NCBI GenBank assembly: GCA_049515655.1 | Contig: JBEKTW010000005.1 | Location: forward strand, 22,721-86,720 | Reading direction: 5' to 3' | Source: Bacteroidota bacterium | GTDB taxonomy: Bacteria > Bacteroidota > Ignavibacteria > UBA10030 > SZUA-254 | Length of the DNA stretch: 64,000 nucleotides | Shown: in pieces, positions 1 through 64,000 of the stretch | Position numbering within the stretch: position 1 is the stretch's first letter | Layout: the number at the start of each line of letters is the position of its first letter | Translations under genes and position numbers: made by a program | The notes under the pieces: model-generated | Seen by the model: the letters and a program-made list of their open reading frames with translations, nothing else | The model's database searches: none | Told to the model about the DNA's origin: nothing

Positions 1-1
1 G

Positions 2-363
2 AGCGGCGGCACTGGACCAAAAATCGACAAGAAACTTCTTACGTCGATTGTCCAAGGGAATTTCACGTTCGTCACTACAAGCACGATCCCGGCCCATGCA
101 GGCATACGGACATATTTCCTTGATACGACACTGGCATCCCCGATCATCCTTGTACCCGATTCCATAGATATTTTCCCTGGCAGCAATCTGTTTCATTACT
201 TCAAAATTACGCGCGACCAGGCTGTCAAATTCAACCAGGCAAACAAAATTGCGTTGAAGCTTCTCATGGACACGCCGATGCACCCTGCCGTTTTCGACAC
301 AACACAATACATCCGGGTGCGGTTGCTGGCCAATATCGTTTTCAACGTCGACCCAACGAAATA
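2..363 (+). CDS. 3' end of an upstream gene of unknown function (partial; N-terminus lies outside the window)
   Basis: Frame 2 is open from the window edge to TAA at 361-363. A GAGG motif then leads into the ATG at 378, which suggests translational coupling. No family was recognised. Confidence 0.35.
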
Positions 364-377
364 AGAGGACGACCACG

Positions 378-1949
378 ATGAATAGTGACACAATGAATTA
401 CCGGATTGTTCTCTTACTCTCAGCCATCATGATCCTCTTCGGATCATCATCGCTCCTCGCCGGAGATGAGCAAGCAAGCGTTGTCGGCATGAGCATGGCC
501 CGGACTTTCGTCGCCTCTTCTCGCGGCCTGGAGGCGATCGGGACGAATCCCGCGAATCTTACCCTACCGTACAAGGGAAGAATCATCGAGTACATCCACA
601 GGACGGTGATGCACGATTCGGTCATCGTGACGAAGGATTCATCGGGAATCGAATCGGAGCAGACGATTTCCGTCACCCATGACACACTGATTGCCCAGCG
701 GAAAACTCCGCCCGCAGTGACGTTCCAGCTTCTCCCCTCTTTTGGACTCAACCTGCGGACGGACTTCGTCAATTACGACATCTACAACAACTACTTTACC
801 GGGGTTGACACCGGCGGGCCGAACAAAGTGTCAAGGCACTTGAGCGACGACGACAAGAACAGCGTCCTCGGCCTCTTTCCTTCCGGGATCGCCGAGACGC
901 ACGCTGACATTGACATACGTCTCTTCGGGCTCACAATTCACAACGATTTCCTCGGCGACATCGGTTTCACCGTGACCGACCGGGCGGCAATGAATTTTGA
1001 CCTGCCCCAGGATTACGTGCGGTTCTTCTTCTTCGGGCTGGATTCGGCTGGTTCAACGTATAACCTGAGCGGCACAAACGTCCGCGCATGGTACCTGCGC
1101 GAGTACGCCTTCAGCTACGCCCGCAGACTTGCGTTCGTTCCGATCAAGGATTTTTCCTTCGGATTCAGTGTTAAGGAGATTCAGGGATACGCGGTGGTCA
1201 CGACCGAGAAATACAACGCGACGTTTGGAAATCAGGTCGTCCGTGATGATTCCGGGAGGATCAGCAACTATATCCTGAACGGGAATTTTGATTTCAGAGT
1301 TTTGAGGGCACAGAGCGATAATTTCAACGAAAAGACGTCTTTCACCCCGTTCCCCACTCCTGCGGGGACCGGGATCGGCATTGACCTGGGCGTCAACGGC
1401 GAGGTAATGCGCGGGGTCAGGGCGGGCCTGAGCGTCATCGATATCGGTTCCATCAACTGGACGGCAAACACGAAACAGCTCATCGCAACCACTGCCATTC
1501 ACATGACAAACCCGACATCGAGCGATCAAACCGACAGCTTGAAGACGGCCTTCAAAGGCAAGGATACACTGGCCGACGCTTTTTCGACACCTTTGCCCAC
1601 CTGTCTCCGGCTCGGCGCGGCGATCCAGGTGGACAATCTTCCGTTCATTTCGTGGTTTCCCGGTCAATGGCTGATAGCATGCGAGTATCTGCAAGGATTC
1701 AATGATTCACCGGGCAATTCAAAGCGGGCTCGATTTTCGTTCGGGACGGAGTACCGCCCTGTTTCGTTCCTGCCACTACGAACGGGCGTCTCTTTTGGCG
1801 GTATCGATCGGTTCAACTGGGCGGGAGGATTCGGGTTGGATTTCGGAGTGCTCAACTGGAACTTCGGAACGGAAAATATCGGTTTGATTCTCACGCCGCA
1901 CAGCTACCAGCAAGCCTCCTTCGGCATGAGCATGGTGTGGACAATCTAA
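378..1949 (+). CDS. hypothetical secreted or outer-membrane protein with an N-terminal signal peptide
   Basis: 523 aa ORF. The N-terminus MNYRIVLLLSAIMILFGSSSLLAG looks like a signal peptide. The protein is rich in Gly, Asn, Phe and Tyr in a beta-strand-like pattern. No specific family was recognised. Confidence 0.55.
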   Translation: MNSDTMNYRIVLLLSAIMILFGSSSLLAGDEQASVVGMSMARTFVASSRGLEAIGTNPANLTLPYKGRIIEYIHRTVMHDSVIVTKDSSGIESEQTISVTHDTLIAQRKTPPAVTFQLLPSFGLNLRTDFVNYDIYNNYFTGVDTGGPNKVSRHLSDDDKNSVLGLFPSGIAETHADIDIRLFGLTIHNDFLGDIGFTVTDRAAMNFDLPQDYVRFFFFGLDSAGSTYNLSGTNVRAWYLREYAFSYARRLAFVPIKDFSFGFSVKEIQGYAVVTTEKYNATFGNQVVRDDSGRISNYILNGNFDFRVLRAQSDNFNEKTSFTPFPTPAGTGIGIDLGVNGEVMRGVRAGLSVIDIGSINWTANTKQLIATTAIHMTNPTSSDQTDSLKTAFKGKDTLADAFSTPLPTCLRLGAAIQVDNLPFISWFPGQWLIACEYLQGFNDSPGNSKRARFSFGTEYRPVSFLPLRTGVSFGGIDRFNWAGGFGLDFGVLNWNFGTENIGLILTPHSYQQASFGMSMVWTI

Positions 1950-1994
1950 CACGGGTAGCGCGGCCCACGTCTGACGCGGGCCGCGCTCATCCGC

Positions 1995-3386
1995 TCACAG
2001 AATATATTTGCTCAAATCCCTGTCCTTCACTATCCCGCTGAGCTTTTCCTCAACCATTTCTTTCGTCACCGATATCGATTTCCCCGCGTACTTGTCCGGT
2101 GAGTTAAAAAGGACTTCTTCCAGCACGGTCGTCAATATGGTATGGAGGCGGCGCGCACCGATATTCTCAACCTGCTCGTTGACCTGAGTCGCGATCCGGG
2201 CGACTTCACGAATTCCTTCCGGCGTGAACTCGAGATTCACACCTTCCGTTTCCAACAATGCAACATACTGTTTGATGAGCGCGGCTTGGGGCAGGGTGAG
2301 GATTTTCACAAAATCATCCTCCGACAGGCTGTTGAGCTCGACACGAATCGGGAACCGTCCCTGGAGCTCGGGAATCAGGTCGGACGGCTTCGTATTATGG
2401 AACGCCCCGGAGGCGATGAACAGAATGTGGTCCGTTTTCACCATGCCGTATTTCGTCAGGACGTTTGAACCTTCGACGATCGGCAGAAGGTCGCGCTGAA
2501 CCCCTTCACGGGAGACATCGGGCCCGGCGGATTGGCCCGTGGAACTGGCAATCTTGTCGATCTCGTCGATGAACACGATTCCTGCGTTCTCAACGCGATT
2601 GAGCGCGTCCTTGACCACCGCGTCCATATCGATAAGTTTGTCGGCTTCTTCCTGCGCCAGGACGACGCGCGCTTCGGCAACGCTCATCTTTCGCTTCTTG
2701 GTCCGCTTCGGCAGCATGTTGCCGAAAATCTCCTGGATGTTAATGCCCATCTCCTCAACGCTCAACGGCCCGAGAACCTGCATCGTGGGCATCTGGCTCG
2801 CCGCGATGTCGACCTCAATCGTCCGTTCCTCAAGTTCTCCCGCGCGCAGTTTTTCCCTGAATTTCTCACGCGTCGCATTTGCTTCGTCCGTCTCATTCAC
2901 AATTTCTGCAGTTCCTTCAACGCCCGCGTTCTGACGGCGCCTCAGCGGCGGTATGAGAATATCCAGGATCCGGTCCTCCGCCAACCGCGCGGCTTTGTCC
3001 CGGATCTCCGTGGCTTGCTCGGCCTTCACCATGTTAACCGCAAACTCGGTCAAATCTCTGATCATCGATTCGACGTCTCTTCCGACGTAGCCGACTTCGG
3101 TGAATTTCGAGGCCTCGACTTTGATAAACGGCGCATCGACGAGTCTCGCGAGGCGGCGCGCTATTTCCGTTTTCCCGACGCCCGTCGGACCAATCAGGAT
3201 AATGTTGTTTGGCATGATCTCTTCCCGGAGATTCTCGGACGTCTGCAATCGGCGCCAGCGATTTCGGATCGCGATAGCAACCGATTTCTTGGCGGCTTGC
3301 TGACCGATGATATAGCGGTCAAGCTCCCGCACGATCTCCCGGGGCGTCAATTCGTGCTTAGGTTCTTTTTTTGTCTTTTTGTTCAT
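1995..3386 (-). CDS. hslU: ATP-dependent protease ATPase subunit HslU
   Basis: 463 aa with a Walker A motif [15 protein letters not shown] and an AAA+ ClpX-like layout throughout. It lies downstream of hslV. Confidence 0.95.
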
Positions 3387-3404
3387 TCTAGCAATTTCAA
3401 AGCA

Positions 3405-3723
3405 AGAGCATGGTACTTGGTTCTTGGTTCTTAGTTATTAGTTCTTGGTTATTTGTTATTTGTCATTAGTCACTGGTCATTTGTCATTGGTCATTGGTTC
3501 TTGCTTCTGGCTTCTAGCTTTTAGCTGTTGGCTTTTGGTTCTTAGTTGTCAGTTCGTTGTCATTGTTCATTAATCATTGGTCATTATTCACTACTACATA
3601 GCTACATAACTACTCAACTACCTAACTACTCCATCTCACCGCTTCACCCCATCTCCCCTTCATCATCTTAACTACTTAACTATTCAACCACCTAACCACT
3701 CAACTACCGAACTACCTAACTAC
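3405..3723 (-). repeat. copy 1 of a purine-rich, stop-codon-dense intergenic repeat family that fills the hslV-hslU gap in sense orientation
   Basis: The reverse complement of 3405-3723 aligns with 18293-18633 and partly with 48090-48346. Shared blocks are gtagttaggtagttgagtagttatgtagctatgtagtagtgaataatgaccaatgattaatgaacaa..., ctaagaaccaaaagccaacagctaaa and ggggtgaagcggtgag. The sense strand almost lacks C in one section and T in another. Confidence 0.8.
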
Positions 3724-4272
3724 TCAACTACTTATTTCCAAATCCTCCACCACAATATTCTTGTTCGTATAAATGCAAATCTCGCTCGCTGCCGCCAGTG
3801 ACTCCGCCACAATCTCCTTTGCCGAGAGGTCGGTATGCTTCACCAGCATCCGGGCGGCGGCCAGGGCATAACTGCCTCCCGAACCTATTGCGACAATACC
3901 GTCATCGGGCTCGATGACTTCACCGGTACCGGAGATGATGAGTGCTTGTTCTTTGTTGACGACCGCAAGGAGGGCTTCGAGATGCCGGAGGTATTTATCC
4001 GTGCGCCATGCCTTTGCCAGCTCGACCGCCGCGCGCAGCAGGTTACCGTGGTACTGCTGGAGGCGGTCTTCGAACCGCTCGAACAGCGTAAACGCGTCCG
4101 CAGCGGCGCCGGCAAATCCCGCGAGCACCGAATCGTTGTAGATCTTTCTGATTTTTCTGGCATGCTGCTTCATAATCGTCGTACCGACGGTGACCTGGCC
4201 GTCGCCGCCGATGACGGCATGCCCCTTGTGCCTCAACCCGAGAACGGTCGTTGAACGTATGATATTTGGCAT
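3724..4272 (-). CDS. hslV: ATP-dependent protease subunit HslV
   Basis: 182 aa. The N-terminal [23 protein letters not shown] matches the HslV Ntn-hydrolase signature. Confidence 0.95.
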
Positions 4273-4290
4273 GGATGTGTAAAGTTGTGG

Positions 4291-5745
4291 TTAGAGTTTC
4301 CGCCTGAGTCTGGCGATGGGGATATTCATCGACTCACGGTACTTTGCGACTGTGCGACGGGCGATGTTCAGTCCCTCCTGTCGAAGCCTTTCCGCAATGC
4401 GGTCGTCATTCAACGGATGATTCGGCTCTTCCGTTTCAATGATTCCCCGGATTTTTTTCTTGACTTCTTTGTTCGAAATTTCCTCGCCGCTTGTCGTGCG
4501 AATCGAATCGCTGAAGAAGTGCCGCAGCTCGAAGACACCGTATTCGGTTTGAACATACTTCCCGTTGACGACCCTGCTGATGGTGGAAATATCCATACCG
4601 ATCGTTTCCGCGATATCCTTGTAGATCATCGGTTTCAGATTCTCCCCCGTCTCGAAGAAGTCCCTCTGCCGCTCGACGATCGACCGCATGACCTTCATCA
4701 TCGTTTCGCGCCGCTGGTAGATCGACGCAACAAACCATTTCGCGCGCTCGAATTGCTTGCGGATAAAATCCTTCGTTTCGGCCGACGCGCCGTTGTTCCT
4801 TCGCTTCGACATCATTTCCTTGTACGTCCGGTTAATCCGGAGCGGCGGTACATTCTTGTCGTTCAGCATGATAATGAAATCGGCGCGATCCCTCTCCACG
4901 ATAAAATCCGGTGTGACGTAGTTCTGCTGCGTGATGAATTCCCCTTCCCCCGGTTTGGGATTCAGCTTTTGAATCAGTTCAATCACGATCCTCAGATGGT
5001 CGAGGTCGATGTGCATGATGTTCGCGAGTTCCTGGTAGTGCTTCATCGAGAATTCATTCCAGTACTCACGAATGATCCTGAGAGCAAGGTCTTTGAGGCG
5101 GGGTTCAAACTCACCCACATCAAGCTGCGCGGTGAGACACTCCTGGAGGTTGCGTGCGCCGATTCCGGGCGGATCGAGATGCTGAATCTGCAGGAGGATC
5201 TCCTCGGCTCGCTGCGGATTCACCGAGAGGCCGCTCGACAAACTGAGGTCCTGTACGATCAGCGAAAGGTCCCGCCGGAGATAACCGTCCTCATCGATAT
5301 TGCCGATGACTTCTTCACCCAGGAGCTCCTCGTCGGGACTGAGATTGAGAAGGCGGAGCTGGTCGATGATGCGCTGCGAGAGGGGAATATCGGCGGGCAG
5401 CGGCATGTCGTCCCGGTCTTCATCGACGCGATTCATGTAACCCGTCTTGTATCCCGAGAGGTCATCGTTCATGTAGTCTTCGAACGTATAACCATCGCCA
5501 TCCTTCGTCGCATTCGGGTCATCGGCCACGGCAGACGCGTCCGACGCAACGGCAGCAACCTCCTCCTTCTCGCGCTCCTGCTGGGGCTCCATCTCTTCTT
5601 CTTCTTCCAGCAAGGGGTTCACCTCGAGTTCCTCCTTGATCCGCTGCTCGAGAGCAAGCACCGGCAACTGCAGCAGCTTGAGGTACTGGACCTGCTGCGG
5701 CGTCAGTTTCTGAAGAAGTTGTTGATGTTGAGATAACGTCTGCAT
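4291..5745 (-). CDS. rpoN: RNA polymerase sigma-54 factor RpoN
   Basis: 484 aa. The C-terminus carries the RpoN box ARRTVAKYRE and a helix-turn-helix, and a Gln/Leu-rich N-terminal region is present. Confidence 0.95.
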   Translation of the reverse strand: MQTLSQHQQLLQKLTPQQVQYLKLLQLPVLALEQRIKEELEVNPLLEEEEEMEPQQEREKEEVAAVASDASAVADDPNATKDGDGYTFEDYMNDDLSGYKTGYMNRVDEDRDDMPLPADIPLSQRIIDQLRLLNLSPDEELLGEEVIGNIDEDGYLRRDLSLIVQDLSLSSGLSVNPQRAEEILLQIQHLDPPGIGARNLQECLTAQLDVGEFEPRLKDLALRIIREYWNEFSMKHYQELANIMHIDLDHLRIVIELIQKLNPKPGEGEFITQQNYVTPDFIVERDRADFIIMLNDKNVPPLRINRTYKEMMSKRRNNGASAETKDFIRKQFERAKWFVASIYQRRETMMKVMRSIVERQRDFFETGENLKPMIYKDIAETIGMDISTISRVVNGKYVQTEYGVFELRHFFSDSIRTTSGEEISNKEVKKKIRGIIETEEPNHPLNDDRIAERLRQEGLNIARRTVAKYRESMNIPIARLRRKL

Positions 5746-5758
5746 GAATACCGGGAAC

Positions 5759-6361
5759 CTACTTCAAAAAATTCATGAGAGAAAACTTTTTGTGACTTTG
5801 CCCGTCGTGAAGACGGCATTCCTTCCGAAATTCTTCATACCACGTTTCACCGTACTTGCGAATGAGTGCATTTTTCAGAAAATCATACATCAAAATTCCC
5901 TCGTCCCGGCCGTGTTCGACCGCCGGGGCGCATTGCGCGATTTTTTCATACCGGAGAGTCTTCACGGAACCGCAGGAGATCCTTATCGGGAACAAATGGC
6001 ACGAAATCGGTTTGCGCCACGCGATCACTCCGTCGATATGACCTTTCTCGAGTGAACAACGCGCGATACCGTCTTCGTAGTACACAAAAACACACGCTTT
6101 GTCGTCAACGCAGGTCGTGGTGAAGTTGCCGGGGGTTCCCTCGTACAATCCATGCTGAGCGATGGTTTGAAGATGGTACTCCGAAAGGTGGTTCTTGACA
6201 ACGGGGAATGCCCGTTCAAGTTCTATCAGCTCATCGTCGTCGAGGGGTGCCCCTCGACCGCCCGAAAGCGTACAACAGGCACCTCTGCACTTCACCACAT
6301 CACATGCGAAGCGTTCATGCGCAATTTGTTCGTCTATAAGAGCTTCGCCGATTACAAACAT
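5759..6361 (-). CDS. Cys-rich conserved hypothetical protein (DUF3109-like)
   Basis: 200 aa with conserved cysteines (CRGACC and other Cys/His residues). Size and pattern fit the DUF3109 family as I remember it. It ends 13 nt upstream of the rpoN start on the same strand. Confidence 0.55.
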   Translation of the reverse strand: MFVIGEALIDEQIAHERFACDVVKCRGACCTLSGGRGAPLDDDELIELERAFPVVKNHLSEYHLQTIAQHGLYEGTPGNFTTTCVDDKACVFVYYEDGIARCSLEKGHIDGVIAWRKPISCHLFPIRISCGSVKTLRYEKIAQCAPAVEHGRDEGILMYDFLKNALIRKYGETWYEEFRKECRLHDGQSHKKFSLMNFLK

Positions 6362-6459
6362 AACGCTCTCTTAACATACGAAACATATCTCAAAAACAAA
6401 AATCGTGCCTCAGGTTACTCTCTCGATTTCCTTCATTATCCGGCAGGATTACATTGTTT

Positions 6460-7623
6460 TCATGATCTGACAAACATCTTTCCCGGCATCTGCTGCACAA
6501 GGCCCTTGAACTCCAGATTTAGAAGATGAACGAGTGCATCCGACGTTGAAAGTTTCGCGGACTCGGCGATGCTGTCGATGTGGCGGGGCTCGTCGGAAAG
6601 CACGTCCCATATGGCTTTTTCGAAGAGTGTCAGATCCGGCGATGGCGCGCTTTCCTGCCTGACGGAATCCTTCACGAGCGGTCTCAATTTGGATGCCAGC
6701 TCCGCGAGTATATCATCGAAGCATTCGACGAGCTTGGCGCGGCCACTCTTGACCAGCGCATGGCACCCCCGGCTCTGTTTCACGCCCACATTGCCCGGAA
6801 CCGCAAACACTTCCCTGTTCTGATCGAGCGCGGTGTTCGCGGTGATCATCGCCCCGCCGTTAACGTCGGTCTCGATGACGAGCGTCCCCAGCGACAGTCC
6901 GCTTATGATGCGATTGCGGCGTGGAAAGTTTCCGGCATCGGGCTTCGTCCCCATTTCATACTCTGAGATCACCGCACCGTGTGCGGCGATCCTCTCGAAG
7001 AGATTCCTGTTTTCCGGCGGATAGGGAACATCCAGTCCGGAACCGATGACAGCGATCGTTCGTCCGCCTGCCTTGAGAGTCGAAGCGTGAACAATGGTGT
7101 CGACGCCTCTCGCGAGTCCGCTCACAACGGGGATGCCGATTTTGCAGAATTCCTGCACGAACTTCCCCGCGATCGTTGTGCCGTAGGGCGTCGGCGAGCG
7201 TGTGCCGACGATCGCGATTGCGAACCGGTCTTGCTCCGCAAAATCTCCCCGCACGAAGAGAAAAGGCGGCGGGTCATAGATCTTTTTCAACAAGTCCGGA
7301 TACTCCTTGTCCCAGAACGTGACAATCCTCCCCCCGGCTTTATTCAGCCGGGAAAGCTGCAGCTCGGCGTAGTTCTTTGCATCCTTATATCCCGAACTTC
7401 CGATGAAATGAACTATCTCCGAGGCCAGTTTCTTGCTGAAACCCTCCACTGCCGCAATCTCCCTCGGGGAAGACTCGACAACGACCGACGGGTCTCCGAA
7501 ATGGGATATGAGCACCCTTAACCGGTTCGGACCGATGTTGGGGATCTGCGATAGAACCAATAGATCAAAAACCGGAAACATGCCTCTCCTCCTCTGCCTC
7601 TCCCGGAGTCTATGCGCCGACAA
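6460..7623 (-). CDS. dprA: DNA processing protein DprA (Smf)
   Basis: 387 aa. It contains the DprA Rossmann-like core FAIAIVGTRSPTPYG...GLARGVDTIVH...GSGLDVPYPPENRNLF. Confidence 0.9.
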   Translation of the reverse strand: MSAHRLRERQRRRGMFPVFDLLVLSQIPNIGPNRLRVLISHFGDPSVVVESSPREIAAVEGFSKKLASEIVHFIGSSGYKDAKNYAELQLSRLNKAGGRIVTFWDKEYPDLLKKIYDPPPFLFVRGDFAEQDRFAIAIVGTRSPTPYGTTIAGKFVQEFCKIGIPVVSGLARGVDTIVHASTLKAGGRTIAVIGSGLDVPYPPENRNLFERIAAHGAVISEYEMGTKPDAGNFPRRNRIISGLSLGTLVIETDVNGGAMITANTALDQNREVFAVPGNVGVKQSRGCHALVKSGRAKLVECFDDILAELASKLRPLVKDSVRQESAPSPDLTLFEKAIWDVLSDEPRHIDSIAESAKLSTSDALVHLLNLEFKGLVQQMPGKMFVRS

Positions 7624-7649
7624 TCGTCATGCGAAACTCCGGTTGTGTG

Positions 7650-7922
7650 TTATCCTTTGACCTCCAATCCGTCCACGACTGCGACAATAACCGTGTGGAC
7701 GGGTATTTTCTTATTCCCCAAAACCTGGACGGCTCCCTGGCCTTCCTGGATCGTGAGCACCGTATCACCGACGCCGGCGTCCACCGAATCGATGGCGAGA
7801 ACATCGCGACCGATGAACTTTCCATCAAGGTCAATCGGTTGAACGATGAGGATCTTCTTGCCTTTCAGATGTTCGTTCTTTTGTGTGGCAACGATCGTAC
7901 CGATGACTTTTCCGAGAGTCAT
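7650..7922 (-). CDS. EutN/CcmL-family (BMC-P) microcompartment vertex protein; an orphan copy
   Basis: 90 aa. The sequence MTLGKVIGTIVATQKNEHLKGKKILIVQ...DSVDAGVGDTVL...VHTVIVAVVDGLEV follows the EutN/CcmL pattern G.VIGTVV.T.K...L.G.KLL.V...D..GAG.G..VL...PVDAVVVG.VD. Confidence 0.6.
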   Translation of the reverse strand: MTLGKVIGTIVATQKNEHLKGKKILIVQPIDLDGKFIGRDVLAIDSVDAGVGDTVLTIQEGQGAVQVLGNKKIPVHTVIVAVVDGLEVKG

Positions 7923-7929
7923 ACTTACT

Positions 7930-9327
7930 TTAGGATGTTTTTATTAGTCTCGTGAATTGTGCTACCAGTTGCCGGGACCGCCGTTTCGACGGCGCCTCGG
8001 CAATAATACGGATGATCGGTTCGGTATTAGATTTGCGCAGGTGAACCCATGAATCGGCAAAGTCGATCTTCAGTCCGTCCCGGACGTTTACCGTTCCCTT
8101 CTTCTCATTCCTGTGCCGGATCCTGTCAAGGAGCCGGTCGACATTCTTTTTGGCGACCATTACCTTCGATTTCGTGATTACATACCGGGGCAAGGTGGCC
8201 TTCAGCTCGGACAGCGTCCCGCCAAATTCACAAAGGTGTTGCAGGATAAGTGCGATGCCGACAATCGCATCTCTCCCGTAGTGCACTGCCGGCAGGATCA
8301 CGCCTCCGCTTCCCTCGCCGCCGACAACCGCACCGACTTCCTTCATTTTCCGGGCAACATTGATCTCACCGACCGGTGTCCGGATCACCCTGGCACCGAA
8401 TTTTCCGGCAACGTCATCAACCGCGCGGGTCGTCGAGAGGTTGACGACGACGGACAGTGAACGCTTCCGGCCATTCCCGGGAAGGCGGATGGATCCTTTG
8501 TGCGCTCGAATGCGCGGGAGGATGAAATCCACGACAGAAGTGACGGTATATTCTTCACCGAATGGTTCTCCCCGTTCCGTTATCAGTACAAGCCGGTCGA
8601 CGTCGGGGTCAACGGCAATGCCGAGGTCGGCGCCCTCCGCCCGGACACGCCGGCAGAGTGCTTTGAGGTTCTCCGGAATCGGTTCGGGAGTGTGGGCGAA
8701 CACACCGCTCACGTCGCAATTCATTTCAATGACGGTGCAGCCAAGCTTCCGCAGCAGTCGGGGAACAATCATCCCGCCCGCTGCATTGACGCAATCGACG
8801 ACAACTTTGAATCCCCGTTCCCGAATTTCGCCCGCGTGCACATACGGCAGTCGTGTAACCATATCGATGTGCCTCCAGATGAAAGTATCATCCGGGGTAT
8901 GCTTTCCCATCTTATTCCACGGGCTGTAGGAGAAATTGCCGCGGTCGGCGATGGCCATGAGCCGTTTGTTCTCTGCGGCGTTGAGGAACATACCGGTTTT
9001 ACCGAGGAACTTCAGCCCGTTCCATTGCACGGGATTGTGACTGGCAGTGATGGAGATTCCCCCGTCGGCATGAAGTTGTTCGACGGCAATCTGGATAGTC
9101 GGGGTCGGCACAACGCCAAGCGCCACCACATCGCATCCCATCGAAAGGAGTGTCGAGGAAACCAGATTTCCAATGACCTTTCCTGAAATTCTCCCATCCC
9201 TTCCGATGACCACGGTCCCCCGATTGCAGTATTGCGCGAAGGCACCGGAATACTTCAGGATGACGTCGGGGGTAAGGCCGTCACCGATGACACCGCGAAC
9301 GCCCGAAATGCTGACCATCAACGACAT
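7930..9327 (-). CDS. glmM: phosphoglucosamine mutase (Bacteroidetes-type GlmM; phosphohexomutase family)
   Basis: 465 aa. N-terminus SISGVRGVIGDGLTPDVILKYSGAFAQY, active-site region TASHNP and the metal loop GIAVDPDVDR are all present. Confidence 0.85.
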   Translation of the reverse strand: MSLMVSISGVRGVIGDGLTPDVILKYSGAFAQYCNRGTVVIGRDGRISGKVIGNLVSSTLLSMGCDVVALGVVPTPTIQIAVEQLHADGGISITASHNPVQWNGLKFLGKTGMFLNAAENKRLMAIADRGNFSYSPWNKMGKHTPDDTFIWRHIDMVTRLPYVHAGEIRERGFKVVVDCVNAAGGMIVPRLLRKLGCTVIEMNCDVSGVFAHTPEPIPENLKALCRRVRAEGADLGIAVDPDVDRLVLITERGEPFGEEYTVTSVVDFILPRIRAHKGSIRLPGNGRKRSLSVVVNLSTTRAVDDVAGKFGARVIRTPVGEINVARKMKEVGAVVGGEGSGGVILPAVHYGRDAIVGIALILQHLCEFGGTLSELKATLPRYVITKSKVMVAKKNVDRLLDRIRHRNEKKGTVNVRDGLKIDFADSWVHLRKSNTEPIIRIIAEAPSKRRSRQLVAQFTRLIKTS

Positions 9328-9702
9328 GACGACGACTTTCGGGAGTAGTGGAGTATTGGATTATTGGAGTGTTGCATATTCTGCCGATAAATGTAGCAAA
9401 GATGGGCATGAGAAGCAAGAAAAGAAGGTAATTTCAGGTAGTGGATCAATTTGGTCTGCCGTTATATCTCAGACCGACATGGCAGGGGAACGACGACATT
9501 ACGTCCCCTCTTGCCGAAGGCATCTCTCGGGACGAGAGGGGACTATAGGGGTGTGTTGATGACCGATCGCATTCTGTGTATGTAAGTGAGAGTGATGTGT
9601 CATCCCCAGTTACCCACCCCGTCGACTTCGTCGACACCCCTCCAAGGAGGGGACTTCCCTTTCCCCGCAGTTCAAAGTGAGTCAGTACCGATTCTTTGGA
9701 TT

Positions 9703-9728
9703 GTTTGAAAATGAATCGGAATTTCCGT
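9703..9728 (+). repeat. left 26-bp direct repeat (att-like) bounding the 9.7-14.9 kb island
   Basis: gtttgaaaatgaatcggaatttccgt occurs exactly here and again at 14836-14861. An exact 26-mer shared by chance in 64 kb is extremely unlikely. Confidence 0.85.
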
Positions 9729-9734
9729 TTGTAG

Positions 9735-9836
9735 TTTTGCCAGAACAAGATAAAAGAATTTATTACGAAGCTGCATATACCGGGAAGTGATCCACGAATC
9801 AAGGAGTTGGAGAAAAAGCTGGGTATCAGTGATTGA
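9735..9836 (+). pseudogene. C-terminal gene remnant (...IKELEKKLGISD*) directly after the left direct repeat
   Basis: A 33-codon open frame with no start codon ends at TGA 9834-9836. Homologous remnants (...FIKELDLEEKDLLKKLGQ*) recur at about 11095-11152 and, truncated, at about 10425-10452. Confidence 0.4.
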
Positions 9837-9863
9837 ATCTGCCGAGATCGTTTCGGTTTTCAC

Positions 9864-9900
9864 AAAGCCGGGCGTTTACAGAGCACCCGGCTTTTTTATT
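9864..9900 (+). terminator. rho-independent terminator-like hairpin with a T-tract; this is cassette repeat a
   Basis: aaagccgggcgtttacagagcacccggcttttttatt has an 8-bp GC stem followed by T6. Related hairpins lie at 10456-10521 and 11181-11210. Confidence 0.6.
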
Positions 9901-9924
9901 GCACATAATTCGTCTGAGACGCCG

Positions 9925-10350
9925 TCAGGTATGAGGAAGATATTTCTTGAGTTCCGCATAGAGTTGTTTTTCGGCTGGCAGGAGGGTCACGTGCGTACTG
10001 CGAGCTATTGCTATGCTTCGGTTCGCTCCAGTTTCCCTCATGTTAACGACACGTATGTAAGACAGAGGCTGCAGAACAGTCTCTAAATCCTCAGTTTTCC
10101 AATGCAGTGCGTCGCATAGTTTTTTCTGTTGTGCTTGCTTGTTTTTGGTAATTTCAAGAGCGTCCATAATACCTGCCTCAAGACATCCTTTGGACGCGGC
10201 GTACTCCAAGAAATCTCGCTCCCGCAAAACCGATGGCTTCCCTTTTTCTACAACTGTAAACGTTGGCGGCTTATCAGATAGTACGGGTTCTGACCGACCG
10301 ACTTCAATTCCCTTCCTCTGCAGACAAATCATGATTTCGCTGAAATTCAT
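9925..10350 (-). CDS. hypothetical protein (island cassette 1)
   Basis: 141 aa ORF in the low-GC island. No family was recognised. Confidence 0.45.
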   Translation of the reverse strand: MNFSEIMICLQRKGIEVGRSEPVLSDKPPTFTVVEKGKPSVLRERDFLEYAASKGCLEAGIMDALEITKNKQAQQKKLCDALHWKTEDLETVLQPLSYIRVVNMRETGANRSIAIARSTHVTLLPAEKQLYAELKKYLPHT

Positions 10351-10424
10351 TTGCGTTCTCCTTTGTCGTTACGAGGTCTTTTCTGATTCGCTCACTATAT
10401 ATTGTGAACTGAATAAACTTACTC

Positions 10425-10530
10425 AAACAAACGGTGAAATTCAAATTCATTAAAAGGCCGGGCCAGTGATTGAATCAAACGAGGGCATTACAGTTAAAAG
10501 CCAGACGTTTTCGGCCCGGCCTTTCATTGC
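10425..10530 (+). repeat. cassette repeat b, a degenerate copy of the gene-remnant plus hairpin unit
   Basis: It carries attcaaattcattaa and cagtgattgaatc, embedded in the ggccgggcc...ggcccggcc hairpin. Confidence 0.6.
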
Positions 10531-10594
10531 GATGTTTCCTGTACTAGGATGGCTTCAACTGAGGGTCATGGTTGATTCTTCCTTAACTGTTTTC

Positions 10595-10837
10595 CTAGGT
10601 GGGGTGCAAGCACGACTGAATCAGATGAGCAAAATCATTACCGCAAGTATGCGCAACTTGCGACTTGAAATGTTTTCCGTCATCATTGAGAGTAATGGTA
10701 GCACAGATATTATCCTTACCATGTCTTTTACAAACAAGCGACGAGATTGCATCATACATCCTCTTGAGCATTGACCCCGGGGGCAATTTGTCCGCGTCAA
10801 CGACTTTGTCACAGTATGTGAGAATAAATTTAATCAT
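10595..10837 (-). CDS. small hypothetical protein (island cassette 2)
   Basis: 80 aa. Its start overlaps the stop of the upstream small membrane ORF by 4 nt (ATGA). Confidence 0.3.
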   Translation of the reverse strand: MIKFILTYCDKVVDADKLPPGSMLKRMYDAISSLVCKRHGKDNICATITLNDDGKHFKSQVAHTCGNDFAHLIQSCLHPT

Positions 10838-11067
10838 AGTGTTCCGCTTTTCTTAGAGAGATATTGTACTACCGAAGTGTATCCGGCACAACACATGAGC
10901 AATGGAAGAAATCCATCGCTAAAAGTTGTAAAGAACCAAGTTGCGATCGGATTAGCTGATACCTTATACACGACTCCCCAAAACCACATCGTGAGAACAT
11001 AAAATATCAAAAAATTTACTGCTTGTGTCGGCTTAGCAGGTGCCCATTTAGTTGGTTCTGCTTGCAC
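10834..11067 (-). CDS. small predicted membrane protein with two hydrophobic helices (island cassette 2)
   Basis: 77 aa with two hydrophobic segments (FLIFYVLTMWFWGVVY and GFLPLLMCCAGY). It is translationally coupled to the 80-aa ORF. Confidence 0.35.
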   Translation of the reverse strand: MQAEPTKWAPAKPTQAVNFLIFYVLTMWFWGVVYKVSANPIATWFFTTFSDGFLPLLMCCAGYTSVVQYLSKKSGTL

Positions 11068-11087
11068 AATATAGCGACAAGGGGTGG

Positions 11088-11213
11088 ATATTCAAATTCA
11101 TCAAGGAGTTGGACTTGGAGGAAAAGGACTTACTTAAGAAGCTGGGGCAGTGATTGAATCAATACGAGGTGGTTTCACGAAGCCGGGGGATTACAGAATG
11201 CTCGGTTTTTTAT
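11088..11213 (+). repeat. cassette repeat c (gene remnant plus hairpin)
   Basis: attcaaattcatcaaggagttgga...aagctggggcagtgattgaatc...gaagccggg...ttacag...ctcggttttttattgc is homologous to unit a at 9790-9900. Confidence 0.65.
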
Positions 11214-11244
11214 TGCGATTATTCTGACTTAGCTAAGGCCAAAA

Positions 11245-11826
11245 TCAAATACGTATCCCTTTTGATTGCACTGCCCCAATGATTGCTTTGATGTCTTCCG
11301 CGCCATAAATCGACGCATCAATTTCACGATTGAATTCTGAAACGAACATGGAGTGCAACACTTTCTCCAGTGTTTCTGTTACGTGATTGAAAAAATCAAC
11401 CTCTATATCTGCATCATACCACACTTCACTGGGATTGAATACGGCTTTCTTATCTATGTGAAAATGAGCCTTGTCTCGCACTCCCTTCAGCTTGTCTGCA
11501 AGAATGTTGATGTCCGCCAGACTCAAACCGTTCTTGACCAGTTCGTCTTCTATGCCTTTCGTGTTGCATTTGTGCAAGTAGAAGAAGGAAGCTACACGTG
11601 TGTGTAAATCCAAAACATTCATTACATGTAAGAACATCGCGTCGTGCAATGCGAAGAATGAGTACGTGAAAATAGACGCGCCCGGTTCGGGAAAGGCCGA
11701 AACATTGGGTGCTATAGTCAGTAACTCAGTAAATGCATTCCTGTAAGAAAGAGCACGACGAAGCTCATAAAGGTTACGAATGAGTGCGCGACTATATGTG
11801 CTAAGTGGCCGGTGTTGGGAAGTCAT
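11245..11826 (-). CDS. hypothetical protein with a HEPN-like R-x4-6-H motif (possible RNase toxin)
   Basis: 193 aa. RDKAHFH lies at about aa 117-123, and the protein is predicted to be helical. No confident family could be assigned. Confidence 0.45.
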   Translation of the reverse strand: MTSQHRPLSTYSRALIRNLYELRRALSYRNAFTELLTIAPNVSAFPEPGASIFTYSFFALHDAMFLHVMNVLDLHTRVASFFYLHKCNTKGIEDELVKNGLSLADINILADKLKGVRDKAHFHIDKKAVFNPSEVWYDADIEVDFFNHVTETLEKVLHSMFVSEFNREIDASIYGAEDIKAIIGAVQSKGIRI

Positions 11827-11894
11827 CTACCTCTCTTGCGAACAAAACAGTTCTTGATTCTATTTCTAATCATTCATTGTCGCCTACCTTCCGT

Positions 11895-12668
11895 TCAAAA
11901 ATCTTCCGCTATGACATCCGCGGTAATGATGCAAGTTTTCAAGATTTCTACGCTTTCATGCCTAGAATCTCTAAAGGTTCTGTCAATAAAATCAATCATT
12001 TCAGGCACTTCGGAATCATCTTTCAGAATGATGTATTTGACATCGTCGGGCGTAAAGCTTAACCTGGATTTGAGAGCTAATTGTTCTTCTGCTGTTTCCC
12101 GCTTGGCCTTGTTTAGAAAGTCCGGCTTGATGAGAAGTCTAAGTTCAGAAGGGATATCATTCGGCACCAGCCTCCACTCCCTTTCGTTGTAGAATCTAAT
12201 GTCTTCTCTGTATGCGTTTTCCCTCCACAATTTCCCCTCATAAGGTTTGACATGACTGACAAATGTGAGTACAGCATCCACTAGTTTGTCTTTCAGCTCC
12301 CTCCTGACTTCCTCCTCTTGCGGATTCGTAGCGTTCAAGTTTTCAAACAAATATTGCAGTTTGGTTTTCTTGTGGACATAGAGAACTGGTGTAACTGAAT
12401 GGTCCATTCCCCACTGTTTGGATAGACCTAATCCGTAGCTCCTATCTCCGTAAAAGTCCAGATGGCTTCTTATTAGGAACAGAGGCAAATCGCAGAAGGA
12501 AATCATAGGAATCGCAAACTCTATCGTTCCATCTTGCCAATTCTCCAAGCAGTAATGTGGTATGAAGCCCTTCGCGAGGATGCCTTTCACCTTGTCAATG
12601 GACGGTGTGAAATGGAAGAGTGTGTTGGAACTTATGTTGACGGACGTCGTTCGGTTGTAGTCTGGCAT
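11895..12668 (-). CDS. AbiGi-like abortive-infection family protein (tentative)
   Basis: 257 aa. N-terminal SNTLFHFTPSIDKVKGILAKGFIPHYCLE. The AbiGi assignment rests only on my memory of that family's N-terminal motif and on the similar size. It is not a checked alignment or database hit and could be wrong. Confidence 0.45.
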   Translation of the reverse strand: MPDYNRTTSVNISSNTLFHFTPSIDKVKGILAKGFIPHYCLENWQDGTIEFAIPMISFCDLPLFLIRSHLDFYGDRSYGLGLSKQWGMDHSVTPVLYVHKKTKLQYLFENLNATNPQEEEVRRELKDKLVDAVLTFVSHVKPYEGKLWRENAYREDIRFYNEREWRLVPNDIPSELRLLIKPDFLNKAKRETAEEQLALKSRLSFTPDDVKYIILKDDSEVPEMIDFIDRTFRDSRHESVEILKTCIITADVIAEDF

Positions 12669-12766
12669 GAAGCACTCACTTCCTCAGTCATTCTTGAATC
12701 GTCACGGCCAGCGAATTTTGTGTGTGCTGGTCGCCCTAAAGTCTGGCCAAAGTCGTCGCTACGTCG

Positions 12767-13690
12767 TTACTTAGTCTCGGTTGCACGATAAGTCTCAATT
12801 AAGAATCGCATAAGTGTGGTTGTCAAGTATATCATGTACTCCAGTTCGGAATCCGAATAGACTCGCTCATCGGCAGGCTCAAAATCGCTGTCGTGCTTAA
12901 CGGCCGTGCTCTGGTACAACGAGAACTGTGTTAGCATAGTAAAATAGTTTTGACGAATCTGAGAGTGAACTCCTTTCTCTTTCATCCATTTGAGCAGCGG
13001 CTCTTTTTGCTTCTCAATCGGAGAATTGTTTCCTAAAACAACCTTCAGAAGGTTCTCAAGTGCAAATCGTAATGAATCTAGGGCTTGGCGGTACATAGAA
13101 GCGTCTTTGGAAACCGCTATGGAGAGTGCTTTGTTATATTCTTTGACGACGTCAGGATATTTTCTGAGCCAAATAGCGTTCTCGTCCACAGCTTCATCAA
13201 GCAGTTTGATACCATCAGGATAGAGCTCCATCTTGCCATCTATGTTCTCAATGCGTCTTATATTTATTCCCGACGAACTTTCGATTGCCGTGTTCAAATT
13301 TGCTATAAGAGATTGAACGGCTGTCTTGAACTCGTCAAGTGTCTCGTAAGAGGCAGATAATTGTTCAAGTGACCAGAAAAGACGCTGCAAGACAAGAATC
13401 AGCTCACTTAGCCCTTGCGCATTTGTAAGATGTTTGATAATACCTTGTCCGATTGCAAGGTATGCTGGGTCCACGTACTCTGAGCCGTTGATTACTGCAA
13501 ACTTTCCCTCAACTGCCGCCACCAGTGACGTAGCTTCAATATCGTATATCATCTCATCAAGGTATTTCAAATCGCTCAGAAAACTACCGACGGCCGTTGA
13601 CACTCTATTACGAAATTCTGAAAATAGCTTCTCTTTTGGGATGACTATTCCCCATCTTTGCATGAAATCATTGGTTGGTGTCTTGCTCAT
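12767..13690 (-). CDS. hypothetical protein, predicted helical, upstream partner of the AbiGi-like gene
   Basis: 307 aa ORF that reads convincingly as coding within the AT-richer island. No family was recognised. Confidence 0.55.
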   Translation of the reverse strand: MSKTPTNDFMQRWGIVIPKEKLFSEFRNRVSTAVGSFLSDLKYLDEMIYDIEATSLVAAVEGKFAVINGSEYVDPAYLAIGQGIIKHLTNAQGLSELILVLQRLFWSLEQLSASYETLDEFKTAVQSLIANLNTAIESSSGINIRRIENIDGKMELYPDGIKLLDEAVDENAIWLRKYPDVVKEYNKALSIAVSKDASMYRQALDSLRFALENLLKVVLGNNSPIEKQKEPLLKWMKEKGVHSQIRQNYFTMLTQFSLYQSTAVKHDSDFEPADERVYSDSELEYMIYLTTTLMRFLIETYRATETK

Positions 13691-13869
13691 GATAAGTCTG
13701 CCGATTCCCGTGCCTTTAATTGTACTTGGCGAATATACAAAAGATTTTGTCCCGTGTCAACAAAGTCTAAATCTATTTTTCTGGCTCGCTCATTGTTTTT
13801 CTTCAATATGAATGAGTAAACTTACCGAAAAAGACAAACATCGTAGCTTTTCGGTGTTATGTGCCGCGA

Positions 13870-14562
13870 TTATTTCTTGTTCAAACCTGTTTGCTGTTTA
13901 ACCGCTGGCGTGTCCGCTTTTATTCTTTCTGGATTTAGCACAAGCACTCTTGTTGTGTCACGAAAAGCGTTCATATTCGTAATGAGCACATCTCTCTGAG
14001 TTTTGTAGGTGACAAATTGGAAAAAACCCATCAAGAGACTTACAACAATTGATACAACAGCAATCCGAAATGTCAATTGTTGGGCTTGTTTTCTATCGGC
14101 CGCCTCTTGTTTTCTGTCCGCGGCGTCTTGAGCAAAGCGCTGTTCATCTAAGGTTAAGAAGCCACGGTCAACAAAATCAGATAACTCTGGTAGAGGGGCG
14201 ACATAAAATCCATCGTAAGACCGGATTATCCCCATGATTTCATGTTCCGCGTCGTTCTGACTAGCAAATATAGGTAAGAGGCGCACGCCCTTACTTGCCC
14301 TGCGTAACCTTGTTACAAGCCCTTCTCGTTCTAATCGTGACCAAAGTGATATGAATTCAGTAAGCTCTGAAATAGTTTTGTCACGATTCTTAGGAATATA
14401 ACCGGTTGTCTTAGGGTCACAAACCAAATCCCATCCAGGATAAGATTGCTGGAGGATGAAACGTTCAAAGTCACCGAACTGCAAGAGAAATTTTTCAGTG
14501 TCAGTTGCTTTGTTTTGCAGCCAGGCTCGTACAATCTCTTGTTGAATACTACTCAGTTTCAT
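13870..14562 (-). CDS. hypothetical protein with a single C-terminal transmembrane helix
   Basis: 230 aa. The C-terminal IAVVSIVVSLLMGFFQFV is hydrophobic and is preceded by a charged Lys/Gln-rich linker (DRKQEAADRKQ). Confidence 0.5.
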   Translation of the reverse strand: MKLSSIQQEIVRAWLQNKATDTEKFLLQFGDFERFILQQSYPGWDLVCDPKTTGYIPKNRDKTISELTEFISLWSRLEREGLVTRLRRASKGVRLLPIFASQNDAEHEIMGIIRSYDGFYVAPLPELSDFVDRGFLTLDEQRFAQDAADRKQEAADRKQAQQLTFRIAVVSIVVSLLMGFFQFVTYKTQRDVLITNMNAFRDTTRVLVLNPERIKADTPAVKQQTGLNKK

Positions 14563-14835
14563 ATCGCTTTACTCCATGTTGTGCTGAGCAAACTTACCCA
14601 AACACGCTGTAAATATCAAGTCCACTTGTAATTCTGACCAATCGCGTTCTGAGCTTAGACCGAGGAATGCGTTTCGTGTTTGGGCAGGCAGAAAACAATA
14701 AACCCGTTCAGAGACCTCCTTCCTGTTCCCAAACAGGCCTTATTGCTCAAAACACTGTAGGACAAAATGTAGGATGATTCGCACAAATCCTGCAATTTCC
14801 CGCATTGCAGTCGTTCAAGAGTGCTTTCCCATACC

Positions 14836-14861
14836 GTTTGAAAATGAATCGGAATTTCCGT
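14836..14861 (+). repeat. right 26-bp direct repeat (att-like) bounding the island
   Basis: Exact copy of 9703-9728. Confidence 0.85.
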
Positions 14862-14885
14862 AAGTTTCTGTCGAGCATATCAATA

Positions 14886-15464
14886 ATGGATACTGATTCC
14901 ATGCTATCCAAATCTGAAAAGCAGTTCTTACTCGAGATTGCCCGGGCGTCCGTGGGCGCTGCAGTGAGACTCGAGACCGCGCCAAAGCGCGGCGATTGCC
15001 CTCCGGTGATTCTACGGCCGAGCGGCGCGTTCGTCACGCTGCACGAAAAAGGTGAATTGCGTGGATGCATCGGGTATATCGAAGCCATCAAGCCGATGAT
15101 CGATACCGTGCGCGAGGTTGCGGCCAAGGCGGCAACATCAGACCCCCGCTTCGCTCCCGTCACCCCCGAGGAACTGCCGATTCTCGAGATCGAGATTTCC
15201 GTAATCTCTCCAATGAAACGAATCCAGAACATCGACGAGATTGAGGTCGGCAAGCACGGATTGCTCCTCGAGCGAGGGATGTACCGCGGCCTCCTGCTGC
15301 CGCAGGTGGCGACAGAATACGGTTGGGACAGGGAAACCTTTCTCAATCAGACGGCGAGGAAGGCCGGCCTGGAGCCGACGGCATGGAAGAAACCCGGAAC
15401 GACGATATACACCTTTACCGCTGAAATTTTTGGTGAGCGCTCTATGGACTCACAACATTCATAA
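14886..15464 (+). CDS. AMMECR1 domain protein (AmmeMemoRadiSam system protein A-like)
   Basis: The AMMECR1 core VTLHEKGELRGCIGYIEA is present. The true start is taken as the ATG at 14886 because the longer ORF-track start would run through the direct repeat. Confidence 0.8.
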   Translation: MDTDSMLSKSEKQFLLEIARASVGAAVRLETAPKRGDCPPVILRPSGAFVTLHEKGELRGCIGYIEAIKPMIDTVREVAAKAATSDPRFAPVTPEELPILEIEISVISPMKRIQNIDEIEVGKHGLLLERGMYRGLLLPQVATEYGWDRETFLNQTARKAGLEPTAWKKPGTTIYTFTAEIFGERSMDSQHS

Positions 15465-15465
15465 G

Positions 15466-16299
15466 ATGGAAAAGAAGACCATACGCCCGCCGGCCGTCGC
15501 AGGAATGTTCTATCCGGGCCGTCCGGATGTTCTTGAGCGCGAAGTGAATCATCTCCTCGCATCGGCACCAAAGGAGCGAATGAGCGGAACGATCGTTGCA
15601 TTGATTTCACCGCACGCAGGCTACCAGTACTCCGGCTTGACTGCCGCGCACGGTTATGCTCTCCTGAAAGGACTATCGTTCGATACCGTGGTCATCGTCT
15701 CCCCGAGTCATCGCGAATACTTCGACGGAGCTTCGGTCTACGACGGGGACGGATTTCAGACACCGCTGGGCTTCCTTGCCGTTGATGCAAAACTGAGAGA
15801 CGAGCTGGTCCGCGGAGATCCCGTCGTACGGGCATCGGCGAACGGCCACGGGCAGGAACATGCGATTGAGGTACAATTACCTTTTCTCCAGCAAGTATTG
15901 GGGAAGGTTAAGATACTTCCGGTCGTCATGGGCGACCAGCGCCGGAAGTATTGCATTCATCTTGGAAAGAGAATTGCCGAGGTGTTGAAGAACAAGAATG
16001 CCCTGCTCGTCGCCAGCACTGATCTGTCGCACTTTCATCCCTACGATGCCGCGAACGCTCTCGACAGAATCGTTATTGACGATGTAGCGGCGCTTGACTA
16101 TGGAAAACTCATGGACGACCTGGAAAGCGAGCGCGCGGAAGCGTGCGGCGGCGGGCCCACGGTCGCCGTCCTCTCGGCCGCACATCATCTTGGCGCAAAC
16201 AGCGCGAAAATCTTGCACCACTGCAACTCCGGCGACGTTACCGGCGACCGCAGCGGAGTCGTCGGTTATCTTTCTGCGGCTGCCTTTCGAGTGAACTAG
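15466..16299 (+). CDS. MEMO1-family protein (AmmeMemoRadiSam system protein B-like)
   Basis: The N-terminus IRPPAVAGMFYPG and the His-rich metal site ISPHAGYQYSG identify the family. The start was set to the ATG at 15466, one nt after the AMMECR1 stop. Confidence 0.85.
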   Translation: MEKKTIRPPAVAGMFYPGRPDVLEREVNHLLASAPKERMSGTIVALISPHAGYQYSGLTAAHGYALLKGLSFDTVVIVSPSHREYFDGASVYDGDGFQTPLGFLAVDAKLRDELVRGDPVVRASANGHGQEHAIEVQLPFLQQVLGKVKILPVVMGDQRRKYCIHLGKRIAEVLKNKNALLVASTDLSHFHPYDAANALDRIVIDDVAALDYGKLMDDLESERAEACGGGPTVAVLSAAHHLGANSAKILHHCNSGDVTGDRSGVVGYLSAAAFRVN

Positions 16300-16304
16300 T
16301 TCAG

Positions 16305-17228
16305 ATGCCATCTTCAAAGTATCCCAGGGTGTCTATTATCGGGGCGGGCAGTGTCGGCTCTTCACTCGCCCGTGTGTTGCATGAAACCGGCTACACGATT
16401 GTCTCGGTCATCAGCAGGTCGGGGCGCCCGGCCCTGGCGCTGGCAAGAGCCGTCAAATGCAAGAAAGCCGGCACCGTCGTCGAGGATATTTCGCCGCTCA
16501 CCGAACTTATCATCATCGCCACTCCCGATGGTTCTGTCGCCGAAGTCGCGAAAGGACTCTCACGGTTGAAGAAATTGAAGGTCAAGAAGTTGTTCGTGGC
16601 GCACACGTCCGGCGTCCTCTCCGCCGACGTGCTGGAACCTCTCAAACGTAAAGGCGCAATCGTCTCGTCGATACATCCGATACAATCCTTCACTTCGGCC
16701 GGGCGGACAAAGCTCAAAGGAATTTATTTCGGCCTCGAAGGCGATCCAAAAGCTGTCGCCAGAGCCGAACAACTCGTGAACTCTATCGGCGGGAAGTCAA
16801 TTACCGTTCCGCGCGACCTCAAACCGCTCTACCATGTCGCGTGCGTTTTTGCTTCCGGGTACATGGTGGTTTTCCTGAACGCCATCAGCGAGCTTGCGAA
16901 ATGCCTGGATCTGAAGGCGTCATGGACGGAAGTCTTCGGCCCGCTGATGACGACGGCAATGGAAAACTCCGTGAAACATACCACGGCGAGTGCCCTCACC
17001 GGTCCGATCCTCAGGGGAGATCTGGCAACCGTCGATTGCCACCTCCTTGCATTGTCGAAACACGCGCCGGAGTTCCTGCCGCTCTATACTATCGGCGGCA
17101 TTGAAGTAGCACGAATAGCAAAAGACCACGGTAGAATCGGCCGGCAGGAGTATGAAGGCATCATTTCTCGATTCAGAAAATTCATTCAGACCTCACCGAT
17201 CAAGCACAATTCAAGGGGAAAACATTGA
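16305..17228 (+). CDS. Rossmann-fold NAD(P)-binding protein with a DUF2520-like C-terminal domain (ProC/ketopantoate-reductase-like)
   Basis: The N-terminal VSIIGAGSVGSSLA is a GxGxxG dinucleotide-binding motif. Confidence 0.65.
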   Translation: MPSSKYPRVSIIGAGSVGSSLARVLHETGYTIVSVISRSGRPALALARAVKCKKAGTVVEDISPLTELIIIATPDGSVAEVAKGLSRLKKLKVKKLFVAHTSGVLSADVLEPLKRKGAIVSSIHPIQSFTSAGRTKLKGIYFGLEGDPKAVARAEQLVNSIGGKSITVPRDLKPLYHVACVFASGYMVVFLNAISELAKCLDLKASWTEVFGPLMTTAMENSVKHTTASALTGPILRGDLATVDCHLLALSKHAPEFLPLYTIGGIEVARIAKDHGRIGRQEYEGIISRFRKFIQTSPIKHNSRGKH

Positions 17229-18292
17229 AGGCTCTTATTGCCAGCGGCGGTCGCGGCACACGGCTGCGGCCCCTGACGCACACACAAAACAAACATCTCA
17301 TCCCGATCGCAAATAAACCGATTCTCCATTACGCCATCGAGGCAGCGGTCGAGGCGGGCATTCGACAAATCGGCATCATCCACAATGCCGACAGCGACGA
17401 AGTCCCCAAGGCCATCGGGAACGGCAAGAAGTGGGGAGCAAAGATAACCTACATCCCCCAGACGGCCCCGCTCGGCCTGGCGCATGTCGTTAAAATCTCG
17501 AAGAAGTTCATCGGCAAAGAAAATTTCATCTTCTATCTTGGCGACAACATGGTGGTCGGTGGAATAAAACGATTCATCGACGACTTCGAGAAAAGCGGCT
17601 GCAATTGTTTCCTTACGCTGGCCAAAGTGAAAGACCCGGAACGGTTTGGCGTCCCGGAGATCAGGAACGGCAAGATCGTGCGTGTCGAAGAAAAACCGAA
17701 AAAGCCAAAGAGTCAATTCGCCGTGGCGGGAATCTACATTTACGATAAGAATATTTTTGAAGCCGTGAGTAGGATCAAACCGAGCAAACGCGGCGAGCTT
17801 GAAATTTCCGATGCGCACCAATACCTCATCGACAAGGGGCTGAAGGTCGGTTACAGCGAAATCACCGGGTGGTGGAAAGATACGGGCAAACCGACCGACT
17901 TGCTGGAAGCGAATCGCCTGGTGCTCGACAATATCGAGCCGCGCATCGAAGGCGAAGTGGACCCCTCTTCGACCGTCGCCGGCAAGGTCGTTCTCGAGCC
18001 CGGCTCGAGGATCCTGAGCAGCGTCGTCCGGGGTCCCGCCATTATCGGAAAGAACTGTGCGATCGAGAACAGCTACATTGGACCCTTCACGTCCATCGGG
18101 GACAACACGATCATCAGAAACTCGGAAGTGGAATACAGCATTTTGCTGCGCGATTGCAGGATCCTCGACGTGAAGATCAGGATCGAAGGCAGCCTGTTGG
18201 GAAACGAAGTTGAAATCGTTGAAGCGACCGGTAAGCCGCACGTCCATCGCTTTATGATAGGTGACCAGAGCCGGGTGGAAGTGGCGTGGTAA
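17225..18292 (+). CDS. sugar-phosphate nucleotidyltransferase (long-form glucose-1-phosphate thymidylyltransferase-like, with a C-terminal left-handed beta-helix)
   Basis: GGRGTRLRPLT matches the nucleotidyltransferase signature GGxGTRLxPLT. The C-terminus has hexapeptide repeats. 355 aa. Confidence 0.8.
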   Translation: MKALIASGGRGTRLRPLTHTQNKHLIPIANKPILHYAIEAAVEAGIRQIGIIHNADSDEVPKAIGNGKKWGAKITYIPQTAPLGLAHVVKISKKFIGKENFIFYLGDNMVVGGIKRFIDDFEKSGCNCFLTLAKVKDPERFGVPEIRNGKIVRVEEKPKKPKSQFAVAGIYIYDKNIFEAVSRIKPSKRGELEISDAHQYLIDKGLKVGYSEITGWWKDTGKPTDLLEANRLVLDNIEPRIEGEVDPSSTVAGKVVLEPGSRILSSVVRGPAIIGKNCAIENSYIGPFTSIGDNTIIRNSEVEYSILLRDCRILDVKIRIEGSLLGNEVEIVEATGKPHVHRFMIGDQSRVEVAW

Positions 18293-18635
18293 GTACGTTG
18301 GTAGTTAGATAGTTGAATAGTTATGTAGCTATGTAGTAGTGAATAATGACCAATGATTAATGAACAATTACAACGAACTGACAACTAAGAACCAAAAGCC
18401 AACAGCTAAAGGCTAGAAGCCAGAAGTCAGAATCCAGAAGCAAGAAGCCAAGAGCTAATGGCCAACAGCTAAAAGCTAATAGCTCAAGGCCATAACCAGG
18501 AACAAATGACAAAGAACCAATAACTAATAAGCTAAAAGCTAAAGGCCAACAGCTAATGGCTAAAGGCTCGATGCCAGAACCAACGACGAATGACCAATGA
18601 CAAATGACTAATGACCAACAACCAACAATCAGGCA
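18293..18635 (+). repeat. copy 2 of the purine-rich intergenic repeat family, running from the stop codon to the start codon
   Basis: See copy 1. It ends ...caaccaacaatcaggcaATGacc, where the ATG is the start codon of the next gene at 18636. Confidence 0.8.
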
Positions 18636-19418
18636 ATGACCTATTCGACCTTACTCGTGAAAGTCACCGACCGTATCGCAGTTGTGACTGTCAACCGTCC
18701 CGACAAGCTGAACGCCCTGAACGCCCAGTGCAAGAACGAGCTCAGGGACCTCTTCATGTCGCTCAAGACCAATCACGACGTTGATGCGGTCATCCTGACA
18801 GGCGCCGGCGAGAAGTCGTTTGTCGCGGGAACCGACATCAGCGAATTGGCAACTCTCAATGCCGAAACCGGGAAAGAGTTTGCCAGCGGAGGGCAATCCC
18901 TCTTCGACCTCATCCAGCATCTTGGAAAACCGGTCATCGCCGCCGTGAACGGCTACGCCCTGGGCGGCGGCTGCGAGCTCGCGCTGGCTTGTCATATGAG
19001 AATCGCATCGGAGAACGCGAAGTTCGGCCAGCCGGAGGTGAGTCTTGGGATCATCCCGGGCTACGGGGGAACGCAGCGGCTTTCGCGGCTTGTCGGTTCC
19101 GGCAAGGCGGCGGAGTTGATTCTCACAGGAAACCAAATCGATGCTCAGGAAGCCCTGCGCATCGGACTAGTCAACAGAGTTGTTCCGCAAAAAGAATTGC
19201 TCGCGGCGGCCGAAGCCATCGCACGGACAATCACGAGCAAAGGTCAGATCGCAATTCGTATCGCGCTGAAAGCCATCAACGCGAGCATGGAAATGCCGCT
19301 CAGCGAGGGCCTGAAGGTCGAAGCTTCACTTTTCGGCGACTGCTGCAGCACGCAAGACGCCAAAGAGGGTGTGAAAGCCTTCCTTGAAAAACGAAAGCCG
19401 GAGTTTAAAGGGAAATGA
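18636..19418 (+). CDS. enoyl-CoA hydratase/isomerase (crotonase family)
   Basis: AAVNGYALGGGCELALACHMRIAS is the crotonase oxyanion-hole motif. 260 aa. Confidence 0.85.
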   Translation: MTYSTLLVKVTDRIAVVTVNRPDKLNALNAQCKNELRDLFMSLKTNHDVDAVILTGAGEKSFVAGTDISELATLNAETGKEFASGGQSLFDLIQHLGKPVIAAVNGYALGGGCELALACHMRIASENAKFGQPEVSLGIIPGYGGTQRLSRLVGSGKAAELILTGNQIDAQEALRIGLVNRVVPQKELLAAAEAIARTITSKGQIAIRIALKAINASMEMPLSEGLKVEASLFGDCCSTQDAKEGVKAFLEKRKPEFKGK

Positions 19419-19455
19419 GTCCCCCCTTCCCTGATTCTCCTTTCGAGAGGTTTCG

Positions 19456-20046
19456 TTGTCAATTGGACGGCGGCACATCCCGTATCCCCGGAGGATGCCA
19501 GATCGTACAGATTTCCCGATGACGATGACTCGGGGAAGCCCCGGGACGATGGGAGACACGATAATGCCGAGAAACTTTGAAAAAGCCATAATTTTCCGTT
19601 TATTGCTTGCGGCGGCGCTCGGGTGCGCGGCGCTGGTTTTGTATCTCCTGAGCATGCCGAATCCCGAGCGCACACCCGAACAACTGCGGCAAGAATTTTT
19701 CACATCCCTGCAGGCGATTGACCATGACGTCGATTCGGTGCTTTCCCGGTTCGGCATTGAACAGGCATGGGTGCGCAAACGACAGATCGCTGTCCGGGGA
19801 CAGGACTTCGTTCGCACGGAGCGACGCGTCGCGATCCCGCCGGCTGTTGTCCCCGCGATCATGAATGTCGCGTTCAACTCGATGGCGCATCGATTCGGCG
19901 GGCGGGCCGTGGCAACGGAAAACATTAAGGAGAACTTCGTTACCATTCACATTGAACTGCAGAAGGTAATCGTCCAGACGATCATTCTGAAAACAAGTCT
20001 GAACTTGAAAAAAATCGATCAAAAAAATACACACGTGAATTTGTAG
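19456..20046 (+). CDS. hypothetical membrane-anchored protein (real start possibly at 19564)
   Basis: A hydrophobic segment LLLAAALGCAALVLYLL follows an internal Met. No family was recognised. Confidence 0.35.
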   Translation: MSIGRRHIPYPRRMPDRTDFPMTMTRGSPGTMGDTIMPRNFEKAIIFRLLLAAALGCAALVLYLLSMPNPERTPEQLRQEFFTSLQAIDHDVDSVLSRFGIEQAWVRKRQIAVRGQDFVRTERRVAIPPAVVPAIMNVAFNSMAHRFGGRAVATENIKENFVTIHIELQKVIVQTIILKTSLNLKKIDQKNTHVNL

Positions 20047-20048
20047 AC

Positions 20049-21530
20049 ATGGCAAAAACCAGCAATACGACGCCGGTATCACAGCTCATGGAGAAGCTCG
20101 TCTCCCTCGCGAAGCGGAGGGGATTCGTTTACCAATCCAGCGAAATCTACGGCGGACTCAACGGCGCGTGGGATTACGGTCCACTCGGCGTCGAGCTTCT
20201 GCGCAACATCAAGGATGCCTGGTGGAAAGCGATGACGTACCGGGAAGACATCGAGGGCATCGATGCCGCGATCCTCATGCATCCGCGTGTATGGGAAGCT
20301 TCGGGACACGTCGAAAATTTCACCGACCCGATGGTGGACTGCAAACAATGCAAAGCGAGATACCGGCTGGACATTCTCTTTGAAGAGCTGTCGATCAAGA
20401 AGCAAAAGGACGTCCTCCGGGAGCTCGAGCCGGCGAAATTTCAGGGTCAACTGCAGGATGAATTCGTTGTCACAGAATTCCAGAAGATCGCGGAGGCATC
20501 TCAAGGCTCTGTCCTCAAGGCTCTCAGTTGTCCCACCTGCGGCAACAAGGGCACATTCACGGAAGCACGTAAATTCAACCTCATGTTTAAAACCTTCATC
20601 GGTCCTGTAGAAGACACGAGCGCAGCAGTTTACCTGCGACCTGAAACTGCTCAAGGAATTTACGTAAACTTTCTGAACGTGCAGGCCGCGTCACGGCAGA
20701 AGCTGCCCTTTGGCATAGCCCAGATCGGGAAGGCATTCCGGAACGAAATCAACACAAAGAATTTTCTCTTCCGCACGCGCGAGTTCGAGCAGATGGAGAT
20801 GCAGTTTTTCGTTAAGCCAGGAACGGACGTCACCTGGTTCGAATACTGGCGCGAACAGCGCTGGAAATGGTTCGTGTCGATCGGTATGCGGGAGGCGAAA
20901 CTCCGCTGGCACCGGCACGAGCCGGGGAAGCTCGCTCACTACGCGAAGGACGCGTACGACATCGAATACGAATTCCCCTTCGGCTGGGGCGAAATCGAGG
21001 GAGTCCACAACCGCACCGACTACGACCTCTCGCGTCACGAGCAATTCTCCGGAAAAAGTCTCAAGTACTTCGACGAGGAGACGAAAGAGAAGTACACACC
21101 TTTCATCATCGAAACCTCCGCCGGAGCGAGCCGATCCTTCATGGCGGTTCTGGTCGACGCATACAACGAGGAAGAAGCTCCCACTGCCGACGGCAAAATG
21201 GAAGCACGAACCGTGCTGAAATTTCAACCGCAGCTCGCACCCATCAAGGCAGCCATTTTCCCGCTGGTCAATCGCGACGGCATGCCGGAGATTGCCAGGA
21301 ACATCGAACGGGACCTGCGTCCCCATCTCCATGTCTTCTACGACGACAGCGGGGCGGTCGGGCGCCGTTACCGCAGACAGGATGAAATCGGAACACCTTT
21401 TTGCGTGACGGTCGACTCACAAACATTGCAGGATCAAAGCGTGACCGTTCGCGAGCGAGACACCATGGTTCAGGAGCGGGTGAACTCAACCCAACTGCTG
21501 GGGCTTCTAACCAAGAAGCTTCAGTCCTAG
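20049..21530 (+). CDS. glyQS: glycine--tRNA ligase (dimeric alpha2 type)
   Basis: 493 aa with YGGLNGAWDYGPLGVELLRNIKDAWW and class II aaRS motifs. Confidence 0.9.
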   Translation: MAKTSNTTPVSQLMEKLVSLAKRRGFVYQSSEIYGGLNGAWDYGPLGVELLRNIKDAWWKAMTYREDIEGIDAAILMHPRVWEASGHVENFTDPMVDCKQCKARYRLDILFEELSIKKQKDVLRELEPAKFQGQLQDEFVVTEFQKIAEASQGSVLKALSCPTCGNKGTFTEARKFNLMFKTFIGPVEDTSAAVYLRPETAQGIYVNFLNVQAASRQKLPFGIAQIGKAFRNEINTKNFLFRTREFEQMEMQFFVKPGTDVTWFEYWREQRWKWFVSIGMREAKLRWHRHEPGKLAHYAKDAYDIEYEFPFGWGEIEGVHNRTDYDLSRHEQFSGKSLKYFDEETKEKYTPFIIETSAGASRSFMAVLVDAYNEEEAPTADGKMEARTVLKFQPQLAPIKAAIFPLVNRDGMPEIARNIERDLRPHLHVFYDDSGAVGRRYRRQDEIGTPFCVTVDSQTLQDQSVTVRERDTMVQERVNSTQLLGLLTKKLQS

Positions 21531-21605
21531 CTCCTCTATCAGTTGTTGAAGAATAGACCTTTCGTGAAACGATCCGGAAATTGACCATAACGAAGGCGTG
21601 CACCC

Positions 21606-22772
21606 GTGAACATGGATTGGCGTAGAGCTACACTTCTTCTCTTCCTTCTTTTGGTTTTGAGGTCACTGGCTGGCGGGCAGTTGATTTCCGACCCGAAGCT
21701 CGACATCCACATCCAGAAGGGCATCGAGTACGTCTACAACCTCTCCTTCGACAGCGCGCAGGCGGAGTTCCAGACGGTTGTCGAGCTGAACCCCGACCAC
21801 CCCGCTGGCCATTTCTTCCTTGCGATGGTCGAATGGTGGAAGATTATGATGGACATAGAGAACGAATCGCGTGATGAAAAATTCTACTCCATGCTGGGGA
21901 AGGTCATTGACATCTGCGACAAACGACTCGACAAGGATGAGAATGATGTTGCGGCTCTGTTTTTCAAAGGGGGCGCCGCAGGATATCGTGGAAGGTTGCA
22001 CGCGAACCGCGACGAGTGGTTAAAGGCGGCGAACGACGGCCGGATCGCCCTCCCGATCGTCCAGAGAGCGTACCAGCTTGCTCCCGACAGTTACGACATT
22101 CTCCTCGGCATCGGCATTTATAATTATTACGCCGCCGTGATTCCCGAACAGTACCCCGTCGTCAAACCGCTCATGGTCTTCTTCCCGGGGGGCGACAAAC
22201 TCAAAGGCATCCATCAATTGCAGAAGGCATCGGAGAAAGCCACGTACGCAAACGTCGAAGCATCCTACTTTCTGCTCCAGCTTCTCTTCAACTACGAGAA
22301 AGACTATTTCCAGTCGCTGCCGATCGCAGAGCGACTCTACCGGCGATTTCCGAACAACGTTGTGTTTCACAGGTATCTCGGCCGCTGCCAGGCAGCGATC
22401 GGCCGGTGGGAGGAGATGCATCAAACGTTCTTCGATATTCTTGTGCGCGTCGGCCAAAAGAAACCCGGATACAACAGCGGTGTGGAGCGCGAGGCACATT
22501 ACTACCTTGGCATGTTTGAAATGACCTTTCACGATAATGACGCTGCCCTTCAGCACTTTTATCGCTGTGATGAGCTTTCGCGCACCCTCGACAAAACCGG
22601 ACCGTCCGGTTTCATGGTGATGGCAAATCTGAAAATCGGAATGATCTGCGACCTCCAGTCCAAACGGGACCTCGCTGTCGATCAATACAACAAGGTGCTG
22701 AAGATGACGGACTACCAGGATGCGCACAGCCAGGCGGAAAAGTATTTGAAAACTCCCTTCGGTAAGTTTTAG
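21606..22772 (+). CDS. hypothetical secreted helical-repeat (TPR-like) protein
   Basis: Signal peptide LLLFLLLVLRSLAG, followed by helical-repeat composition. Confidence 0.55.
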   Translation: MNMDWRRATLLLFLLLVLRSLAGGQLISDPKLDIHIQKGIEYVYNLSFDSAQAEFQTVVELNPDHPAGHFFLAMVEWWKIMMDIENESRDEKFYSMLGKVIDICDKRLDKDENDVAALFFKGGAAGYRGRLHANRDEWLKAANDGRIALPIVQRAYQLAPDSYDILLGIGIYNYYAAVIPEQYPVVKPLMVFFPGGDKLKGIHQLQKASEKATYANVEASYFLLQLLFNYEKDYFQSLPIAERLYRRFPNNVVFHRYLGRCQAAIGRWEEMHQTFFDILVRVGQKKPGYNSGVEREAHYYLGMFEMTFHDNDAALQHFYRCDELSRTLDKTGPSGFMVMANLKIGMICDLQSKRDLAVDQYNKVLKMTDYQDAHSQAEKYLKTPFGKF

Positions 22773-22783
22773 GCGCTCACGGC

Positions 22784-23533
22784 ATGTTTCGAATTATCAT
22801 TTTCGGATCGATCGCCGCGGGAGCGGAAATTCTTGGCGGAGCGCTTATCGCCTTCCGGAAAGAATGGCCCAAGAAAATCCAGGAATACCTTCTTGCCCTG
22901 AGCGCAGGGTTCATCCTCGCATTGGTCTTTCTCGAGCTCATTCCGGAAAGCCTGCGCTTTCTTGGAGGCGTCGCTTCCCTCTACATCATCATCGGCTTCG
23001 GCGTCCTGCATTTCTTCGAGCATACGATTGTCGGGCATCTCCACTTCGGCGAGGAAACCCACACGGACGTCATGCTCTCCCCGTTCGCAGGTCTCTCCGC
23101 CGTATCGGGTTTGGTTATTCATGCCTTCTTCGACGGATTTTCGATTTCCGCGGGCATGCAATTCAATTACCTTATCGGATTGTTGATATTCATCGCCATA
23201 ACGCTGCACAAGCTGCCGGAGGGCCTGACGATCGCATCCATCACGCTCGCCGCGAACCAGCCCCGGAAGAGAGCGTTCATTGCATCTCTCGTGACCGGCG
23301 CAGCGACCATGGCCGGAATCCTGGTGGTGTTCCTGATGTCGAGCATCGGCAAAGATGTTCTCGGAATTGCCTTCGCAATTTCGGCAGGGGCGGCAACCTA
23401 TGTCGGAGCAAGCGACCTCGTCCCGGAAATCAATCGATCGAAAAATCGCGTGGCGCCATTGGTTGTTTTCGGGGGAATGTTGTTGTTCTACATTAGCCAG
23501 CGTCTCCTCGCATCGATCCTCGGCGCGGCCTAG
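22784..23533 (+). CDS. zupT: ZIP-family metal transporter (ZupT-like)
   Basis: The ZIP signature HKLPEGLTIASITLA and several TM segments are present. Confidence 0.8.
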   Translation: MFRIIIFGSIAAGAEILGGALIAFRKEWPKKIQEYLLALSAGFILALVFLELIPESLRFLGGVASLYIIIGFGVLHFFEHTIVGHLHFGEETHTDVMLSPFAGLSAVSGLVIHAFFDGFSISAGMQFNYLIGLLIFIAITLHKLPEGLTIASITLAANQPRKRAFIASLVTGAATMAGILVVFLMSSIGKDVLGIAFAISAGAATYVGASDLVPEINRSKNRVAPLVVFGGMLLFYISQRLLASILGAA

Positions 23534-23764
23534 AGACAAGTCTTCGTCTATGTCCCGCGAGCTTCAGCTCGCCCAAAAGCCTGCACACCAGAATCCTCGG
23601 ACAACACCCGCGATGTTTCAGTGCATCCTGATTCGACTTTGAAAAAGGTTGGTTACATTTGAGGTTTCGTTCCCATGTGGAACCCCTCTGTAGGAGGCTG
23701 TCCCGAAAGTCCCAGCGTCTTGCTGACATTCTTCTGGTCAGCATCTAAACGCCGGCAGCGGAAT

Positions 23765-23835
23765 GCTCGGTTCAGATCCTGACCAAAAGCATCCTTCGAC
23801 TTCGCTCAGGACAGGTGTCAGGATGACGGCTTGGA
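23765..23835 (-). repeat. short palindromic intergenic repeat of the 'cctgagcgaagtcgaagga / gtcatcctgac' family
   Basis: ccttcgacttcgctcaggacaggtgtcaggatgac is the reverse complement of the core seen at 28510-28545. Confidence 0.6.
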
Positions 23836-23905
23836 TTACTTTCTGGGCAGCCTCGATGCTGGCAATGGAGAGGAAACGGTGTGCCCGTTCGGGAAGGAGT
23901 GAGTC

Positions 23906-24865
23906 CTAAAGTGACAGTGCGATGCTCACACGGTGCAGGTCGCCGATTTTCCCGTACGAGGTGTAGCCGTAATCGATGGTGTAGGTGTTGTTTGTGAATC
24001 CTATGCCGAGTGACAGGCCGGCAAAACCCGCACTCTGTCCGATCGTCAAATCCTGTCTGTTCTCGTTGTTGTAACCAAACCGAAGCTGCACATTCGGACT
24101 CGCCGTAAACTCCACGCCGACCGCAAATGCTTTGAGGCGGTTGCCAAAATTGTTCTGTTGTTCATTGAGTCCGTCAAAACTCACGAGAATCACCGCAGGC
24201 AGATGCTCGGGATAGATTGACGCGCCGATCTTGAGGTCGAGCGGGAGGTCTTCCCTGGTATTAATGTACGGGTTGAATTGCGTGCCGAGGTTGAGCAGGC
24301 TGGCACCGAGAATCAATCGTTGAGGAACCGCGCTGTACAGGAGACCAAAGTCGACAGCGGCACCGCTCGAGTTATAGTTGGCAATCGATGAATAAATGAA
24401 TTTTGCGTTCACACCGTAGTTGAATCCGGACTCTAGCTCGCCGGCGTAGCCCGCACTGAGGGCGAATTCGCCCGCCCCGAATGTTCCCAGGTTTTGTCCC
24501 TCCTCCCCCGTCTGTTGAAATTGTCCGTAGTTAATATACACAGCGCCGAACCCCACAAAACCCAGCTTGGGAATCTCCGTTCCGTAGCTCGCGTAGCCCG
24601 AGTTGATATCCATCAGATGTTTGAAGAATCCAAAGGATACGCGGTTCCCGGTGAGCGACGCCAGACCGGCTGGGTTGTAGAAAATCGAGTTCGGGTCGTC
24701 GATCATTGTTACAAAACTCCCCCCCAGGGCTGCCGCCCTCGCGCTAACATCGCTGCGAAGGAAATCATACGTGGTGGTGCCCCCGGCCCGGAGCACAACC
24801 GGGCACGTGCAAAGGGTCACGCCAATCACGGCAAGAGATAGGAGAATTCGCTTACGGTCAATCAT
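23906..24865 (-). CDS. outer-membrane beta-barrel-like protein (possibly associated with T9SS or OM transport)
   Basis: Signal peptide, FYNPAGLA motif, a beta-strand-rich Gly/Tyr/Asn composition and a C-terminal aromatic residue. The specific family is uncertain. Confidence 0.5.
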   Translation of the reverse strand: MIDRKRILLSLAVIGVTLCTCPVVLRAGGTTTYDFLRSDVSARAAALGGSFVTMIDDPNSIFYNPAGLASLTGNRVSFGFFKHLMDINSGYASYGTEIPKLGFVGFGAVYINYGQFQQTGEEGQNLGTFGAGEFALSAGYAGELESGFNYGVNAKFIYSSIANYNSSGAAVDFGLLYSAVPQRLILGASLLNLGTQFNPYINTREDLPLDLKIGASIYPEHLPAVILVSFDGLNEQQNNFGNRLKAFAVGVEFTASPNVQLRFGYNNENRQDLTIGQSAGFAGLSLGIGFTNNTYTIDYGYTSYGKIGDLHRVSIALSL

Positions 24866-24961
24866 TTTCGATGATGGTTAATCCAAGGCAATCTATGAAA
24901 ATATTCGCTGAGATTCAAGCAGCGGGTTCTTATAATCTCCATCTGGACGATATGAATTCGA

Positions 24962-25140
24962 AATCGAGACATCTGAAAAATCAAAGAGGCTTGTCATTCT
25001 GAGGATCCGCCTTTGGCGGAGACGAAGAATCTCGTTTTTTGCCTCATATTGAATAGTCAGATTCTTCGCGGAGTTTATCCTGAGCGCCAGCGAAGGACTC
25101 AGAATGACACTCTGAGTCATATTTTTCAGATGTTTCAAAT
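24962..25140 (+). mobile_element. MITE-like element with terminal inverted repeats gagacatctgaaaaa / tttttcagatgt(t)tc and inner 'gtcattctgag...ctcagaatgac' palindromes
   Basis: Terminal and nested inverted repeats are present. A related copy lies at about 50088-50290. Confidence 0.65.
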
Positions 25141-25213
25141 CAGGGATTGCCGGCTAGCCATTTGACTTTAGGAAGGAAAAGTCTTAGTATTATATGAGCT
25201 ACGAAACTTACTC

Positions 25214-28200
25214 ATGGAGGAAACGATGAGAAGAATTTTGTTGGTAGTCTTGACGGCAGCAACACTTGCCAGCGCTCAACAGCGCGTGCTTGTATCCTCG
25301 AACAACGAAGTCGTTCCCTTGAAGAACGGTGAAGGTGCACTCGAAGCCGTAAAACGATATACCCAACACAAGAAGTTATTTCACACCTCTCAGACCGGAT
25401 GCAGTGATACATCGTCATACGGCTTCTCTCCCAATAATTATCCGCCGATGGATTTATTATATGCCTATCACAAAGACATGTTGGCGGAATGGCTGATTGC
25501 CCCGGCGGACGGCATTATCGATTCAGTATATCTTCTCACGGGTTCTCCAGTTCCCCACGATTCCACATTGTACTTGCGAATAATGGAGTCTCGCATCTAT
25601 CCTGGAAGCGGACCGGGCTACGGCGAGTTCGCGCCAAATTTGCCCGGGGCGTGCAATGATTCAGTCGGACCTTGGGGATGCGACTTTTGCCCCCTCCCCT
25701 GGGGATACTTCACGAACACCAATGACCTGGATGGTCAGGAGAACAACCCACCAACGTGGGGTATCGGTGGAGTAGCTGCGTTCGTGGAGGATGCAACCCC
25801 TCCAGATTCAACGGCGTGGGTCTCAACCTTGCAAAGATCCTATCCGCATGCGCCGGTAACGTTTCCTCCAACGGTTGATGAAATCTGGGGAATTGGAGGA
25901 CATTCCGTCCGTATCAGGCCAAATAGCGTGAACGTCTTTAACTTGCATTCCCTTGGCGCACCCTCGCTGCACACAGGCCAGCCACTCATGATTGTACTTG
26001 AGATAAGGGGCTATTGCAATGAATGGTTGGATGATTGTGAGAATGATCCATATCGAACAGGTGTTGCAGCTAATGCTGCCTCTTTCGATTCGCACGTACA
26101 CTACCATACGCACTTTTGGAAGTTCTATGAGCACGGTCTCGCCTGTGGATTTCCGGGCTGGACGGACCGCGGGAGTTATGAACTTCTTCTTTGGTATTCG
26201 ATGACATTGACAGGCAATGTACCTCCACGAATTGTCGACATGACCACATTGCCAGCGACTCTGGGAGCGAAGGCACAGACGTTCGCCGCTGATATCGAAG
26301 ACTGCAATATTGCAGATCCTGCCAGTGCCGGTGTTGTGTCGGCAAGCCTTAGCTACTCTGTCGATAACGGACCTTACACAACCGTCCCTATGACTAATCA
26401 GGGCGGAATAACATGGCAAGCAACGATCCCACCGGTTCCTCCGACTAATGGTCGCCCTTATTCCCGGACAGTGAACTATTTCATCTCGGCAGCAGATTCT
26501 CAAGGGCTAACGATGGATACCATTTATCATAATTACAAAGTCCTGTCGTTCGGCGATGAATGGTATTATCCCGACACCACGATTGCATACAATCCGGTTG
26601 TCGTCAAAGGTAACGGCGGCATTGAAATAGATCCTTCGATCTTCTTCGAGCCGCCGTATCCTGGCGCCGGGACACATCCCAAAGACGACGGCACCGCGGG
26701 TCCGTTTGACCTCGGCGGACAGTTCATCTACTTCGGCGACACAGTGCGATACGCCTGGGTCGGCGTGAACGGCGGCATCGCACTTTCACGTTCACCAACA
26801 GACACGATCGACGTCAATGCAAATGGATCGTTCTCCAGTGGAATTCCATGGAATATCCCTTCTCCACAGCATAAAGGCCGCGCAGATATTGCCGGCGCAA
26901 CGAATAGTCCAAGAAATTTCATCGCACCGGACTGGCAGGACTTCATCCTGGCAGATTCAGCGCGACAGTACGGTCATATCTTATATCGGACAGATAGCTG
27001 CCGGTTCATTGTCGAATATGACTCGATAGGAATCGGGGGAATTACGCCCGCGGCGAGCAACACTACGTTCCGGGTGATTCTCAACCGATGCGACGGAACG
27101 ATCGAATTCCAGTACGACAGTGTCGGAGCATTCAATGCAAATTCCATGTGTGTGGTTGGACTCCAAGGCGATTCCCTCCTGGGACATAATCCCGGTTATC
27201 TACTGCTTTCCCGTTGGGCGTTTGCCGATTTCGGTCCAGTTGAATGGACTCCACGCAACAATCGCTCAGTGCGTTTGTATCCCACAGTTGGCGCGGCGGT
27301 AGCAGGCGGATGGAATTTGGTGTCCGTGCCGGTGATTCCCCCCGGAAATGACTACGACGTATCCTTTCTCTTCCCGGGAGCGATCTTATATCCATTCAGG
27401 TACTATGGCGGATACAAACGAGACAGCATACTTTCAAACGGCGTAGGATATTGGATGAAGTTCAGCAGAGGCAACGTCCTTGCAATGCCCGGACGCCTGC
27501 TGTACGCATTCGATGATAGTGTGAAGGTGGACTGGAACATGATCGGAGCGATCGGGAAATCTGTTGCGACGGGCGCTGTGGTTCAGGATCCGGCGAACCT
27601 TGTATCGTCTAATTACTTCGGTTACAACCACGGGTACTTTATCGCGACATCAATCGACCCGGGCAAGGGATATTGGGTGAAATCACGGGGGACGGGTGTG
27701 CTGCACCTGACAGCCAGCTCGATACCGAAGTCGTCTTCGGCACTTGCAGATCTGACGGTGCTCAACAGGATCACGGTGACCGACGCGGAAAAGAACCAGC
27801 AGCCGTTGTACGTTGGCAGTGAGAGCGACCTGAAGGTGCCGGCAAGCATGTATGAGATGCCTCCGGTAGCGCCGGGAGGGATATTCGATGTACGGTTCGC
27901 GTCGCAGCGGATGGTAGAGACGTATCCGGACAAGCTACAAGGCGGGAAAGTTTATGAGTTCCCGATCAGTATTCAGACGAATGCGTATCCTGTGACGGTT
28001 CAGTGGCAGATACAGAACACGAACGGTCGGACGCTGACGTTGACGGACGGGCTCAGCGGACGGATTGTGAACAACGCGGCGTTGACGAACAGCGGATCGA
28101 TCAAGATAATGAACCCGAGCGTGAAGTCGTTGGTGCTGAAGCTGGTGGAAGGCCGAACGGTGCCGAAAGAGTTCGCATTGAGTCAGAACTATCCTAATCC

Positions 28201-28453
28201 ATTCAATCCGACAACCAATTTCGAATTTCGGATTGCCAATTTCGGATTTGTTTCGCTCAAGGTGTATGACGTGCTGGGCAGAGAGGTATGCACGCTGGTG
28301 AATGAGGCCAAGCAGCCGGGCGAGTATACCGTGGAGTGGAATGCGGAAGGCATAGCGAGCGGCGTATATTTCTACCGTCTCACTGCTGGCAATCCTTCGG
28401 CAAGCTCAGGACGCGGATTCACAGACGTCAAGAAGATATTGCTCTTGAAGTGA
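25214..28453 (+). CDS. large secreted protein with a T9SS C-terminal sorting domain (paralog A)
   Basis: The C-terminus LSQNYPNPFNPTT...KVYDVLGREV...GVYFYRL is a Por_Secre_tail-type CTD, and there is an N-terminal signal peptide. The start may be the second ATG (MRRILL), which is preceded by GGAGGA. Confidence 0.85.
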   Translation: MEETMRRILLVVLTAATLASAQQRVLVSSNNEVVPLKNGEGALEAVKRYTQHKKLFHTSQTGCSDTSSYGFSPNNYPPMDLLYAYHKDMLAEWLIAPADGIIDSVYLLTGSPVPHDSTLYLRIMESRIYPGSGPGYGEFAPNLPGACNDSVGPWGCDFCPLPWGYFTNTNDLDGQENNPPTWGIGGVAAFVEDATPPDSTAWVSTLQRSYPHAPVTFPPTVDEIWGIGGHSVRIRPNSVNVFNLHSLGAPSLHTGQPLMIVLEIRGYCNEWLDDCENDPYRTGVAANAASFDSHVHYHTHFWKFYEHGLACGFPGWTDRGSYELLLWYSMTLTGNVPPRIVDMTTLPATLGAKAQTFAADIEDCNIADPASAGVVSASLSYSVDNGPYTTVPMTNQGGITWQATIPPVPPTNGRPYSRTVNYFISAADSQGLTMDTIYHNYKVLSFGDEWYYPDTTIAYNPVVVKGNGGIEIDPSIFFEPPYPGAGTHPKDDGTAGPFDLGGQFIYFGDTVRYAWVGVNGGIALSRSPTDTIDVNANGSFSSGIPWNIPSPQHKGRADIAGATNSPRNFIAPDWQDFILADSARQYGHILYRTDSCRFIVEYDSIGIGGITPAASNTTFRVILNRCDGTIEFQYDSVGAFNANSMCVVGLQGDSLLGHNPGYLLLSRWAFADFGPVEWTPRNNRSVRLYPTVGAAVAGGWNLVSVPVIPPGNDYDVSFLFPGAILYPFRYYGGYKRDSILSNGVGYWMKFSRGNVLAMPGRLLYAFDDSVKVDWNMIGAIGKSVATGAVVQDPANLVSSNYFGYNHGYFIATSIDPGKGYWVKSRGTGVLHLTASSIPKSSSALADLTVLNRITVTDAEKNQQPLYVGSESDLKVPASMYEMPPVAPGGIFDVRFASQRMVETYPDKLQGGKVYEFPISIQTNAYPVTVQWQIQNTNGRTLTLTDGLSGRIVNNAALTNSGSIKIMNPSVKSLVLKLVEGRTVPKEFALSQNYPNPFNPTTNFEFRIANFGFVSLKVYDVLGREVCTLVNEAKQPGEYTVEWNAEGIASGVYFYRLTAGNPSASSGRGFTDVKKILLLK

Positions 28454-28494
28454 GTCGCGGACCTCATGCAGTTCGTGGAATTGAATCTTTCGGC

Positions 28495-28590
28495 TGTTTA
28501 CCCTGACCCCTTTCCCCTCTCCCGAACCTGTCCTGAGCGAAGTCGAAGGAGCGGGAGAGGGGAATCGAAGGGGTGAGGGTTGTGATTGTG
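28495..28590 (+). repeat. palindromic intergenic repeat (cccctttcccctctcccg ... tgtcctgagcgaagtcgaagga ... cgggagaggggaa)
   Basis: The inverted arms flank the same core found at 23775-23800. Confidence 0.6.
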
Positions 28591-28609
28591 ATCAACTGGT
28601 AACTACCTG

Positions 28610-31600
28610 ATGGAGGAAACGATGAGAAGAATTTTGTTAGTAGTCTTGACGGCAGTAACACTTGCCAGCGCCCAGAAGCGGGTGCTTATATCCTCGAACA
28701 ATGACGTCGTTCCCTTAAAACCTGGGGAGAACGCAGTGCAGGCCTTGCAAAATCTCGCGAAGGAACGAGGGCTGATGAAAATCTCCGAGACCTCGTGTGC
28801 GAACCCGATCGGTTTTGGCTACAGCGTAGATCCTCCGCCACCAACTGGCGCGTGGACATCTTTGCACAAGGATATATTTGGAATATGGTTCCAGGCACCT
28901 TGCGATGGAGTGATAGATACGCTCTATACATGGAACGACGGATGGATGAACTCTGACTCGGCCCTCATCCTTCGGTTAATGGAATCCCGCATTTACAATG
29001 GCAGCGGACCGGGCTATGGGAAATTTGCAGCTTATCTGCCTGGGTATAATTTTGTCGGGGATCCTCCCATGTATATAAACACTCCGCTGTGCTGGGGATA
29101 CTTCACGGATACAAACGACCTGGATGGTCAGGGGTACAACCCGGGTATCGGCGGAGTGACTGCGTTCGCCGATGATGCTACACCGCCTGACTCAACGGCC
29201 TGGGTCTCGACACTGCAAAGACAGTTTCCGGGAGCGCCGACCACATTCTCAGCGATGGGAGATGAAATCTGGGGACTCGGCGGCTACCCGTTCAGACACC
29301 TTAAGGCTGGTGCAATTAACAAATTCAATCTACATCTCATAGGTGCACCCAGCGTTCACGCGGGTCAACCGATTTATATTGCGTTTATTGTCCCCGGCAT
29401 ACATCCCGTTATTGAGGAGGAGGTTCCGACAAGTATTTTCAGGAACGACGTTCCTCCCGACCCTAATGGTTTCTACCATACTCATACATGGAAATTCTAT
29501 GAGCACAATGGCACCTGCGGCATTCCAGGATGGACCGACCGCGGCAGTTTCGAAACATACATTTGGTACTCGATGACGGTAACTGGCGACGTCCCTCCGC
29601 GCCTAATGTACATGACCAACCTTGGAGCCACATTGGGCGGATCACCGCGCGACATCACGGTCAATCTGGAGGACTGCAACTTCGACAATCCTGCCAGCGC
29701 GGGAGTTGCGTGGGCACATCTGGGATATTCCGTCGACGGTGGGCCGTTCGCGATAGTCCCTTTGAACTATGCCGGCGGGACAACATGGAACCGTCAGATC
29801 CCGGCTGTCGCACCGACGACCGGCCGACCGTATTCACGCACCGTCCAGTATTATGTTGCGGCAGCCGATTCCCAGGGATTAGCTATGGATAGCGGCGCTG
29901 TGCATTCGTACAAAGTCGTTTCGTTCGGTAATGAGTTTTATTATCCTGATACGTCGGTCGCCTGCATTCCTCAGATCATCAAGGACACACCGGGCAGTCA
30001 TTATCTCGACACAACGAGCACGCTGGGCAGCAGCCCGCACCCCACCTGGTTCTCGCCTCCGTACCGGGATGCAGCGAAAGCTCCCGGGAACGACGGGACC
30101 GCAGGACCGATCTCGCTCGGCGGACCGTTCATCTACTTTGGAGATACGGTAAATTACGCGTGGATCGGAGTGAACGGCGCGATGGCACTTTCGAAAACTG
30201 CAACGGACACGATCGATGTGAACTCAAACGGATCGTATGCCGACTATGACTTCCCGGATGCAGAGCATCTCGGTCGCGGAGATACGGCGGGCAGAAGCAA
30301 CATACCGAGGAACTTCATAGGGACGTTGTGGTATGACCTCGTCTATGTCGATGACGCTAATGTGCAGTATGGACGCATTTTCACTAAGAGCGACAGCTGC
30401 CGGTTCATCGCAGAATATGATTCCATCGGAGAACTGTATGAACCATGGGCGGCATTCATCCCGAGCAACACGACGTTCCGTACGGTTTTGAATAAATGCG
30501 ATGGGACGATCGAGATGCAGTGGGATAATGTCCAGGAAGCAATCGCACTGGATACTGTTTCGACCGTTGCTTTCGTGGGTGATTCGGGAAGGATCATCCG
30601 TCCCGATTCCTTGCGAACTCAGGTGGGACATAACCCGGGATGGCTGAAGTTCTATCGTGGTTCGAATTACGGTCCGATAAATCTCCGCCCCCGGGACGGT
30701 CGGTGTGTCCGGTTCCGTCCGACCGCGGGTACGGTGGTGGCGGCCGGCTGGAATATGGTGTCGGTGCCAACCCACCCGCCGGGCGACAATTATGGGCGGA
30801 CCTATCTGTACCCGAATGCGACCTCCCCAGCGTTCAGTCATCACGGTTATTATCGTCAAGACACAACGCTGGCACCGGGCGTTGGATACTGGCTGAAGTT
30901 CCCTGCGGCGAATGGGTATGCGACACCAGGCCCGCCTGTGTTCAGCGGAGTCGACAGCGTAAAGATGGATTGGAACATGGTGGGAGCGATCGGGAAACCG
31001 GTTGCGACGGGCGCTGTGGTTCAGGATCCGGCGAACCTTGTATCGTCTAATTACTTCGGTTACAACCACGGGTACTTTATCGCGACATCGCTCGACCCGG
31101 GCAAGGGCTACTGGGTGAAGTCGAGGGGGACGGGTGTGCTGCACCTGGCGGCCAGCTCGATACCGAAGTCGTCTTCGGCACCTGCGGATCTGACGGTGCT
31201 CAACAGGATCACGGTGACCGACGCGGAAAAGAACCAGCAGTCGTTGTACATCGGCAGTGAGAGCGACCTGAAGGCACCCGCGAGCATGTATGAGATGCCT
31301 CCGGTAGCACCGGCAGGGATATTCGATGTGCGATTCTCGTCGCAGCGGATGGTAGAGACGTATCCGGACAAGCTAGAAGGCGGGAAGGTTTACGAGTTCC
31401 CGATGAGTATTCAGACGAATGCGTACCCTGTGACGGTTCAGTGGGATGTAAAGAACACGAACGGTCGGACGCTGACGTTGACGGACGGGCTCGGCGGACG
31501 AATAGTAAACAATGCGGTGTTGACGAGCAGCGGATCGATCCGTATAACGAACGCGAGTGTGAAGTCGTTGGTGCTGAAGCTGGTCGAAGGGCGACCGGTG

Positions 31601-31882
31601 CCCAAGGAATATGCGTTGAGCCAGAACTATCCGAACCCATTCAATCCTACTACGGTTATCCGCTATCAGTTACCGGTAAATAGTGTTGTGACTCTGAAGG
31701 TGTACAATATTCTCGGACAAGAGGTAGCGGGGCTTGTGAATGGAATGGAAGATGCGGGGTTCAAGTCAGTGGAGTTTGACGGGAGGAGTGAAAACGGGAG
31801 CATGCTACCAAGCGGTGTCTATTTTTACAGGATTCAAGCTGCCGGGTTCATTGCCGTCAGGAAGATGCTCCTGCTCCGGTAG
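28610..31882 (+). CDS. large secreted protein with a T9SS C-terminal sorting domain (paralog B)
   Basis: Its N-terminus matches paralog A. About 680 bp (30981-31655) is roughly 93% identical to 27541-28215. Its own CTD is divergent (NPFNPTTVIRYQL...GVYFYRIQAAG). Confidence 0.85.
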   Translation: MEETMRRILLVVLTAVTLASAQKRVLISSNNDVVPLKPGENAVQALQNLAKERGLMKISETSCANPIGFGYSVDPPPPTGAWTSLHKDIFGIWFQAPCDGVIDTLYTWNDGWMNSDSALILRLMESRIYNGSGPGYGKFAAYLPGYNFVGDPPMYINTPLCWGYFTDTNDLDGQGYNPGIGGVTAFADDATPPDSTAWVSTLQRQFPGAPTTFSAMGDEIWGLGGYPFRHLKAGAINKFNLHLIGAPSVHAGQPIYIAFIVPGIHPVIEEEVPTSIFRNDVPPDPNGFYHTHTWKFYEHNGTCGIPGWTDRGSFETYIWYSMTVTGDVPPRLMYMTNLGATLGGSPRDITVNLEDCNFDNPASAGVAWAHLGYSVDGGPFAIVPLNYAGGTTWNRQIPAVAPTTGRPYSRTVQYYVAAADSQGLAMDSGAVHSYKVVSFGNEFYYPDTSVACIPQIIKDTPGSHYLDTTSTLGSSPHPTWFSPPYRDAAKAPGNDGTAGPISLGGPFIYFGDTVNYAWIGVNGAMALSKTATDTIDVNSNGSYADYDFPDAEHLGRGDTAGRSNIPRNFIGTLWYDLVYVDDANVQYGRIFTKSDSCRFIAEYDSIGELYEPWAAFIPSNTTFRTVLNKCDGTIEMQWDNVQEAIALDTVSTVAFVGDSGRIIRPDSLRTQVGHNPGWLKFYRGSNYGPINLRPRDGRCVRFRPTAGTVVAAGWNMVSVPTHPPGDNYGRTYLYPNATSPAFSHHGYYRQDTTLAPGVGYWLKFPAANGYATPGPPVFSGVDSVKMDWNMVGAIGKPVATGAVVQDPANLVSSNYFGYNHGYFIATSLDPGKGYWVKSRGTGVLHLAASSIPKSSSAPADLTVLNRITVTDAEKNQQSLYIGSESDLKAPASMYEMPPVAPAGIFDVRFSSQRMVETYPDKLEGGKVYEFPMSIQTNAYPVTVQWDVKNTNGRTLTLTDGLGGRIVNNAVLTSSGSIRITNASVKSLVLKLVEGRPVPKEYALSQNYPNPFNPTTVIRYQLPVNSVVTLKVYNILGQEVAGLVNGMEDAGFKSVEFDGRSENGSMLPSGVYFYRIQAAGFIAVRKMLLLR

Positions 31883-32022
31883 CCCCGAAAAAGCCCTGGT
31901 AAGCCACATCCCTGCGGTTCGCGGGGCAGAATGTCGGAATTCTGCTCCGGAACCTGCCATTTGCATATTCCCAACAAAATCGTATATTTAGTAAAGTATT
32001 GATTTCAGGGTCAAAACAACCT

Positions 32023-32913
32023 ATGCAGCCAGAAGAAGTCGAAAAACTCGTCCAATCGATCCTCCATGAACAAGGGGCCGGACACTCATGCTGCGCCGAT
32101 GGGAAATGCACCGATGGGCTATGCGTCATCCACAACAAGGAAGGCGTCAAGAACATCGTCCATAACGGAGCATCGCGAGTCTCGGCGGGCATTGGAATTG
32201 AGGCGGCGGGCGGAGTCGAGACGGATCTTGCCCGGATGATCGACCATACCTTGCTGAAACCTGAAGGCACAAAGGACCAAATCATCCAGCTTTGCAACGA
32301 AGCGAAGAAATACAATTTTGCGAGTGTCTGCATCAACCCGTGTTATGTCTCGCTGTGCGCAAAACTTCTCCGGGACACCTCCGTAAAAGTGTGTACGGTC
32401 ATTGGCTTCCCGCTCGGCGCGACCTCGACCGCAACGAAGGCATTTGAAGCGGAACAAGCCCTTCGCGACGGCGCGAAGGAGATTGATATGGTCATCAACA
32501 TCGGCATGCTCAAGTCGCGCGAATACGAATATGTTGAGAACGATATTTTTGCAGTCGTGACGACAGGGCGCCGCTACGGGGCGTTATCCAAGGTCATTCT
32601 CGAAACGGCACTTCTGACCGACGAAGAAAAGGTTAAAGGCTGCATCCTGGCAAAGCGTGCAGGCGCGGATTTTGTCAAGACGTCTACGGGATTTTCCAAG
32701 GGCGGGGCGACGGTGGGCGACATCGCTCTCATGCGGAGGGTTGTCGGAACTTCGATGGGCGTGAAAGCGTCCGGCGGCGTCCGCACGCGTGAGGATGCCC
32801 TCGCGATGGTTGCGAGCGGTGCCGACCGCATCGGCGCAAGCGCCAGCGTCAAGATCGTTGTCGGGAACGGGGACGAGAAAAAGCAGGAACATTCCGCGAC
32901 TCGCGCAAACTAA
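32023..32913 (+). CDS. deoC: deoxyribose-phosphate aldolase (DeoC) with an N-terminal extension
   Basis: The DeoC core MIDHTLLKP...VCINPCYV...GFPLGA...K...VKASGGVR is present. The start is taken as the ATG at 32023 because the ORF-track start at 31999 is a TTG. The first roughly 40 aa, [34 protein letters not shown], are additional. Confidence 0.85.
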
Positions 32914-32938
32914 AATCTGATAAGGAGCAAAGGAACCT

Positions 32939-33481
32939 ATGAATTACAGGAATAGTATTGCAATCAGCTTTCTGTTGATTATGACCGTGCTCTTCTTCGG
33001 GTGTTCAACGACAGAGGAGACGGCGGAAAAACCCAATCAGGAAACCCCGCCCCCTGTGGCGCAGCAACAGCCCGTCCAGCCGCCTCCGTCAAGACAAATC
33101 CAGCCCACGAGAACCGATACGGTGAGTATCACGACACAAGTCACGGGTAAGGACACTCTGCAGCAAACGGCGCCGCCAGAGTCCGTTGCCGCAAAGTCGA
33201 CCTCTTTGCAGTCCCCCTCTCCCGCCCCAACAGGGAACTTTGCCGTTCAAATCGGGGCCTTCTCGGTGGCCGACAAAGCCGGCATCATCGCGTCGCTCGC
33301 GAAGGGGAGATTCCAAAAGAACGTTTACACGCTGCAGGCAAAAGACACCGGATTGTACAAAGTCATGGTCGGAGATTTCATGACGAAAGATGAGGCACGG
33401 AAATTCCGCGATCAGATGGCGCAGCAATTCCCGGATGATTACAAGGATGCCTGGGTTGCACCGATCCCCACCGAAAAATAG
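32939..33481 (+). CDS. SPOR-domain lipoprotein
   Basis: Lipobox LFFGCS, a Pro/Gln-rich linker and a C-terminal SPOR domain (FAVQIGAFS...YKVMVGDF). Confidence 0.8.
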   Translation: MNYRNSIAISFLLIMTVLFFGCSTTEETAEKPNQETPPPVAQQQPVQPPPSRQIQPTRTDTVSITTQVTGKDTLQQTAPPESVAAKSTSLQSPSPAPTGNFAVQIGAFSVADKAGIIASLAKGRFQKNVYTLQAKDTGLYKVMVGDFMTKDEARKFRDQMAQQFPDDYKDAWVAPIPTEK

Positions 33482-34034
33482 ACCCGCGTTCTTTTTCGCC
33501 CTTCCGGTGCTGGCAGGATGTCTCTTGCTTGGTTGCAAGGCACCGGAGGAAACCGGACGGCAGGAGCTTCCCCGGGAAACGCTGAAGGATTTCCTCACCC
33601 GGTACGAGAAAACATTCGACCCCACCCAATACGATGTTCAAATTGCCCGCACCGCATCTCTGGCATTTGACGATTCCCTGGGAAAATCGGCAACACTCAC
33701 TGCTTCCAGCGCTCCCCCGGAAACGACGGCGGGATTCCGGGTTCAGGTCCTCACGACGCAGGATATCGACCAGGCGGTGCAGTTGAGGGATACTCTTTCG
33801 GCGGCACTGCAGGATGACTGGGTCTATATTGTTCACGATGCGCCATACTACAAAGTCCGCGTCGGAAACTACACCGACCGCCCTTCAGCGAACAAGACGG
33901 TGAAGACGTTAATCGAAGAAGGATACTCTACGGCGTGGGTGGTCCCGGACCAGGTGCTCAAGAATCCTCCACCCAAACCCCTCGCTCCTCCCGCAAATCA
34001 ACCCGAACATCCGGAACAGCCCCAGCAACGCTGA
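33447..34034 (+). CDS. SPOR-domain lipoprotein (second, tandem)
   Basis: Lipobox LLLGCK and a SPOR domain (FRVQVLTTQD...YYKVRVGNY). The start overlaps the previous gene by 35 nt in a different frame. Confidence 0.65.
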   Translation: MPGLHRSPPKNRPAFFFALPVLAGCLLLGCKAPEETGRQELPRETLKDFLTRYEKTFDPTQYDVQIARTASLAFDDSLGKSATLTASSAPPETTAGFRVQVLTTQDIDQAVQLRDTLSAALQDDWVYIVHDAPYYKVRVGNYTDRPSANKTVKTLIEEGYSTAWVVPDQVLKNPPPKPLAPPANQPEHPEQPQQR

Positions 34035-34040
34035 GCGCCC

Positions 34041-35777
34041 CTACTTGAAGCGGATCGCTATCCCTTCCAGGGGCCATCGGGCACGTACCTTCAGTGTGTC
34101 GTTGTATTGCATGAATCGTTCCGCCGGCTGAAACGGGAACGGTTTCCCGTAGCTATAAACGCCGTTGCTATCGACATCGATGATCGCCGAAAGCACGAAT
34201 TGGCCTTCCGGAAGTTCCTCAAAGGCAAACGGACCGGGTTTTTCCAACGTTCGATACTGCGGCCGGATGTCCCTTGACGAAATTGCCGTCGCCGTCACGA
34301 TGATTCTTCCCTTCGTGATGGTTGAATCGTCGGCGACAGCTCCTTTCATGCTCCCCAATTGACTTTCGTCAATTACTTGAAACTTCATCACCCTCGTGCT
34401 GTCTTTGTACCGGTTCCCGACGAAATCGACGAGAGAATCCAGGACAACTTTTACCGTATACGGCATGCCGAAGGCAAGGCCCGGCAATGGAGCGAATGTG
34501 ACCGCAGTGGAATTTCCCCAGAGAAATTCTCCCGGAACCCGCTTACCGCTCGAATCATAGAGTGCAAATCCGCCTTCAAACGCCCGCCTCTGCACTGCTT
34601 CGTTGAAGTTCATCCGGATTGAATCGTCCCGCTGGATGGCCTTGCTCCCTTCAGAGATGTTCACGAAGGTGAGGATTGGTTTGACAGTATCCGGGGCCGA
34701 TGATCCTGCGAAAACGCCGCTCGCGAGACGCATCGGCATCGCATTCCCGCTGCTATCCCTGAAATTCCGGAGAGTGACGCGATACGCCTTGGTACTCTCC
34801 TGGTCAGCAGTGACAAGTTGCGCGTCGCTCCCCTGGCGCTTTTCTCCAGCCCCGATACCGGCCCGGGCGACAAATGAAAAGTCCATCACACTCAGACCAT
34901 CACCTTTTGCCGTATCGACGATCGAAATATTGTGAAGGTCGATCCCCGAACTGCCCATGGATTTGCTGAAGCGAAGGAGAACATGATTCCGGTCAAGCGG
35001 GCGGGCGCTGGAGAGAAATGGAGGGGTCGTGTCAACGCTCGTCATCCTAAACTGCAGTCCCGAAACGAACGGCCGTTCAGCATTCAGCAAGATGTCGGAG
35101 GAAGTCACGCCGTATTCGTCGGTTTGCGGATCGTACAGGAGATTCTTGTACTCATCGCGAACCGCGATCAAGCGGTACCGTCCGATCTTCAGGTATCTCA
35201 ACATGAACAATCCGTCTTTTCCGGTTTGCGTCAGATAATCGGGCAGTGAGCGCGACGGGCTGAGAGTGTCCTGTGCACGGCCGTCAAGCTGGTAAGCGAA
35301 GATCATGATGCCCTCCGGACTCTGGCTGTAGACTTGTCCGGCCACCGCCCCGGAGTCGATATGATCGCCAGTGGAAAAAGCAAGTGAAAACGCGTCAGCC
35401 ATCCTGTTGTGATTCCGTATATCGACGACGTCCGTTCCGAGGGTGATAATATACGTCGTACTTTCTCTCAACGCACCTGCAAATTGGACCTCGACATCCT
35501 TACCCCCCCAATCGAACGTCAACTCACCCAGGTTTGGGGAACAAAAGATTGCCTCTTCGACCGAACGACGGTCGACGTACTTGCTGAATTCGAACGCAAA
35601 TTTGTGGTCGCGGTACTGCAAGGTCTGATTTACCGGATAGGTGTGAACGACTTGCGGCGGAATCTTGTCGACCGGTCCTCCGGCCGGCGCACCCTGGTGA
35701 GCGCAAAAAAGCCCAACGATAGACAGCAAGAGGGCCGAGGATACCAGAAGAAGAGGACGAATTTTCTTGATGGACAA
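34041..35777 (-). CDS. secreted protein with bacterial Ig-like (SbsA/Big-type) domains
   Basis: 578 aa with a signal peptide, followed by repeated Ig-like domain signatures (VDTTPPFLSSARPLDRNHVLLRFS). Confidence 0.65.
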   Translation of the reverse strand: MSIKKIRPLLLVSSALLLSIVGLFCAHQGAPAGGPVDKIPPQVVHTYPVNQTLQYRDHKFAFEFSKYVDRRSVEEAIFCSPNLGELTFDWGGKDVEVQFAGALRESTTYIITLGTDVVDIRNHNRMADAFSLAFSTGDHIDSGAVAGQVYSQSPEGIMIFAYQLDGRAQDTLSPSRSLPDYLTQTGKDGLFMLRYLKIGRYRLIAVRDEYKNLLYDPQTDEYGVTSSDILLNAERPFVSGLQFRMTSVDTTPPFLSSARPLDRNHVLLRFSKSMGSSGIDLHNISIVDTAKGDGLSVMDFSFVARAGIGAGEKRQGSDAQLVTADQESTKAYRVTLRNFRDSSGNAMPMRLASGVFAGSSAPDTVKPILTFVNISEGSKAIQRDDSIRMNFNEAVQRRAFEGGFALYDSSGKRVPGEFLWGNSTAVTFAPLPGLAFGMPYTVKVVLDSLVDFVGNRYKDSTRVMKFQVIDESQLGSMKGAVADDSTITKGRIIVTATAISSRDIRPQYRTLEKPGPFAFEELPEGQFVLSAIIDVDSNGVYSYGKPFPFQPAERFMQYNDTLKVRARWPLEGIAIRFK

Positions 35778-36042
35778 GGGAACTCTTTTGATGGAAATTT
35801 GTTGTTACGTCTAACACCGCCAATATAGGCAATTCTCTAATAAGAGAAAAGCGGTGTTTCATAGCACCTCCTGGCAATCGCAAGAACGGGCGGATTCAAG
35901 GTTATTGGTGGATACGGATTCTGACCTTGATGATGATACTGTGACCTGATACGTAAGATTCCGCTCAGTCTCTTGCGATTGCCTATTTATCCTCCGAGCG
36001 AACCTCATCTCAGCCGGCGGCGAACACGTCGGGCCTTCGGGA

Positions 36043-37068
36043 TCACATAACCTGCTTTTCCTTTTTCATCGCATCCTGTTCCTCCCTCCATTTTCTGAAT
36101 TGCCGAACCGCGTGCTCATGCTCTGCGTATGTCTTCGAAAACTTATGCCCTCCCTGTCCATTCGCCACAAAGTACAGATATTTATGTCTTTTCGGATACA
36201 AGGCCGCGAGAATCGCAGACTTACCGGGATTGTTAACCGGCCCCGGAGGCAGTCCAACATGACGGTACGTATTATATGCCGACTCGATCTGAAGGTCGCT
36301 TCTCACGAGCCGACGCGGCCCATTCCCGATGATGTACTGAATCGTCGGATCGGCCTGAAGGCGCATCCCTCTCTTGAGTCTATTGTGGTAGACGCCGGAG
36401 ATAAGAACGCGTTCGGAGTCGATGGATGTTTCCCCTTCGATAATCGACGCAAGCGCAAGAACCTGGCTGACCGCCATCCCCAGCGACCTGGCTCTTGCCT
36501 TGAGACTATCGTTAAACGTTTTATGAAACTGGTTCACCATTTCCCGGATGATGCGGTCCTCCTCCGTCTGCCAATCGAATGTGTACGTATTCGGCAAAAG
36601 GTAACCCTCAAGCGAACCGGACCCCTCGCCAAGAGTTCTGATGAACGCCGAATCGCCAACGAGCTTCATGAACAGGCTGGAATCGATACCGAAATCTTTG
36701 GCGAGCAATTTTGCAAGACGGGTTGTTCGCATCCCTTCGGGAATCGTTACCGTGATCATTTCAACCGTCGCCCCGTAGCGGAGGTCGAGCAGGACCTCGT
36801 TATTCGACATTCCACTCCTGAACCTGTATTTGCCGATCTGAATCCTCGTCGTGTATCCACGCAGCCGTCCGGCAAGGCTGAGGAAGAATCGACTTTGAAT
36901 CACACCAGCTTTCTGAAGCGAGTCGATGACTTGAGAAAACGTTTCTCCTTTTGAGACAATCACGAACCGGTCTCCCGGAAAGGAATGGGGAGCCCAGAAC
37001 GTCTCATACAGAAGGCAGCCGACCACGAGCAACAGGATGTCGGCAATTATGAGGAGTCTTCGTTTCAC
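36043..37068 (-). CDS. mltG: endolytic murein transglycosylase MltG (YceG family)
   Basis: 341 aa with an N-terminal TM segment and a YceG-like core (ITVTIPEGMRTTRLAKLLAKDFGI). Confidence 0.85.
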   Translation of the reverse strand: MKRRLLIIADILLLVVGCLLYETFWAPHSFPGDRFVIVSKGETFSQVIDSLQKAGVIQSRFFLSLAGRLRGYTTRIQIGKYRFRSGMSNNEVLLDLRYGATVEMITVTIPEGMRTTRLAKLLAKDFGIDSSLFMKLVGDSAFIRTLGEGSGSLEGYLLPNTYTFDWQTEEDRIIREMVNQFHKTFNDSLKARARSLGMAVSQVLALASIIEGETSIDSERVLISGVYHNRLKRGMRLQADPTIQYIIGNGPRRLVRSDLQIESAYNTYRHVGLPPGPVNNPGKSAILAALYPKRHKYLYFVANGQGGHKFSKTYAEHEHAVRQFRKWREEQDAMKKEKQVM

Positions 37069-37077
37069 AGTTGCCCC

Positions 37078-38097
37078 TTATAAGGAAAGGTTTGCCGCGG
37101 CATTCAAATCGAAACCGGATGTTGTTCCGCTTTCAAGTTTCATCGACCCGACGAGGGCAACCATTGCCCCGTTGTCGGTACAATACTCAGGCCGCGGGAT
37201 ATACAATCGGAAGTTCCTTTCGGCGGCGTGCAGCTCCATCGTCCGGCGGAGGGCCGAGTTCGCCGAAACTCCTCCCGCGACGGCGACATCGTCCACGCAA
37301 AATTTCTCCACCGCTCTCATCGTTTTGCCCGCCAACACGTCGACCATGGATGCCTGAAAACTGGCACAGAGGTCGGCTCGCAGCTGATGGTCGATCGCGA
37401 GCGGGTCGCCGCCGTTCAGCAAGTGTCCATGGTCCCGAAGCCAGTAGAGCACGGATGTCTTGATGCCGCTAAAGCTAAAATCAAAATTGTCTTCATGAAG
37501 AAAGGAGCGCGGGAATTTCACAAATCGGGGGTTTCCCTCTTGTGCAAACTTGTCGACCATGGGCCCCCCGGGGAACCCAAGTCCAAGCATCTTGGCAACC
37601 TTATCGTACGCCTCCCCCGCCGCGTCATCAAGCGTCTCACCGAGAACCTCGTATCGGAAGGGCTTGTAGACGAGGACCAGCAGCGTATGCCCCCCGGAAA
37701 CGATAAGACAGAGGAAAGGAAACCTCGGCTTCGGTTCTTCAAGGAGGTTTGAATACAAATGTCCCTCCAGGTGATTGACACCGATGAAGGGGATTCCCAG
37801 ACCGTAGGCGAGCGCTTTGCCAAAATTGAGTCCGACCAGGAGCGCCCCGACCAACCCTGGACCGTACGTCACGGCGACACCGTCGAGCCGCTCCCTGCCG
37901 ATTCCGGCAGTCCGCAGGGCTTCGTCGACGATCGATACCACAAACCTCTGATGTGCGCGAGACGCGAGTTCGGGGACGACGCCACCGTATTCTCTATGAA
38001 CGAGCTGAGACGAGATAATATTTGAACGGACAACCCCATCGGCAAGTACAGACGCCGACGTCTCATCGCAGGATGTTTCAATACCAAGGATAGTCAT
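37078..38097 (-). CDS. tsaD: tRNA N6-adenosine threonylcarbamoyltransferase TsaD
   Basis: MTILGIETSCDETSASV... matches the Kae1/TsaD N-terminus. 339 aa. Confidence 0.9.
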   Translation of the reverse strand: MTILGIETSCDETSASVLADGVVRSNIISSQLVHREYGGVVPELASRAHQRFVVSIVDEALRTAGIGRERLDGVAVTYGPGLVGALLVGLNFGKALAYGLGIPFIGVNHLEGHLYSNLLEEPKPRFPFLCLIVSGGHTLLVLVYKPFRYEVLGETLDDAAGEAYDKVAKMLGLGFPGGPMVDKFAQEGNPRFVKFPRSFLHEDNFDFSFSGIKTSVLYWLRDHGHLLNGGDPLAIDHQLRADLCASFQASMVDVLAGKTMRAVEKFCVDDVAVAGGVSANSALRRTMELHAAERNFRLYIPRPEYCTDNGAMVALVGSMKLESGTTSGFDLNAAANLSL

Positions 38098-38117
38098 TGT
38101 CTTGTAATTTAACGAAA

Positions 38118-38165
38118 AACCCGTTTGATTTGCAAACCTTGCGAATTTTTTCTATTTTTGTAGTT
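38118..38165 (+). promoter_or_regulatory. candidate Bacteroidetes-type promoter (-33 TTTG / -7 TAnnTTTG-like) upstream of the efflux operon
   Basis: In ...gatTTTGcaaaccttgcgaatttttcTAttTTTGtag... the spacing from TTTG to the TA is about 19 nt. Seen by eye only. Confidence 0.25.
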
Positions 38166-38192
38166 CATAGTTGCCTCATTTTGAAATAATTC

Positions 38193-39386
38193 ATGACTGA
38201 AACTGAGAAAATCGACCTTTCGAAACTGAAAATCAATCGTGAAGAGGGTCGGGCGAGCGTAACATTGACGCGAAAGCGTGGAACATTCGGATTGTACGCC
38301 GCGGGCGTCGTAATTGCTTCCCTGGCGGTTTTCTTTTTGTTCAGGAACAGCTTTGGGCGGGAGGAGGTTGTTGAACTCACTTCCGCCGCTATGATTTCTC
38401 CTGCGCAGGCAAACGCACTCCTCACCGCGAGCGGCTATGTCGTCGCTCAGCGAAAAGCTGCCATCGCTTCGAAAGCGACCGGCAGGCTCGTTTCCCTTGA
38501 TTTTGTGGAGGGAGATCGAGTCAAGAAGGGCCAGATCATAGCACGCATCGAAAGCGCCGACGTCGAGGCAGCCTTGACACAGGCACGTGCGAACCTCGAG
38601 GCGGTGAAAGCCGAACGCAACGACGCCCAGAGTTCACTGGAGCGCGCAAAAAGTCTGATGGCTCAAAAACTCATCTCACAGGCCGATCTTGACGCCGCCC
38701 AGTGGCGATACGACCGCGTGGTCGCCTCGATCGATGCTGCAGAAGCGGGAATGAAAGCCGCTGAGGTGCAGGTCGAGAATACACTTATCCGGGCCCCGTT
38801 CGACGGGACCATCCTGACGAAGAACGCGGACGTCGGTGAGGTTGTTGCGCCGTTTGGTGCGGGAGCGAGCTCCAAAGTCGCCGTTGTCACTATCGCGGAC
38901 ATGTCGTCGCTCGAAGTGGAAGCCGATGTGTCAGAATCGAACATCGAGAAAATCACGACCAACCAGCCATGCGAAATTGTCCTCGATGCATATCCTGACC
39001 GGCAATACGGAGGGAACGTCGACAAGATCGTGCCGACGGCAGACCGCGCAAAGGCGACAGTGTTGGTAAAAATAAAATTTGCTGGCCGTGATGCGCGGGT
39101 ACTGCCGGAAATGAGCGCGAAGGTTCACTTCCTTTCGAAAGATTCAAAGGAACAGGTACAAACGAAAGCCAAACTGATCGTCGAGAATGCCGCCATCGGT
39201 GCACGGGACGGGAAAAAGGTCGTTTTTGTATTCAGGGATTATACCGTGTCAGAAGTACCCGTCCAGACAGGAGAAACATTCGGGAGCATGGTCGAAATTC
39301 TCAGCGGTATCTCCGCCGGCGACAAAGTAGTATTGAAGCCGTCTGAAAACCTCCATTCGGGCTCAAGAGTAAAACTCAAAGAGTAA
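38193..39386 (+). CDS. efflux transporter periplasmic adaptor (HlyD/MacA-like membrane fusion protein)
   Basis: N-terminal TM segment, then a coiled-coil and a beta-barrel. The lipoyl-like motif IIARIESADVEAAL is present. Confidence 0.85.
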   Translation: MTETEKIDLSKLKINREEGRASVTLTRKRGTFGLYAAGVVIASLAVFFLFRNSFGREEVVELTSAAMISPAQANALLTASGYVVAQRKAAIASKATGRLVSLDFVEGDRVKKGQIIARIESADVEAALTQARANLEAVKAERNDAQSSLERAKSLMAQKLISQADLDAAQWRYDRVVASIDAAEAGMKAAEVQVENTLIRAPFDGTILTKNADVGEVVAPFGAGASSKVAVVTIADMSSLEVEADVSESNIEKITTNQPCEIVLDAYPDRQYGGNVDKIVPTADRAKATVLVKIKFAGRDARVLPEMSAKVHFLSKDSKEQVQTKAKLIVENAAIGARDGKKVVFVFRDYTVSEVPVQTGETFGSMVEILSGISAGDKVVLKPSENLHSGSRVKLKE

Positions 39387-39454
39387 GCGGAAACAGGCGA
39401 TGGGTCCTCATCGCCCCCGCACCGTCACTATCAACCTATGAAAGTCCGTTCAAC

Positions 39455-40123
39455 ATGTCCTTAATCTCCATTCAAACTCTTTCGAAATCCTACTGGAGGG
39501 ATTCCCTGGAAATCCCGGTCTTGAACAATATCTCGTTTGAGATACCCGAAGGTGAATTTCTGGGACTCATGGGTCCCTCGGGCTCGGGCAAGACCACACT
39601 CTTGAATCTCATCGCGGGAATCGACAGGCCGACGAAGGGGGCGATCAAAGTTTCCGATACCGATATCACGACTCTGAACGAATCAGACCTCGCGAAATGG
39701 CGCGCGCGTCACGTAGGATTCATCTTCCAGTTCTATAATCTCCTTCCTGTGTTGACGGCATTTGAGAATGTGGAATTGCCGCTGTTGCTCTCCAAGCTTT
39801 CGAAGAAGGAGCGTAAGGAACACGTGGAGTTCGTGCTCAAGGTCGTGGGCCTGGAGGATCGCATTCATCACTATCCGAGGCAACTCTCAGGGGGACAGGA
39901 GCAACGCGTGGCGATAGCCCGCGCCATCGTCACCGACCCGATTTTCCTTGTCGCTGACGAGCCGACGGGCGATCTGGATCGTGTGTCGGCAGAGGAGATT
40001 CTCAAATTGCTCGAGCGGCTTAATTCCGAATTCAAAAAAACGATTGTCATGGTCACGCACGACCCGCGCGCCGCAGAAAAAGCACACAAGTTGAGACATC
40101 TTGACAAGGGCGAATTGTTCTAA
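39455..40123 (+). CDS. ABC transporter ATP-binding protein (MacB/LolD-like)
   Basis: Walker [10 protein letters not shown], the signature LSGGQEQR and Walker [11 protein letters not shown] are all present. Confidence 0.9.
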
Positions 40124-40132
40124 GAGTTACGC

Positions 40133-41299
40133 ATGCACGTCTTCAAACTCATCCTGAAAAACACGCTTCGCCACAAGCTGCGATCCTTCCTCACCATCGT
40201 CGGCATCAGCATTGCCGTCATGGCGTTTGGATTTATGCGGACCGTCATTACCGCGTGGTATGCCGGAGTTGAAGCCTCCTCAGTGAACAGAATGATCACC
40301 CGCCATTCCGTTTCGTTCATTTTCCCTCTGCCTCTCTCCTATCGCGACCAGATAGCCAGAGTCCCCGGAGTCACACAGGTGTCCTACGCCAACTGGTTCG
40401 GCGGCGTCTACAAAGATGCTTCCGACTGGAAGAACTTCTTTCCACGAATCGGGATCGACCCGGAGACCTACATTGACATGTATCCGGAGTTCCTGGTGAC
40501 GGGCGACGAGCTCGCGGCATTTCAAAAAGACCGAAACACCTGCCTTATCGGCGCAAAGCTGGCACAGCAACTGGACTTCAAGATCGGCGACATCATCCCG
40601 ATCGACGGCGATATTTATCCCGGAAAATGGGAATTCGTCGTCCGCGGCATCTACCACGGCAAGGACAAATCCACCGATGAGACACAGATGTTGTTCCAGT
40701 GGAAATACCTCGACGAGCAGGTCAAACAACGCCAGCCGGGGAGAGAAGGCCAGGTCGGCTGGTACATCCTGAAGGTGCAGAATCCAAGTGACATGTCAAT
40801 TGTGGCGAAGGCAGTCGACGATATGTTCAAGAACTCACCTGCGGCGACCAAGACGGAAACGGAAAAGGAGTTTCAACAGAGCTTTGTCTCCATGTCGAGC
40901 GCCATTATTACCTCGATGAAAGTGATTTCGTTTGTCATCATCGGCATCATTCTTCTTGTGCTCGCGAACACGATCGTGATGTCGGCGCGTGAGCGAACGC
41001 GGGAGTACGCGGTTTTGAAATCGCTCGGTTTCTCTGCGTTTCACATCGTCGGATTGATCGGGGGAGAGTCGATGCTGCTGGCATGCTCGGGCGGCGCACT
41101 GGGATTGGCGCTGCTCTTTCCGGTTACCCGCGGGTTTGCAAATGTGTTTCCGGCCTTCTTCCCGATATTCAACGTCGAGATCATCACCATCGTACTGTCG
41201 GTGGCCACTGCAGTTGTGTCCGGCATTATCGCCGCAGTCTTTCCGACAATCAATACCCTCCGGACGAAAACTGTCGACGGCCTGCGGGCAATAGGATGA
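40133..41299 (+). CDS. ABC transporter permease (FtsX/MacB-like, first of two)
   Basis: 388 aa with an N-terminal TM segment, a large periplasmic domain and a C-terminal FtsX-like 3-TM bundle. Confidence 0.8.
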   Translation: MHVFKLILKNTLRHKLRSFLTIVGISIAVMAFGFMRTVITAWYAGVEASSVNRMITRHSVSFIFPLPLSYRDQIARVPGVTQVSYANWFGGVYKDASDWKNFFPRIGIDPETYIDMYPEFLVTGDELAAFQKDRNTCLIGAKLAQQLDFKIGDIIPIDGDIYPGKWEFVVRGIYHGKDKSTDETQMLFQWKYLDEQVKQRQPGREGQVGWYILKVQNPSDMSIVAKAVDDMFKNSPAATKTETEKEFQQSFVSMSSAIITSMKVISFVIIGIILLVLANTIVMSARERTREYAVLKSLGFSAFHIVGLIGGESMLLACSGGALGLALLFPVTRGFANVFPAFFPIFNVEIITIVLSVATAVVSGIIAAVFPTINTLRTKTVDGLRAIG

Positions 41300-41308
41300 G
41301 ATGACCGA

Positions 41309-42478
41309 ATGAAAATTCCAATCTCCTATATCTGGCGAAGCGTTTGGGTTCGGCGGCTCACGACGGTACTCACCCTGGGCGGTATCGCGCTGGTGGTATT
41401 CGTCTTTGCGGCCGTCCTCATGCTTGCCCACGGTCTCGAAAAAACGCTGGTCGACACAGGCAGCGACGACAACGTGATCGTTCTGCGCCGCTCCGCATCC
41501 ACCGAGGTCGTCAGCCAGATCGGCCGTGACGCTGCAAATATCATAAAGGTACAGCCCGAAGTCGCACTCCTCCCCGACGGAAAGCCGGTTGCCTCTACCG
41601 AGGTGTACGTCATCATCAATTTGCTGAAAAAAGAGAGCAATGACATGGGCAACATTTCCGTCCGCGGCATATCACCTGCGGCGATGCAGTTGCGGCAGCA
41701 GGTAAAACTCATCTCCGGCAAAATGTTTCAACCGGGCACGCATGAGATCATCGTCGGGAGCAGCATCGCGAAACGATTCCAGGATTGCGAGGTCGGCAAG
41801 CAGTTGAGATTCGGGGGCGACGTCTGGACGATCGTGGGTATCTTCACCGGAGAAGGAAGTTCGTTCGACTCGGAAATATGGGGCGATGTCGAGCAATTCA
41901 TGCCGGCATTCGGCAGACCGGTCTTCTCATCCATGACGGTACGCCTCAGAAGCGCGAATGACTTCCAGAGCTTGAAAGACCGAGTGGCGGGGGATCCGCG
42001 GACCCAATATGTCGAGCTCAAACATGAGAAGAAGTATTATCAGGAGCAATCGCAGTTGATGTCCGATTTCATCAAGGGTCTCGGACTCATCGTGACGATC
42101 ATTTTCAGCGTCGGAGCAATCATCGGAGCAATGATCACTATGTATGCGGCAGTGGCGAACCGAACTGTCGAAATCGGCACTCTCCGGGCGCTCGGATTCC
42201 GGCGAAGGAACGTGCTCGGAGCATTTCTCATAGAGTCCATTCTGGTTTCAGTCTTTGGAGGATGCGCCGGCATAGCATTGGCCTCACTCATGTCGTTCGT
42301 CAATATCTCGACCATAAATTGGGGAACATTCTCGGAATTGGCATTCGGATTTGCGCTCTCTCCGGGGATCATATTGAGGTCGTTGATCTTTTCGATTATC
42401 ATGGGAGTTGTCGGCGGATTTCTGCCGGCAGTGCGCGCCTCCCGGTTGAACATCGTAAATGCCCTCCGGGCTTCGTGA
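41309..42478 (+). CDS. ABC transporter permease (FtsX/MacB-like, second of two)
   Basis: 389 aa. It is a paralog of the previous permease with the same topology. Confidence 0.8.
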   Translation: MKIPISYIWRSVWVRRLTTVLTLGGIALVVFVFAAVLMLAHGLEKTLVDTGSDDNVIVLRRSASTEVVSQIGRDAANIIKVQPEVALLPDGKPVASTEVYVIINLLKKESNDMGNISVRGISPAAMQLRQQVKLISGKMFQPGTHEIIVGSSIAKRFQDCEVGKQLRFGGDVWTIVGIFTGEGSSFDSEIWGDVEQFMPAFGRPVFSSMTVRLRSANDFQSLKDRVAGDPRTQYVELKHEKKYYQEQSQLMSDFIKGLGLIVTIIFSVGAIIGAMITMYAAVANRTVEIGTLRALGFRRRNVLGAFLIESILVSVFGGCAGIALASLMSFVNISTINWGTFSELAFGFALSPGIILRSLIFSIIMGVVGGFLPAVRASRLNIVNALRAS

Positions 42479-42558
42479 AACCGTTTTTGCGGGAGACCAA
42501 TCTTTTTCGTATATTTTGACTCAGCGAATTCAGGATTTTAACAGGAATTGGGGTAGCA

Positions 42559-42750
42559 ATGGCAAAAATTTGTGAAATCTGTGGGAAAAGACCCGTTAGC
42601 GGAAACAACATCAGCCACGCGCACAACAGAACGCGGAGGCGGTGGCTTCCAAACCTGCAGAGCGTCCGTGCCGAGGTGAACGGACGTACGCAGCGCATGC
42701 GGGTTTGCACTACCTGCATCAAGCAAGGTAAGGTTATAAAGGCAGTTTAA
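42559..42750 (+). CDS. rpmB: 50S ribosomal protein L28
   Basis: 63 aa. [29 protein letters not shown] matches the bL28 pattern. Confidence 0.85.
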
Positions 42751-42940
42751 TCATAGCGCTGAAGGACCTCATGTCCCTGCCTCTTTCCGCCTCCGGTGGG
42801 TGACAGTCACGGTCCTTCATGAAGGTGAGCGTCTCATGCCCAACTCTGCATTCGGGGTTGGGCGTTGTCGTTTCTGGCCGAGACGATTATTTGGCAAATC
42901 ACTCCAAAAAATCGTAAATTGAGGAAACTGTCGTCACTCT

Positions 42941-43552
42941 ATGTCAATCCCAAACTCGCTCACAGTAATCCGCATCGTTCTCACACCGGTGTTCCTCCTC
43001 CTTCTCTTTTCAGAATCGTCACTCTGGAAACAGATCTCACTGGTTGTGTACGTCTTTGCCGCGTTGACCGACTGGTACGATGGATGGGTTGCCCGGAAAT
43101 ACGGCTACGTTTCACGGTGGGGAAGGTTTCTTGATCCTTTGGCCGACAAGATTCTCGCCGCAGCGGCTCTCTTCTCATTTGCATATTTGAACCTCGTGGC
43201 CGTATGGATGGTGTGGATCATCGTCGCGCGAGATTTCCTGATCACAGGCCTGAGAAGCTTCGCCGAGTGGAAAGACCAGCCCATCGTAACCTCCAAGACG
43301 GCACAGGCGAAAACGTTCGGTGAATTCATCGTCATCTACTACATCCTCATTCTCTATGTCGCTCAAAACGTACCCGTCGTTTATAACGATTTCAAGTCCT
43401 GGATCGATTCATTGATGCATCCCCAGGTTCTCTTTGGCATGATGCTTCTTGTGACCATATCGACCATCGGAACGGGTATTCTGTACCTGTTCGACAACAG
43501 GAAATTTCTTCGCGAAATCTATGTCCGAACTGCAGGAACAGCGAAGCAATAA
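42941..43552 (+). CDS. pgsA: CDP-diacylglycerol--glycerol-3-phosphate 3-phosphatidyltransferase
   Basis: The CDP-alcohol phosphatidyltransferase motif DGWVAR...G...LDPLADK is present. The protein is predicted to be multi-TM. Confidence 0.85.
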   Translation: MSIPNSLTVIRIVLTPVFLLLLFSESSLWKQISLVVYVFAALTDWYDGWVARKYGYVSRWGRFLDPLADKILAAAALFSFAYLNLVAVWMVWIIVARDFLITGLRSFAEWKDQPIVTSKTAQAKTFGEFIVIYYILILYVAQNVPVVYNDFKSWIDSLMHPQVLFGMMLLVTISTIGTGILYLFDNRKFLREIYVRTAGTAKQ

Positions 43553-44015
43553 CCCGCCGGTATCGTTCCCGACGCGTTTTCTCGCGACCGGTTTCTTTGC
43601 GGGCTACTCGCCTGTGATTCCCGGAACCGCCGGGAGCCTCGTCGGCCTTCTCCTCTATGCCCTTCCAGGCATGGAAAACACGCTCACCCTCGGCGCCGCC
43701 TCCCTGGTCATGCTCCTCGTCGGCACGTTCGTTTCGGCGAAAATGGAGAAACGTTACGGTGAAGATCCGTCCATCGTCGTGATCGACGAAGTTGTGGGAA
43801 TGTGGATTTCGCTTCTGACCCTCCCCAAGAATCTCGTCGTCGCCCTGATGGCATTTGTCTGGTTCCGCGTGTACGATACGATCAAACCCTCACCAGCCCG
43901 GCAACTCGAACGATTGCAGCACGGATGGGGAATCATGCTTGATGACGTCGCGGCAGGGATCTACGCAAATGTCACCGTGAGAATCATCCTCCTCCTGTTC
44001 CCGAGAATCATTTGA
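43521..44015 (+). CDS. pgpA: phosphatidylglycerophosphatase A
   Basis: PgpA-like, with GTAGS...YDTIKP. It overlaps the end of pgsA. Confidence 0.75.
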   Translation: MSELQEQRSNNPPVSFPTRFLATGFFAGYSPVIPGTAGSLVGLLLYALPGMENTLTLGAASLVMLLVGTFVSAKMEKRYGEDPSIVVIDEVVGMWISLLTLPKNLVVALMAFVWFRVYDTIKPSPARQLERLQHGWGIMLDDVAAGIYANVTVRIILLLFPRII

Positions 44016-44055
44016 TGCCATTCAGATGAGTATCCAAGCGGGGAACTGATCGTCC

Positions 44056-45297
44056 ATGCGAGCTGAGATCATTGCAATTGGCGACGAGCTGCTCATCGGG
44101 CAGGTCGTCAACACCAACGCTGCGTTCATAGCACAACAACTGAATGCTGTGGGGATAGCCATCCTCCGGACGACTACGGTCGGCGACGATGAAGACGAAA
44201 TCCTGAAAGCGTTTCAAGGGAGCATCGAAAATGCCGACATCACAATCGTCACCGGCGGACTAGGCCCCACCCACGACGACATCACCAAGAAAACCATCTG
44301 CGGATTCTTCGAAACCGACCTGACAATGAATCAGGAAGTACTTCTCAATATCAGGGAACTGCTGCAACGCCGCAACGTCCTTCCGACGAAAATGGTGGAA
44401 GAGCAGGCTCTCGTTCCCCGCATTGCTTCCGTCATTCGTAACGAACTCGGGACGGCACCCGGGCTGTTCATCGAGCAGAATCACAGGTATTTTTTTGCCC
44501 TCCCCGGCGTCCCTCACGAAATGGAGCGCATGGTCGACAATTTCATTGTTCCATTGCTCCGGTCGAAGCGAAGCGGCCTGGCAATTCTCCACCGCACTCT
44601 CAGCACGACAGGCATTCCCGAATCGGCCCTGGCGGAGAAGTTGGGAGATCTTGCGGCGCTTCTCGGCAACGCAAAGCTCGCATTTCTTCCATCCACCTCC
44701 GGGGTGCGTCTGCGCATCACCGTTGTGGACAAGCACGAACGCGCTGCCGCGGAACTGATCGATGAGGTAGAATCGCGCATCCGGACAAAGGTTGGGAAGT
44801 ACATCTATGGCGTTGACGATGAAACGCTCGAACAATGCATCGGCGCCATCCTCGTCGCACGTCATCTTCGACTGGCGGTCGCCGAGTCATGTACAGGAGG
44901 ACTTATTGCTCACCGGTTGACGAACGTTTCCGGAAGTTCACGATATTTCGACCGTGCTGTTATTGCGTACAGCAATCAAGCGAAGGTCGACAATTTGAAT
45001 GTTCCCCCGGAATCCATCGAAGCCCATGGGGCCGTCAGCAAGGAGGTAGCCGAGGCAATGGCTTCTGGAATCCGGCAGGTTGCCCGCACCGACATTGGCA
45101 TATCCACCACCGGGATCGCCGGGCCCACCGGAGGGACACCGGAGAAACCGGTCGGGCTTGCCTGGATCGGTTATTCCGACCGGCAGGAGACGATGGCCAT
45201 AAAATGTCAGTTTGGTTATGGCCGCCTTCAAATTAAAGAACGAACGGCCCAAGCCGCCCTGGATCTCATCAGGAGAAAACTCCTTCAACTGGTTTAG
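44056..45297 (+). CDS. cinA: competence/damage-inducible protein CinA (MoCF-binding domain plus nicotinamide-nucleotide amidohydrolase domain)
   Basis: MRAEIIAIGDELLIGQVVNTNAAFI, and the C-terminal CinA domain AESCTGGL. Confidence 0.9.
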   Translation: MRAEIIAIGDELLIGQVVNTNAAFIAQQLNAVGIAILRTTTVGDDEDEILKAFQGSIENADITIVTGGLGPTHDDITKKTICGFFETDLTMNQEVLLNIRELLQRRNVLPTKMVEEQALVPRIASVIRNELGTAPGLFIEQNHRYFFALPGVPHEMERMVDNFIVPLLRSKRSGLAILHRTLSTTGIPESALAEKLGDLAALLGNAKLAFLPSTSGVRLRITVVDKHERAAAELIDEVESRIRTKVGKYIYGVDDETLEQCIGAILVARHLRLAVAESCTGGLIAHRLTNVSGSSRYFDRAVIAYSNQAKVDNLNVPPESIEAHGAVSKEVAEAMASGIRQVARTDIGISTTGIAGPTGGTPEKPVGLAWIGYSDRQETMAIKCQFGYGRLQIKERTAQAALDLIRRKLLQLV

Positions 45298-45305
45298 AAC
45301 CTCCT

Positions 45306-45872
45306 ATGCCTTCGATTCGCACATTTATCGCCATTGAAACACCCGGACCGATTCGGAAGGACATCCTCAGTCTCCAGGATCGGCTTAAGCGGTCGGGCGC
45401 GGATGTCCGCTGGGAACCTGAAGACAAATTCCACGCGACGGTAAAATTCTTGGGGGATGTCGATGAAACCGCTTTGCCAGGCATTCTCACGAAAATCGAG
45501 ACAGTTGTCGTCCAGCATCGCGCGTGTGAAGTTATTTTTGAGAAGCTGGGATGCTTTCCAGACAATAAGCGCCCGCGCGTGGTGTGGGTCGGATGCTCGA
45601 ATCCCGACGGCAAACTCGAAGCACTCAAGTCAATGCTGGACAACGAGTTGCGAGTATTCGGCTTTGAGATCGAGTCACGTCCATTCCGGCCGCATATCAC
45701 TCTGGGTCGCATCAAGAGCCAAAATGGAATTGAACACTTGATTTCAATACTAGAAAACCTTACCTTTGAACCGCACGCCTCGGTCGTGAACAAGATTTTC
45801 GTCATGAAGAGCATGCTGAAACCCAAAGGGTCGGAGTACTCCGTCCTGCAAACAATTCAATTAAACCGTTAG
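45306..45872 (+). CDS. thpR: RNA 2',3'-cyclic phosphodiesterase (2H phosphoesterase family, LigT/ThpR)
   Basis: Two H-x-T/S-x motifs are present (HATVKFLG and HITLGRI). Confidence 0.8.
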   Translation: MPSIRTFIAIETPGPIRKDILSLQDRLKRSGADVRWEPEDKFHATVKFLGDVDETALPGILTKIETVVVQHRACEVIFEKLGCFPDNKRPRVVWVGCSNPDGKLEALKSMLDNELRVFGFEIESRPFRPHITLGRIKSQNGIEHLISILENLTFEPHASVVNKIFVMKSMLKPKGSEYSVLQTIQLNR

Positions 45873-45885
45873 TTAGGATATTTCC

Positions 45886-46290
45886 TTGAAATCCCCGAAG
45901 AAAACAAAATCGGAGAGCAAAACAGTTTTGTTGATCGACGACGAGCGCGATTGGTTGTCCTCGATGTCGGAGGCGCTCCGGAAAGAGCCGTACAGATTGG
46001 TGATTGCGGACAGCGGTGAATCAGCGCTGAAGAAGCTGAAGGAGATCAAACCGGATTTGATCCTGAGTGATGTCCGGATGCCTGTTATGAACGGTTTCGA
46101 CCTCTACGAACGGGTGCGGCGAGACCCGAAGTTAAAGCTCATTCCATATGTGTTCATGTCATCGATTGACGATTATGACGCCATCCATGTCGCCAAGGAA
46201 CTCGGCGCGGACGACTATGTCACGAAACCGTTTGACGATGAAGACGCTAAGAATATCGTTTCAAACCTGTTAACTCGTTTTAGTAAATAA
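45886..46290 (+). CDS. stand-alone response-regulator receiver domain protein (CheY-like)
   Basis: LLIDDE...[17 protein letters not shown]...K carries the conserved receiver-domain Asp and Lys. 134 aa. Confidence 0.8.
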
Positions 46291-46306
46291 TAAGGGAGGT
46301 AACGTT

Positions 46307-47392
46307 ATGCCAGTAGAATCGAACAAAGAATCGCGTTTGCAGGCACTGCGCATTGCAGTGGAGCAAATCGAAAAGCAGCACGGTAAAGGAGCCATCATGC
46401 GATTGAGCGAGGGTCCGATCGCAAAAATCGACTTCATTTCAACCGGCGCAATTTCACTTGACGCCGCGGTCGGCATTGGCGGCATTCCGCGCGGACGTGT
46501 CACGGAGATTTTCGGGCCGGAATCGTCCGGCAAGACAACCATCTGTCTGCACGTCATCGCCGAAGCGCAGAAAAAGGACGGCATCGCCGCATTCATCGAC
46601 ACCGAACATGCACTCGACATTGCCTATGCAAAGAGATTGGGGGTCGATGTCAACAACTTGCTTCTCTCCCAGCCGGAATTCGGCGAACAGGCGCTCGAGA
46701 TCGTGGAAACGCTCGTTCGCAGCGGGGCGCTGGATGTCATCGTCATCGATTCGGTTGCCGCGTTGACACCGCGCGCCGAAATCGAAGGCGAAATGGGCGA
46801 CCCGTCGATGGGCGTCCAGGCACGATTGATGTCCCAGGCACTCCGGAAACTGACCGCCGCGATCAGCAAGTCGAAAACGAGCGTCATGTTCACGAACCAA
46901 TTGCGGCAAAAAATCGGCGTCATGTTTGGAAATCCCGAGACGACAACCGGCGGCAACGCATTGAAGTTCTATGCTTCCGTCCGCCTCGACGTCCGGCGTA
47001 TCGAAGCGCTGAAAGACGGGCAGAGCGTTGTTGGAAATCGCGTCAGGGTGAAGGTGGTCAAGAATAAGGTGGCCCCACCCTTCAAAGAGGCGCAATTCGA
47101 CGTGCTGTATAATGAAGGCATCTCAAAAATTGGAGACCTCATCGACGTCGCCGTCGAACAAAACGTCATCACAAAGAGCGGCTCGTGGTTCGCCTACAAA
47201 GACGAGCGCATCGGCCAGGGACGTGATGCGGTAAAGAAATATCTGCAGGAGAACGCCAAGCTTGCCAGTGAAATCGACGTGATTATCCGGAAAAAACTTG
47301 GACTCATCGAAGATGCCGTCCAGGAAAAAGAAGGAAAGGCAGCCCCGCCGAAACCGGAGGTACAAGCCGTAAAGAAACCGGTCAAGGCGTAG
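46307..47392 (+). CDS. recA: recombinase RecA
   Basis: Canonical RecA over its full length ([16 protein letters not shown]). Confidence 0.97.
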
Positions 47393-47411
47393 CCGCCACC
47401 GTGCCGCTCTC

Positions 47412-48089
47412 ATGGTCGTTACGAACATCGAACGCCAGAAGCGCCGTCCAAAGAGAGTGAATGTTTACATCGACGGCGAATTTGCCGTCGGACTGCACGA
47501 AGATGTACTCTTTAAGTTCGGTTTACGCAAGGGAGACAACGTCGACCGCGAAACCCTGGTCAGCATCGAATCAGCGGAGGAATCCCATTTTGCAAAAGAA
47601 AAAGCTCTGAGGTTCATCGGGTATCGCTCCCGCAGCGAGAAAGAGCTGCGCTCGAAGCTTCGTGAAAAGCAATTTCACCCGCAGGTAATCGAAGATACCG
47701 TCCGTTATCTCAGGGAAAATCGTTTTCTCGACGATGAGGCATTCGCCCGTTCGTTCGTGAAGGACGCACTCCTGCGAAAACCCACGGGACGGCTTCTCCT
47801 GCGACGGCAGCTTCGTCTAAAAGGCATTGACACCGGGATAATCGAGGAGGTACTCGACGAGCTTGTTCCACAGCACGATGAAGACACGCTTGCGATCGAG
47901 GCGGCATCGACTCTTCTGAAGCGGTTCCGGGCGTCACGAAAGAAAATTGACCGGGAGAAACAACGCGCGCGCCTTGCGAGTTTGCTTGCGCGAAGAGGAT
48001 TCGGATGGCCAACCATCCATGCCGTCCTGAGAAGAGTTCTTAAACCCGGTGCCCAGACCTCCGACGAGGATGAAGGGGTGAATCGGTGA
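47412..48089 (+). CDS. recX: regulatory protein RecX
   Basis: A helical-repeat protein lying immediately downstream of recA. 225 aa. Confidence 0.8.
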   Translation: MVVTNIERQKRRPKRVNVYIDGEFAVGLHEDVLFKFGLRKGDNVDRETLVSIESAEESHFAKEKALRFIGYRSRSEKELRSKLREKQFHPQVIEDTVRYLRENRFLDDEAFARSFVKDALLRKPTGRLLLRRQLRLKGIDTGIIEEVLDELVPQHDEDTLAIEAASTLLKRFRASRKKIDREKQRARLASLLARRGFGWPTIHAVLRRVLKPGAQTSDEDEGVNR

Positions 48090-48346
48090 GTGAGGGAAAC
48101 GGGGAATGGAGTAATGGATGGATGGAGTGATGGAGGATTGAGGTGATAGAGTAGTTGGGATGATGAATGGGAGAAGGGGTGAAGCGGTGAGTGGGAGAAG
48201 CCAACGGCCAAGAGCCAAGAGCTAAAGGCTAAAGGCCAATGGCTAGGAGCACGAAGCAGGATGCAAGAACCAGTGACTAATGAGCAATGACCAATGACAA
48301 AGAACTAGCAACAAAGAACCAATAACCAAGAACCAGCAACCAGGTA
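48090..48346 (+). repeat. copy 3 of the purine-rich intergenic repeat family, running from the stop codon to the start codon
   Basis: It shares ggggtgaagcggtgag, aatgaccaatgacaaaga and aaccaagaacca with copies 1 and 2. It ends 2 nt before the ATG at 48347. Confidence 0.75.
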
Positions 48347-49027
48347 TTGACGATGTCACATGTCGTTTTCGATATCGAAACCCTCGGCTTTCCCATCGAA
48401 TCGTTCGATGAGGTCCAACAGGAGTACTTGCTAAAATTCGCGGATTCGGACGAGAAGCGGGAAACGGAGATTCAGAAACTCAATTTGTATCCCCTGACCG
48501 CGCAGATCATCGCAATCGGGATGCTGAATCCCGAAACCAACGCCGGCAAAGTCTTCTACCAGGCAGATGTCTCCGAACAGTTCTCCTCCGACGACGGCAA
48601 GGTCGAATTCGTCTCGGGCGATGAACAGCAAGTCCTGAAGCTCTTCTGGGAAAGTGTCCAGCGCTACGACCAGTTTATCACGTTCAACGGCCGGTCTTTC
48701 GACTGTCCGTTTCTCATGCTGCGCTCTGCCATCGCAGGGATCAAACCGACACGCAACCTCCTTCCCTACCGGTACGACGCGGCCATCCACTGCGACCTCC
48801 TGGAACAGCTTACGTTTTACGGGGCGTTCAGGAAATTCAATCTGGACTTCTATTGCAAGGCCTTCGGGATCAAAAGTCCAAAGAGCGAGGGGATCACCGG
48901 ACTCGGCCTCGGACCACTCTTTCGCGAAGGCAAGTTCAGGGAAATTGCAAAGTACTGCCTTGGAGATATCCAGGCGACTGCTGAGTTGTTCCGGCGGTGG
49001 GAGAAGTTCCTTAATGTTAAGAATTGA
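48347..49027 (+). CDS. predicted RNase H-like 3'-5' exonuclease (related to the PolB exonuclease domain, COG3298-like)
   Basis: VVFDIETLG at the N-terminus, with further acidic motifs downstream. 226 aa. Confidence 0.65.
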   Translation: MTMSHVVFDIETLGFPIESFDEVQQEYLLKFADSDEKRETEIQKLNLYPLTAQIIAIGMLNPETNAGKVFYQADVSEQFSSDDGKVEFVSGDEQQVLKLFWESVQRYDQFITFNGRSFDCPFLMLRSAIAGIKPTRNLLPYRYDAAIHCDLLEQLTFYGAFRKFNLDFYCKAFGIKSPKSEGITGLGLGPLFREGKFREIAKYCLGDIQATAELFRRWEKFLNVKN

Positions 49028-49039
49028 ATAGCCCATCGT

Positions 49040-49140
49040 AGATCTGGGAGGTTTCAGGTTCGAGGTTTCAGGTTGCAGGTTACAGGATATAGGTGTCAGG
49101 TTGCATTGTCAGCAAAAATTTTTGCTTTTTAATTTTTAAT
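49040..49140 (+). repeat. tandem hexamer (caggtt) tract, followed by an AT-rich palindrome agcaaaaatttttgct and three copies of ttttaatt
   Basis: gtttcaggttcgaggtttcaggttgcaggttacagg...gtcaggttgc. The reverse complement resembles the aacc(a/t)g motifs of the purine-rich repeat family. Confidence 0.6.
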
Positions 49141-49172
49141 TTTTAATTATCGCATGCCATTACCGGATTGTT

Positions 49173-50000
49173 ATGGCTGATTGGCAGAGTCGACACATCG
49201 ATGAGACGGATTTCCTGGTTGTCGATGTTGAGACGACAGGGCTCTCCCCCGATACGGGCGACCGGGTGTGTGAGATTGGAGCGATCAAAATCCGCGGCGG
49301 GGCGGTGGTCGACACGCTCAGCAGTCTGGTTAATCCCTGCCGGCCCATCTCGGCAGGAGCGTACGCGGTCAACAGGATTTCTCCGGCAATGGTCGCCGAC
49401 GCCCCGGAGTTCCATCAGCTCGCAGAACGCCTGCTTCAGATGATGGACGACTCGGTACTCGTTGCGTATAATGCCCCTTTCGACGTCTCGTTTCTCGACA
49501 GTGAACTCCGCCTCGCGGGCCATCCGCGCATTCGCGCGAAGGTCGTCGACGCGCTGGCGATCGCGCGTCAGCTTCTTCCGGGAATTGGCAGATACCCTCA
49601 GGAGAACGTCGCCCAATTCCTGGGGATCCCGTTTCCCGTGAAGCACCGTGCCCTCGACGACGTGATGGTGACATCCAGAATCTTCATCTTCTTTGTCTCT
49701 ATGATGAAAGCATACGACCTTACCTCCGTCGCCGACCTCGGGCGCAGGGATCTTTCAAGCGTCATGCAGACGAAGCGTATCAGCATCGTCCAGGAGGCGA
49801 TGATCAAAGGTTCACATCTCTGGATAAAGTACCTCTCTCCTACAAACGCAGAAATTACCGACCGCATCGTTACTCCCAAAGACCTCGTCACCGAACAAAC
49901 ACCCTACCTGTTTGCATATTGTCATTCGGCAAAGGCTGAGAGAAATTTTCGGATCGATAGAATCCTGGACTTAAGGTTGGTACAAAAAGTGTCTGCCTGA
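49173..50000 (+). CDS. DnaQ-like DEDDh 3'-5' exonuclease fused to a C-terminal WYL-like domain
   Basis: Exo I FLVVDVETTGL, Exo III HRALDDV. The C-terminus WIKYLSPTNAEITDRIVTPKDLV...YLFAYCHSAKAERNFRIDRI matches the WYL-domain consensus, with the I.Y...R.V.P...YL.A.C...R.FRIDRI pattern recovered. Confidence 0.7.
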   Translation: MADWQSRHIDETDFLVVDVETTGLSPDTGDRVCEIGAIKIRGGAVVDTLSSLVNPCRPISAGAYAVNRISPAMVADAPEFHQLAERLLQMMDDSVLVAYNAPFDVSFLDSELRLAGHPRIRAKVVDALAIARQLLPGIGRYPQENVAQFLGIPFPVKHRALDDVMVTSRIFIFFVSMMKAYDLTSVADLGRRDLSSVMQTKRISIVQEAMIKGSHLWIKYLSPTNAEITDRIVTPKDLVTEQTPYLFAYCHSAKAERNFRIDRILDLRLVQKVSA

Positions 50001-50004
50001 TGGA

Positions 50005-50095
50005 ATCACCAAAACTGTCTGAACCTGGATTTTGGGGACTAAAGGATGATCACGATTTCTTGATCGCGGTAATCTCATATTCTGCAACTCGAGAC
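50005..50095 (+). repeat. partial unit of the ~107-bp tandem repeat
   Basis: ...caccaaaactgtctgaacctggattttggggactaaaggat...gcggtaatctcat corresponds to the second half of the unit. Confidence 0.6.
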
Positions 50096-50290
50096 ATCTG
50101 AATTATCGACGGATGTTGCTCATGAGAACAAGACCACACCTGTCATTCCCGCACGTTTTAAGCGGGAATCTATTTAAGATGCGCGATTCAAGTCCCGCCT
50201 TTTGGATTCCGCTTACGTAGGCGGGATTCTGAAAAGCGGAACATTCGGGCATGACAGGCTTTTTGATTTTTCAGATGTCTCAAATCATGG
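50088..50290 (-). mobile_element. MITE-like element related to 24962-25140, inserted into the tandem array
   Basis: Ends gagacatctgaa... and ...tttttcagatgtctc. Inner palindromes: gtcattcccgcacgttttaagcgggaatc and ggcatgacagg. Confidence 0.6.
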
Positions 50291-50385
50291 TTCAGACAAC
50301 GGTGGCATCATCAAAACTGTCTGAACCTTGATTTTGGGGATTATAGGATTTCCTTGATAGTTTAATAAGAGCAATCTCATAAGCT
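50281..50385 (+). repeat. full unit of the ~107-bp tandem repeat
   Basis: Contains the 10-bp hairpin ggttcagaca-N20-tgtctgaacc. Confidence 0.7.
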
Positions 50386-50514
50386 TCCTTCGGGTCCCGC
50401 AGAGCCAAGTGAAACGGAAAAATTGATAGAACATCAGAATATTATGAAATGACAAAGCCCGATTCTCTTGTTCCAAATTAGCGAATTGAACGATCCATTC
50501 TTCTCATCAGAGGA

Positions 50515-51030
50515 TTGAAAATCATGCTTGATAGAGACCTCGCCGAACTCTACGGAGTTCAAACGCGAGATCTTAATAAGGCAGTACGACGAAATAGCGA
50601 TCGTTTTCCATCTGATTTTATGTTCCAGCTCACTCCCGAGGAATATAAAAACTTGATGTTCCAATTTGGAACATCAAGATGGGGCGGCACAAGGAAGCTT
50701 CCCTACGCTTTTACAGAGTTAGGCGTAGCGATGCTCTCCAGTGTATTGAACAGCGAGCGAGCCGTCCGCGTAAACATACAGATTATGCGTGCATTTGTGG
50801 CACTTCGGGAGATCCTTGCTACCCACAAAGACCTTGCCCGAAAATTAGAAGAAATGGAAAAGAAATACGATCAGCAGTTCAAAGTGGTGTTCGAGGCAAT
50901 GCGGCGACTAATAATTGCTTCTGGCAGTGCGCAAGACAAGCCAAAACGCGAAATTGGATTTAAAGTTGGAGAACCAAATGTTCTCTATACACCTCGAAAA
51001 AAAGACAAAGTGATGAGAAGGAAATATTAA
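50515..51030 (+). CDS. ORF6N-domain (KilA-N-like) DNA-binding protein of the kind common on mobile elements
   Basis: The N-terminal [39 protein letters not shown] matches the ORF6N consensus. 171 aa. Confidence 0.75.
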
Positions 51031-51064
51031 TGACCGAAGAATTTAAACAAATGGTAATCTTATA

Positions 51065-51440
51065 ATCATGCGAATCATGGTTCGAACAACGGCGGCATCA
51101 CCGAAACCGTCTGAACCTTGATTTTGGGGATTATAGGATTTCCATGATTGTTTAATCGCGGTAGTCTCACGATCATGCGAATCATGGTTCAGACAACGAC
51201 GGTATCACTGAAACTGTCTGAACCTTGATTTTGAGGATTATAGGATTTCCATGATTGTTTAATCACGGTAATTTCATAATTATGTGAATCACGGTGCAGA
51301 CAACGACAGTATAACCGAGACTGTCTGAACCTTGATTTTGGGGATTAAAGGATGACCATGATTTTGTAATCAAGGTAATCTTATAATCATGCGAATCACG
51401 GTTCAGACAATGGATCCCGCTTGCTTCCCTCCTCACAACT
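51065..51440 (+). repeat. three and a half tandem copies of the ~107-bp hairpin repeat, immediately upstream of (and overlapping) the 5' end of the next gene
   Basis: Unit starts fall at about 51065, 51172, 51280 and 51386, a period of 106-108 bp. Each unit contains ggttcagaca...tgtctgaacc, gattttggggattataggatttccatgattgtttaatc and cggtaatct. Confidence 0.85.
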
Positions 51441-51484
51441 CAGTATCTTGTTGCCTGTTCTACCACACTTACAAAGGAACTGCC

Positions 51485-54400
51485 ATGAACCGTAACCGCT
51501 ATTTCGCTTTGCTTCTGAGTATTCTGTTTTCTGTCGGAATGCTCCTCGCCCAACCCACGAAGTCGGATTCCCCGGCTCCCAAAGATACGGCCAAAAAATC
51601 GGACACCAAATGGGACGTTTCTGCCAAGCATGGTCCTTCTCAGGACATTGAGTTCGAAACGGACGAGGGGACGTGGATCTCAGTCGATGTCAGCCCTGAC
51701 GGCAAACACATAGTCTTCGACCTCCTCGGCGATATCTATATCATGCCCATCAGCGGCGGCGACGCGAAGCTGCTCTGCGGAGGACCGGCGTACGAAGTGG
51801 AGCCAAGGTTTAGCCCGGACGGGAAGAAAATTTCATTCACCAGCGACCGCGATGGCTGCAATAACATCTGGATGATGGATGCCGACGGAAAGAATCCAAA
51901 GCAGCTCACTCATGAAAAAGAGCGCCAGACAAACAACGCGGTCTGGTCGCCGGATGGTCAGTTCATCGTCGCGCGGAAGCACTACCGCAACGAACGCTCG
52001 CTCGGCGCGGGCGAAATGTGGATGTATCACATCGGCGGCGGCGACGGCCTGCAGCTCACGAAACGCCGCAACTGGGAACAGGATGCTGGCGAACCATGCC
52101 TCTCGCCCGACGGCCGTTACCTCTATTACAGCGAAGATGTGAGTCCCGGCGGCGGTTTTCAGTACAACAAGGATCCGAACGGAACAATTTACGTCATACA
52201 GCGACTCGACATCCAGACCGGAAAAACGGAACAGTTCATTCACACTGAGGGCGGCGCCGTGCGCCCCCAGGTTTCACCCGACGGAAAAACGATCGCTTTC
52301 GTCAAACGCGTCCGTCTTAAGACAGTCCTTTACACGTTTGATGTCGAGAGCGGCAAAGAGACGCCGGTCTACGACAATCTCAGCCGTGACGCCCAGGAAA
52401 CCTGGGCGATGTTCGGCGTCCATCCGGGCTTTTCCTGGATGCCGGACGGGAAGCGCATCGTCATCTCAGCCAAAGGTCACATCTGGATAATCGATGTGCG
52501 CACGAAGGAAGCGACGCAAATTTCTTTCAAAGTGCACGTCAGGCAGACGATCACCAACGCAGTCCGTTTTCCCCAGGAAGTTGCGCCGGAAAAATTCGAC
52601 GTCAAAATGCTTCGCTGGGTGACCGTTTCCCCCGACCAGAAATCCGTCATCTATAATGCTCTCGGCAAATTATGGATACGATCCCTCCCGCAGGGAACTC
52701 CGAAGCGCCTCACCAACGATGAAAAACGATTTGAACTATTTCCTGCGTTCTCGGCTGACGGGAAATGGATTGTGTACGCGACGTGGAACGACGACGAGCA
52801 GGGTTCTCTCTGGAAGGTCAGAGCTGACGGGTCATCCCAAACGAAACTGACTGTCCGCAAAGGACATTACGTCGAACCGGCATTCTCACGCGACGGATCA
52901 AGAATCGTTTTCAAGAGGATAGGCGGAGATAATCTCCGCGGCGACGAATACACGCACGAGCAAGGCATTTATTGCATGCCGGCATCGGGCGGCAAAGCAA
53001 CTCTCATTACGGAAGAAGGCTCGCGGCCTATGTTCAACAAAAACGGGGACAGGATTTTTCTCCTTTCCGGTGAGGGCGATAAGACCGCTTTTGTCAGTGT
53101 CGGGCTCAGCGGCGAGCAACGGCGTGTTCACCTTCTCTCCGACAACGCCGAAGAAATCGTCCCGTCGCCCGATGAGCAATGGGTCGCATTCGTTGAGCGA
53201 TTCAACGCCTACATCGCAGTCTTTCCCAAAACCGGACAGGCGGTCATGATCGGTCCGGGCACGTCGGATTACCCGGTCAAACGGGTGACCCGGGACGCCG
53301 GAACGTACCTCCACTGGTCGCCCGACAGTAAGGCGCTTCACTGGTCGCTCGGACCGGAACTGTATTCCCGCGACCTGACGAACACGTTCAAATTCGTCGA
53401 TGGAGCTCCCGATAGCGTTCAGGAAAAACCGGATACAACAGGACTCAACATCAGTTTTTCGGCATTGACCGACAACCCCACCGGACCCGTCGCCCTCGTC
53501 GGAGCCACCCTGATTACGATGAAAGGCGATGAGGTCATTCCGGATGCGACGATTCTCATTGAGCGAAACCGCATCAAAGCCGTCGGACCGTCTGCGAGCG
53601 TACAGGTTCCCGCGAACGCCTACAAACTCGACGTAAGAGGGAAGTACATCATGCCGGGGATCATCGACGTCCACGCGCACATTCCCACCGGAAGCAGCAA
53701 CATCGTTCCCCAGACCCATTGGCCGTATTACGTCAACCTCGCGTTTGGCGTTACGACAGCGCACGACCCTTCGTCTGGCACCGAAATGGTCTTTTCAAAC
53801 TCCGAGCTGCTGAAAGCCGGAATCCTCGTGGGACCGCGACTCTATTCAACCGGCACGATTCTGTACGGCGCCGAAGCGCCGTTCAAGGCGATCATCAACA
53901 ACTTCGACGATGCGATGTCTCACCTGCGACGCATGAAGGCGGTCGGAGCGTTCTCCGTAAAAAGCTATAACCAGCCGCGGCGCGATGAACGCCAGCAAAT
54001 CATTGAAGCGGCCCGTGACCTCAAAATGATGGTCGTGCCCGAAGGCGGCTCGACATTCTTCTGGAACGTCTCGATGATTCTGGACGGCCATACGGGGATC
54101 GAGCATTCACTTCCGGTCTCTCCTCTTTACAAGGACGTGCTCACGCTCTTCGGCAAGAGCCAGACCGGTTACACTCCGACTTTGATCGTAAGCTATGGCG
54201 GATTGTGGGGAGAGAACTACTGGTTCATGAAGACGAAAGTCTGGGAAAACGAACGTTTACTCAAATTTACTCCGCGGGAAATAATCGATGCGCGATCCCG
54301 CCGCCGGTTGATGGCAGAGGAAGACGACTTCAACTACATCGACAACGCGCGCGCCGTAAAAGCGGCCCTGGACGCCGGCACGAAGGTTCAGCTCGGCGCA

Positions 54401-54715
54401 CACGGGCAGCTTCAGGGACTCGGGGCGCATTGGGAACTATGGATGCTTGCGCAGGGCGGCATGACTCCGCTCGAAGCCATCAGATGCGCCACGCTCTACG
54501 GGGCCCAATATATAGGCCTCGACAACGACCTGGGTTCGCTTGAGGCCGGAAAACTGGCAGACCTCATCGTCATGGACAAGAATCCACTCGAAAATATCCG
54601 TAACAGCGAATCAATCCATTACGTCATGAAGAACGGAAGGTTGTATGACGGCGCGACGATGAACGAAATCGGCAATCACCCACGGGAACGGGCTCCGTTT
54701 TACTGGGAGGAATGA
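51485..54715 (+). CDS. secreted fusion protein: TolB-like beta-propeller plus metal-dependent amidohydrolase
   Basis: Signal peptide MNRNRYFALLLSILFSVGMLLA, WD40/TolB-like repeats (SPDGK...) and a C-terminal amidohydrolase domain (PGIIDVHAHIP). The start was set at 51485. Confidence 0.8.
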   Translation: MNRNRYFALLLSILFSVGMLLAQPTKSDSPAPKDTAKKSDTKWDVSAKHGPSQDIEFETDEGTWISVDVSPDGKHIVFDLLGDIYIMPISGGDAKLLCGGPAYEVEPRFSPDGKKISFTSDRDGCNNIWMMDADGKNPKQLTHEKERQTNNAVWSPDGQFIVARKHYRNERSLGAGEMWMYHIGGGDGLQLTKRRNWEQDAGEPCLSPDGRYLYYSEDVSPGGGFQYNKDPNGTIYVIQRLDIQTGKTEQFIHTEGGAVRPQVSPDGKTIAFVKRVRLKTVLYTFDVESGKETPVYDNLSRDAQETWAMFGVHPGFSWMPDGKRIVISAKGHIWIIDVRTKEATQISFKVHVRQTITNAVRFPQEVAPEKFDVKMLRWVTVSPDQKSVIYNALGKLWIRSLPQGTPKRLTNDEKRFELFPAFSADGKWIVYATWNDDEQGSLWKVRADGSSQTKLTVRKGHYVEPAFSRDGSRIVFKRIGGDNLRGDEYTHEQGIYCMPASGGKATLITEEGSRPMFNKNGDRIFLLSGEGDKTAFVSVGLSGEQRRVHLLSDNAEEIVPSPDEQWVAFVERFNAYIAVFPKTGQAVMIGPGTSDYPVKRVTRDAGTYLHWSPDSKALHWSLGPELYSRDLTNTFKFVDGAPDSVQEKPDTTGLNISFSALTDNPTGPVALVGATLITMKGDEVIPDATILIERNRIKAVGPSASVQVPANAYKLDVRGKYIMPGIIDVHAHIPTGSSNIVPQTHWPYYVNLAFGVTTAHDPSSGTEMVFSNSELLKAGILVGPRLYSTGTILYGAEAPFKAIINNFDDAMSHLRRMKAVGAFSVKSYNQPRRDERQQIIEAARDLKMMVVPEGGSTFFWNVSMILDGHTGIEHSLPVSPLYKDVLTLFGKSQTGYTPTLIVSYGGLWGENYWFMKTKVWENERLLKFTPREIIDARSRRRLMAEEDDFNYIDNARAVKAALDAGTKVQLGAHGQLQGLGAHWELWMLAQGGMTPLEAIRCATLYGAQYIGLDNDLGSLEAGKLADLIVMDKNPLENIRNSESIHYVMKNGRLYDGATMNEIGNHPRERAPFYWEE

Positions 54716-54929
54716 GTCGACCTCATCCCGTCTGATCCCTTTCACTATTTGCAGAGAAGCGGATGCACTTCCGCGAGGATCGAGAGGAGGCCATTTCCTT
54801 CAAAGAGATGCCGGGGAGATTCACAACATGAATTAGTGACGTGCGACCCCGAACCTCCCTTTTATCCCTTCCTTACTAAGGAGGGGACATAGGGGTGTAA
54901 GAAAGAATCTTTCGAAAGCAGAAGCTGTA

Positions 54930-55217
54930 ATGTGGAAGCATCTCTCCAACAAACAAATGTGTGGTTACAAGTTTCGTCGTCAGCACGGCTTTGATCAGTA
55001 TGTTGTTGATTTCTACTGTCCGGAACCGAAGCTCGCTATCGAGATTGACGGCGAAAGTCATTTTCAACCGGGTGCCAAAGAGTATGACCATGAACGGGAA
55101 GAGTACATCAAAGCTTTTGGAGTGAAATTGCTTCGGTTTCAGAATACGGATGTTTATCAAAATCTCAGAGGTGTACTGGGGGAAATATACAAAGAGGTTT
55201 CCGCCATTGGCGGTTAG
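54930..55217 (+). pseudogene. DUF559 endonuclease-domain protein, probably N-terminally truncated
   Basis: GYKFRRQHGFDQYVVDFYCPEPKLAIEIDG is DUF559-like. The reading frame is open upstream to 54840 without any start codon and codes ...RKNLSKAEAVMW, which matches the usual N-terminus of such proteins. Confidence 0.6.
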
Positions 55218-55426
55218 GACGAATCCGAATATGCGCTCCCGACCCTGCCAGACCTAGCGCCTCGTGGCGAAGGTCGGGGGTAGAACTCCCTCCCAGAAAA
55301 TCAGCAAAAGGTAACCTTCTGCCCGGCAAATTCAGGGTTGAAGGTCACCTTCTCTCCTTAGCAAACCTTGCGAAGGTTCTATTGCCTCAGCCAAATTCCC
55401 CTCCTGACGTTTTTCCCTGATTTGCT

Positions 55427-58400
55427 TTGGTTTCATTTCTTGCGTACTTTCTTTCTGGTATGCATTACATTTCTCGCGGAATAGCCCGAAACTGCAAACA
55501 CGACAGCACACAGCGACTCGAGTTTCATATCTCCCGCCGTGCGCGTGATGAATTCCTGTTTGAAGACACCTTCTTTTCAATCCAGGGGGATCTGGTCCTT
55601 TCCAACTTACGGGCAGCGCAGATGTTCGCCGAACGTATCAATCAACAGCGTCGAACGAAGGGCGCCGGAACGGTCGAGCAGGTGTTGCCGTCTGAAATCT
55701 ATGCGATGGGACTGTTGCACGAAATCCTCCACTTCGTTATTGACCGCTACAGACAGGAACGCAATCCGGATTTCCTGCCAAAATGTGATCACGACCTCAA
55801 GACGGGGTTGGGTGCTCACGCATTCGATGATCTCTTAAAGACATTCACGGCGGAATTTCCACCTCTTCCAGTCTACAAAAAGGATGAATCCCCTGCCGAG
55901 TATCTCCGGGGCACGAGTGGTACCGTTACTAACCGCCAGATCGCTCTCGAGGAGTTACTCCTCGTATGGCTGCAGAATCGAAACCCCGCATTTCAGTCCA
56001 TCATCGAGCTTGTCGACGACAGTGAACTTGCTGAAAGAACTGCCTATGACGATGCAATCCACAAAACGAAAACTTTCTTCGGGACACAACCCGGTTACGG
56101 ACCAGCGAATCAACCTCTGATCGACATGCTCCTTGCGCCGGCAGCAGCGTCGCCCGATTCGATCATGGGACAACTGGAATTCATAAGGACGCATTGGGTT
56201 TCGATACTTTCCGGCTCTCAACTGATGATGAAGCTCCTGGGAGCGATGGATTTCATACGGGAGGAAGGGAAATACCTGTTGATGCGCGCTCAGGCCGAAG
56301 CCGACCGCGCGAAGAAACCCACACTCGGTCAACTTAATAAATTCGGTATCGGGGACAAAGAATCCGCCATCGTGCCCTCGTTCACGGGCCCGCTCTACGA
56401 GTTTGAACCGGAAAGATTCAGCACCGACCTTGAGTGGATGCCCCGGCTCGTGTTGATCGCAAAGAACATTTTTGTCTGGCTCGATCAACTGAGCAAACGC
56501 TACCAGCGTCACATTTCCCGCCTTGATGAAATTCCGGATGGGGAACTTGACATCCTGGCCCAGCGCGGCATCACGGGGCTCTGGCTCATCGGCATCTGGC
56601 AGCGGAGCCGCGCTTCGGAACGCGTCAAAAAGTTTTCCGGGAATCCGGAAGCTCTCGCTTCGGCGTATTCTCTTCTGGATTACGATATCGCCCCGGAACT
56701 CGGCGGCGAAGAAGCATTTTATCGATTGCGCGATCAGGCTTTTCGACGGGGCATACGCCTCGCGAGCGACATGGTTCCGAACCATATGGGAATCGATTCG
56801 TCGTGGGTTATCAACCATCCTGATTGGTTCGTCCAAAGCGACTATCCTCCTTTTCCAAACTACACATTTACCGGGCCGGACCTCAGCGACAACGACCGCG
56901 TCGGGATCTTCATCGAAGACGGTTATTGGCGGAAAACGGATGCCGCGGTGGTTTTCAAGCGCCTCGACCGCTGGACCGGGGATGTTAAATACGTGTACCA
57001 CGGCAACGACGGCACACATATGCCGTGGAATGACACGGCACAGTTGAATTTCCTCAGGTCCGATGTCCGTGAAGCCGTTATTCAAACGATCCTCCATGTC
57101 GCCAGGTTGTTTCCGGTGATTCGCTTTGATGCCGCGATGACCCTTGCAAAGAAACACTTTCAGCGACTCTGGTTTCCCGAACCCGGTACCGGAGGGGCAA
57201 TCCCGTCCCGCGCGTCCTTCTCGATGACGAGGGCACAACTCGACGCGTTGATGCCACAGGAATTCTGGAGGGAAGTCGTGGACCGCGTGCAGCAGGAAAC
57301 ACCGAACACACTTCTCCTTGCGGAAGCATTCTGGCTCATGGAGGGGTATTTCGTGAGGACGCTCGGCATGCACCGGGTGTATAACAGCGCGTTCATGAAC
57401 ATGTTGAAAAAGGAAGAAAACGCGAACTACCGCTCTGTGATGAAGAATGTCCTTGAATTCAATCCACAAATTCTCAGGCGGTTCGTTAACTTCATGAACA
57501 ATCCCGACGAAGAAACCGCGGTCGCACAGTTCGGGAAAGACGACAAGTACTTCGGCGTATGCATCCTCATGGTAACTCTTCCCGGGCTTCCCATGTTCGG
57601 TCACGGACAGGTCGAGGGCTACGGCGAAAAATACGGAATGGAATACCGTCGCGCCTACTACGATGAACAGCCGGACCGGCACCTTGTCGCCCGCCACGAG
57701 AGAGAAATATTCCCCCTGGTCAAGAAACGGTATCTCTTTGCCGATGTCGATAGCTTCCTACTCTACGATTTCTTCACGAAGGAAGGAATCGTCAACGAAG
57801 ACGTCTTCGCCTACAGCAATCGAACTAATGACGAGCGTTCCCTGGTCGTGTACAACAACAGGTTCACCCATACTGCCGGATGGATCATGACTTCGGTCGG
57901 ATTCGCAGGCCCAGGCGGGAAGCTCGTTCAACGACAACTCTCCGATGGACTCGCTCTCAACAACAAACGCGGGATGTACTCCATTTTTCGCGATGCAATC
58001 TCCGGACTCGAGTACATCCGTTCCGTCAACGAATTGCGGCATCAGGGATTGTACATCGAATTAGGCGCTTTTAAGTATCATGTATTCCTCGATTTCCGGG
58101 AAGTCGAATCCACAAAAGATGCGCCGTACGACCTGCTCGCGTCGTCTCTCAACGGTCAGGGCGTGCCATCGGTCGGAGAAGCTCTCCTTGACATGCGGTT
58201 GAATCCAATCCACACGGCCATTCGAGAAGCACTTTCGCCCGAACGATTGCGTTTTCTGAAGGCAGGATGGAAAGACGGACGCGTTACCTCCGAAGCGATT
58301 ACCTCATTCGACGAATCGATCCGGTCAATCGCGCACTCCGCTGCCGAAGTTGAGCACGTACCGCTGATATCTGATGATGTAACCCAGAAAGCTCGAAAAG

Positions 58401-59050
58401 AATTCACTGCGTTTCAGAAAATGGTGCATTGCGCGGAACAGGACCCGAAGAAGGAGAGCTGGCAGGAATTCATTCTGCAACGTTTCCCCGAGCAAGACGC
58501 GCAAGACCTGGACGGCTGGCGAACGATTCTCTCCTGGATAGTCTTGAGTCATGTGAGAGAATCGATCTTTAGAAAGAACGACCGGCAGGAGAGCCTCCTC
58601 GACCTCTGGAGGCTCGCTAAGCCGCTTGTCTATTCATTCGTCCGAAGCGGAATCGACGAAGACCAGGCCGATCGAGAACTCTACCTTCTGACGGCCCTGG
58701 AGAGACTTCCGGCGCTCCAGGACGCAGCCCTGATTCCGACAGTGGAGTTCTCCCTGGTTGACCCGTACGTCAAGGAATTCCTGCGGGTAAACCGGTGGGA
58801 TAATGTACTCTGGTTCAACAAAGAACGATTCGAGGAGCTTCTTGGCTGGATTTTCATCCTGTCCGCCGTACAGACTTTCACATCCAACGATCAATCAATA
58901 ATAGATGCAAAGAAAAAAGCCGGAGTTCAATTCAGTTCCTACAACTCAATGCTTAGAAACGCGGAACAAAGTAAGTACCAGGTCGAAGGATTCCTCGGAA
59001 TGTGTTCTGCGATAAACCCGGGCGATCCCGTCGGCGGTCCGGGAGCATAG
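55427..59050 (+). CDS. large multidomain alpha-amylase-family (GH13) protein
   Basis: GH13 conserved regions are present: DMVPNHMG, IRFDAAMT and LLAEAFW. There are long N- and C-terminal extensions. 1207 aa. The start could instead be the ATG at 55460. Confidence 0.75.
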   Translation: MVSFLAYFLSGMHYISRGIARNCKHDSTQRLEFHISRRARDEFLFEDTFFSIQGDLVLSNLRAAQMFAERINQQRRTKGAGTVEQVLPSEIYAMGLLHEILHFVIDRYRQERNPDFLPKCDHDLKTGLGAHAFDDLLKTFTAEFPPLPVYKKDESPAEYLRGTSGTVTNRQIALEELLLVWLQNRNPAFQSIIELVDDSELAERTAYDDAIHKTKTFFGTQPGYGPANQPLIDMLLAPAAASPDSIMGQLEFIRTHWVSILSGSQLMMKLLGAMDFIREEGKYLLMRAQAEADRAKKPTLGQLNKFGIGDKESAIVPSFTGPLYEFEPERFSTDLEWMPRLVLIAKNIFVWLDQLSKRYQRHISRLDEIPDGELDILAQRGITGLWLIGIWQRSRASERVKKFSGNPEALASAYSLLDYDIAPELGGEEAFYRLRDQAFRRGIRLASDMVPNHMGIDSSWVINHPDWFVQSDYPPFPNYTFTGPDLSDNDRVGIFIEDGYWRKTDAAVVFKRLDRWTGDVKYVYHGNDGTHMPWNDTAQLNFLRSDVREAVIQTILHVARLFPVIRFDAAMTLAKKHFQRLWFPEPGTGGAIPSRASFSMTRAQLDALMPQEFWREVVDRVQQETPNTLLLAEAFWLMEGYFVRTLGMHRVYNSAFMNMLKKEENANYRSVMKNVLEFNPQILRRFVNFMNNPDEETAVAQFGKDDKYFGVCILMVTLPGLPMFGHGQVEGYGEKYGMEYRRAYYDEQPDRHLVARHEREIFPLVKKRYLFADVDSFLLYDFFTKEGIVNEDVFAYSNRTNDERSLVVYNNRFTHTAGWIMTSVGFAGPGGKLVQRQLSDGLALNNKRGMYSIFRDAISGLEYIRSVNELRHQGLYIELGAFKYHVFLDFREVESTKDAPYDLLASSLNGQGVPSVGEALLDMRLNPIHTAIREALSPERLRFLKAGWKDGRVTSEAITSFDESIRSIAHSAAEVEHVPLISDDVTQKARKEFTAFQKMVHCAEQDPKKESWQEFILQRFPEQDAQDLDGWRTILSWIVLSHVRESIFRKNDRQESLLDLWRLAKPLVYSFVRSGIDEDQADRELYLLTALERLPALQDAALIPTVEFSLVDPYVKEFLRVNRWDNVLWFNKERFEELLGWIFILSAVQTFTSNDQSIIDAKKKAGVQFSSYNSMLRNAEQSKYQVEGFLGMCSAINPGDPVGGPGA

Positions 59051-59107
59051 ATCCGGTTCCGGTCTTTTCTTGTTCAACTCCACACAATTCCCTATATTCA
59101 GTCTGCC

Positions 59108-60637
59108 ATGAAATTCGAACGCTCAGCAGGAATCCTCCTCCACCCCACGTCGCTTCCCGGAAAGTTTGGAATTGGTGACATGGGAGCCGAGGCATTCAGG
59201 TTTGTTGACTTCCTGGAAGCGGCGGGACAGAAACTGTGGCAGGTTCTTCCTCTCGGTCCCACAGGTTATGGCGATTCACCCTATCAGACATTCTCCGCGT
59301 TTGCCGGAAATCCGCTCCTCGTGAGCCCTGAAAAGCTGACAGAGGATGGCCTTCTCGATCGCGAGGACTGCGACAGCGTACCGGATTCTGACCCGAAATG
59401 CGTCGACTTCGGGAGAGTTATCGGATACAAGATGGAACTGCTGAAAAGGGCATTTCAGAACTTCAAAACAAGAGCCGTTCACGACCGATCAGTAGCTTTC
59501 AAGAACTTCTGCACGGTCAACAAAAACTGGCTTGAGGATTATTCCACGTTCATGGCCCTCAAAGACCAGCATGGCGGAAAACACTGGGCACAGTGGGAAC
59601 CGGCGCTCGTTGCGCGGAAACAATCAGCCATTCACGACGCCGTACGGAAACACTCAGACGACATCATGTTTTACAAATTTGTCCAGTTCATCTTTTTCAA
59701 GCAATGGAATGAACTGAAGTCGTACGCGAACGGCAAGGGCATGAAGGTAGTCGGCGATTTGTCGATCTTCGTCGCCTATGACAGCGCCGACGTCTGGGCG
59801 AACAAGGACCTTTTCGACATCGACAAGGACGGGATTCTCCTGACGAAGGCAGGCGTGCCGCCGGATTACTTCAGTCCGACGGGACAACTATGGGGCAATC
59901 CGCTCTATCGGTGGGACGCGATGTCAAATGGGGATTTCCTGTGGTGGCGAAGCAGAATCTCGAAACTCCTGGAGCTCGTGGATATTATTCGCATCGACCA
60001 TTTCCGGGGATTCGACGCCTACTGGGAAATTCCCGGCGATGCCCCGACGGCTGAGAAAGGCCGCTGGGTCAAGAGTCCCGGCAAGAAGTTTTTTTCGACG
60101 GTCAAGAAACACCTGGGGGAATTGCCGATCATTGCGGAAGATTTAGGACTCATTACTAAATCTGTCAGGGCGTTGAGAGATGAATTTGATTTCCCCGGGA
60201 TGAAGATTCTCCAGTTCGCTTTCGGGACAGGCATGGAACGAAGATTTCTGCCGCATAATCTTGAGGCAAACTGCGTTGTGTATACCGGTTCACACGACAA
60301 CGATACCACACGGGGGTATTTTGAGAAAGCAAAACGCGACCACAACGATGTTTTTGCATCAGCCCAACGATATTTGAATTACCTCGGGAACGACATGCGC
60401 ATGGAGCTTATCCGCGCAGCTTACGCTACGGTCGCAAACACCGTTATTATTCCGATGCAGGACGTTTTGAATCTTGGTACGGAGGCACGGATGAATTTCC
60501 CCGGAAAGCTCGGCGGCAATTGGACATGGCGATTCACGTGGGATCAAATCTCCCCTTCGCTTGCAGGTGAGTTGAGGAGTCTGGCCGAGCTGTATGACCG
60601 GCCCCCGAAGCCCCAGCCCCCGGAAATCTCAATTTGA
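59108..60637 (+). CDS. malQ: 4-alpha-glucanotransferase (amylomaltase, GH77)
   Basis: The N-terminus SAGILLHPTSLPGKFGIGDMG is typical of MalQ. 509 aa. Confidence 0.9.
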   Translation: MKFERSAGILLHPTSLPGKFGIGDMGAEAFRFVDFLEAAGQKLWQVLPLGPTGYGDSPYQTFSAFAGNPLLVSPEKLTEDGLLDREDCDSVPDSDPKCVDFGRVIGYKMELLKRAFQNFKTRAVHDRSVAFKNFCTVNKNWLEDYSTFMALKDQHGGKHWAQWEPALVARKQSAIHDAVRKHSDDIMFYKFVQFIFFKQWNELKSYANGKGMKVVGDLSIFVAYDSADVWANKDLFDIDKDGILLTKAGVPPDYFSPTGQLWGNPLYRWDAMSNGDFLWWRSRISKLLELVDIIRIDHFRGFDAYWEIPGDAPTAEKGRWVKSPGKKFFSTVKKHLGELPIIAEDLGLITKSVRALRDEFDFPGMKILQFAFGTGMERRFLPHNLEANCVVYTGSHDNDTTRGYFEKAKRDHNDVFASAQRYLNYLGNDMRMELIRAAYATVANTVIIPMQDVLNLGTEARMNFPGKLGGNWTWRFTWDQISPSLAGELRSLAELYDRPPKPQPPEISI

Positions 60638-60677
60638 ATCGAAGCCCGGCCCTTTCATCATCACGACCACTCCGGAA

Positions 60678-62744
60678 ATGAGTACGATCGTCACCGATTC
60701 CGCATCTTCCCGGCCGTCTTCCTACGAGAGTTCCCACTCCAAACTTTTTGATTCCCTCTCTTCGAGCAAGGAGCTTGGCTGCACCGTCGAAAAGAAACGA
60801 ACGACGTTTCGCGTCTTTGCTCCCAGGGCTACGGGGGTTCAACTGGTTCTATTTGAGAAATACGATGACGAGAATGGTGAAGAGTTCGCCATGAAGCGAG
60901 ACCGCGACGGCGTTTGGAGCCATGTTATTCCAAAGAACCTCACGGGAACATTGTACGGCTACCGCGTCAGCGGCCCTGCGGGCAAAGGAGAAATGTTCGA
61001 CGACCGCGTTATCATCGGCGACCCGTACGCGAGAGCAGTCGTCACCAGGAACAATTATCACCACCCGGCGAAAACTCTCATCCTTGACACTTCGTACGAC
61101 TGGGAAGGCGATACCTTCGTGATTCCCCCGGACCATAACCGGCTCATCATTTACGAAGCCCACGTTCGCGACCTTACTGCCCACCCCTCGTCGGGAATCT
61201 CCGCACGGGGAACGTATCTCGGGCTGACGAAACAGGGCCAAACCGGCGGCATGTCGTATCTGAAGGATCTTGGAATCAATGCGATCGAGCTCATGCCTGT
61301 GCAGAAATTCGGCAACATAGAAATTCCTTTCCGCGATAAGACCGTTATCAACGAAGAGGGAGAATACAATACGTGGAATCCGTACTCGCGGAATCATTGG
61401 GGATATATGACGAGTTACTATTTCACTCCGGAGACCTACTACGCGACAGATGGGACAATGGAGCCGGCCAGGTATAACGGAATCGACGGGCGGGCCGTCG
61501 GAGAATTCAAGGATATGGTGAAGGCATTTCACCGTGAAGGCATCTCGGTGATACTGGATGTGGTGTTCAATCATACCTCCCAATACGATTACAATCCGTT
61601 CAAGTACATCGACAAATTCTACTATTACCACATTGATTCATCGGGCAGGTTCATGAAGAACTCCGGGTGTGGAAATGATTTCCGCACCGACCGGCCGATG
61701 TCACGACGGATGATCGTCGATTGCATCAAGTACTGGATGGCGGAATATCACATTGATGGATTCAGGTTCGATATTGCGACGATGATCGACCGTGAAACGT
61801 GCAAGGAGATTGCGGCCGAGGCGAAAATAATCAATCCCTCTGTTGCGCTCATTGCCGAGCCGTGGGGAGGCGGAAAATGGGACCCACCGGGATTCAGCGA
61901 CATTGGTTGGGCGGCATGGAACGACTGGTTCCGCAACAGCGTGAAAGGGCAAAACCCCGCGACGAACTTAGGCTTTATTTTTGGAAAACTTCAGGGAAGG
62001 AACACAACAAAATCTTTCATGAGCGCTTTGACCGGCACCCTGCGGGAAGACGGCGGCTTGTTCCTGAAAAAAGAGCATTCCATCAATTACCTTGAGTCGC
62101 ACGACAACTACACGTTGGGCGATTTTGTCCGCCTGGGTCTGGGCGACGCACAGGTGAACCAGGTCATTACCGATGTCGAATCCTTCGTTCGCCTCACGCC
62201 GCAGCAACTCGCGCTCCATAAACTCGCTGCGCTTTTTCTTTTGACTTCCCAGGGACCCGTCATGATACACGAGGGACAGGAATTCGCCCGCAGCAAAGTT
62301 ATTTCCCCTACCCCCGCTCCGGATCCGAAGGTCGGGATGTTGGATCACAATAGTTACGAAAAGGACAACGCGACAAATTACTTGAACTACACGCATCGGG
62401 AAATCAATCGCGAGTTGTATGACTACTACAAAGGATTAATTGAGCTGCGGCGACACCATTCGATTTTCGGGAGCGCGCCAAAGCGGGCACTGAAGTTCCT
62501 GGAAACGAAAGACGAATTTCTCATCGCCTTCAAATTGGGCCCGGAAAAATCTTTGAAGGAAGACAAAAGTTTTGTTGTGCTTCTCAACGGCAATCCGAAA
62601 CAATCCTTTGAGTTCGCTCCCCCCGATGGACGATGGACGATTGTTGCGAACGCGAATGGCGTCGCCTTGGACGGCAGGCTGGGAACCGCCTCCGGAAAAA
62701 TTGTCATCCCCGCGACGTCGGGTGTGATTCTGATGGAGGAGTAA
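60678..62744 (+). CDS. pullulanase-type alpha-1,6-glucosidase (GH13; glycogen debranching)
   Basis: HIDGFRFDIATMI, EPWGGG and YLESHDN are GH13 regions II to IV. The start was set at 60678 to avoid overlapping malQ. Confidence 0.8.
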   Translation: MSTIVTDSASSRPSSYESSHSKLFDSLSSSKELGCTVEKKRTTFRVFAPRATGVQLVLFEKYDDENGEEFAMKRDRDGVWSHVIPKNLTGTLYGYRVSGPAGKGEMFDDRVIIGDPYARAVVTRNNYHHPAKTLILDTSYDWEGDTFVIPPDHNRLIIYEAHVRDLTAHPSSGISARGTYLGLTKQGQTGGMSYLKDLGINAIELMPVQKFGNIEIPFRDKTVINEEGEYNTWNPYSRNHWGYMTSYYFTPETYYATDGTMEPARYNGIDGRAVGEFKDMVKAFHREGISVILDVVFNHTSQYDYNPFKYIDKFYYYHIDSSGRFMKNSGCGNDFRTDRPMSRRMIVDCIKYWMAEYHIDGFRFDIATMIDRETCKEIAAEAKIINPSVALIAEPWGGGKWDPPGFSDIGWAAWNDWFRNSVKGQNPATNLGFIFGKLQGRNTTKSFMSALTGTLREDGGLFLKKEHSINYLESHDNYTLGDFVRLGLGDAQVNQVITDVESFVRLTPQQLALHKLAALFLLTSQGPVMIHEGQEFARSKVISPTPAPDPKVGMLDHNSYEKDNATNYLNYTHREINRELYDYYKGLIELRRHHSIFGSAPKRALKFLETKDEFLIAFKLGPEKSLKEDKSFVVLLNGNPKQSFEFAPPDGRWTIVANANGVALDGRLGTASGKIVIPATSGVILMEE

Positions 62745-62749
62745 GGGCT

Positions 62750-64000
62750 TCAGCAGTACATCAAACCCACATACTTTTTGGCGCTTGCCTTCCACGTAAA
62801 CCGCGCTCGCGCGGCTTCCTCCTGGAAGCTCTTCCATAATTGCGGGTCCCCGACGCATATCTTGACCGCGCGCTCGACCGTCTGGACGAAGTTTTCCGCC
62901 TTCTCCTTGACGCTTCTTCCCGAAAAGCTGAAACCGTTCATGTTGTCGATGACGGTATCGCGCAAACCTCCGACTCGGTGGACTACGCAGGGCTGTCCCT
63001 CACGCATCGCCAGCATCTGACTGATTCCACAGGGTTCAAAGATGCTTGGCATGAGGAAGAGCGTTCCGTTCGCATACAGTGCCTCCGCGACCGAGCTGGA
63101 ATAGCCGTTGATGAAAATGAATCGCTCATGGCGTTTGAATACCTCGGAGAGCTTGTGTCCAAACTCCGGAGTTCCGGTTCCCAGAACGATGTAGAGTCCG
63201 CCGTATTCCTCAAGTTTGTCGAGAATTTTGTCCAACGCAGTCCCGGCCCTTCCGGTCTTCGCCAACATCAGCCGCACTTTTTGTTCCACAATTCTCGTAA
63301 CACTCGTGAGGACAACCTTCGGCACATCGGCCTTGAACCGGTCGATCCGGCGCAGCACTTCGGCCAACATTGGAATTTGCTCTTTGTCGTTCTGCCTTGT
63401 GAATTCACGCTTGATGAGATCACACAATTCACCGAATGATTTCTTCGGCGGATCGGAATTCCCATAGTCGCATCCGTTCAGGATCCCGAACAAGCGCTGC
63501 CGGTCCTTGACACCCTGAAGCAGATCTTCAAGACCGTCACCTCCGTGAAAACCGACGGCGGGATCGCCTGGCTTCAGTATTTCTTCCGCGTAATTCGGCG
63601 AGACCGTATTGATCGCGTCGGAACAGCGAATGCCGACGGCCATCGGCGTGTAGCACGGCACCTCGTACCGATGGTCCTTCCAACTTGCCACCCAGGATTG
63701 ATTCCTGAACAATTCGGGGAACCAGCTCTCCATGGACGACTCATCGCCCTGCATGGGCCTGGTTCCCTGAATTGCAAGATTATGAATCGTGAAGATGGTC
63801 TTCACACCCCTCATGTGATAGAAATCTTCATGGAGTTCTCTGAGCAACAGAAGTGTCGCGGCATGCCAATCGTGGAGATGAAGAATATAGGGAGTTTTGA
63901 TCGTTTTCAGGAAAACACCGACTGCGGAACAGAAGAGAGCGTACTTCGTCGCGTCGCGCCGGAAGGGCGTCTCAGGAGGGTCGTTCACATAGATGGGTTC
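62750..64000 (-). CDS. glgA: glycogen synthase (GlgA), partial; the N-terminus lies beyond the window end
   Basis: C-terminal GT-B motifs are present (HRVGGLRDTVID, FINGYSSSVAEALYANG). The usual KTGGL N-terminus is missing. Confidence 0.85.
   Translation of the reverse strand, partial: EPIYVNDPPETPFRRDATKYALFCSAVGVFLKTIKTPYILHLHDWHAATLLLLRELHEDFYHMRGVKTIFTIHNLAIQGTRPMQGDESSMESWFPELFRNQSWVASWKDHRYEVPCYTPMAVGIRCSDAINTVSPNYAEEILKPGDPAVGFHGGDGLEDLLQGVKDRQRLFGILNGCDYGNSDPPKKSFGELCDLIKREFTRQNDKEQIPMLAEVLRRIDRFKADVPKVVLTSVTRIVEQKVRLMLAKTGRAGTALDKILDKLEEYGGLYIVLGTGTPEFGHKLSEVFKRHERFIFINGYSSSVAEALYANGTLFLMPSIFEPCGISQMLAMREGQPCVVHRVGGLRDTVIDNMNGFSFSGRSVKEKAENFVQTVERAVKICVGDPQLWKSFQEEAARARFTWKASAKKYVGLMYC

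Follow-up and report, generated by a model that had tools for sequence, protein, structure and literature searches.

The variable region upstream of AMMECR1

The window, i.e., the whole 64-kb stretch of DNA analysed here, contains a 5.1-kb island of low GC content (9729–14835) situated in the promoter region of the AMMECR1 housekeeping operon. The conserved left flank is a minus-strand glmM-like gene of the phosphoglucosamine/phosphoglucomutase family (7930–9327). The conserved right flank is the plus-strand AMMECR1 gene (AmmeMemoRadiSam system protein A; 14901–15464), the true start of which is likely at 14901 (MLSKSEKQ...), where relatives begin at the equivalent Met. The GC content is uniformly 0.42–0.46 over all modules of the island, compared with 0.56–0.57 in the flanking genes.

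A perfect 26-bp direct repeat, a feature absent from an earlier note on this DNA, encloses the island, with copies at 9703–9728 and 14836–14861 (found in 0 of 100 shuffles). The left copy, DR-L (GTTTGAAAATGAATCGGAATTTCCGT, plus strand), contains the 11-bp palindrome CGGAATTTCCG. The right copy, DR-R (plus strand), spans a −35 hexamer TTGAAA (14838–14843), a 17-nt spacer and the first T of a −10 hexamer TAAGTT (14861–14866), and is probably part of the AMMECR1 promoter; it is 100% identical in the related genomes L001, L003 and L067. As in integrated elements, the end repeats are identical and one of them lies inside a conserved target. The region preceding DR-R (14626–14835, plus strand), 86–88% conserved in L001 and L003, includes an operator-like inverted repeat upstream of AMMECR1, TGTAGGATG (14768–14776) and AATCCTGCA (14786–14794). 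The sequence to the left of DR-L was considered as a diverged copy of the AMMECR1 upstream region and rejected (p = 0.4).

All seven cargo ORFs of the island are encoded on the minus strand, with very short spacers, and form four blocks. Cargo 1 is the orphan ORF230 (230 aa; 13870–14562), with a C-terminal hydrophobic stretch seen by eye. Cargo 2 (11245–13690) comprises ORF193 (11245–11826), an AbiGi-family gene (11895–12668) and a PDC-S32-like gene (12767–13690). Cargo 3 (10595–11067) consists of two overlapping ORFs of 80 aa (10595–10837) and 77 aa (10834–11067), the latter product being hydrophobic in appearance, as judged by eye, and cargo 4 is the orphan ORF141 (141 aa; 9925–10350), for which a database search returned only itself. 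Two of the genes are of the defence type, namely those for the AbiGi protein (Pfam AbiGi, 6.6e-30; PADLOC AbiGi, 2.5e-46) and the PDC-S32-like protein (PADLOC PDC-S32, 1.7e-28); the ORFs of cargo 4, 3 and 1 had no match in Pfam, PADLOC, NCBIfam or PHROG. A contig search with ORF230 and ORF193 returned no contigs beyond the same two, on which the gene order agrees, and no variant that had gained or lost a single module. The earlier statement that the window lacks an integrase agrees with our results, as no recombinase was found in the 64 kb; searches with Pfam revealed no recombinase domain in any of the seven island ORFs, in 20 additional ORFs or in the precomputed table (window 4.9–25.4 kb).

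Repeated joints between the cargo blocks

Three repeat units, a, b and c, had been described in the left part of the island, and they were recovered by alignment as mutually related sequences, with pairwise identities over a core of ~95 nt of 73% (a/c), 72% (c/b) and 66% (a/b). Their limits can be refined to 9801–9912 for unit a (plus strand), which is preceded by a left extension (a-ext, 9729–9800, plus strand), 10415–10545 for unit b and ~11060–11225 for unit c. Each unit contains one exact copy of the 13-mer CAGTGATTGAATC (9827–9839, 10464–10476 and 11148–11160), and the window has no other; by our own arithmetic ~0.002 exact matches would be expected by chance, and no further site was found in the 64 kb when up to two mismatches were permitted. 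Every unit lies just 3′ of a minus-strand block, as had been suggested: unit a follows ORF141 and unit b the ORF77/ORF80 pair. The description of each block as one ORF or an ORF pair fails for unit c, which follows the three-gene block of PDC-S32-like, AbiGi and ORF193. A fourth, strongly decayed junction, d (13818–13869, no strand assigned), contains the promoter-like motif X, starting with AAACTTACCGAAAAAGAC, and then only the tail of the hairpin element Y (GCCGCGATTATTTCT, cf. TTGCGATTATTCT in unit c); a further copy at 14590–14625, not listed previously, consists of X only.

Motif X has the minus-strand consensus TTGAWW-N17-TAAGTT, pointing toward the next cargo gene, and is found on the cargo-start side of all four blocks in the window. 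The X of unit b (10415–10450, minus strand; nhmmer E 1e-11) faces ORF141 and contains a −35 TTGAAT (reverse complement of 10439–10444), 17 nt and a −10 TAAGTT (reverse complement of 10416–10421). The diverged X of unit c (11060–11101, minus strand; E 1e-7) gave TTGAAT-N16-TATATT in a scan of the minus strand (11095–11068), and the X of junction d was found with E 6e-8. At its right edge, the variable region has an X (14590–14625, minus strand) with a −35 TTGATA (reverse complement of 14614–14619), 17 nt and a −10 TAAGTT (reverse complement of 14591–14596); this motif is retained at the edge in L001 and L003 beside unrelated cargo. Judged by its consensus, X is predicted to be a minimal minus-strand promoter for the cargo to its left; the strict Bacteroidota promoter pattern TTTG-N18-22-TANNTTTG has three matches in the window and none in the island, and X is therefore termed promoter-like only. 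The similarity of a-ext to X was non-significant, and a hidden X copy inside this extension was rejected on that ground. Visual inspection had also suggested X- and Y-like sequences in L069, in L067, towards the left of L001 and midway in L003, but nhmmer gave them no support and they were discarded.

The hairpin is confined to Y, with X unpaired. Y lies on the plus strand at 9801–9912 in unit a, 10451–10545 in unit b and 11102–11225 in unit c, where it begins with CAAGGAGTTGGA; an A-run precedes Y and a T-run follows it, as in a bidirectional terminator, and its stem of 11–13 bp closes ~60 nt. The 13-pair stem of unit a (9812–9824/9885–9897) is followed by T6, and the RNA has an MFE of −30.7 kcal/mol (z −2.1); an alternative short GC hairpin pairs 9867–9872 with 9886–9891. 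Unit b has a perfect 12-bp stem (10453–10464/10513–10524) with z values of −3.0 and −2.9 in one folding analysis and −3.1 and −5.1 in another, and its T-run has decayed to CCTTTC. The weak stem of unit c (11136–11146/11201–11211), also followed by T6, is maintained only through three G.U pairs on the plus strand; the fold (−18.5 kcal/mol for the plus strand; −5.9 kcal/mol and z +1.7 for the minus strand) is no better than those of shuffled sequences. Thus, of the strong hairpins ascribed earlier to units a and c, that of unit a stands and that of unit c does not; units a and b are the two with a strong hairpin in the window. The counterpart in L001 has both the stem and T6.

RNAalifold independently predicted the long stem, with 10 pairs that include one compensatory and four one-sided changes, the sole non-pair being the outermost A-C of unit b. 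In L001, inspected by hand, a G-C pair is swapped to C-G one pair inward of the outermost, and single-sequence folds concur; since Y is present in two lineages only, the covariation is based on four sequences. The units are missed by a simple terminator scan because the loop exceeds 8 nt. Consensus and folding together suggest that Y may act as a bidirectional intrinsic terminator. The 13-mer CAGTGATTGAATC lies in the interior of the hairpin as part of the palindrome TGATTGAATCA, and its conservation exceeds that of the stem, which hints at an added sequence-specific role.

The same locus in related genomes

Across six lineages, the conserved flanks enclose wholly different contents. The spot between glmM and AMMECR1 is occupied by differing genes in L001, L003, L069 and the P0004 contig (HipBA in the last), and all closer relatives are occupied; in the distant L064 and L065 the gap is ~125 bp and holds no cargo, these genomes being too distant (66% identity) for the 26-bp sequence to have been retained. 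The near-conspecific strain L069 carries another allele with no direct repeat, X or Y, and its breakpoint is ~10 nt off the 26-bp site, so turnover at this spot does not always proceed via that site.

In the related metagenome genome L001, two tandem cargo blocks are parted by a full-length joint. The order in this joint is X′, a copy of the AMMECR1 promoter (~160 bp of the AMMECR1 upstream region), the repeat (25/26), the extension and Y. DR-L, a-ext and unit a together are 90.6% identical over 203 nt to L001 8610–8812. The L001 Y is 83% identical to unit a and 78% to unit c, and shares with unit c a 27-nt segment at 96%. By comparison, units b and c look like a joint of the L001 type from which the middle is missing.

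Copies of X and Y elsewhere were sought in 596 Gb of genomes, the JGI metagenome set, IMG/VR, plasmids and phages, and none were found. A scan of the genome collection with the pattern TGATTGAATCN{2,5}CGAGN{8,25}AAGCCRG gave 29 matches, all due to chance on inspection; a stricter pattern yielded only two contigs in the metagenomes, both of the L001 organism, and scans of viral sequences with Y and with the 26-bp repeat gave nothing or chance matches. A blastn search with 9703–11250 found no match among plasmids and phages. A REP family, which had been named as a possible alternative, does not fit these results, as there are no copies outside the island in the 64 kb and the collections contain only the L001-lineage locus and chance matches. 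A tRNA or tmRNA target was rejected (ARAGORN, 0), and so was a known RNA family, with no Rfam match at the gathering score and three chance-level matches (E up to 5) outside the units. Candidates noted by eye for short terminal inverted repeats, for a dif-like site and for a common core "ATCAAG" were within chance given the few sequences.

Origin of the joints

The reading that we favour, to which we would assign a probability of about 45%, is that the units are joints between serially accreted, co-oriented terminator-cargo-promoter modules, forming an integrase-less, hypervariable island in the AMMECR1 promoter region. In its favour are the relatedness of the units and their unique 13-mer, the covarying stem, the presence of X on every cargo-start side and at the right edge in L001 and L003, the 26-bp repeat, the L001 joint, the ~125-bp empty site, the differing cargo of the relatives, the uniformly low GC content and the shared strand and short spacing of the seven ORFs. 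Within such a module, Y would end the minus-strand cargo unit to its right and stop plus-strand read-through, and X would drive the cargo on its left. A module would enter the 26-bp site in the AMMECR1 promoter and bring its own copy of that segment, so that AMMECR1 expression would be kept and the 26-bp repeat would remain at both ends. Stacking of modules would then give an internal joint composed of X, a promoter copy, the repeat, the extension and Y, as in L001, and we infer that in the window the useless middle of ~330 bp was lost, which would have joined X directly to Y in units b and c, leaving junction d nearly without Y. The agent of insertion may have been a trans-acting recombinase or, alternatively, RecA-dependent recombination via the promoter homology. 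The idea of serial insertion, put forward earlier together with the layout of alternating ORFs and repeats, is compatible with the 26-bp repeat, the varied cargo and the tandem arrangement in L001; the specific readings that had been attached to it either fail or find no support, as discussed below.

Several observations count against stacked modules. No recombinase is present in the 64 kb or was identified anywhere, and modules down to 1.3 kb in size that carry no mobility genes have no demonstrated means of moving; nor was a population variant found that had gained or lost a single module. Units b and c also have an identical left breakpoint (..ATTCAAATTCAT, with the break at the end of this sequence), which is unlike the outcome of two independent deletions and is better explained by a fixed point of recombination or by one ancestral joint of X and Y. 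The L069 allele shows turnover away from the 26-bp site, the roles of X and Y are predicted from consensus and folding, with the strict promoter pattern rare in the window and the units missed by the terminator scan, and the covariation comes from four sequences.

An explanation that needs no dedicated mechanism, namely a hot spot refilled by homologous recombination through the conserved flanks, in the manner of the minimal mobile elements of Neisseria, with joints arising by local duplication or unequal crossing-over of one terminator/promoter pair and later replacement of the cargo, appears unlikely. The conservation of glmM and AMMECR1 round entirely different contents in six lineages agrees with it, as do the breakpoint of L069, which misses the repeat, and the 27-nt segment common to the L001 Y and unit c, which suggests exchange among copies. 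The joints, however, are 66–78% identical and so are not recent duplicates; they lie between unrelated cargo, which duplication alone leaves unexplained, and the perfect 26-bp repeat, sharp on both sides and ending at the same place on the right in L001, gives the impression of site specificity.

We hold equally unlikely an integron-like system with a new type of site, where cassettes of the form Y-cargo-X would excise as circles (with an X/Y joint) and be inserted by a recombinase encoded elsewhere at a primary site between P and Q. Here, P is the unit-a extension, Q is the sequence to the right of X, and the crossover would fall right after the end of X, TYCAY. In its favour, X stops abruptly at one and the same position whichever of five right partners it adjoins (the Y of unit c, the Y of unit b, and the Q of the window, L001 and L003), and in the window P and X end in the same pentamer, TCCAC, with an estimated chance of ~0.03. 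The a/c and c/J1 similarities overlap by ≤2 nt, as at crossovers of serine recombinases, and the cargo is compact, co-oriented, low in GC and mainly orphan. Moreover, the L001 Y is about equally near to units c and a (78% and 83%), as if the pool of Y were shared, and the rAID-1 arrays of Bacteroidales, with their repetitive intergenic sequences, offer a precedent. On the other side, there are the 64 kb with no recombinase, the failure to find further copies of X or Y in the collections searched, and the lack of relationship between P and X apart from the pentamer. Such a system also leaves the 26-bp repeat and the 160-bp duplication of L001 unaccounted for, and the sharp end of X may be merely the edge of a selected promoter.

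Taken further, this would mean an undescribed cassette system of uncultured Bacteroidota, in which every cassette would carry a promoter (X) and a bidirectional terminator (Y) of its own and would be inserted at a defined point beside TYCAY by a recombinase encoded elsewhere, possibly with a 2-nt crossover in the style of serine recombinases; we regard this as quite unlikely. In such a system, the palindromic CAGTGATTGAATC would be a candidate binding site for the recombinase or an accessory protein.

Very little speaks any longer for the proposal that the units are the regenerated 3′ ends of a target gene (C-terminal coding sequence and terminator) left by serial integrations. The C-terminal peptides on which it was based are indeed present in the sequence, the open frames of units a and c stop just before the hairpin, and the length difference between these units, a 21-nt insertion in unit c, is in frame. 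A phmmer search of 1.84 billion representative proteins, however, found no full-length gene for the 33-aa peptide ending in ...KELEKKLGISD and no other homologue (the query is short and of limited power), and unit b has no open frame. Unit a and its L001 counterpart differ at eight nucleotides, of which 6–7 alter the amino acid and two, located in the stem, compensate each other for base pairing and not for coding; as far as these sequences go, the peptide shows no sign of purifying selection. There is no plus-strand gene to the left of unit a: a-ext and unit a together give the frame FCQNKIKEFITKLHIPGSDPRIKELEKKLGISD, ended by a stop codon, and in the window a TAG at 9732 separates this frame from the ATG at 9711 within DR-L, while in L001 the frame begins at the ATG within the duplicated AMMECR1 leader. 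The duplicated target is a promoter, on the 5′ side, rather than a gene 3′ end, and the 3′-end reading is close to refuted. Under stacking of modules, the peptides would arise incidentally, where the leader ATG happens to read into the end of a module.

A canonical attC cluster with no integrase is extremely improbable: the compact co-oriented ORFs and the imperfect repeat of 95–125 nt, with a hairpin, that comes after each do recall one, but a search for R″ (RYYYAAC) and R′ (GTTRRRY) boxes 50–150 nt apart found no pair on either strand of 9650–14900 (mean in shuffles, 1.3), no unit folds end to end, the ends of the joints lie outside the hairpin, X has a promoter-like motif foreign to attC, and IntI is absent from the window.

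Comparison with known systems

Clusters of attC sites with no integrase are called CALINs in the terminology of IntegronFinder, and to our knowledge no IntI is known for this lineage. The island shares with integron arrays and CALINs the compact, co-oriented, low-GC, mostly orphan ORFs with a related hairpin repeat of ~100 nt after each and an array that abuts a divergent promoter region, and, with CALINs, the lack of an integrase nearby. It differs from them in having no R″/L″/L′/R′ layout and no GTTRRRY crossover box, in a repeat that combines the predicted promoter of the next cargo with a putative terminator, and in the 26-bp direct repeat on either side of the whole array.

[quoted passage not shown] Compared by description, the present island resembles them in its host group, at the level of the phylum, in its small co-oriented ORFs and skewed GC content and in the intergenic repeats; unlike them, it has no recombinase, and its recognisable cargo is anti-phage (AbiGi, PDC-S32).

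Tandem accretion occurs among integrative elements and their integrase-less derivatives flanked by att sites, such as the cis-mobilizable elements of streptococci and the arrays of remnants beside tRNA genes. These have in common with our locus the att repeats at the ends and between stacked elements and the cargo-only content with a target restored by the carried copy, and L001 corresponds to the stacked form. In the present case, the target is a promoter on the 5′ side, not a tRNA gene or a gene 3′ end, the modules are 0.5–2.6 kb long, and the window no longer has the internal att copies. In Neisseria, minimal mobile elements are hot spots between conserved genes, swapped by homologous recombination in the flanks; they likewise involve one conserved gene pair with unrelated inserts in different strains and an existing empty site, but are not known to have internal repeated joints or an att-like flanking repeat. 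As for Y itself, the GC-rich stem between an A-run and a T-run, with compensatory pairing, is similar to bidirectional Rho-independent terminators, from which it differs in closing an unusually large interior of ~60 nt that contains the invariant CAGTGATTGAATC.

Anti-phage and other accessory genes cluster in few chromosomal hot spots, and the mechanism that fills those with no integrase is mostly obscure. The locus described here is an orderly integrase-less array where each cargo block lies between copies of promoter-like and terminator-like sequences, and it has been caught in several states, one empty, one in which two blocks are stacked around a full-length joint and one in which four blocks meet at fused joints. 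Were the cassette system real, it would assemble self-insulated arrays of defence genes within the promoter region of such an operon. Should the joints prove to be recombination sites, the integron principle would be extended to a new type of site and to a phylum that has received little study. If instead they are no more than decayed ends of elements, the island would still provide a clear example of stacked cargo-only elements collapsing into the look-alike of a cassette array, and a warning for automated "integron-like" calls.

The island and its repeat units

The three repeats described in the earlier note, units a (9801-9912), b (10415-10545) and c (about 11060-11225), are present where it had placed them and can be aligned with one another; over a core of about 95 nt, identity is 73% between a and c, 66% between a and b and 72% between c and b. 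The 13-mer CAGTGATTGAATC has three exact occurrences in the 64-kb window, one per unit, and a search allowing up to two mismatches revealed no additional site there. Since the units are alignable and the 13-mer is exclusive to them, they are homologous copies rather than chance motifs. All three are restricted to a low-GC stretch (GC 0.42-0.46 vs 0.53-0.57 in the surroundings).

This entire low-GC island is enclosed by a perfect 26-bp direct repeat GTTTGAAAATGAATCGGAATTTCCGT (left copy 9703-9728, right copy 14836-14861), a feature missing from the earlier list, as were a second motif, AAACTTACYSAAA..., at 10415, 13818 and 14590, and a fourth, badly decayed junction, d (13818-13869). The repeat copies enclose seven minus-strand ORFs, grouped into four cargo blocks with junctions between them: ORF141; ORF80 and ORF77; ORF193, together with genes for AbiGi-family and PDC-S32-like proteins; and ORF230. 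Two of these genes can be recognised as anti-phage genes, the remaining five being orphans. A recombinase was looked for and none was found, either among the island ORFs or in the rest of the window, where 20 further ORFs were scanned with Pfam and precomputed Pfam matches covered 4.9-25.4 kb.

The right repeat copy ends 40 nt ahead of the probable true start of AMMECR1 (14901); a putative -35 box TTGAAA, a spacer of 17 nt and the initial T of TAAGTT fall within it. The 26-bp core contains the palindrome CGGAATTTCCG and is 100% conserved, vs 86-88% identity in the surrounding non-coding DNA. The AMMECR1 upstream region also has an operator-like arrangement at 14755-14794, where TGTAGGA occurs as a direct repeat and then inverted (TGTAGGATG..N9..AATCCTGCA); it recurs in the related loci L001 (9850-9900, and again in an internal promoter copy) and L003 (9848-9900) and in contig L067 (70-110).

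Other repetitive or structured sequences occur elsewhere in the window. A GC-rich stretch with many hairpins, upstream of the glmM-like gene (9480-9680, including CCCCTCCAAGGAGGGG at 9637-9652), is partially conserved in L003 (7540-7730) and absent from L001; it has no Rfam match and may represent either a structured leader or some small RNA. Intergenic arrays of short degenerate units, e.g., CTAAAGGCCAACAGCTAATGG, are found in both orientations at 3403-3750, 18345-18640 and 48206-48325, with a period of 7/14 nt (8 nt in one stretch). In a second low-GC patch, a repeat of about 107 nt is present four to five times (49999-51410; copies 69-86% identical); the copies are arranged around an ORF6N-domain gene (50515-51030) and lie immediately upstream of an ORF of 1108 aa. 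Two adjacent paralogous genes (25214-28453 and 28610-31882), encoding about 1080 aa each, have DNA stretches that are 72-92% identical; the first, as called in the related locus L004, shows a weak Por_Secre_tail match.

Structure of the junctions

Each junction consists of two halves, X on the left and Y on the right, and profile searches of the window and related loci recovered every expected copy of both, and no others. X comprises about 36 nt (e.g., 10415-10450 and 14590-14625), reads TTGA(T/A)(A/T), 17 nt, TAAGTT(T) on the minus strand, and sits immediately upstream of the next minus-strand cargo ORF; judging from this geometry, X may act as a promoter, although the strict Bacteroidota promoter consensus is rare in the window. 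In L001, cargo ORF211 is preceded by a sigma-70-type promoter close to consensus (8373-8400, minus strand; TTGACA-16-TATATT, TG upstream of it), which suggests that standard -35/-10 promoters may operate in this lineage or in the source of the cargo.

Y starts with CAAGGAGTTGGA in units a and c and continues in the order ..AAGCTGGG..CAGTGATTGAATC..CGAG..AAGCCGGG..CCCGGCTTTTTTATTGCGA. Plus-strand RNA folds of all three units pair AAAAAGCUGGGU with ACCCGGCUUUUU, or the equivalent bases of each unit, in a stem enclosing about 60 nt and followed by a U-run; in the L001 copy, this pairing appears in the centroid structure only, the minimum-energy fold being different. Unguided RNAalifold predicted the same stem. 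It has 10 pairs, with four changes on one side only and one compensatory change, where unit b has G-C in place of A-U; the sole non-pair is the outermost A-C of unit b. A second double change, found by hand, affects the next pair inward (G-C in a, b and c vs C-G in L001). The stem of unit c is held only by three G.U pairs, possible on the plus strand alone, and its minus strand gave no fold. With an A-run on the 5' side and a T-run on the 3' side, Y has the layout of a bidirectional intrinsic terminator and may function as one. The invariant 13-mer is part of a palindrome, TGATTGAATCA, positioned within the hairpin, and its conservation exceeds that of the stem.

Related loci

The window stems from JGI metagenome 3300038425 and represents an uncultured lineage of Bacteroidota; some of the AMMECR1 homologues found are labelled Ignavibacteriae. 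The glmM-like gene and the AMMECR1-Memo operon border the spot in every close relative. The contents differ each time: five unrelated ORFs in L001, L002, L035 and L036 (AMMECR1 identity 88%), a BNR-repeat gene with ORF215 in L003 (84%), HipBA in the P0004 contig (74%) and a BNR-like gene with ORF109 in L069 (AMMECR1 in the window's 90% protein cluster); in L064 and L065 (66%), the spot is empty, the flanking genes being about 125 bp apart. Conserved flanks with differing contents make this spot hypervariable. The L069 insert (1-1452, JGI 3300038424) is wholly unlike that of the window, both its genes being on the minus strand, and homology restarts at about 14872, some 10 nt beyond the repeat. 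Two Logan contigs of a close strain, L067 (1-213) and L068 (1-177), end about 150-210 bp before AMMECR1, inside the upstream region, as expected if assemblies break at strain-variable sequence.

L001 offers the most information of these loci: it contains a second, internal copy of the 26-bp repeat (25/26 match). Before this copy come about 135 bp of sequence from upstream of AMMECR1, with 83% identity to the right-hand copy in L001 itself; after it come the unit-a extension (9729-9800 in the window) and a Y element, for which identity to the left repeat plus unit a of the window is 90.6% over 203 nt. The second repeat with its flanking segments thus shows two tandem cargo blocks with a full-length joint between them, in the order partial X, promoter copy, repeat, extension, Y. 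In the window, X passes directly into Y in units b and c, which corresponds to this order minus the middle. An intact 40-codon ORF, MNRNFRLSFCQNKIKELISKLDIPGRDPRIKELEKKLAITD, runs in L001 (8619-8741) from an ATG in the internal repeat copy to just before the Y hairpin.

Origin of the island

A genuine cassette system, with X|Y as its crossover point, seems unlikely: b and c share an identical left breakpoint, the X end is sharp against five different partners and TCCAC is common to the unit-a extension and X, but such a system leaves the flanking repeat unaccounted for and has no recombinase here. Turnover of a hot spot purely through homologous recombination in the flanks, one terminator/promoter pair having been duplicated locally, agrees with the differing breakpoint of L069, yet it fits poorly with old copies that are separated by unrelated cargo, and we consider it improbable. 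A new cassette-recombination system, with sites bearing both promoter and terminator, appears quite doubtful.

The proposal that the units are gene remnants, left by insertions regenerating the 3' end of a target gene, is close to excluded: the 33-aa peptide, a query of limited power, matched none of 1.84 billion representative proteins, and unit a and L001 differ by eight substitutions, six to seven of which alter the amino acid, the ones making sense being the pair that preserves the stem. The L001 frame, moreover, starts at an ATG within the duplicated leader, and a TAG at 9732 interrupts its window counterpart. A dispersed REP-type family was rejected: beyond this locus in the L001 lineage, no copies emerged when 596 Gb of genomes, the JGI metagenome collection and IMG/VR were scanned with patterns, or from blastn searches against plasmids and phages. 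Canonical attC sites are nearly excluded, with zero RYYYAAC...GTTRRRY pairs on either strand of the island and no end-to-end fold of the junctions.

In its architecture the island works like an integron array, or like the Bacteroidales arrays termed rAID-1, in which repetitive sequences between the genes were likened to integrons (bioRxiv 10.1101/471110); it has neither the attC structure nor the recombinase that define these systems. In the window, L001 and L003, the variable part ends on its right with X, and the sequences to the left of X are unrelated among them. The repeat is carried by two lineages only, and no movement has been observed. The island also resembles accretions of integrative elements that lack an integrase, and the "minimal mobile elements" of hot spots.

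Our preferred reading, a tentative one (confidence roughly 0.45), is that the island is a stack of small terminator-cargo-promoter modules inserted into the AMMECR1 promoter at its 26-bp site. A substitute for the promoter segment would come with every module, and every insertion would hence leave the repeat at both ends; stacking would create internal joints of the L001 type, and loss of the functionless middle would yield the fused joints b and c and, with further loss, d. The insertion agent might be a recombinase acting in trans on the 26-bp core with its internal palindrome, or else RecA-dependent single-crossover integration via homology in the promoter; the latter would produce precisely the long duplication of L001. 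In such a stack, Y would insulate each unit and X would drive the next.

Follow-up and report, generated by a model that had tools for sequence, protein, structure and literature searches.

An AbiGi gene between two genes for helical defense-type proteins in a low-GC island of a Bacteroidota genome

Described systems and the gene island

Canonical pairs of AbiGi with an AbiGii (PF16873) of ~400 aa were found in Bacillus, Niallia, Lactococcus, and Enterococcus. To our knowledge, activity of the Lactococcus AbiGi has been shown only together with AbiGii. AbiG confers abortive phage resistance, for which the major tail protein of the phage is the trigger (PMC12184496), and the AbiGi family PF10899 has been counted as one of the ART families (bioRxiv 10.1101/2024.07.30.605764). 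AbiU2 is a HEPN family encoded in R-M and Sel1 contexts with no fixed partner (Anantharaman et al. 2013, PMC3710099), while PDC-S32 is a single-gene candidate of PADLOC. Two further systems serve for comparison: the HEPN-MNT type VII toxin–antitoxin, similar in concept in that it places a HEPN RNase beside a modifying enzyme, and DarTG, in which an ART-like enzyme (DarT/DUF2971) has a macrodomain (DarG-like) antitoxin.

The window analyzed, a stretch of 64,000 nt, contained a 5.1-kb island with a GC content of 0.42–0.45 versus 0.53–0.57 in its flanks. On either side, it was delimited by one copy of a perfect direct repeat of 26 bp (family D6, 100% identity, spacing 5133, no strand assigned). 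The copies lay at 9703..9728 and 14836..14861, the right one being upstream of the AMMECR1 gene, 25 bp from its start. Judged from the GC dip and these repeats, the island is a putative horizontally acquired islet, a small piece of foreign DNA. No recombinase was left in it according to gene calls and Pfam.

Three genes were encoded on the minus strand of the island: p307 (12767..13690, 307 aa), followed by the AbiGi gene (11895..12668, 257 aa) and p193 (11245..11826, 193 aa), with spacers of 98 bp (p307/AbiGi) and 68 bp (AbiGi/p193). This confirms the observation of the sequence-only reading, which had placed three co-directional genes of these sizes in an island. Homologs of all three were present in public data, so they are real genes rather than chance ORFs. 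Further copies of the trio were found only in DNA of the same strain, at 100% identity.

The missing recombinase would fit a reading in which the genes take no part in defense here: they would be cargo, inert or in decay, that a degenerate mobile element carries along, or they would serve that element, for instance by addiction or stabilization. Frameshifted or truncated relatives of p193 and p307 elsewhere (L026, L007, L135) point the same way, as does the lack of experimental validation of PDC-S32 in the searched literature. On the other hand, all three ORFs are full length and keep every family-invariant residue in the alignments; we regard this reading as very unlikely.

A 5' element, GTCTTTTTCGGTAAGTTTACTCA, was located on the minus strand at 13813..13835 (repeat family D1), ~125 nt upstream of the p307 start. 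The motif TGARYAAACTTAC occurred three times in 64 kb versus 0.2 expected, upstream of p141, p307, and p230; within the trio, it was found upstream of p307 only and was absent before AbiGi and p193. A sigma-70-like promoter match, TTGACA-17-TATATT (13732..13760, minus strand, 11/12 positions), lay ~40 nt upstream of the p307 ATG; it is a consensus match, and the regional total of such sites was not above that of shuffled sequence. No terminator-like site was found between the trio genes on the minus strand. Downstream of p193, a 3' repeat element was identified (11050..11244, minus strand), consisting of a hairpin and then TTGATTCAATCACTG-CCCAGC. It is one of three island copies, all of which could be aligned (3 matches versus 0.21 expected). 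The 5' motif before p307 alone, the lack of an internal terminator-like site, and the 3' element after p193 suggest a single transcription unit, and the trio is probably co-transcribed from the one upstream element. The Rfam scan detected no known RNA in the island. The core of the 3' repeat had a single match in viral contigs, which was rejected as chance because its flanks failed to align.

Family assignment of the three proteins

The resemblance of the 257-aa protein to AbiGi, proposed from its N-terminus and size, was borne out by direct matches to Pfam PF10899 (E 6.6e-30, 104.9 bits, cut-off 22.4), PADLOC AbiGi (2.5e-46), and phrog_13416 (1.9e-45). By these matches, it is a bona fide, full-length member of the AbiGi family. 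With the NCBIfam model of the lactococcal AbiGI equivalog (NF042957), it scored 51.6 bits, below the 300-bit cut-off, which sets it apart from AbiG proper. Across 77 aligned AbiGi sequences, the conserved positions were H19 (96%), [C/S]57-F58-C59-D60 ([C/S]57-F-C59, 100%), H69, and E162-x-E164-W165-R166 (E162-x-E164, 100%). The motif triad of ART-like proteins (H or R; S/C-x-S/C; E-x-E) is complete in our protein as H19, S57-F-C59-D60, and E162-x-E164-W-R. Since none of the residues invariant in this ART-like family (H / C-or-S-x-C / E-x-E) has been lost, AbiGi may be an active NAD+-dependent modifying enzyme, which would be switched on by a phage cue. The ART-like assignment is that of the literature (bioRxiv 10.1101/2024.07.30.605764), where AbiGi is grouped in the ART superfamily; the intact ExE likens it to the DarT/DUF2971 enzymes, with its ART fold taken here from this grouping. 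In contrast to DarTG, the locus lacks a macrodomain antitoxin. No AbiGi relatives were detected in phage records at E <= 1e-5.

The R-x4-6-H motif noticed earlier in p193 (RDKAHFH) corresponds to R117-x5-H123. Residues R117, H121, F122, H123, and D125 were invariant in 92 homologs, and R117 and H123 were conserved to at least 90% in a family of 108 sequences. Direct scans of p193 against Pfam (no match at E <= 1), NCBIfam, PHROGs, and PADLOC v2 gave nothing. The family was therefore resolved through a profile search followed by a Pfam scan of its members: PF18734 (HEPN_AbiU2) matched 82 of the 108 proteins recovered, with a best E-value of 8.5e-13. The link of p193 to PF18734 is transitive, because family members match while p193 itself does not. 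The predicted structure of p193 is a helical-bundle HEPN fold, and its best structural matches included the HEPN-MNT structures PDB 7ae2, 5yep, and 8xdj, which matched p307 too.

We conclude that p193 is a minimal stand-alone HEPN domain (~190 aa) of the AbiU2 clade. It shares the HEPN fold, R-x5-H, and variable defense-linked neighborhoods with AbiU2 of Lactococcus pND001; unlike the latter, it is too divergent for the Pfam model, consists of the minimal domain, has no AbiU1 neighbor, and is not represented in PADLOC v2. The protein would work as a dimeric RNase that needs no metal, cleaving RNA once triggered and thereby aborting the infection. About 290 representative clusters make up this minimal AbiU2-type family, which lies below the Pfam threshold and is missing from PADLOC. 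No p193 relative was found on plasmids.

The first protein, p307, had been described as helical and of unknown family. The former holds, as it is predicted to be almost all-helical; as to the latter, the C-terminal ~135 residues (165–301) matched PADLOC PDC-S32 with an E-value of 1.7e-28, covering only positions 107–233 of the 237 in the profile. The N-terminal ~165 residues showed no match to the first ~106 profile positions. The C-terminal domain (~165–305) appears to be PDC-S32-type with a HEPN-like helical fold. Its conserved motif is Y-Q260-N-x-A-V-K-H266 (Q-x5-H); the R-x4-6-H motif was absent from the p307 family, with no arginine conserved at the Q260 position. PDC-S32-type proteins appear to have a domain that is HEPN-like yet lacks the catalytic arginine. 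Like PDC-S32, p307 homologs are single genes in variable, defense-rich contexts. The differing N-terminal helical domain distinguishes p307 from PDC-S32; it is specific to a very small subfamily (11 word-indexed homologs) and may serve as a sensor or regulatory module. A relationship between p307 and p193 was rejected by a negative profile comparison. When PDB sequences were searched with the p307 profile, only a designed coiled coil was recovered and judged spurious, and Foldseek of the p307 model against PDB was uninformative.

Partners and neighborhoods of the homologs

The sequence-only reading had stated that the AbiGii partner is absent and that different genes flank AbiGi, and both statements stood. 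No island protein matched PF16873 in Pfam, AbiGii was absent directly downstream of AbiGi, and the flanking genes are unrelated to it. In this, the locus differs from AbiG of Lactococcus pCI750 and its plasmid homologs in Bacillus, Niallia, and Enterococcus, with which it shares a full-length AbiGi with the invariant residues and a mobile, defense-type context. A hidden AbiGii relationship of p193 or p307 was tested and rejected: hhalign comparisons with single sequences and a 4-sequence AbiGii alignment were negative, the profile–profile probability of AbiGii being 0.6% with the p193 family and 0.2% with the p307 family.

The gene p193 occupies the AbiGii position, 68 bp downstream of AbiGi on the same strand, which would suit a partner-swapped, AbiG-like system of two genes with p193 replacing AbiGii. 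In such a system, AbiGi might sense or regulate and leave the killing to the HEPN RNase; alternatively, the ART-like enzyme might covalently restrain the HEPN toxin, by analogy with MNT-HEPN type VII. AbiGi partners do vary by lineage (AbiGii in Bacillota, an unrelated protein of 403 aa on E. coli plasmids), and a lineage-specific partnership is conceivable despite its absence elsewhere because partners swap between lineages. Moreover, a review reports local similarity of the lactococcal AbiUii, a HEPN protein, to AbiGii (PMC13064643), and HEPN proteins of RiboL-PSP type accounted for 2 of 106 AbiGi neighbors. Apart from the 0.6% profile probability, the occurrence of homologs speaks against this arrangement. 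Among 34 genome loci of the p193 family, neither AbiGi (tblastn, phmmer, Pfam) nor a p307 relative was found, and no neighbor family occurred in more than 2–3 loci. The 80 closest metagenomic AbiGi loci (30–43% identity) had no AbiGii, p193-like or p307-like neighbor, or recurrent partner. The closest p193 homolog (50% identity) had no AbiGi C-terminus in the 167 bp upstream. We consider the two-gene system unlikely. The 162-aa gene following the closest plasmid AbiGi (Shewanella pS18501) was tested as a p193-like candidate and proved not to be p193-like.

A true three-component abortive-infection system, in which p307 would be the sensor or scaffold, AbiGi the enzyme, and p193 the RNase effector, all of them needed, would be consistent with the operon-like layout of three intact ORFs and with the transcription signals described above (5' motif and sigma-70-like promoter before p307 only, no internal terminator, 3' element after p193). 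The neighborhoods argue otherwise: no pair of the three families co-occurred in the 34 genomic p193, 80 metagenomic AbiGi, and 6 p307 contexts, although the closest p193 and p307 relatives are on very short contigs and show only part of their context. In addition, further copies of the trio are confined to identical same-strain DNA, and p307 relatives fall in a PADLOC single-gene candidate family. Six independent contexts of p307 homologs had no common neighbor; DUF4238, AbiEii, a type I R-M methylase, or unrelated hypothetical proteins were encoded there. Conservation of the module, proposed as a check, was therefore not observed, and the new three-gene combination is not supported as a functional system; we hold it to be quite unlikely. 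The earlier interpretation as a whole is partly supported.

It is similarly improbable that AbiGi forms a lineage-specific, partner-swapped system with one or both of the flanking HEPN proteins. AbiGi could, for example, ADP-ribosylate the AbiU2-type HEPN RNase and thereby silence it until a phage cue is received, as an ART-HEPN analogue of MNT-HEPN type VII, with p307 as a sensor or decoy. Such cooperation, if true, would be a new regulatory logic for HEPN toxins. Despite the structural matches of p193 and p307, the locus differs from HEPN-MNT in that Pfam and NCBIfam scans of the island proteins revealed no MNT nucleotidyltransferase domain, that the neighbor is AbiGi, an ART-like enzyme, and that the pairing lacks conservation.

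The relatives of each gene occur without the other two, which argues for an ordinary stack of independent defense genes rather than a three-part system. With moderate confidence, we read the locus as a compact stack in which three stand-alone defense-type genes, each mobile by itself, lie together; they would act independently and are probably transcribed together. Against the stack count the co-directional orientation and close spacing of the genes, which apparently have one 5' and one 3' element in common, as would also be expected of a genuine operon-encoded system; the stack would also have to account for how solo ART and HEPN effectors, encoded constitutively, stay harmless. If the stack reading is true, the locus represents routine defense-gene clustering. 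The neighbors of the homologs were assorted defense genes, including Lamassu, PARIS, bSEFIR, Avs, DRT, Dpd, Dnd/Ssp, and several PDC candidates.

By its relatives of 30–43% identity, the 257-aa AbiGi belongs to a clade in which AbiGii is normally missing. This large circulating clade is missed or mislabeled under the Pfam name "antitoxin" and under the two-gene rule of defense finders. Several of its metagenomic members have opposite-strand ORFs on both sides.

Islet Layout and Transcription Signals

The three genes under study are co-directional on the minus strand, exactly where the sequence-only reading had placed them: p307 (13690..12767, 307 aa), the AbiGi gene (12668..11895, 257 aa), and p193 (11826..11245, 193 aa), with spacers of 98 and 68 bp, respectively. 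They belong to a Bacteroidota MAG (locus tags ABSF91_05095..05105). The GC content was 0.42–0.45 across their stretch vs. 0.53–0.57 in the flanks, and each end of this low-GC island of 5.1 kb was marked by one copy of a perfect 26-bp direct repeat (GTTTGAAAATGAATCGGAATTTCCGT, 9703-9728 and 14836-14861), the right copy lying 25 bp ahead of the AMMECR1 start. A phosphoglucosamine-mutase-like gene flanked the island on one side and an AMMECR1/Memo gene pair on the other; every gene within it (9703-14861) was on the minus strand, and no tRNA, integrase, or transposase was found there. Two other public assemblies contained the island with 100% nucleotide identity; these copies therefore represent the same strain and provide no independent support.

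A near-consensus sigma-70-like site was located 40 nt upstream of p307, and no terminator-like sites were found between the three genes; together with the two repeated elements described next, this layout points to a single transcription unit, which the genes probably form, and thereby speaks for a module. A 5' motif of 13–23 nt (TGARYAAACTTAC on the plus strand; GTAAGTTTRYTCA in the minus-strand reading, including the string TAnnTTT[G/A]) occurred three times in the 64-kb window vs. 0.2 copies expected (10410-10432, 13813-13835, and 14585-14607). All copies were inside the island, 60–125 nt upstream of the starts of p307 and of two further island genes, p141 and p230; none precedes AbiGi or p193. 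The motif might serve as a promoter or operator peculiar to the island, or it might mark a cassette boundary.

An element of ~110 nt with a hairpin (GCCGGG..CCCGGCTTT, then TTGATTCAATCACTG-CCCAGC) was repeated downstream of p193 and of two other island units (9740-9930, 10400-10560, and 11050-11245); with one copy trailing each of three successive gene units, the island is built like a series of cassettes. Read on the plus strand, every copy looks like the end of a small ORF (...KELEKKLG..*) that has no start codon. No Rfam match was obtained for the element, and its single match to a viral contig was rejected as chance.

The 230-aa product of p230 (13870-14562, minus strand), one of the genes preceded by the 5' motif, has a C-terminal hydrophobic helix and matched no family in any library scanned; a tandem 21-bp duplication (14085-14126) encodes AADRKQE twice. 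A second GC dip (0.44–0.48, 50000-52000), within which lies a 171-aa ORF (50515-51030), may reflect one more small insertion; the N-terminus of this ORF seems to resemble an ORF6N/KilA-N-type domain.

Family Assignment of the Three Proteins

The 257-aa protein, previously called AbiGi-like, is an AbiGi: it matched Pfam PF10899 (E 6.6e-30, 104.9 bits; gathering score 22.4), the PADLOC AbiGi profile over its full length (E 2.5e-46), and phrog_13416 (E 1.9e-45). Equivalog status with lactococcal AbiGI failed (NCBIfam, 51.6 bits vs. the 300-bit cut-off). In an alignment of the window protein with 72 metagenomic relatives and 4 plasmid AbiGi, members of canonical pairs included, H19 was conserved at 96%, and [C/S]57-F58-C59-D60, H69, Y73-G74, and E162-x-E164-W165-R166 at ~100%; all these positions were present in the window protein. 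A survey of ADP-ribosyltransferase (ART) families places PF10899 among ART-like families near DarT and DUF2971, with the motif pattern R/H, S-x-S (often C-x-S), E-x-E (bioRxiv 10.1101/2024.07.30.605764), which the conserved residues of AbiGi fit. Expressed singly in E. coli, lactococcal AbiGi and AbiGii were each non-toxic (PMC3985639); thus, the Pfam label "antitoxin" is a prediction, not a finding.

Direct matches of p193 were absent from Pfam, NCBIfam, PHROGs, and PADLOC, and a word-indexed search returned only two homologs. The profile of p193 and these homologs retrieved 288 representative clusters (E <= 0.001), mostly stand-alone proteins of 175–205 aa. PF18734 (HEPN_AbiU2) was matched by 82 of 108 members scanned singly (best E 8.5e-13), no other family being matched more than once. 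Residues R117, H121, F122, H123, and D125 of the RDKxHFHxD block were invariant in 92 sequences, as were R17 and E21 of the first helix. Since family members match PF18734 and the block is invariant, the HEPN guess made for p193 was correct, and its clade can now be named, through these relatives, as HEPN of the AbiU2 clade.

The 307-aa protein, described before as of unknown family, matched PDC-S32, a single-gene phage-defence candidate in PADLOC, with its residues 165-301 (E 1.7e-28, profile positions 107-233 of 237); its N-terminal 165 residues did not match this profile. Word-indexed search found only 11 homologs. The conserved C-terminal motif, Y-Q-N-x-A-V-K-H (Q260..H266), is without arginine; the domain is tentatively HEPN-like and, also tentatively, probably not a canonical RNase. 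In other genomes, frameshifts have split or truncated relatives of p307 (L007, 516-1416; L135, 3471-4336) and of p193 (L026, 1249-1799), which suggests that these genes often decay.

Comparison with AbiG

In the AbiG system, AbiGi is directly followed by AbiGii, a PF16873 protein of ~400 aa; such canonical pairs were found on plasmids of Bacillus, Niallia, Lactococcus, and Enterococcus. Because a 2026 review notes local similarity of lactococcal AbiUii, a HEPN protein, to AbiGii (PMC13064643), p193 was tested as a cryptic AbiGii-like partner. Profile–profile comparisons, with an alignment of four AbiGii sequences on one side and the p193 or p307 family on the other, gave probabilities of 0.6% and 0.2%, respectively, and both candidates were rejected. 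The AbiGii partner is absent, as had been claimed; the window locus lacks what defines AbiG and, therefore, should not be filed as such.

On ~111-kb E. coli plasmids, AbiGi is paired with an unrelated 403-aa protein; therefore, partner replacement does happen. In plasmid pUTAK-6-1 (NZ_CP157149.1, 3983-6042) this protein is encoded 26 bp after AbiGi, and about 45 similar E. coli plasmids have the same arrangement. It had no PF16873 match, giving only a weak HSDR_N-like signal, and is not AbiGii. This is possibly a distinct AbiGi–partner pairing, widespread on ~111-kb enterobacterial plasmids.

Neighbourhoods of Homologs and Interpretation of the Trio

The conservation check near homologs, run for the proposed new three-gene module, revealed neither co-occurrence nor a shared partner. 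Neither AbiGi nor p307 relatives were found near the p193 family (tblastn and phmmer, 34 loci in genomes of different species); Pfam and PADLOC scans detected no AbiGi among 88 flanking proteins, and no neighbouring family recurred in more than 2–3 of the 34 loci. The closest p193 homolog (50% identity) had no AbiGi C-terminus within its 167 bp upstream. In the 80 closest metagenomic AbiGi loci (30–43% identity), family HMMs found no p193-like or p307-like ORFs among all flanking ORFs, and no AbiGii emerged from an iterated search that started from AbiGii; all-against-all clustering of neighbours recovered near-duplicate contigs only. The immediate neighbours were mixed (GNAT, cyclase, DUF4062, metallo-beta-lactamase, lipoprotein, and, twice, RiboL-PSP-type HEPN), and several AbiGi genes had opposite-strand ORFs on both sides. 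That AbiGi and the HEPN protein act as a pair, as the operon-like layout and the known variation of AbiGi partners would allow, is unlikely, comparative support being absent.

Homologs of p307 adjoined DUF4238, an unrelated 200-aa protein, AbiEii, a PUA-like gene with a type I R-M methylase, or Clostridium plasmid hypotheticals, with no neighbour common to these contexts. The comparative evidence is uniformly negative and speaks against a module, and a true three-component system, which the same layout and partner variation might suggest, is quite unlikely.

Known or candidate defence genes were abundant near all three families (Dpd, Dnd/Ssp, mads, PARIS, Lamassu, bSEFIR, Avs, DRT, and several PDC candidates). 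With no recurrent partners and such neighbourhoods, each family behaves as a solitary defence-island resident. Inert or element-serving cargo, likewise devoid of comparative support, is very unlikely. We lean towards a stack of three stand-alone defence effectors, probably co-transcribed, on a small acquired islet. Its members would be p307 as a PDC-S32-type protein whose HEPN-like domain is non-canonical, AbiGi as a solo ART-like protein that keeps its motif triad, and p193 as a minimal AbiU2-type HEPN, a predicted RNase with an intact R-x5-H site; we infer their enzymatic activities, triggers, and independence of action. What is new comes down to divergent members of known or candidate families, together with some practical points for annotation.

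The MAG Bacteroidetes bacterium JAHBUR010000006.1 (L001, 8001-10334) encodes a p307 homolog with 42% identity. After a gap of 11 bp comes the gene for a DUF4238 protein, and next an overlapping ORF of 147 aa; such close packing might reflect a genuine partnership in that branch of the family.

Follow-up and report, generated by a model that had tools for sequence, protein, structure and literature searches.

Gene organization and domain boundaries of the extended DeoC

The window, meaning here the whole stretch of DNA that was analysed (64 kb), carries a gene for a deoxyribose-5-phosphate aldolase (DeoC) with a long N-terminal extension and, 24 kb upstream of it, a lone gene for a microcompartment vertex protein (BMC-P). 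The features considered are the following.

6460-7623: dprA
7650-7922, minus strand: orphan BMC-P gene (vertex pentamer; PF03319, E 1e-24), lying between glmM and dprA
7930-9327: glmM (TIGR03990, 518 bits)
31960-31990, plus strand: promoter-like element TTTG-N19-TATATTTA, 33 nt upstream of the deoC ATG (consensus scan and conservation)
32023-32913, plus strand: deoC, N-terminally extended deoxyribose-5-phosphate aldolase of 296 aa (open reading frame, PF01791, TIGR00126), with its stop codon at 32911-32913
32029-32067, plus strand: amphipathic helix, putative encapsulation peptide (EP), residues 3-15 (hydrophobic moment, AlphaFold, conservation)
32068-32088, plus strand: variable linker, residues 16-22 (no dominant residue; indels in the profile alignment A1 and in the set of 95 sequences)
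32089-32136, plus strand: Cys-x4-Cys-x4-Cys-x2-His motif, (C)CxDGxCxDGLCVxHN, residues 23-38 (conservation; possible metal-binding knuckle)
32137-32223, plus strand: second helix (GVKNIV) and GAxR(V/I)(S/T)AxxG segment, residues 39-67, adjoining the barrel (conservation, hhalign, AlphaFold)
32224-32877, plus strand: catalytic TIM barrel of a class I DERA, residues 68-285 (alignment with solved DERAs)

To judge from its domain matches, the open reading frame encodes a bona fide DeoC, a class I aldolase. The Pfam model PF01791 (DeoC/LacD) matches residues 72-272 (E 1e-16), and for the deoC equivalog TIGR00126 of NCBIfam the match spans residues 69-278 and scores 279 bits, the cutoff being 117. 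The solved DERA structures retrieved by a PDB search, 204-288 residues in length, pair with the protein only from residue 62-68 on, and the top structural match, 6d33 (E 7e-82), begins at residue 68. Since structures and domain models both start near residue 68, the window DeoC possesses about 67 extra N-terminal residues. Two alignments show no variation at D155, K190 and K219, which are taken here to be the equivalents of D102, K167 and K201, the catalytic triad of E. coli DERA; the protein is presumably active as an ordinary class I aldolase.

An original prediction, made from the letters of the sequence alone, had called for a comparison of orthologues, and the extension was found to be kept in more than 120 of them in the databases, nearly all full length and 74-100% identical to the window DeoC. 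The nearest relatives of both this protein and the window BMC-P belong to Ignavibacteria/Ignavibacteriota MAGs. Conservation figures given below for the extension are derived from 95 distinct relatives and from the profile alignment A1.

The ATG at 32023 is invariant among five relatives and the DNA 5' of it diverges; the alternative start, a TTG at 31999, is not conserved among relatives. The TTTG and TATAT of the upstream element are invariant in the same number of relatives while their flanks diverge, and a consensus scan independently flags the element, which we take to be a Bacteroidota-type -33/-7 promoter. When 99 related loci are compared with the window over residues 24-68, the differences number 846, 513 and 2759 at codon positions 1, 2 and 3, a third-position bias that is the signature of coding sequence under purifying selection. 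At the level of sequence, then, the extension is translated and selectively maintained, and a true start further downstream, which the original prediction had named as the finding that would speak against it, was not encountered. In the database entries of two orthologues (P0111 and P0118) the protein starts at an internal Met and has 276 aa, as would be expected were the extension an annotation artefact, with real translation beginning near M72 and the upstream frame open by chance. Even these two shortened annotations retain the Cys module, however, and the invariant ATG, the promoter-like element conserved in front of it, the strong codon bias and the invariance of Cys and His across about 100 loci make an artefact scarcely credible.

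The N-terminal amphipathic helix

EPs are defined as terminal amphipathic helices of 15-20 residues, with a poorly conserved linker, that occur only on compartment-associated homologues (PMC4594438). Residues 3-15 of the window DeoC show the helix of this definition (Kinney 2012; Aussignargues 2015). The peak 11-residue hydrophobic moment of the N-terminus is 0.64 (residues 4-14), a value attained by 0.15% of shuffles of residues 2-18 (p 0.0015) and comparable to that of the EPs on the aldehyde dehydrogenase (AldDh) and RpiB of a sugar-phosphate utilisation (SPU) locus in the same scoring run. In the two AlphaFold (AF2) models the predicted helix covers residues 3-15 and 3-12, respectively. 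The hydrophobic face would be made up of V6, L9, V10, I13 and L14, positions that are 96-100% I/L/V/M/F in the 95 distinct relatives, and the other helix positions are polar and variable. In the EP of PduP, mutagenesis has shown L6, L9, I10, I13 and L14 to be important (PMC4594438), so that the conserved hydrophobic register of the DeoC helix coincides with the important positions of PduP. An amphipathic helix ahead of the DeoC core and a hydrophobic periodicity of the PduP/PduD type had both been proposed in advance, and the analysis bears them out.

The remainder of the extension conforms to the definition in part. Residues 16-22 vary both in sequence and in length, but residues 23-67 are highly conserved, and the spacer is thus mostly a conserved module. 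The extension has homologues on DeoCs of SPU loci, is missing from solved non-BMC DERAs and, on the contigs that could be checked, goes together with a BMC-P gene. Like the EPs of PduP, EutC, EutE and PduD (Fan 2010; Aussignargues 2015, PMC4594438), that of DeoC would be an amphipathic helix at the N-terminus, some 15 residues long, with a variable linker behind it; unlike in those proteins, the linker is only about 7 residues long and gives way to a strongly conserved 45-residue module before the enzyme, and the cargo enzyme is DeoC. The strong conservation seen behind the helix is not that of an EP linker, and the helix could therefore be part of a larger folded or metal-binding unit.

An EP-style pattern, applied to the window plus about 0.7 Mb of related DNA, recovers the DeoCs together with the AldDh (MKDNEIQNIVERVMREV) and RpiB (MNLSPEQIRALVQDVVIRTL) of one SPU locus, L035. 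As a search for other EP-bearing enzymes in the same DNA, it returned only a few apparent false positives beyond the DeoCs and these SPU-locus controls.

The Cys3His motif and the GAxR segment

Behind the variable linker, C24, C29, C34 and H37 are conserved in 94%, 100%, 98% and 97% of the 95 distinct relatives, respectively, and C23 is conserved less than the other three cysteines. The residues G49, A50 and R52 of the GAxR segment are invariant in every type of the extension, those of SPU-locus DeoCs included. The original prediction had spoken of a Cys-rich linker; the Cys cluster was confirmed, but the term linker does not hold, the alignments indicating that no part of the extension is better conserved than this stretch, which is no loose connection.

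The structure of the module was approached by two AF2 runs, one with 60 orthologues and one with variant fragments added. The core improved in the second run, to a pLDDT of about 90, and the whole extension stayed below 50 in both models. A helix at residues 39-47 appears in the models with low confidence, and the GAxR segment spans from there to the barrel. When the extension alone was compared with PDB and Pfam, no significant relative was found. Four Cys/His ligands are present in most lineages, and only two cysteines in the type marked by GWERNV. The Cys3His/GAxR module most likely serves to bind a metal or to dock onto the barrel; the Cys3His part may bind zinc or iron, or may form disulfides. 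A Cys-rich module on compartment-associated DeoCs seems not to have been described before.

Homology of the extension to DeoCs in SPU loci

As the original prediction had rightly held, SPU microcompartments have DeoC (pfam01791) as their signature enzyme (PMC8217296). SPU loci are defined by DeoC, RpiB and AldDh (Axen 2014, PMC4207490), more than 280 of them have been catalogued (Sutter 2021, PMC8217296), and N-terminal EPs have been reported on the pfam01791 proteins of SPU3, most SPU4 and some SPU6 loci (PMC8217296).

Among 1.84 billion representative proteins, the profile A1 of the extension matched 18, each an N-terminal fragment of DeoC. Two variant types are found among these matches: the EP followed by CNCTDGSCxxxC and VxxVVQAGAxR, and the EP followed by CxGxTCxGWERNV and VKxIIxNGAxR. 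A word-indexed protein search for full-length variant DeoCs returned fragments only, several of which lie on long contigs and hence were usable. The variant P0154 sits in L035, which is a canonical SPU locus with the order RpiB(EP)-DeoC-BMC-Tdp-BMC-H-BMC-P-AldDh(EP)-...-BMC-T-BMC-P. A second variant, P0157, has BMC-H, BMC-P, AldDh fragments and BMC-T downstream within 5 kb; P0138 lies among housekeeping genes except for two BMC-H genes 8 kb upstream; and for P0145 no shell gene was found within 10 kb. An hhalign comparison of A1 with the extension of the L035 DeoC gave a probability of 95.9% and an E value of 5e-9 across the Cys/GAxR module, and BLASTP aligned the two whole proteins from residue 29 on with 60% identity. 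The Cys/GAxR module, as aligned, is homologous to the extension of a DeoC inside an SPU locus. Given this match and the location of variant DeoCs in microcompartment loci, the extension belongs to a lineage of compartment-associated DeoCs.

The window DeoC shares with the DeoCs of SPU3, SPU4 and SPU6 its enzyme family, an N-terminal amphipathic EP and the homologous Cys-rich/GAxR module, and the presumed chemistry, the cleavage of deoxyribose 5-phosphate (dR5P) to G3P and acetaldehyde, is that of SPU metabolosomes. It is a DERA-type pfam01791 aldolase with catalytic residues that are intact by sequence. The Cys pattern differs, CxDGxCxDGLCVxHN (Cys3His) in the window DeoC against CNCxDGSCxxxC in the SPU type. 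Unlike SPU genes, which have shell genes, a pfam02502 RpiB and a pfam00171 AldDh alongside, the window deoC stands outside any such locus, its nearest shell gene being the lone BMC-P 24 kb away. It is not filed here as a member of an SPU locus because no BMC-H/T, RpiB or AldDh lies nearby.

These comparisons bear on whether the extension might instead be a self-contained metal-binding or oligomerisation domain, the first helix included, that regulates or stabilises a cytoplasmic aldolase with no microcompartment involved. Residues 23-68, with the invariant Cys3His and GAxR elements, surpass the helix in conservation, which is unusual for an EP linker, and adjacent shell genes are missing from 113 related loci. 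Set against this are the presence of the same module on SPU-locus DeoCs beside shell genes, its occurrence in the profile search on DeoC only, the PduP register of the helix, and the co-occurrence of BMC-P on every contig long enough to check, as described below. A purely cytoplasmic domain is accordingly regarded as an improbable reading, and targeting to a microcompartment is preferred.

Shell genes in the window and in related loci

The orphan vertex gene that had been noticed at 7.7 kb is a BMC-P gene with more than 1,100 homologues, many of them named EutN/CcmL and from Ignavibacteria. We know of no role for vertex genes outside microcompartments. Also in line with the original prediction, no further shell gene was found: the 64-kb window contains no BMC-H/BMC-T, AldDh, PTAC or RpiB, and the rest of its genes are housekeeping genes, genes for secreted T9SS proteins, or part of a low-GC island. 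The PGM/PMM gene beside BMC-P was considered as a phosphopentomutase, which would have tied it to deoxyribose metabolism, and was rejected, its TIGR03990 match identifying it as GlmM. The arrangement glmM-BMC-P-dprA recurs in four further loci (L118-L121).

Within 10 kb of DeoC, none of the 113 related loci contains BMC-H/BMC-T, an aldehyde dehydrogenase, PTAC or RpiB. Because these genes are missing from both the window and the 113 loci, the evidence for this genome falls short of a complete shell and pathway. A shell gene near DeoC is found in 3 of the 113 loci only (L117, L111 and L055). In L117 the order is deoB-BMC-P-BMC-P, then an rpoD-like gene, NlpC/P60, def and fmt, then the extended DeoC, then two SPOR genes; here deoB, a phosphopentomutase (NF003766, 514 bits; TIGR01696, 465 bits), forms with the two BMC-P genes a unit 3.5 kb upstream of deoC, seen in this one sub-lineage, and the contig thereby supplies second and third BMC-P paralogues. 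The gene order in L111 is as in L117. In L055, glmM-BMC-P lies about 10 kb upstream of DeoC.

On longer contigs the two genes can be followed further. Three contigs carry both BMC-P and DeoC by coordinates, 19.5, 20 and 17 kb apart, and share the synteny of the window: rpoN, DUF3109, dprA, BMC-P, glmM, AMMECR1, Memo and DUF2520 to an NTP-transferase gene. From identically sized contigs among the orthologues of the two genes, we infer that six further contigs carry both; counting the three confirmed contigs as well, the sizes common to the BMC-P and DeoC protein lists are 28902, 402891, 140187, 133020 and 136642, and those matched via fetched loci are 107059, 58550, 44580 and 67545. The linkage over 17-24 kb may be without functional meaning, and the distance from BMC-P to DeoC is perhaps uninformative, because the block is one of conserved housekeeping synteny. 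On the contigs where this could be checked, genomes with the extended DeoC also carry vertex genes. Extended orthologues in genomes lacking any BMC gene, which would have told against a role in encapsulation, were not met with: BMC-P is present wherever enough of the contig is visible, namely in the window, the three contigs verified by coordinates, the six of identical size, and L055, L111 and L117.

The scattering of the genes allows a further reading, that the helix is a relic: the gene would descend from an SPU-locus DeoC, the enzyme would now be cytoplasmic, and the dispersed shell genes would serve another pathway or be in decay. Shell and cargo genes are indeed unlinked, about 1.26 Mb of related DNA yielded no EP-bearing AldDh or PTAC, and FRAG1, the locus type known mainly from Ignavibacteria, has been published as shell-only (PMC8217296). 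Against a relic stands the hydrophobic face, which is retained at 96-100% in 95 distinct sequences whose N-terminal identity to the query drops to 43% and whose polar positions drift. The BMC-P orthologues are also conserved (76-99% identity), and in L117 deoB is joined in one unit with two BMC-P genes. A relic is judged slightly less probable still than a cytoplasmic domain, and a helix still in use for targeting remains the favoured reading.

Comparison with FRAG1 and other fragmented loci

FRAG1 comprises 57 loci, is "most prominent in Ignavibacteria" and is described as a "shell protein only locus type" (PMC8217296). Its gene set consists of a BMC-P triplet, two BMC-H, one with a long C-terminal extension, and often a PduS/T pair, and the FRAG loci are among the types of the catalogue without an assigned function (Sutter 2021, PMC8217296). 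The genome studied here is of the Ignavibacteria type and its shell gene, with glmM and dprA as neighbours, is dispersed among unrelated genes. It resembles FRAG1 both in taxon and in the "lack of locus organization" shown by an orphan BMC-P amid housekeeping genes, and differs from FRAG1 as described in having, in DeoC, a candidate cargo that was previously unreported. The names of the MAGs of the relatives were compared with the FRAG1 genome lists in the supplement of Sutter, and no overlap was found.

Other fragmented loci offer partial parallels. A pfam01791 gene lies near shell genes in FRAG3, FRAG5 and FRAG8 (PMC8217296), and remote pfam01791 genes with EP-like N-termini occur in genomes with HO loci (Sutter 2021, PMC8217296). 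The window DeoC is like the latter in lying away from main shell genes and in having an EP-like extension, and the proximity of DeoC and DeoB to BMC-P in L117 recalls FRAG3, where DeoC is beside BMC-P. Phylum and shell type differ, however, from those of the HO-locus and FRAG3 cases, which were given one sentence, with the extension left unanalysed (Sutter 2021). A link between Ignavibacteria microcompartments and deoxyribose was not found in the literature.

Proposed role of the extended DeoC

Taken together, the domain architecture, the purifying selection on the extension, its SPU homology and the co-occurrence with BMC-P point to DeoC as a cargo that is probably targeted to a microcompartment by its own N-terminus. 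Also counted against targeting are the pLDDT of the extension, below 50 throughout, and published EP-HMM searches, which gave no matches in FRAG genomes as a group (Sutter 2021, PMC8217296). In the proposed mechanism, the hydrophobic face of the helix would attach to shell proteins on their lumenal side during assembly or, alternatively, would co-aggregate with other cargo at that stage. The shell would be of the scattered-gene FRAG1 kind known from Ignavibacteria (Sutter et al. 2021), with one vertex protein encoded 24 kb upstream in the window. Acetaldehyde, which is volatile and toxic, would be confined in the shell, as in SPU metabolosomes, and would then be oxidised further, a step requiring an aldehyde dehydrogenase. 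Both this flow of substrate and the existence of the partner enzyme are what we infer; no such dehydrogenase turned up in the window, nor up to 10 kb away from DeoC in the 113 related loci.

A broader proposal, put forward tentatively and with somewhat less than even confidence, is that the "shell-only" FRAG1 compartments are deoxyribose-phosphate (DNA-salvage) metabolosomes with scattered cargo genes, that DeoC is their first identified cargo, and that the Cys3His/GAxR module is a cargo-specific metal-binding or redox-sensing element used in assembly or in the control of the enzyme within the shell.

EPs on DeoC were already known, and the general picture of how microcompartments work is unchanged by the present finding. 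What is new is the conservation of an EP-type DeoC in a lineage that bears FRAG1. The deoB-BMC-P-BMC-P unit is new as well, and so is the conserved Cys3His/GAxR module. For the microcompartments of Ignavibacteria with their scattered genes, the window DeoC would be the first cargo candidate, recognisable far from shell genes, and its residues 1-22 or 1-67 provide a defined peptide for encapsulation tests. The presence of an EP-type DeoC in more than 100 related sequences, together with the deoB-BMC-P-BMC-P unit, gives FRAG1 a testable functional lead: if the proposal is true, FRAG1 organelles would process deoxyribose 5-phosphate from DNA detritus, as SPU compartments do.

Shell protein genes in related loci

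A direct link at the genome level between deoxyribose-phosphate catabolism and microcompartment vertex genes is found in an Ignavibacteria-type lineage, in the related metagenome locus L117.

L117:4672-6481 (metagenome contig Ga0105104_10002690): deoB and two BMC-P vertex protein genes

The deoB gene encodes a canonical phosphopentomutase (NF003766, 514 bits), and the two BMC-P paralogues, arranged in tandem, begin 65 nt after it. DeoC, with its N-terminal extension, is encoded 3.5 kb downstream of this deoB-BMC-P-BMC-P unit.

L037:3-564 and L037:8308-9405: DeoC with a different extension, and a tandem pair of BMC-H genes

DeoC proteins of this other lineage possess another type of extension, composed of a putative encapsulation peptide (EP) and CxGxTCxGWERNV, with only two cysteines. 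The two tandem BMC-H shell genes lie about 8 kb upstream of DeoC, alone amid housekeeping genes, and represent a further fragmented arrangement of shell genes.

Genomic surroundings of deoC

25214-31882: tandem pair of very large genes, encoding 1079 and 1090 amino acids, directly upstream of deoC
31925-31946: perfect 7-bp inverted repeat, GCAGAAT-N6-ATTCTGC
31960-31990: conserved promoter-like element, TTTG-N19-TATATTTA, 33 nt upstream of the deoC ATG
32939-34034 (also L117:10880-11991): pair of SPOR-domain genes (PF05036)

The second of the large tandem genes carries a FlgD-Ig/T9SS C-terminal sorting domain, and relatives lack both genes at the corresponding position upstream of deoC. The inverted repeat is located between the stop codon of this upstream T9SS gene and the promoter-like element. 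It is kept in part in close relatives and could act as a terminator lacking a T-tract. The conserved TTTG-N19 element resembles the Bacteroidota -33/-7 promoter consensus, a similarity that suggests a separate promoter for deoC. The SPOR gene pair starts 25 nt past deoC, and the deoC-SPOR-SPOR order is retained in L117, a distant sub-lineage with different upstream genes.

Low-GC region beside glmM

9500-15000: low-GC stretch between glmM and Memo (GC 42-45%, versus about 55% in the flanks)
11895-12668: AbiGi-like abortive-infection antitoxin gene (PF10899)

This stretch, which also contains several ORFs belonging to no family, appears to be a defence or mobile island inserted at this position, because AMMECR1-Memo directly adjoins glmM in two relatives (L118 and L121). 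A tRNA gene was not detected at either edge.

Start-site annotation of DeoC orthologs

In the NCBI annotations of two orthologs from metagenome-assembled genomes (P0111 and P0118), the start is set at an internal methionine, giving proteins of 276 amino acids (MCCKDG...), and the amphipathic helix is thereby lost from the deposited sequences. Protein-based EP screens would miss the putative peptide where start sites are called in this way.

Follow-up and report, generated by a model that had tools for sequence, protein, structure and literature searches.

In recent years the WYL domains of bacteria have come to be recognised as sensors of single-stranded DNA (ssDNA) and DNA damage, and nearly all the cases studied are transcription factors. 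This is so for PafBC, DriD, CapW and BrxR, wHTH-WYL-WCX sensors of ssDNA tied to the DNA-damage response and the recA regulon, where ssDNA is bound by the WYL domain of DriD (PMC9186387) and CapW (PMC11662680), and where mutation of R201 and R204 of PafC together with the equivalent arginines of PafB abolished ssDNA binding (PMC11804915). The only studied fusion of a WYL domain to a DNA enzyme that we found in the literature is bacterial Pif1, as in Thermotoga elfii (TePif1) and Deferribacter (DdPif1, PDB 8BNV/8BNS), an SF1 helicase with a single C-terminal WYL domain that binds ssDNA and serves in TePif1 as an accessory module (bioRxiv 10.1101/163188; PMC9964779). On the side of the nucleases, ExoX and ExoI (SbcB) of E. 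coli are DEDDh 3′-5′ exonucleases that act on ssDNA in recombination and mismatch repair. ExoI adds a small β-barrel (SH3-like) domain that helps to hold the ssDNA. Other DEDDh domains lie inside a polymerase, as in PolC, or are joined to a helicase-like body, as in the Bacillus and Staphylococcus DinG proteins, and both domain families, WYL and DEDDh, are also known from the CRISPR-associated WYL1 accessory proteins and Cas2-DEDDh. The stand-alone PolB-like exonucleases of PF10108/COG3298 are an uncharacterised family catalogued in a survey of the RNase H-like superfamily (PMC3985635), and our literature search on them returned nothing beyond that mention.

The locus described here joins a WYL sensor directly to a nuclease. 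It lies in a 64,000-nt stretch of DNA from an Ignavibacteriota-type bacterium (the window), where two exonuclease genes, named here Exo2 and DnaQ-WYL, follow recA and recX in a conserved cluster (Table 1). An earlier note made from the sequence alone had called both open reading frames, which do exist on the + strand where it placed them, and had regarded the pair as a plausible defence or mobile-element-control locus. The reading preferred here, to which we give a probability of about 60%, is that both genes belong to the chromosome's housekeeping complement, as accessories of the recA-recX recombination/repair operon, and not to a defence or mobile-element module.

Table 1. Features of the recA-recX cluster and its two exonuclease genes (coordinates in the 64,000-nt window).
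Feature	Coordinates	Strand	Evidence and remarks
pgsA (CDP-alcohol phosphatidyltransferase)	42941..43552	+	PF01066, E 4e-37; opens the conserved co-directional cluster
pgpA	43521..44015	+	PF04608; syntenic in relatives whose locus extends that far upstream
cinA (competence/damage-inducible protein)	44056..45297	+	MoCF_biosynth, CinA_KH and CinA domains; syntenic
thpR/ligT 2′,3′-cyclic phosphodiesterase (2′-5′ RNA ligase family)	45306..45872	+	PF02834, E 6.7e-28; syntenic
CheY-like receiver as a stand-alone protein, gene next upstream of recA	45886..46290	+	PF00072, E 1.8e-25
recA	46307..47392	+	RecA_N and RecA_C domains
recX	47412..48089	+	RecX_HTH1, HTH2 and HTH3 domains
Spacer recX/Exo2, purine-rich, heptamer-periodic	48090..48352		TRF rows 48106-48151 and 48297-48340; lineage-specific
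Exo2, stand-alone PolB-type DEDDy 3′-5′ exonuclease (predicted)	48353..49027	+	PF10108
Spacer Exo2/DnaQ-WYL	49028..49172		AGGTTNC heptamer tract 49048-49104; AATTTTT tract 49117-49148; lineage-specific
DnaQ-WYL, DEDDh 3′-5′ exonuclease (predicted) with C-terminal WYL, 275 aa	49173..50000	+	
DEDDh exonuclease domain, residues 15-171; D18, E20, D104, H158, D163	49215..49685	+	PF00929
Helical linker between the two domains, residues 172-203	49686..49781	+	AF2 model
WYL domain, residues 204-268; Y220, S222, Y245-L246, R257, R260, R263	49782..49976	+	PF13280

The assignment of the catalytic part of DnaQ-WYL to the DnaQ-type DEDDh exonucleases, already made in the earlier note, is confirmed by PF00929 (RNase_T; E 3e-31, 109.6 bits, cut-off 24). 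The Exo I D-x-E, Exo II D and Exo III H-x4-D motifs are all present, and their catalytic residues are retained in 97-98 of the 98 DnaQ-WYL sequences compared (28-44% identity). The nearest solved relatives in profile searches are the exonuclease domain of Thermotoga maritima PolC (2p1j, 3.8e-40), DinG (8zef, 4.4e-29) and Pol III epsilon, and with values of 3.8e-40 to 3e-23 for this group versus 1.7e-4 for RNase T, the domain stands far nearer to the DNA proofreading domains. PolC and DinG exonuclease domains also occupy ranks 1-5 in Foldseek, which recovered ExoX (4fzx, 2.4e-11) and ExoI (3c95, 1.9e-9) as well, and Cas2-DEDDh (8fy9) matches the protein at 5.9e-12. The catalytic part, predicted to be intact in catalysis, belongs among the DEDDh enzymes to the branch of PolC, DinG and epsilon. 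With ExoX and ExoI it has in common the fold and a proposed role in 3′ trimming, but it is not an orthologue of either, its accessory domain is a WYL, and in E. coli there is no linkage to a recA-recX operon. As a candidate identity, exodeoxyribonuclease X was rejected at 66 bits against the PRK07983 cut-off of 202.

The WYL call for the C-terminal part proved equally correct: PF13280 matches with an E value of 2.7e-13 and 50.1 bits (cut-off 21.8) over profile positions 4-69 of 70, a match also found in the precomputed annotation of most DnaQ-WYL homologues, and the string YLFAYCHSAKAERNFRIDRI cited in that note is located at residues 245-264. Pfam finds neither an HTH nor a WCX domain in DnaQ-WYL, which ends 7 residues past the WYL, so that the protein is not a transcription factor. 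The WYL tripeptide reads P244-Y245-L246; across the family the Trp position is variable, with Tyr and Leu mostly retained. Among solved structures, the WYL domain of DdPif1 matches this part best (2e-9 by profile search), and PafBC/PafC is reached at 1.7e-6 by profile and 8.5e-8 by single sequence, with R260 and R263 aligning to PafC R201 and R204. The Ser and Arg residues of the CapW-type ligand site are present as S222 and R257. Among 98 sequences (DnaQ-WYL and 97 distant members), Y220 is kept in 96, R257 in 91, R263 in 77 and R260 in 72. By analogy with PafBC, DriD, CapW and Pif1, the likely ligand here would be ssDNA rather than a defence second messenger. In the AF2 model of the whole protein (pTM 0.90), helices 160-179, 186-190 and 194-212 accompany a fixed arrangement of the two domains.

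A parallel in architecture is found in Pif1, where a DNA-processing enzyme likewise carries one C-terminal WYL domain devoid of HTH and WCX, although its catalytic partner is a helicase, whereas that of DnaQ-WYL is a predicted DEDDh exonuclease. The wHTH-WYL-WCX sensors share with DnaQ-WYL the WYL motifs (AYCHS...RNFRxDR) and the arginines that bind ssDNA, but DnaQ-WYL lacks their two other domains and would respond by attacking, as a nuclease, the very strand that it binds. PolC and DinG, whose domains are the nearest to the catalytic part in both sequence and structure, have them embedded in a polymerase or fused to a helicase-like body, while here we find a protein of 275 aa with a WYL. The CRISPR-associated proteins differ in that no cas genes or CRISPR array accompany DnaQ-WYL, and in that its WYL is fused to the exonuclease instead of forming a separate accessory protein. 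Both domains occur together in at least 97 clusters (50% identity), which extend over at least two phyla, some of them in Omnitrophota. DnaQ-WYL is a broad, uncharacterised family, and literature searches on WYL with DnaQ, DEDDh or exonuclease yielded no paper on this fusion. It offers a simple and testable case of whether a WYL can tether or gate an enzyme on ssDNA.

As for Exo2, the PolB-exo-like description of the first gene was accurate, since PF10108 (DNA_pol_B_exo2) matches with an E value of 2.1e-18 and 67.2 bits, with the cut-off at 24; PF13482 is also matched in Pfam. A TTG start at 48347 is possible, but gene callers and homologues prefer the ATG at 48353, which gives a protein of 224 aa. 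The DEDDy residues D7, E9, D117, Y201 and D205 show no variation across 43 homologues, and the AF2 model (pLDDT 93) leads Foldseek to archaeal PolB and Pol epsilon, in both cases to the exonuclease domain (E 1e-8). Exo2 is accordingly classed, from its motifs and fold, as a free-standing PolB-type DEDDy proofreading-like domain, putatively intact in catalysis, and as a clear member of the PF10108/COG3298 group. No published description of a linkage of PF10108 to recA-recX was found, and the window contains no paralogue of either Exo2 or DnaQ-WYL.

The order recA-recX-Exo2-DnaQ/WYL recurs in 26 of 27 Ignavibacteriota species loci, and pgpA, cinA, thpR and the receiver gene also precede recA wherever these loci extend far enough upstream. 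The receiver gene is present in all such loci (L001-L027) and absent in L171, and L084, L085 and L086 agree with the window in the position of pgsA; recA identity across the compared loci is 78-94%. In the same 26 of 27 loci the genes lie side by side in one direction, with junctions that are short or overlap, which speaks for the two exonuclease genes as functional members of the recA-recX operon. Junctions in other species mostly fall between −20 and +36 nt (−20 to +12 nt for recX/Exo2, mostly 2-36 nt for Exo2/DnaQ-WYL, with a 4-nt overlap at a junction in L086). In this window they measure 263 nt (recX/Exo2) and 145 nt (Exo2/DnaQ-WYL) because of lineage-specific repeats, and for this reason co-transcription is not assured here. 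A scan of 43000-51500 for intrinsic terminators and sigma-70 promoters, a model set that leaves out Bacteroidota-type promoters, did not do better than on shuffled sequence. One distant Ignavibacteriales genome has Exo2 and DnaQ-WYL adjacent with a 14-nt overlap, and two transporter genes stand between the pair and recX. An obligate two-gene system was considered and rejected on account of the loci with one gene only: L084 keeps DnaQ-WYL in the recA cluster without Exo2, L171 keeps Exo2 there without DnaQ-WYL at the locus, and Omnitrophota-like genomes encode DnaQ-WYL without Exo2. In these last genomes the gene is sited away from recA, which makes the link to recA lineage-specific.

In the mechanism that we propose, the WYL domain, lacking HTH or WCX partners as in bacterial Pif1, would most likely bind ssDNA and hold it 5′ of the 3′ end occupying the active site, and through such binding the nuclease would be tethered to, or activated on, tails, gaps or flaps of ssDNA. 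Exo2 and DnaQ-WYL, probably transcribed with recA and expressed together with RecA and the RecA inhibitor RecX, would both trim 3′ ends of ssDNA, with DNA rather than RNA as the presumed substrate, clearing damaged or mismatched termini. Their role in recombination might consist in limiting or tidying the substrates of RecA, for which ExoI and ExoX of E. coli can be compared. Such a role would point to uncharacterised accessory exonucleases of recombination in a poorly studied phylum, the orphan PF10108 family included, with the sensor-nuclease fixed beside recA-recX in Ignavibacteriota. A bolder proposal, which we regard as tentative and rather improbable even when its two options are taken jointly, is that DnaQ-WYL is either an ssDNA-gated exonuclease of the recA operon or, for Ignavibacteriota and Omnitrophota, the DnaE proofreader that has long been sought. 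In the first of these options the WYL domain would act as an allosteric sensor in the same manner as in damage detection by PafBC, DriD and CapW, leaving the DEDDh domain active only on long ssDNA, and DnaQ-WYL, RecX and Exo2 would constitute a dedicated module for 3′-end trimming and limiting of RecA filaments.

The defence role suggested at first, in which a ligand-gated WYL nuclease and its partner nuclease would attack invading nucleic acid, was not borne out and is now very improbable. Repeats and a MITE-like element do flank the exonuclease genes, and in PADLOC the CRISPR-associated WYL and DEDDh models and the candidate PDC-S48 match DnaQ-WYL at the domain level, with the adjacent ORF6N gene matching candidate PDC-S05 at 8e-51; the PADLOC matches are, however, single-domain, and there is none to a full-length system protein, which serves as a caution that a WYL or DEDDh match to a library of defence systems is not in itself a sign of defence. 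Homolog neighbourhoods, which the earlier note had proposed to inspect, show the pairing conserved in relatives without a defence context, an outcome that this note had itself named as refuting its proposal, and the reading is largely refuted by synteny, the order with recA-recX being conserved across 27 species. Moreover, about 15 kb around the genes hold housekeeping neighbours and neither cas nor other defence genes, the GC content equals that of the genome, and the ORF6N gene and the repeats are restricted to this lineage and L020. The best 80 viral-contig matches cover the exonuclease domain without the WYL part, and plasmid matches all remain below 60% identity, nearly all of them in the exonuclease domain only. 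The nuclease may still be modulated by its WYL, and true ligand gating could also operate in a housekeeping pathway if a small nucleotide (a cyclic dinucleotide, for instance) were sensed by the WYL and switched the nuclease on or off. Such a switch would be compatible with the fixed domain arrangement of the model (allostery) and with the report of a WYL regulator of L. plantarum that perceives c-di-GMP (PMC11880434), but it appears quite improbable, given that conservation falls on the arginines that serve ssDNA in PafBC and CapW and that, except for the generic receiver domain, no cyclase or signalling gene is conserved nearby.

Two further roles, each unlikely though to a lesser degree, would leave DnaQ-WYL in housekeeping and change its substrate or partner. 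As an epsilon-like replicative proofreading subunit, it would use the WYL in place of the epsilon C-terminal tail for attachment or ssDNA handling. Its distribution as a conserved, single-copy-looking core gene in housekeeping contexts of two phyla would suit this role, as would its score with the generic dnaQ family domain TIGR00573 (98.8 against a cut-off of 71.5) and a weak holA-like gene near it in L087, but it falls below the cut-off of every epsilon equivalog (TIGR01406, 100.1 vs 222.7; PRK05711, 94.8 vs 196; PRK06310, 85.5 vs 236) and no clamp-binding or alpha-binding tail is visible by eye. The operon partner is also recA, neither dnaE nor dnaN, an additional RNase_T paralogue lies close by in at least one Ignavibacteriales genome, and the L171 lineage has no DnaQ-WYL at the locus. 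The other role, which we judge no more probable, is that of an RNA 3′-5′ exonuclease for end trimming or repair, with an Sm-like WYL on ssRNA and working alongside ThpR, whose gene for an RNA 2′,3′-cyclic phosphodiesterase belongs to the cluster. The WYL fold is indeed Sm/Hfq-like and WYL1 binds ssRNA (PMC6547453), and Makarova et al. list a fusion of WYL with a ‘3′->5′ exoRNase’. Against RNA stand the distance of the exonuclease domain from RNase T, the next-door genes (recA, recX and a PolB-type DNA exonuclease) and the nearness of the WYL part to the ssDNA-binding domains of Pif1 and PafBC.

Rfam gave zero matches at the gathering threshold over the entire window, and at a permissive threshold between 47900 and 51500 it returned only miRNA and snoRNA matches at chance level. 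The three repeat families that the earlier note had seen around the two genes were all recovered. The purine-rich family corresponds to heptamer-periodic tracts within 48106-48340, purines making up 73% of the recX/Exo2 spacer, and the 107-bp repeat occurs in 3.3 copies at 51053-51410, and the ‘caggtt hexamer tract’ is an AGGTTNC tract at 49048-49102 whose period is 7, not 6. Both spacers that flank Exo2 are common only to this lineage and L020, its closest relative, and since the repeats, the MITE-like element and the ORF6N gene are limited to these two as well, they represent local additions and not parts of a system.

The best-supported reading is that Exo2 and DnaQ-WYL are two housekeeping 3′-5′ exonucleases attached to the recA-recX operon and probably acting on DNA. 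The earlier note had recognised two exonuclease ORFs in this interval, the second carrying a WYL domain, which was borne out by matches to PF10108, PF00929 and PF13280. For Exo2, gene callers pick an ATG at 48353, in agreement with the N-termini of homologues, and the protein matches the DNA_pol_B_exo2 profile (PF10108) with an E-value of 2.1e-18 (67 bits, gathering score 24). Its DEDDy motifs FDIET (D7, E9), FNGRSFD (D117) and YCLGD (Y201, D205) show no variation among 43 homologues, and structural comparison of its AlphaFold2 model (pLDDT 93.2) points, at E about 1e-8, to the proofreading domains that archaeal family-B polymerases and Pol epsilon carry; no characterised stand-alone relative was found in the PDB. 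In DnaQ-WYL, residues 15-171 correspond to RNase_T/DnaQ (PF00929, 3e-31), with all DEDDh residues found (D18, E20, D104, H158, D163), and residues 204-268 to WYL (PF13280, 2.7e-13, 50.1 bits vs 21.8). The AF2 model of DnaQ-WYL is compact and has high confidence (pLDDT 94.3, pTM 0.90), with a five-stranded barrel connected to the exonuclease domain via a helical linker.

Features of the exonuclease locus and related spacers (window coordinates)
Feature	Coordinates	Strand	Details
Exo2 ORF	48347-49027	+	from TTG
DnaQ-WYL ORF	49173-50000	+	275 aa
107-bp repeat, single/partial copies	49999-50079, 50263-50406		upstream of ORF6N
Nested inverted-repeat (MITE-like) element	50091-50281		folds at -79.9 kcal/mol, z -7.3
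ORF6N-domain gene	50515-51030		PF10543, 1.4e-30
107-bp hairpin repeat	51053-51410		3.3 tandem copies, downstream of ORF6N
Low-complexity spacers	3411-3734, 18340-18618, 48090-48352 (recX-Exo2)		260-330 nt, heptamer-periodic, purine/A-rich on coding strand

Upstream of Exo2 and on the same strand lie pgsA, pgpA, cinA, thpR/ligT, a stand-alone receiver gene, recA and recX, with tsaD, mltG/yceG and a MacAB-type ABC system beyond this cluster, and on the downstream side a TolB/amidohydrolase protein and starch-metabolism genes. None of these neighbours in the window is defence-related, and the GC content of both exonuclease genes equals the window average. When one genome per species was scanned, 27 Ignavibacteriota-type genomes (labelled Bacteroidota, Ignavibacteria or, wrongly, ‘Chlorobiaceae’) had a full-length DnaQ-WYL, and the order pgpA-cinA-thpR-receiver-recA-recX-Exo2-DnaQ/WYL was found in all whose contig extends that far, Exo2 being present in 26 of the 27 loci. 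Across loci, recX and Exo2 are mostly -20 to +12 nt apart, Exo2 and DnaQ/WYL mostly 2 to 36 nt; in the homologous locus L086 the genes overlap by 20 nt and 4 nt, respectively. Behind DnaQ/WYL the loci differ, with histidine kinases, a methyltransferase or bioY coming next. In a more distant Ignavibacteriales genome both exonuclease genes are neighbours within the recA cluster, overlapping by 14 nt, with two AI-2E transporter genes inserted behind recX. Moreover, one locus (L084) has DnaQ/WYL directly after recX without Exo2, and another (L171) runs recA-recX-transporters-Exo2 and then prs, without DnaQ/WYL. Each keeps one gene, and therefore in this phylum Exo2 and DnaQ/WYL are individually linked to recA-recX and are not an obligate pair. 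The receiver (45886-46290), CheY-like and directly 5′ of recA, is found in the related Ignavibacteriota loci that are long enough (L001-L027) and is missing in L171; a recA operon with phospho-relay input is unusual.

The WYL part (residues about 202-278) has as its top solved relative by profile the C-terminal WYL of Deferribacter Pif1 (8bnv, 2e-9), followed by PafBC (6sj9, 1.7e-6) and then PafC and BrxR, while a single-sequence search places PafBC at the top (8.5e-8). The alignment with PafBC reveals a common AYCHS...RNFRxDR block in which, counting along it, R260 and R263 correspond to R201 and R204 of PafC; mutating these two together with the PafB pair abolished ssDNA binding and transcription activation (PMC11804915), and in CapW an equivalent set of Ser and Arg grips three ssDNA nucleotides (PMC11662680). 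Among 98 sequences, including 97 distant members, Y220 is kept in 96, C250 and F259 in 95, R257 in 91, R263 in 77 and R260 in 72, and the five catalytic residues in 97-98. Lacking both HTH and WCX domains, DnaQ-WYL falls outside the PafBC- and CapW-type regulators. Its architecture parallels that of Pif1-WYL, where the WYL domain is an accessory ssDNA-binding module on which high-affinity binding depends, as does the coupling of ATPase activity with unwinding (bioRxiv 10.1101/163188; PMC9964779). We rate DnaQ-WYL as a DEDDh exonuclease with a putative Pif1-like ssDNA module, whose WYL domain would grip, or react to, the ssDNA degraded from its 3′ end; a rival proposal keeps the domain as a sensor with a small molecule gating the nuclease.

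The identity of the catalytic domain bears on two further rivals. Its nearest relatives, also compared with Foldseek, are DNA proofreading domains, with the T. maritima PolC exonuclease domain as the best (3.8e-40) and PolC also matching, followed by S. aureus DinG (4.4e-29), E. coli epsilon (3e-23) and ExoX (4e-15). One is an epsilon-like replicative proofreader; DnaQ-WYL reaches none of the NCBIfam equivalog cut-offs for epsilon, ExoX or other named exonucleases, and the generic dnaQ-domain model is the sole one passed. The other rival, an RNA exonuclease partnering ThpR, has the nearby thpR gene on its side; against it, RNase T is a much weaker match (1.7e-4). The defence locus that the earlier note proposed is essentially excluded by the refuting condition that the note itself set: in relatives the pair is a conserved recA-recX arrangement, with no defence context. 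The two housekeeping exonucleases are probably co-transcribed with recA and would have a physiological role beside it. RecX restricts RecA filaments, which grow toward the 3′ end, and E. coli ExoI and ExoX are 3′ ssDNA exonucleases that strip 3′ tails and affect recombination and mismatch repair; the orders cinA-(ligT)-recA or pgsA-cinA-recA are likewise familiar from Deinococcus and Bacillus. On this background, a RecA/RecX/3′-exonuclease module would make a coherent repair unit.

Databases show the architecture: NCBI labels such proteins ‘WYL domain-containing’ or ‘exonuclease domain-containing’, and Makarova et al. 2014 (PMC4012209) briefly listed a ‘3′->5′ exoRNase’-WYL fusion. Our literature search found no functional study of such a fusion, nor any account of the link to recA-recX. 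DnaQ-WYL offers a clear-cut system for testing enzyme-fused WYL domains, and both genes a lead toward the recombination accessory nucleases of Ignavibacteriota.

All the repeats named in the earlier note are real; they, the inverted-repeat element and ORF6N are fillers or insertions specific to the lineage, located where the operon ends, and not part of any conserved system with the exonucleases. The repeats and the inverted-repeat element are common, at equal positions, only to the closest relative (L020, proteins about 90-96% identical), and ORF6N is likewise confined to this lineage and L020. Copies of the 107-bp repeat flank ORF6N on both sides; its hairpin GGTTCAGACA...TGTCTGAACC (-34.3 kcal/mol, z -3.9) has no match in Rfam. 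The MITE-like element has outer arms GAGACATCTGAA.../...TTCAGATGTCTC and inner arms CCTGTCATTCCCGC.../...GGGCATGACAGG, with no other full copy within the window and weak partial matches near 24966-25145. ORF6N, which strongly matches the PADLOC candidate PDC-S05 (8e-51) in a GC-poor stretch (0.456 vs about 0.53), looks like a small insertion ending the recA cluster. The Exo2-DnaQ spacer combines a tract of AGGTTNC heptamers with one of AATTTTT. The three low-complexity spacers share 72-87% local similarity, and each separates co-directional genes, stopping about 6-25 nt ahead of the next start codon; possibly they are leaders, translation enhancers or slippage products. The one between recX and Exo2 is 73% purine and its position is conserved in L020 only, other species' junctions being near zero.

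Beyond the phylum, the DnaQ-WYL profile was searched against 1.84 billion cluster representatives. Among the best 150 matches, many proteins of 265-295 aa cover the whole profile, at least 97 of them with a significant WYL-region match (28-44% identity to the window protein); named members belong to Candidatus Omnitrophota and Ignavibacteriales. On three Omnitrophota-like contigs the neighbours are pheST, lptE, rpsT, LPG-synthase-C, a tRNA-binding protein gene and hypFCD, with no Exo2, recA or defence genes nearby. An unplaced contig (L028, 2048-7202) carries mutL-sppA-DnaQ/WYL-methyltransferase, with a homologue at 40% identity and a further DNA-repair neighbour of the family; its label ‘Enterobacteriaceae’ is an apparent mislabel. 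The best 80 relatives from viral contigs align with the exonuclease domain only, and plasmids gave only low-identity matches, nearly all to that domain alone. Two large proteins among the top profile matches, P0242 (1045 aa) and P0244 (1164 aa), hold three DnaQ-like stretches. In a distant Ignavibacteriales contig (L088, 11905-14893), ~3 kb downstream of DnaQ-WYL, an HTH_11-WCX (WYL-type) regulator diverges from an RNase_T exonuclease of 164 aa and an AAA ATPase, possibly a WYL-regulated nuclease module of its own.
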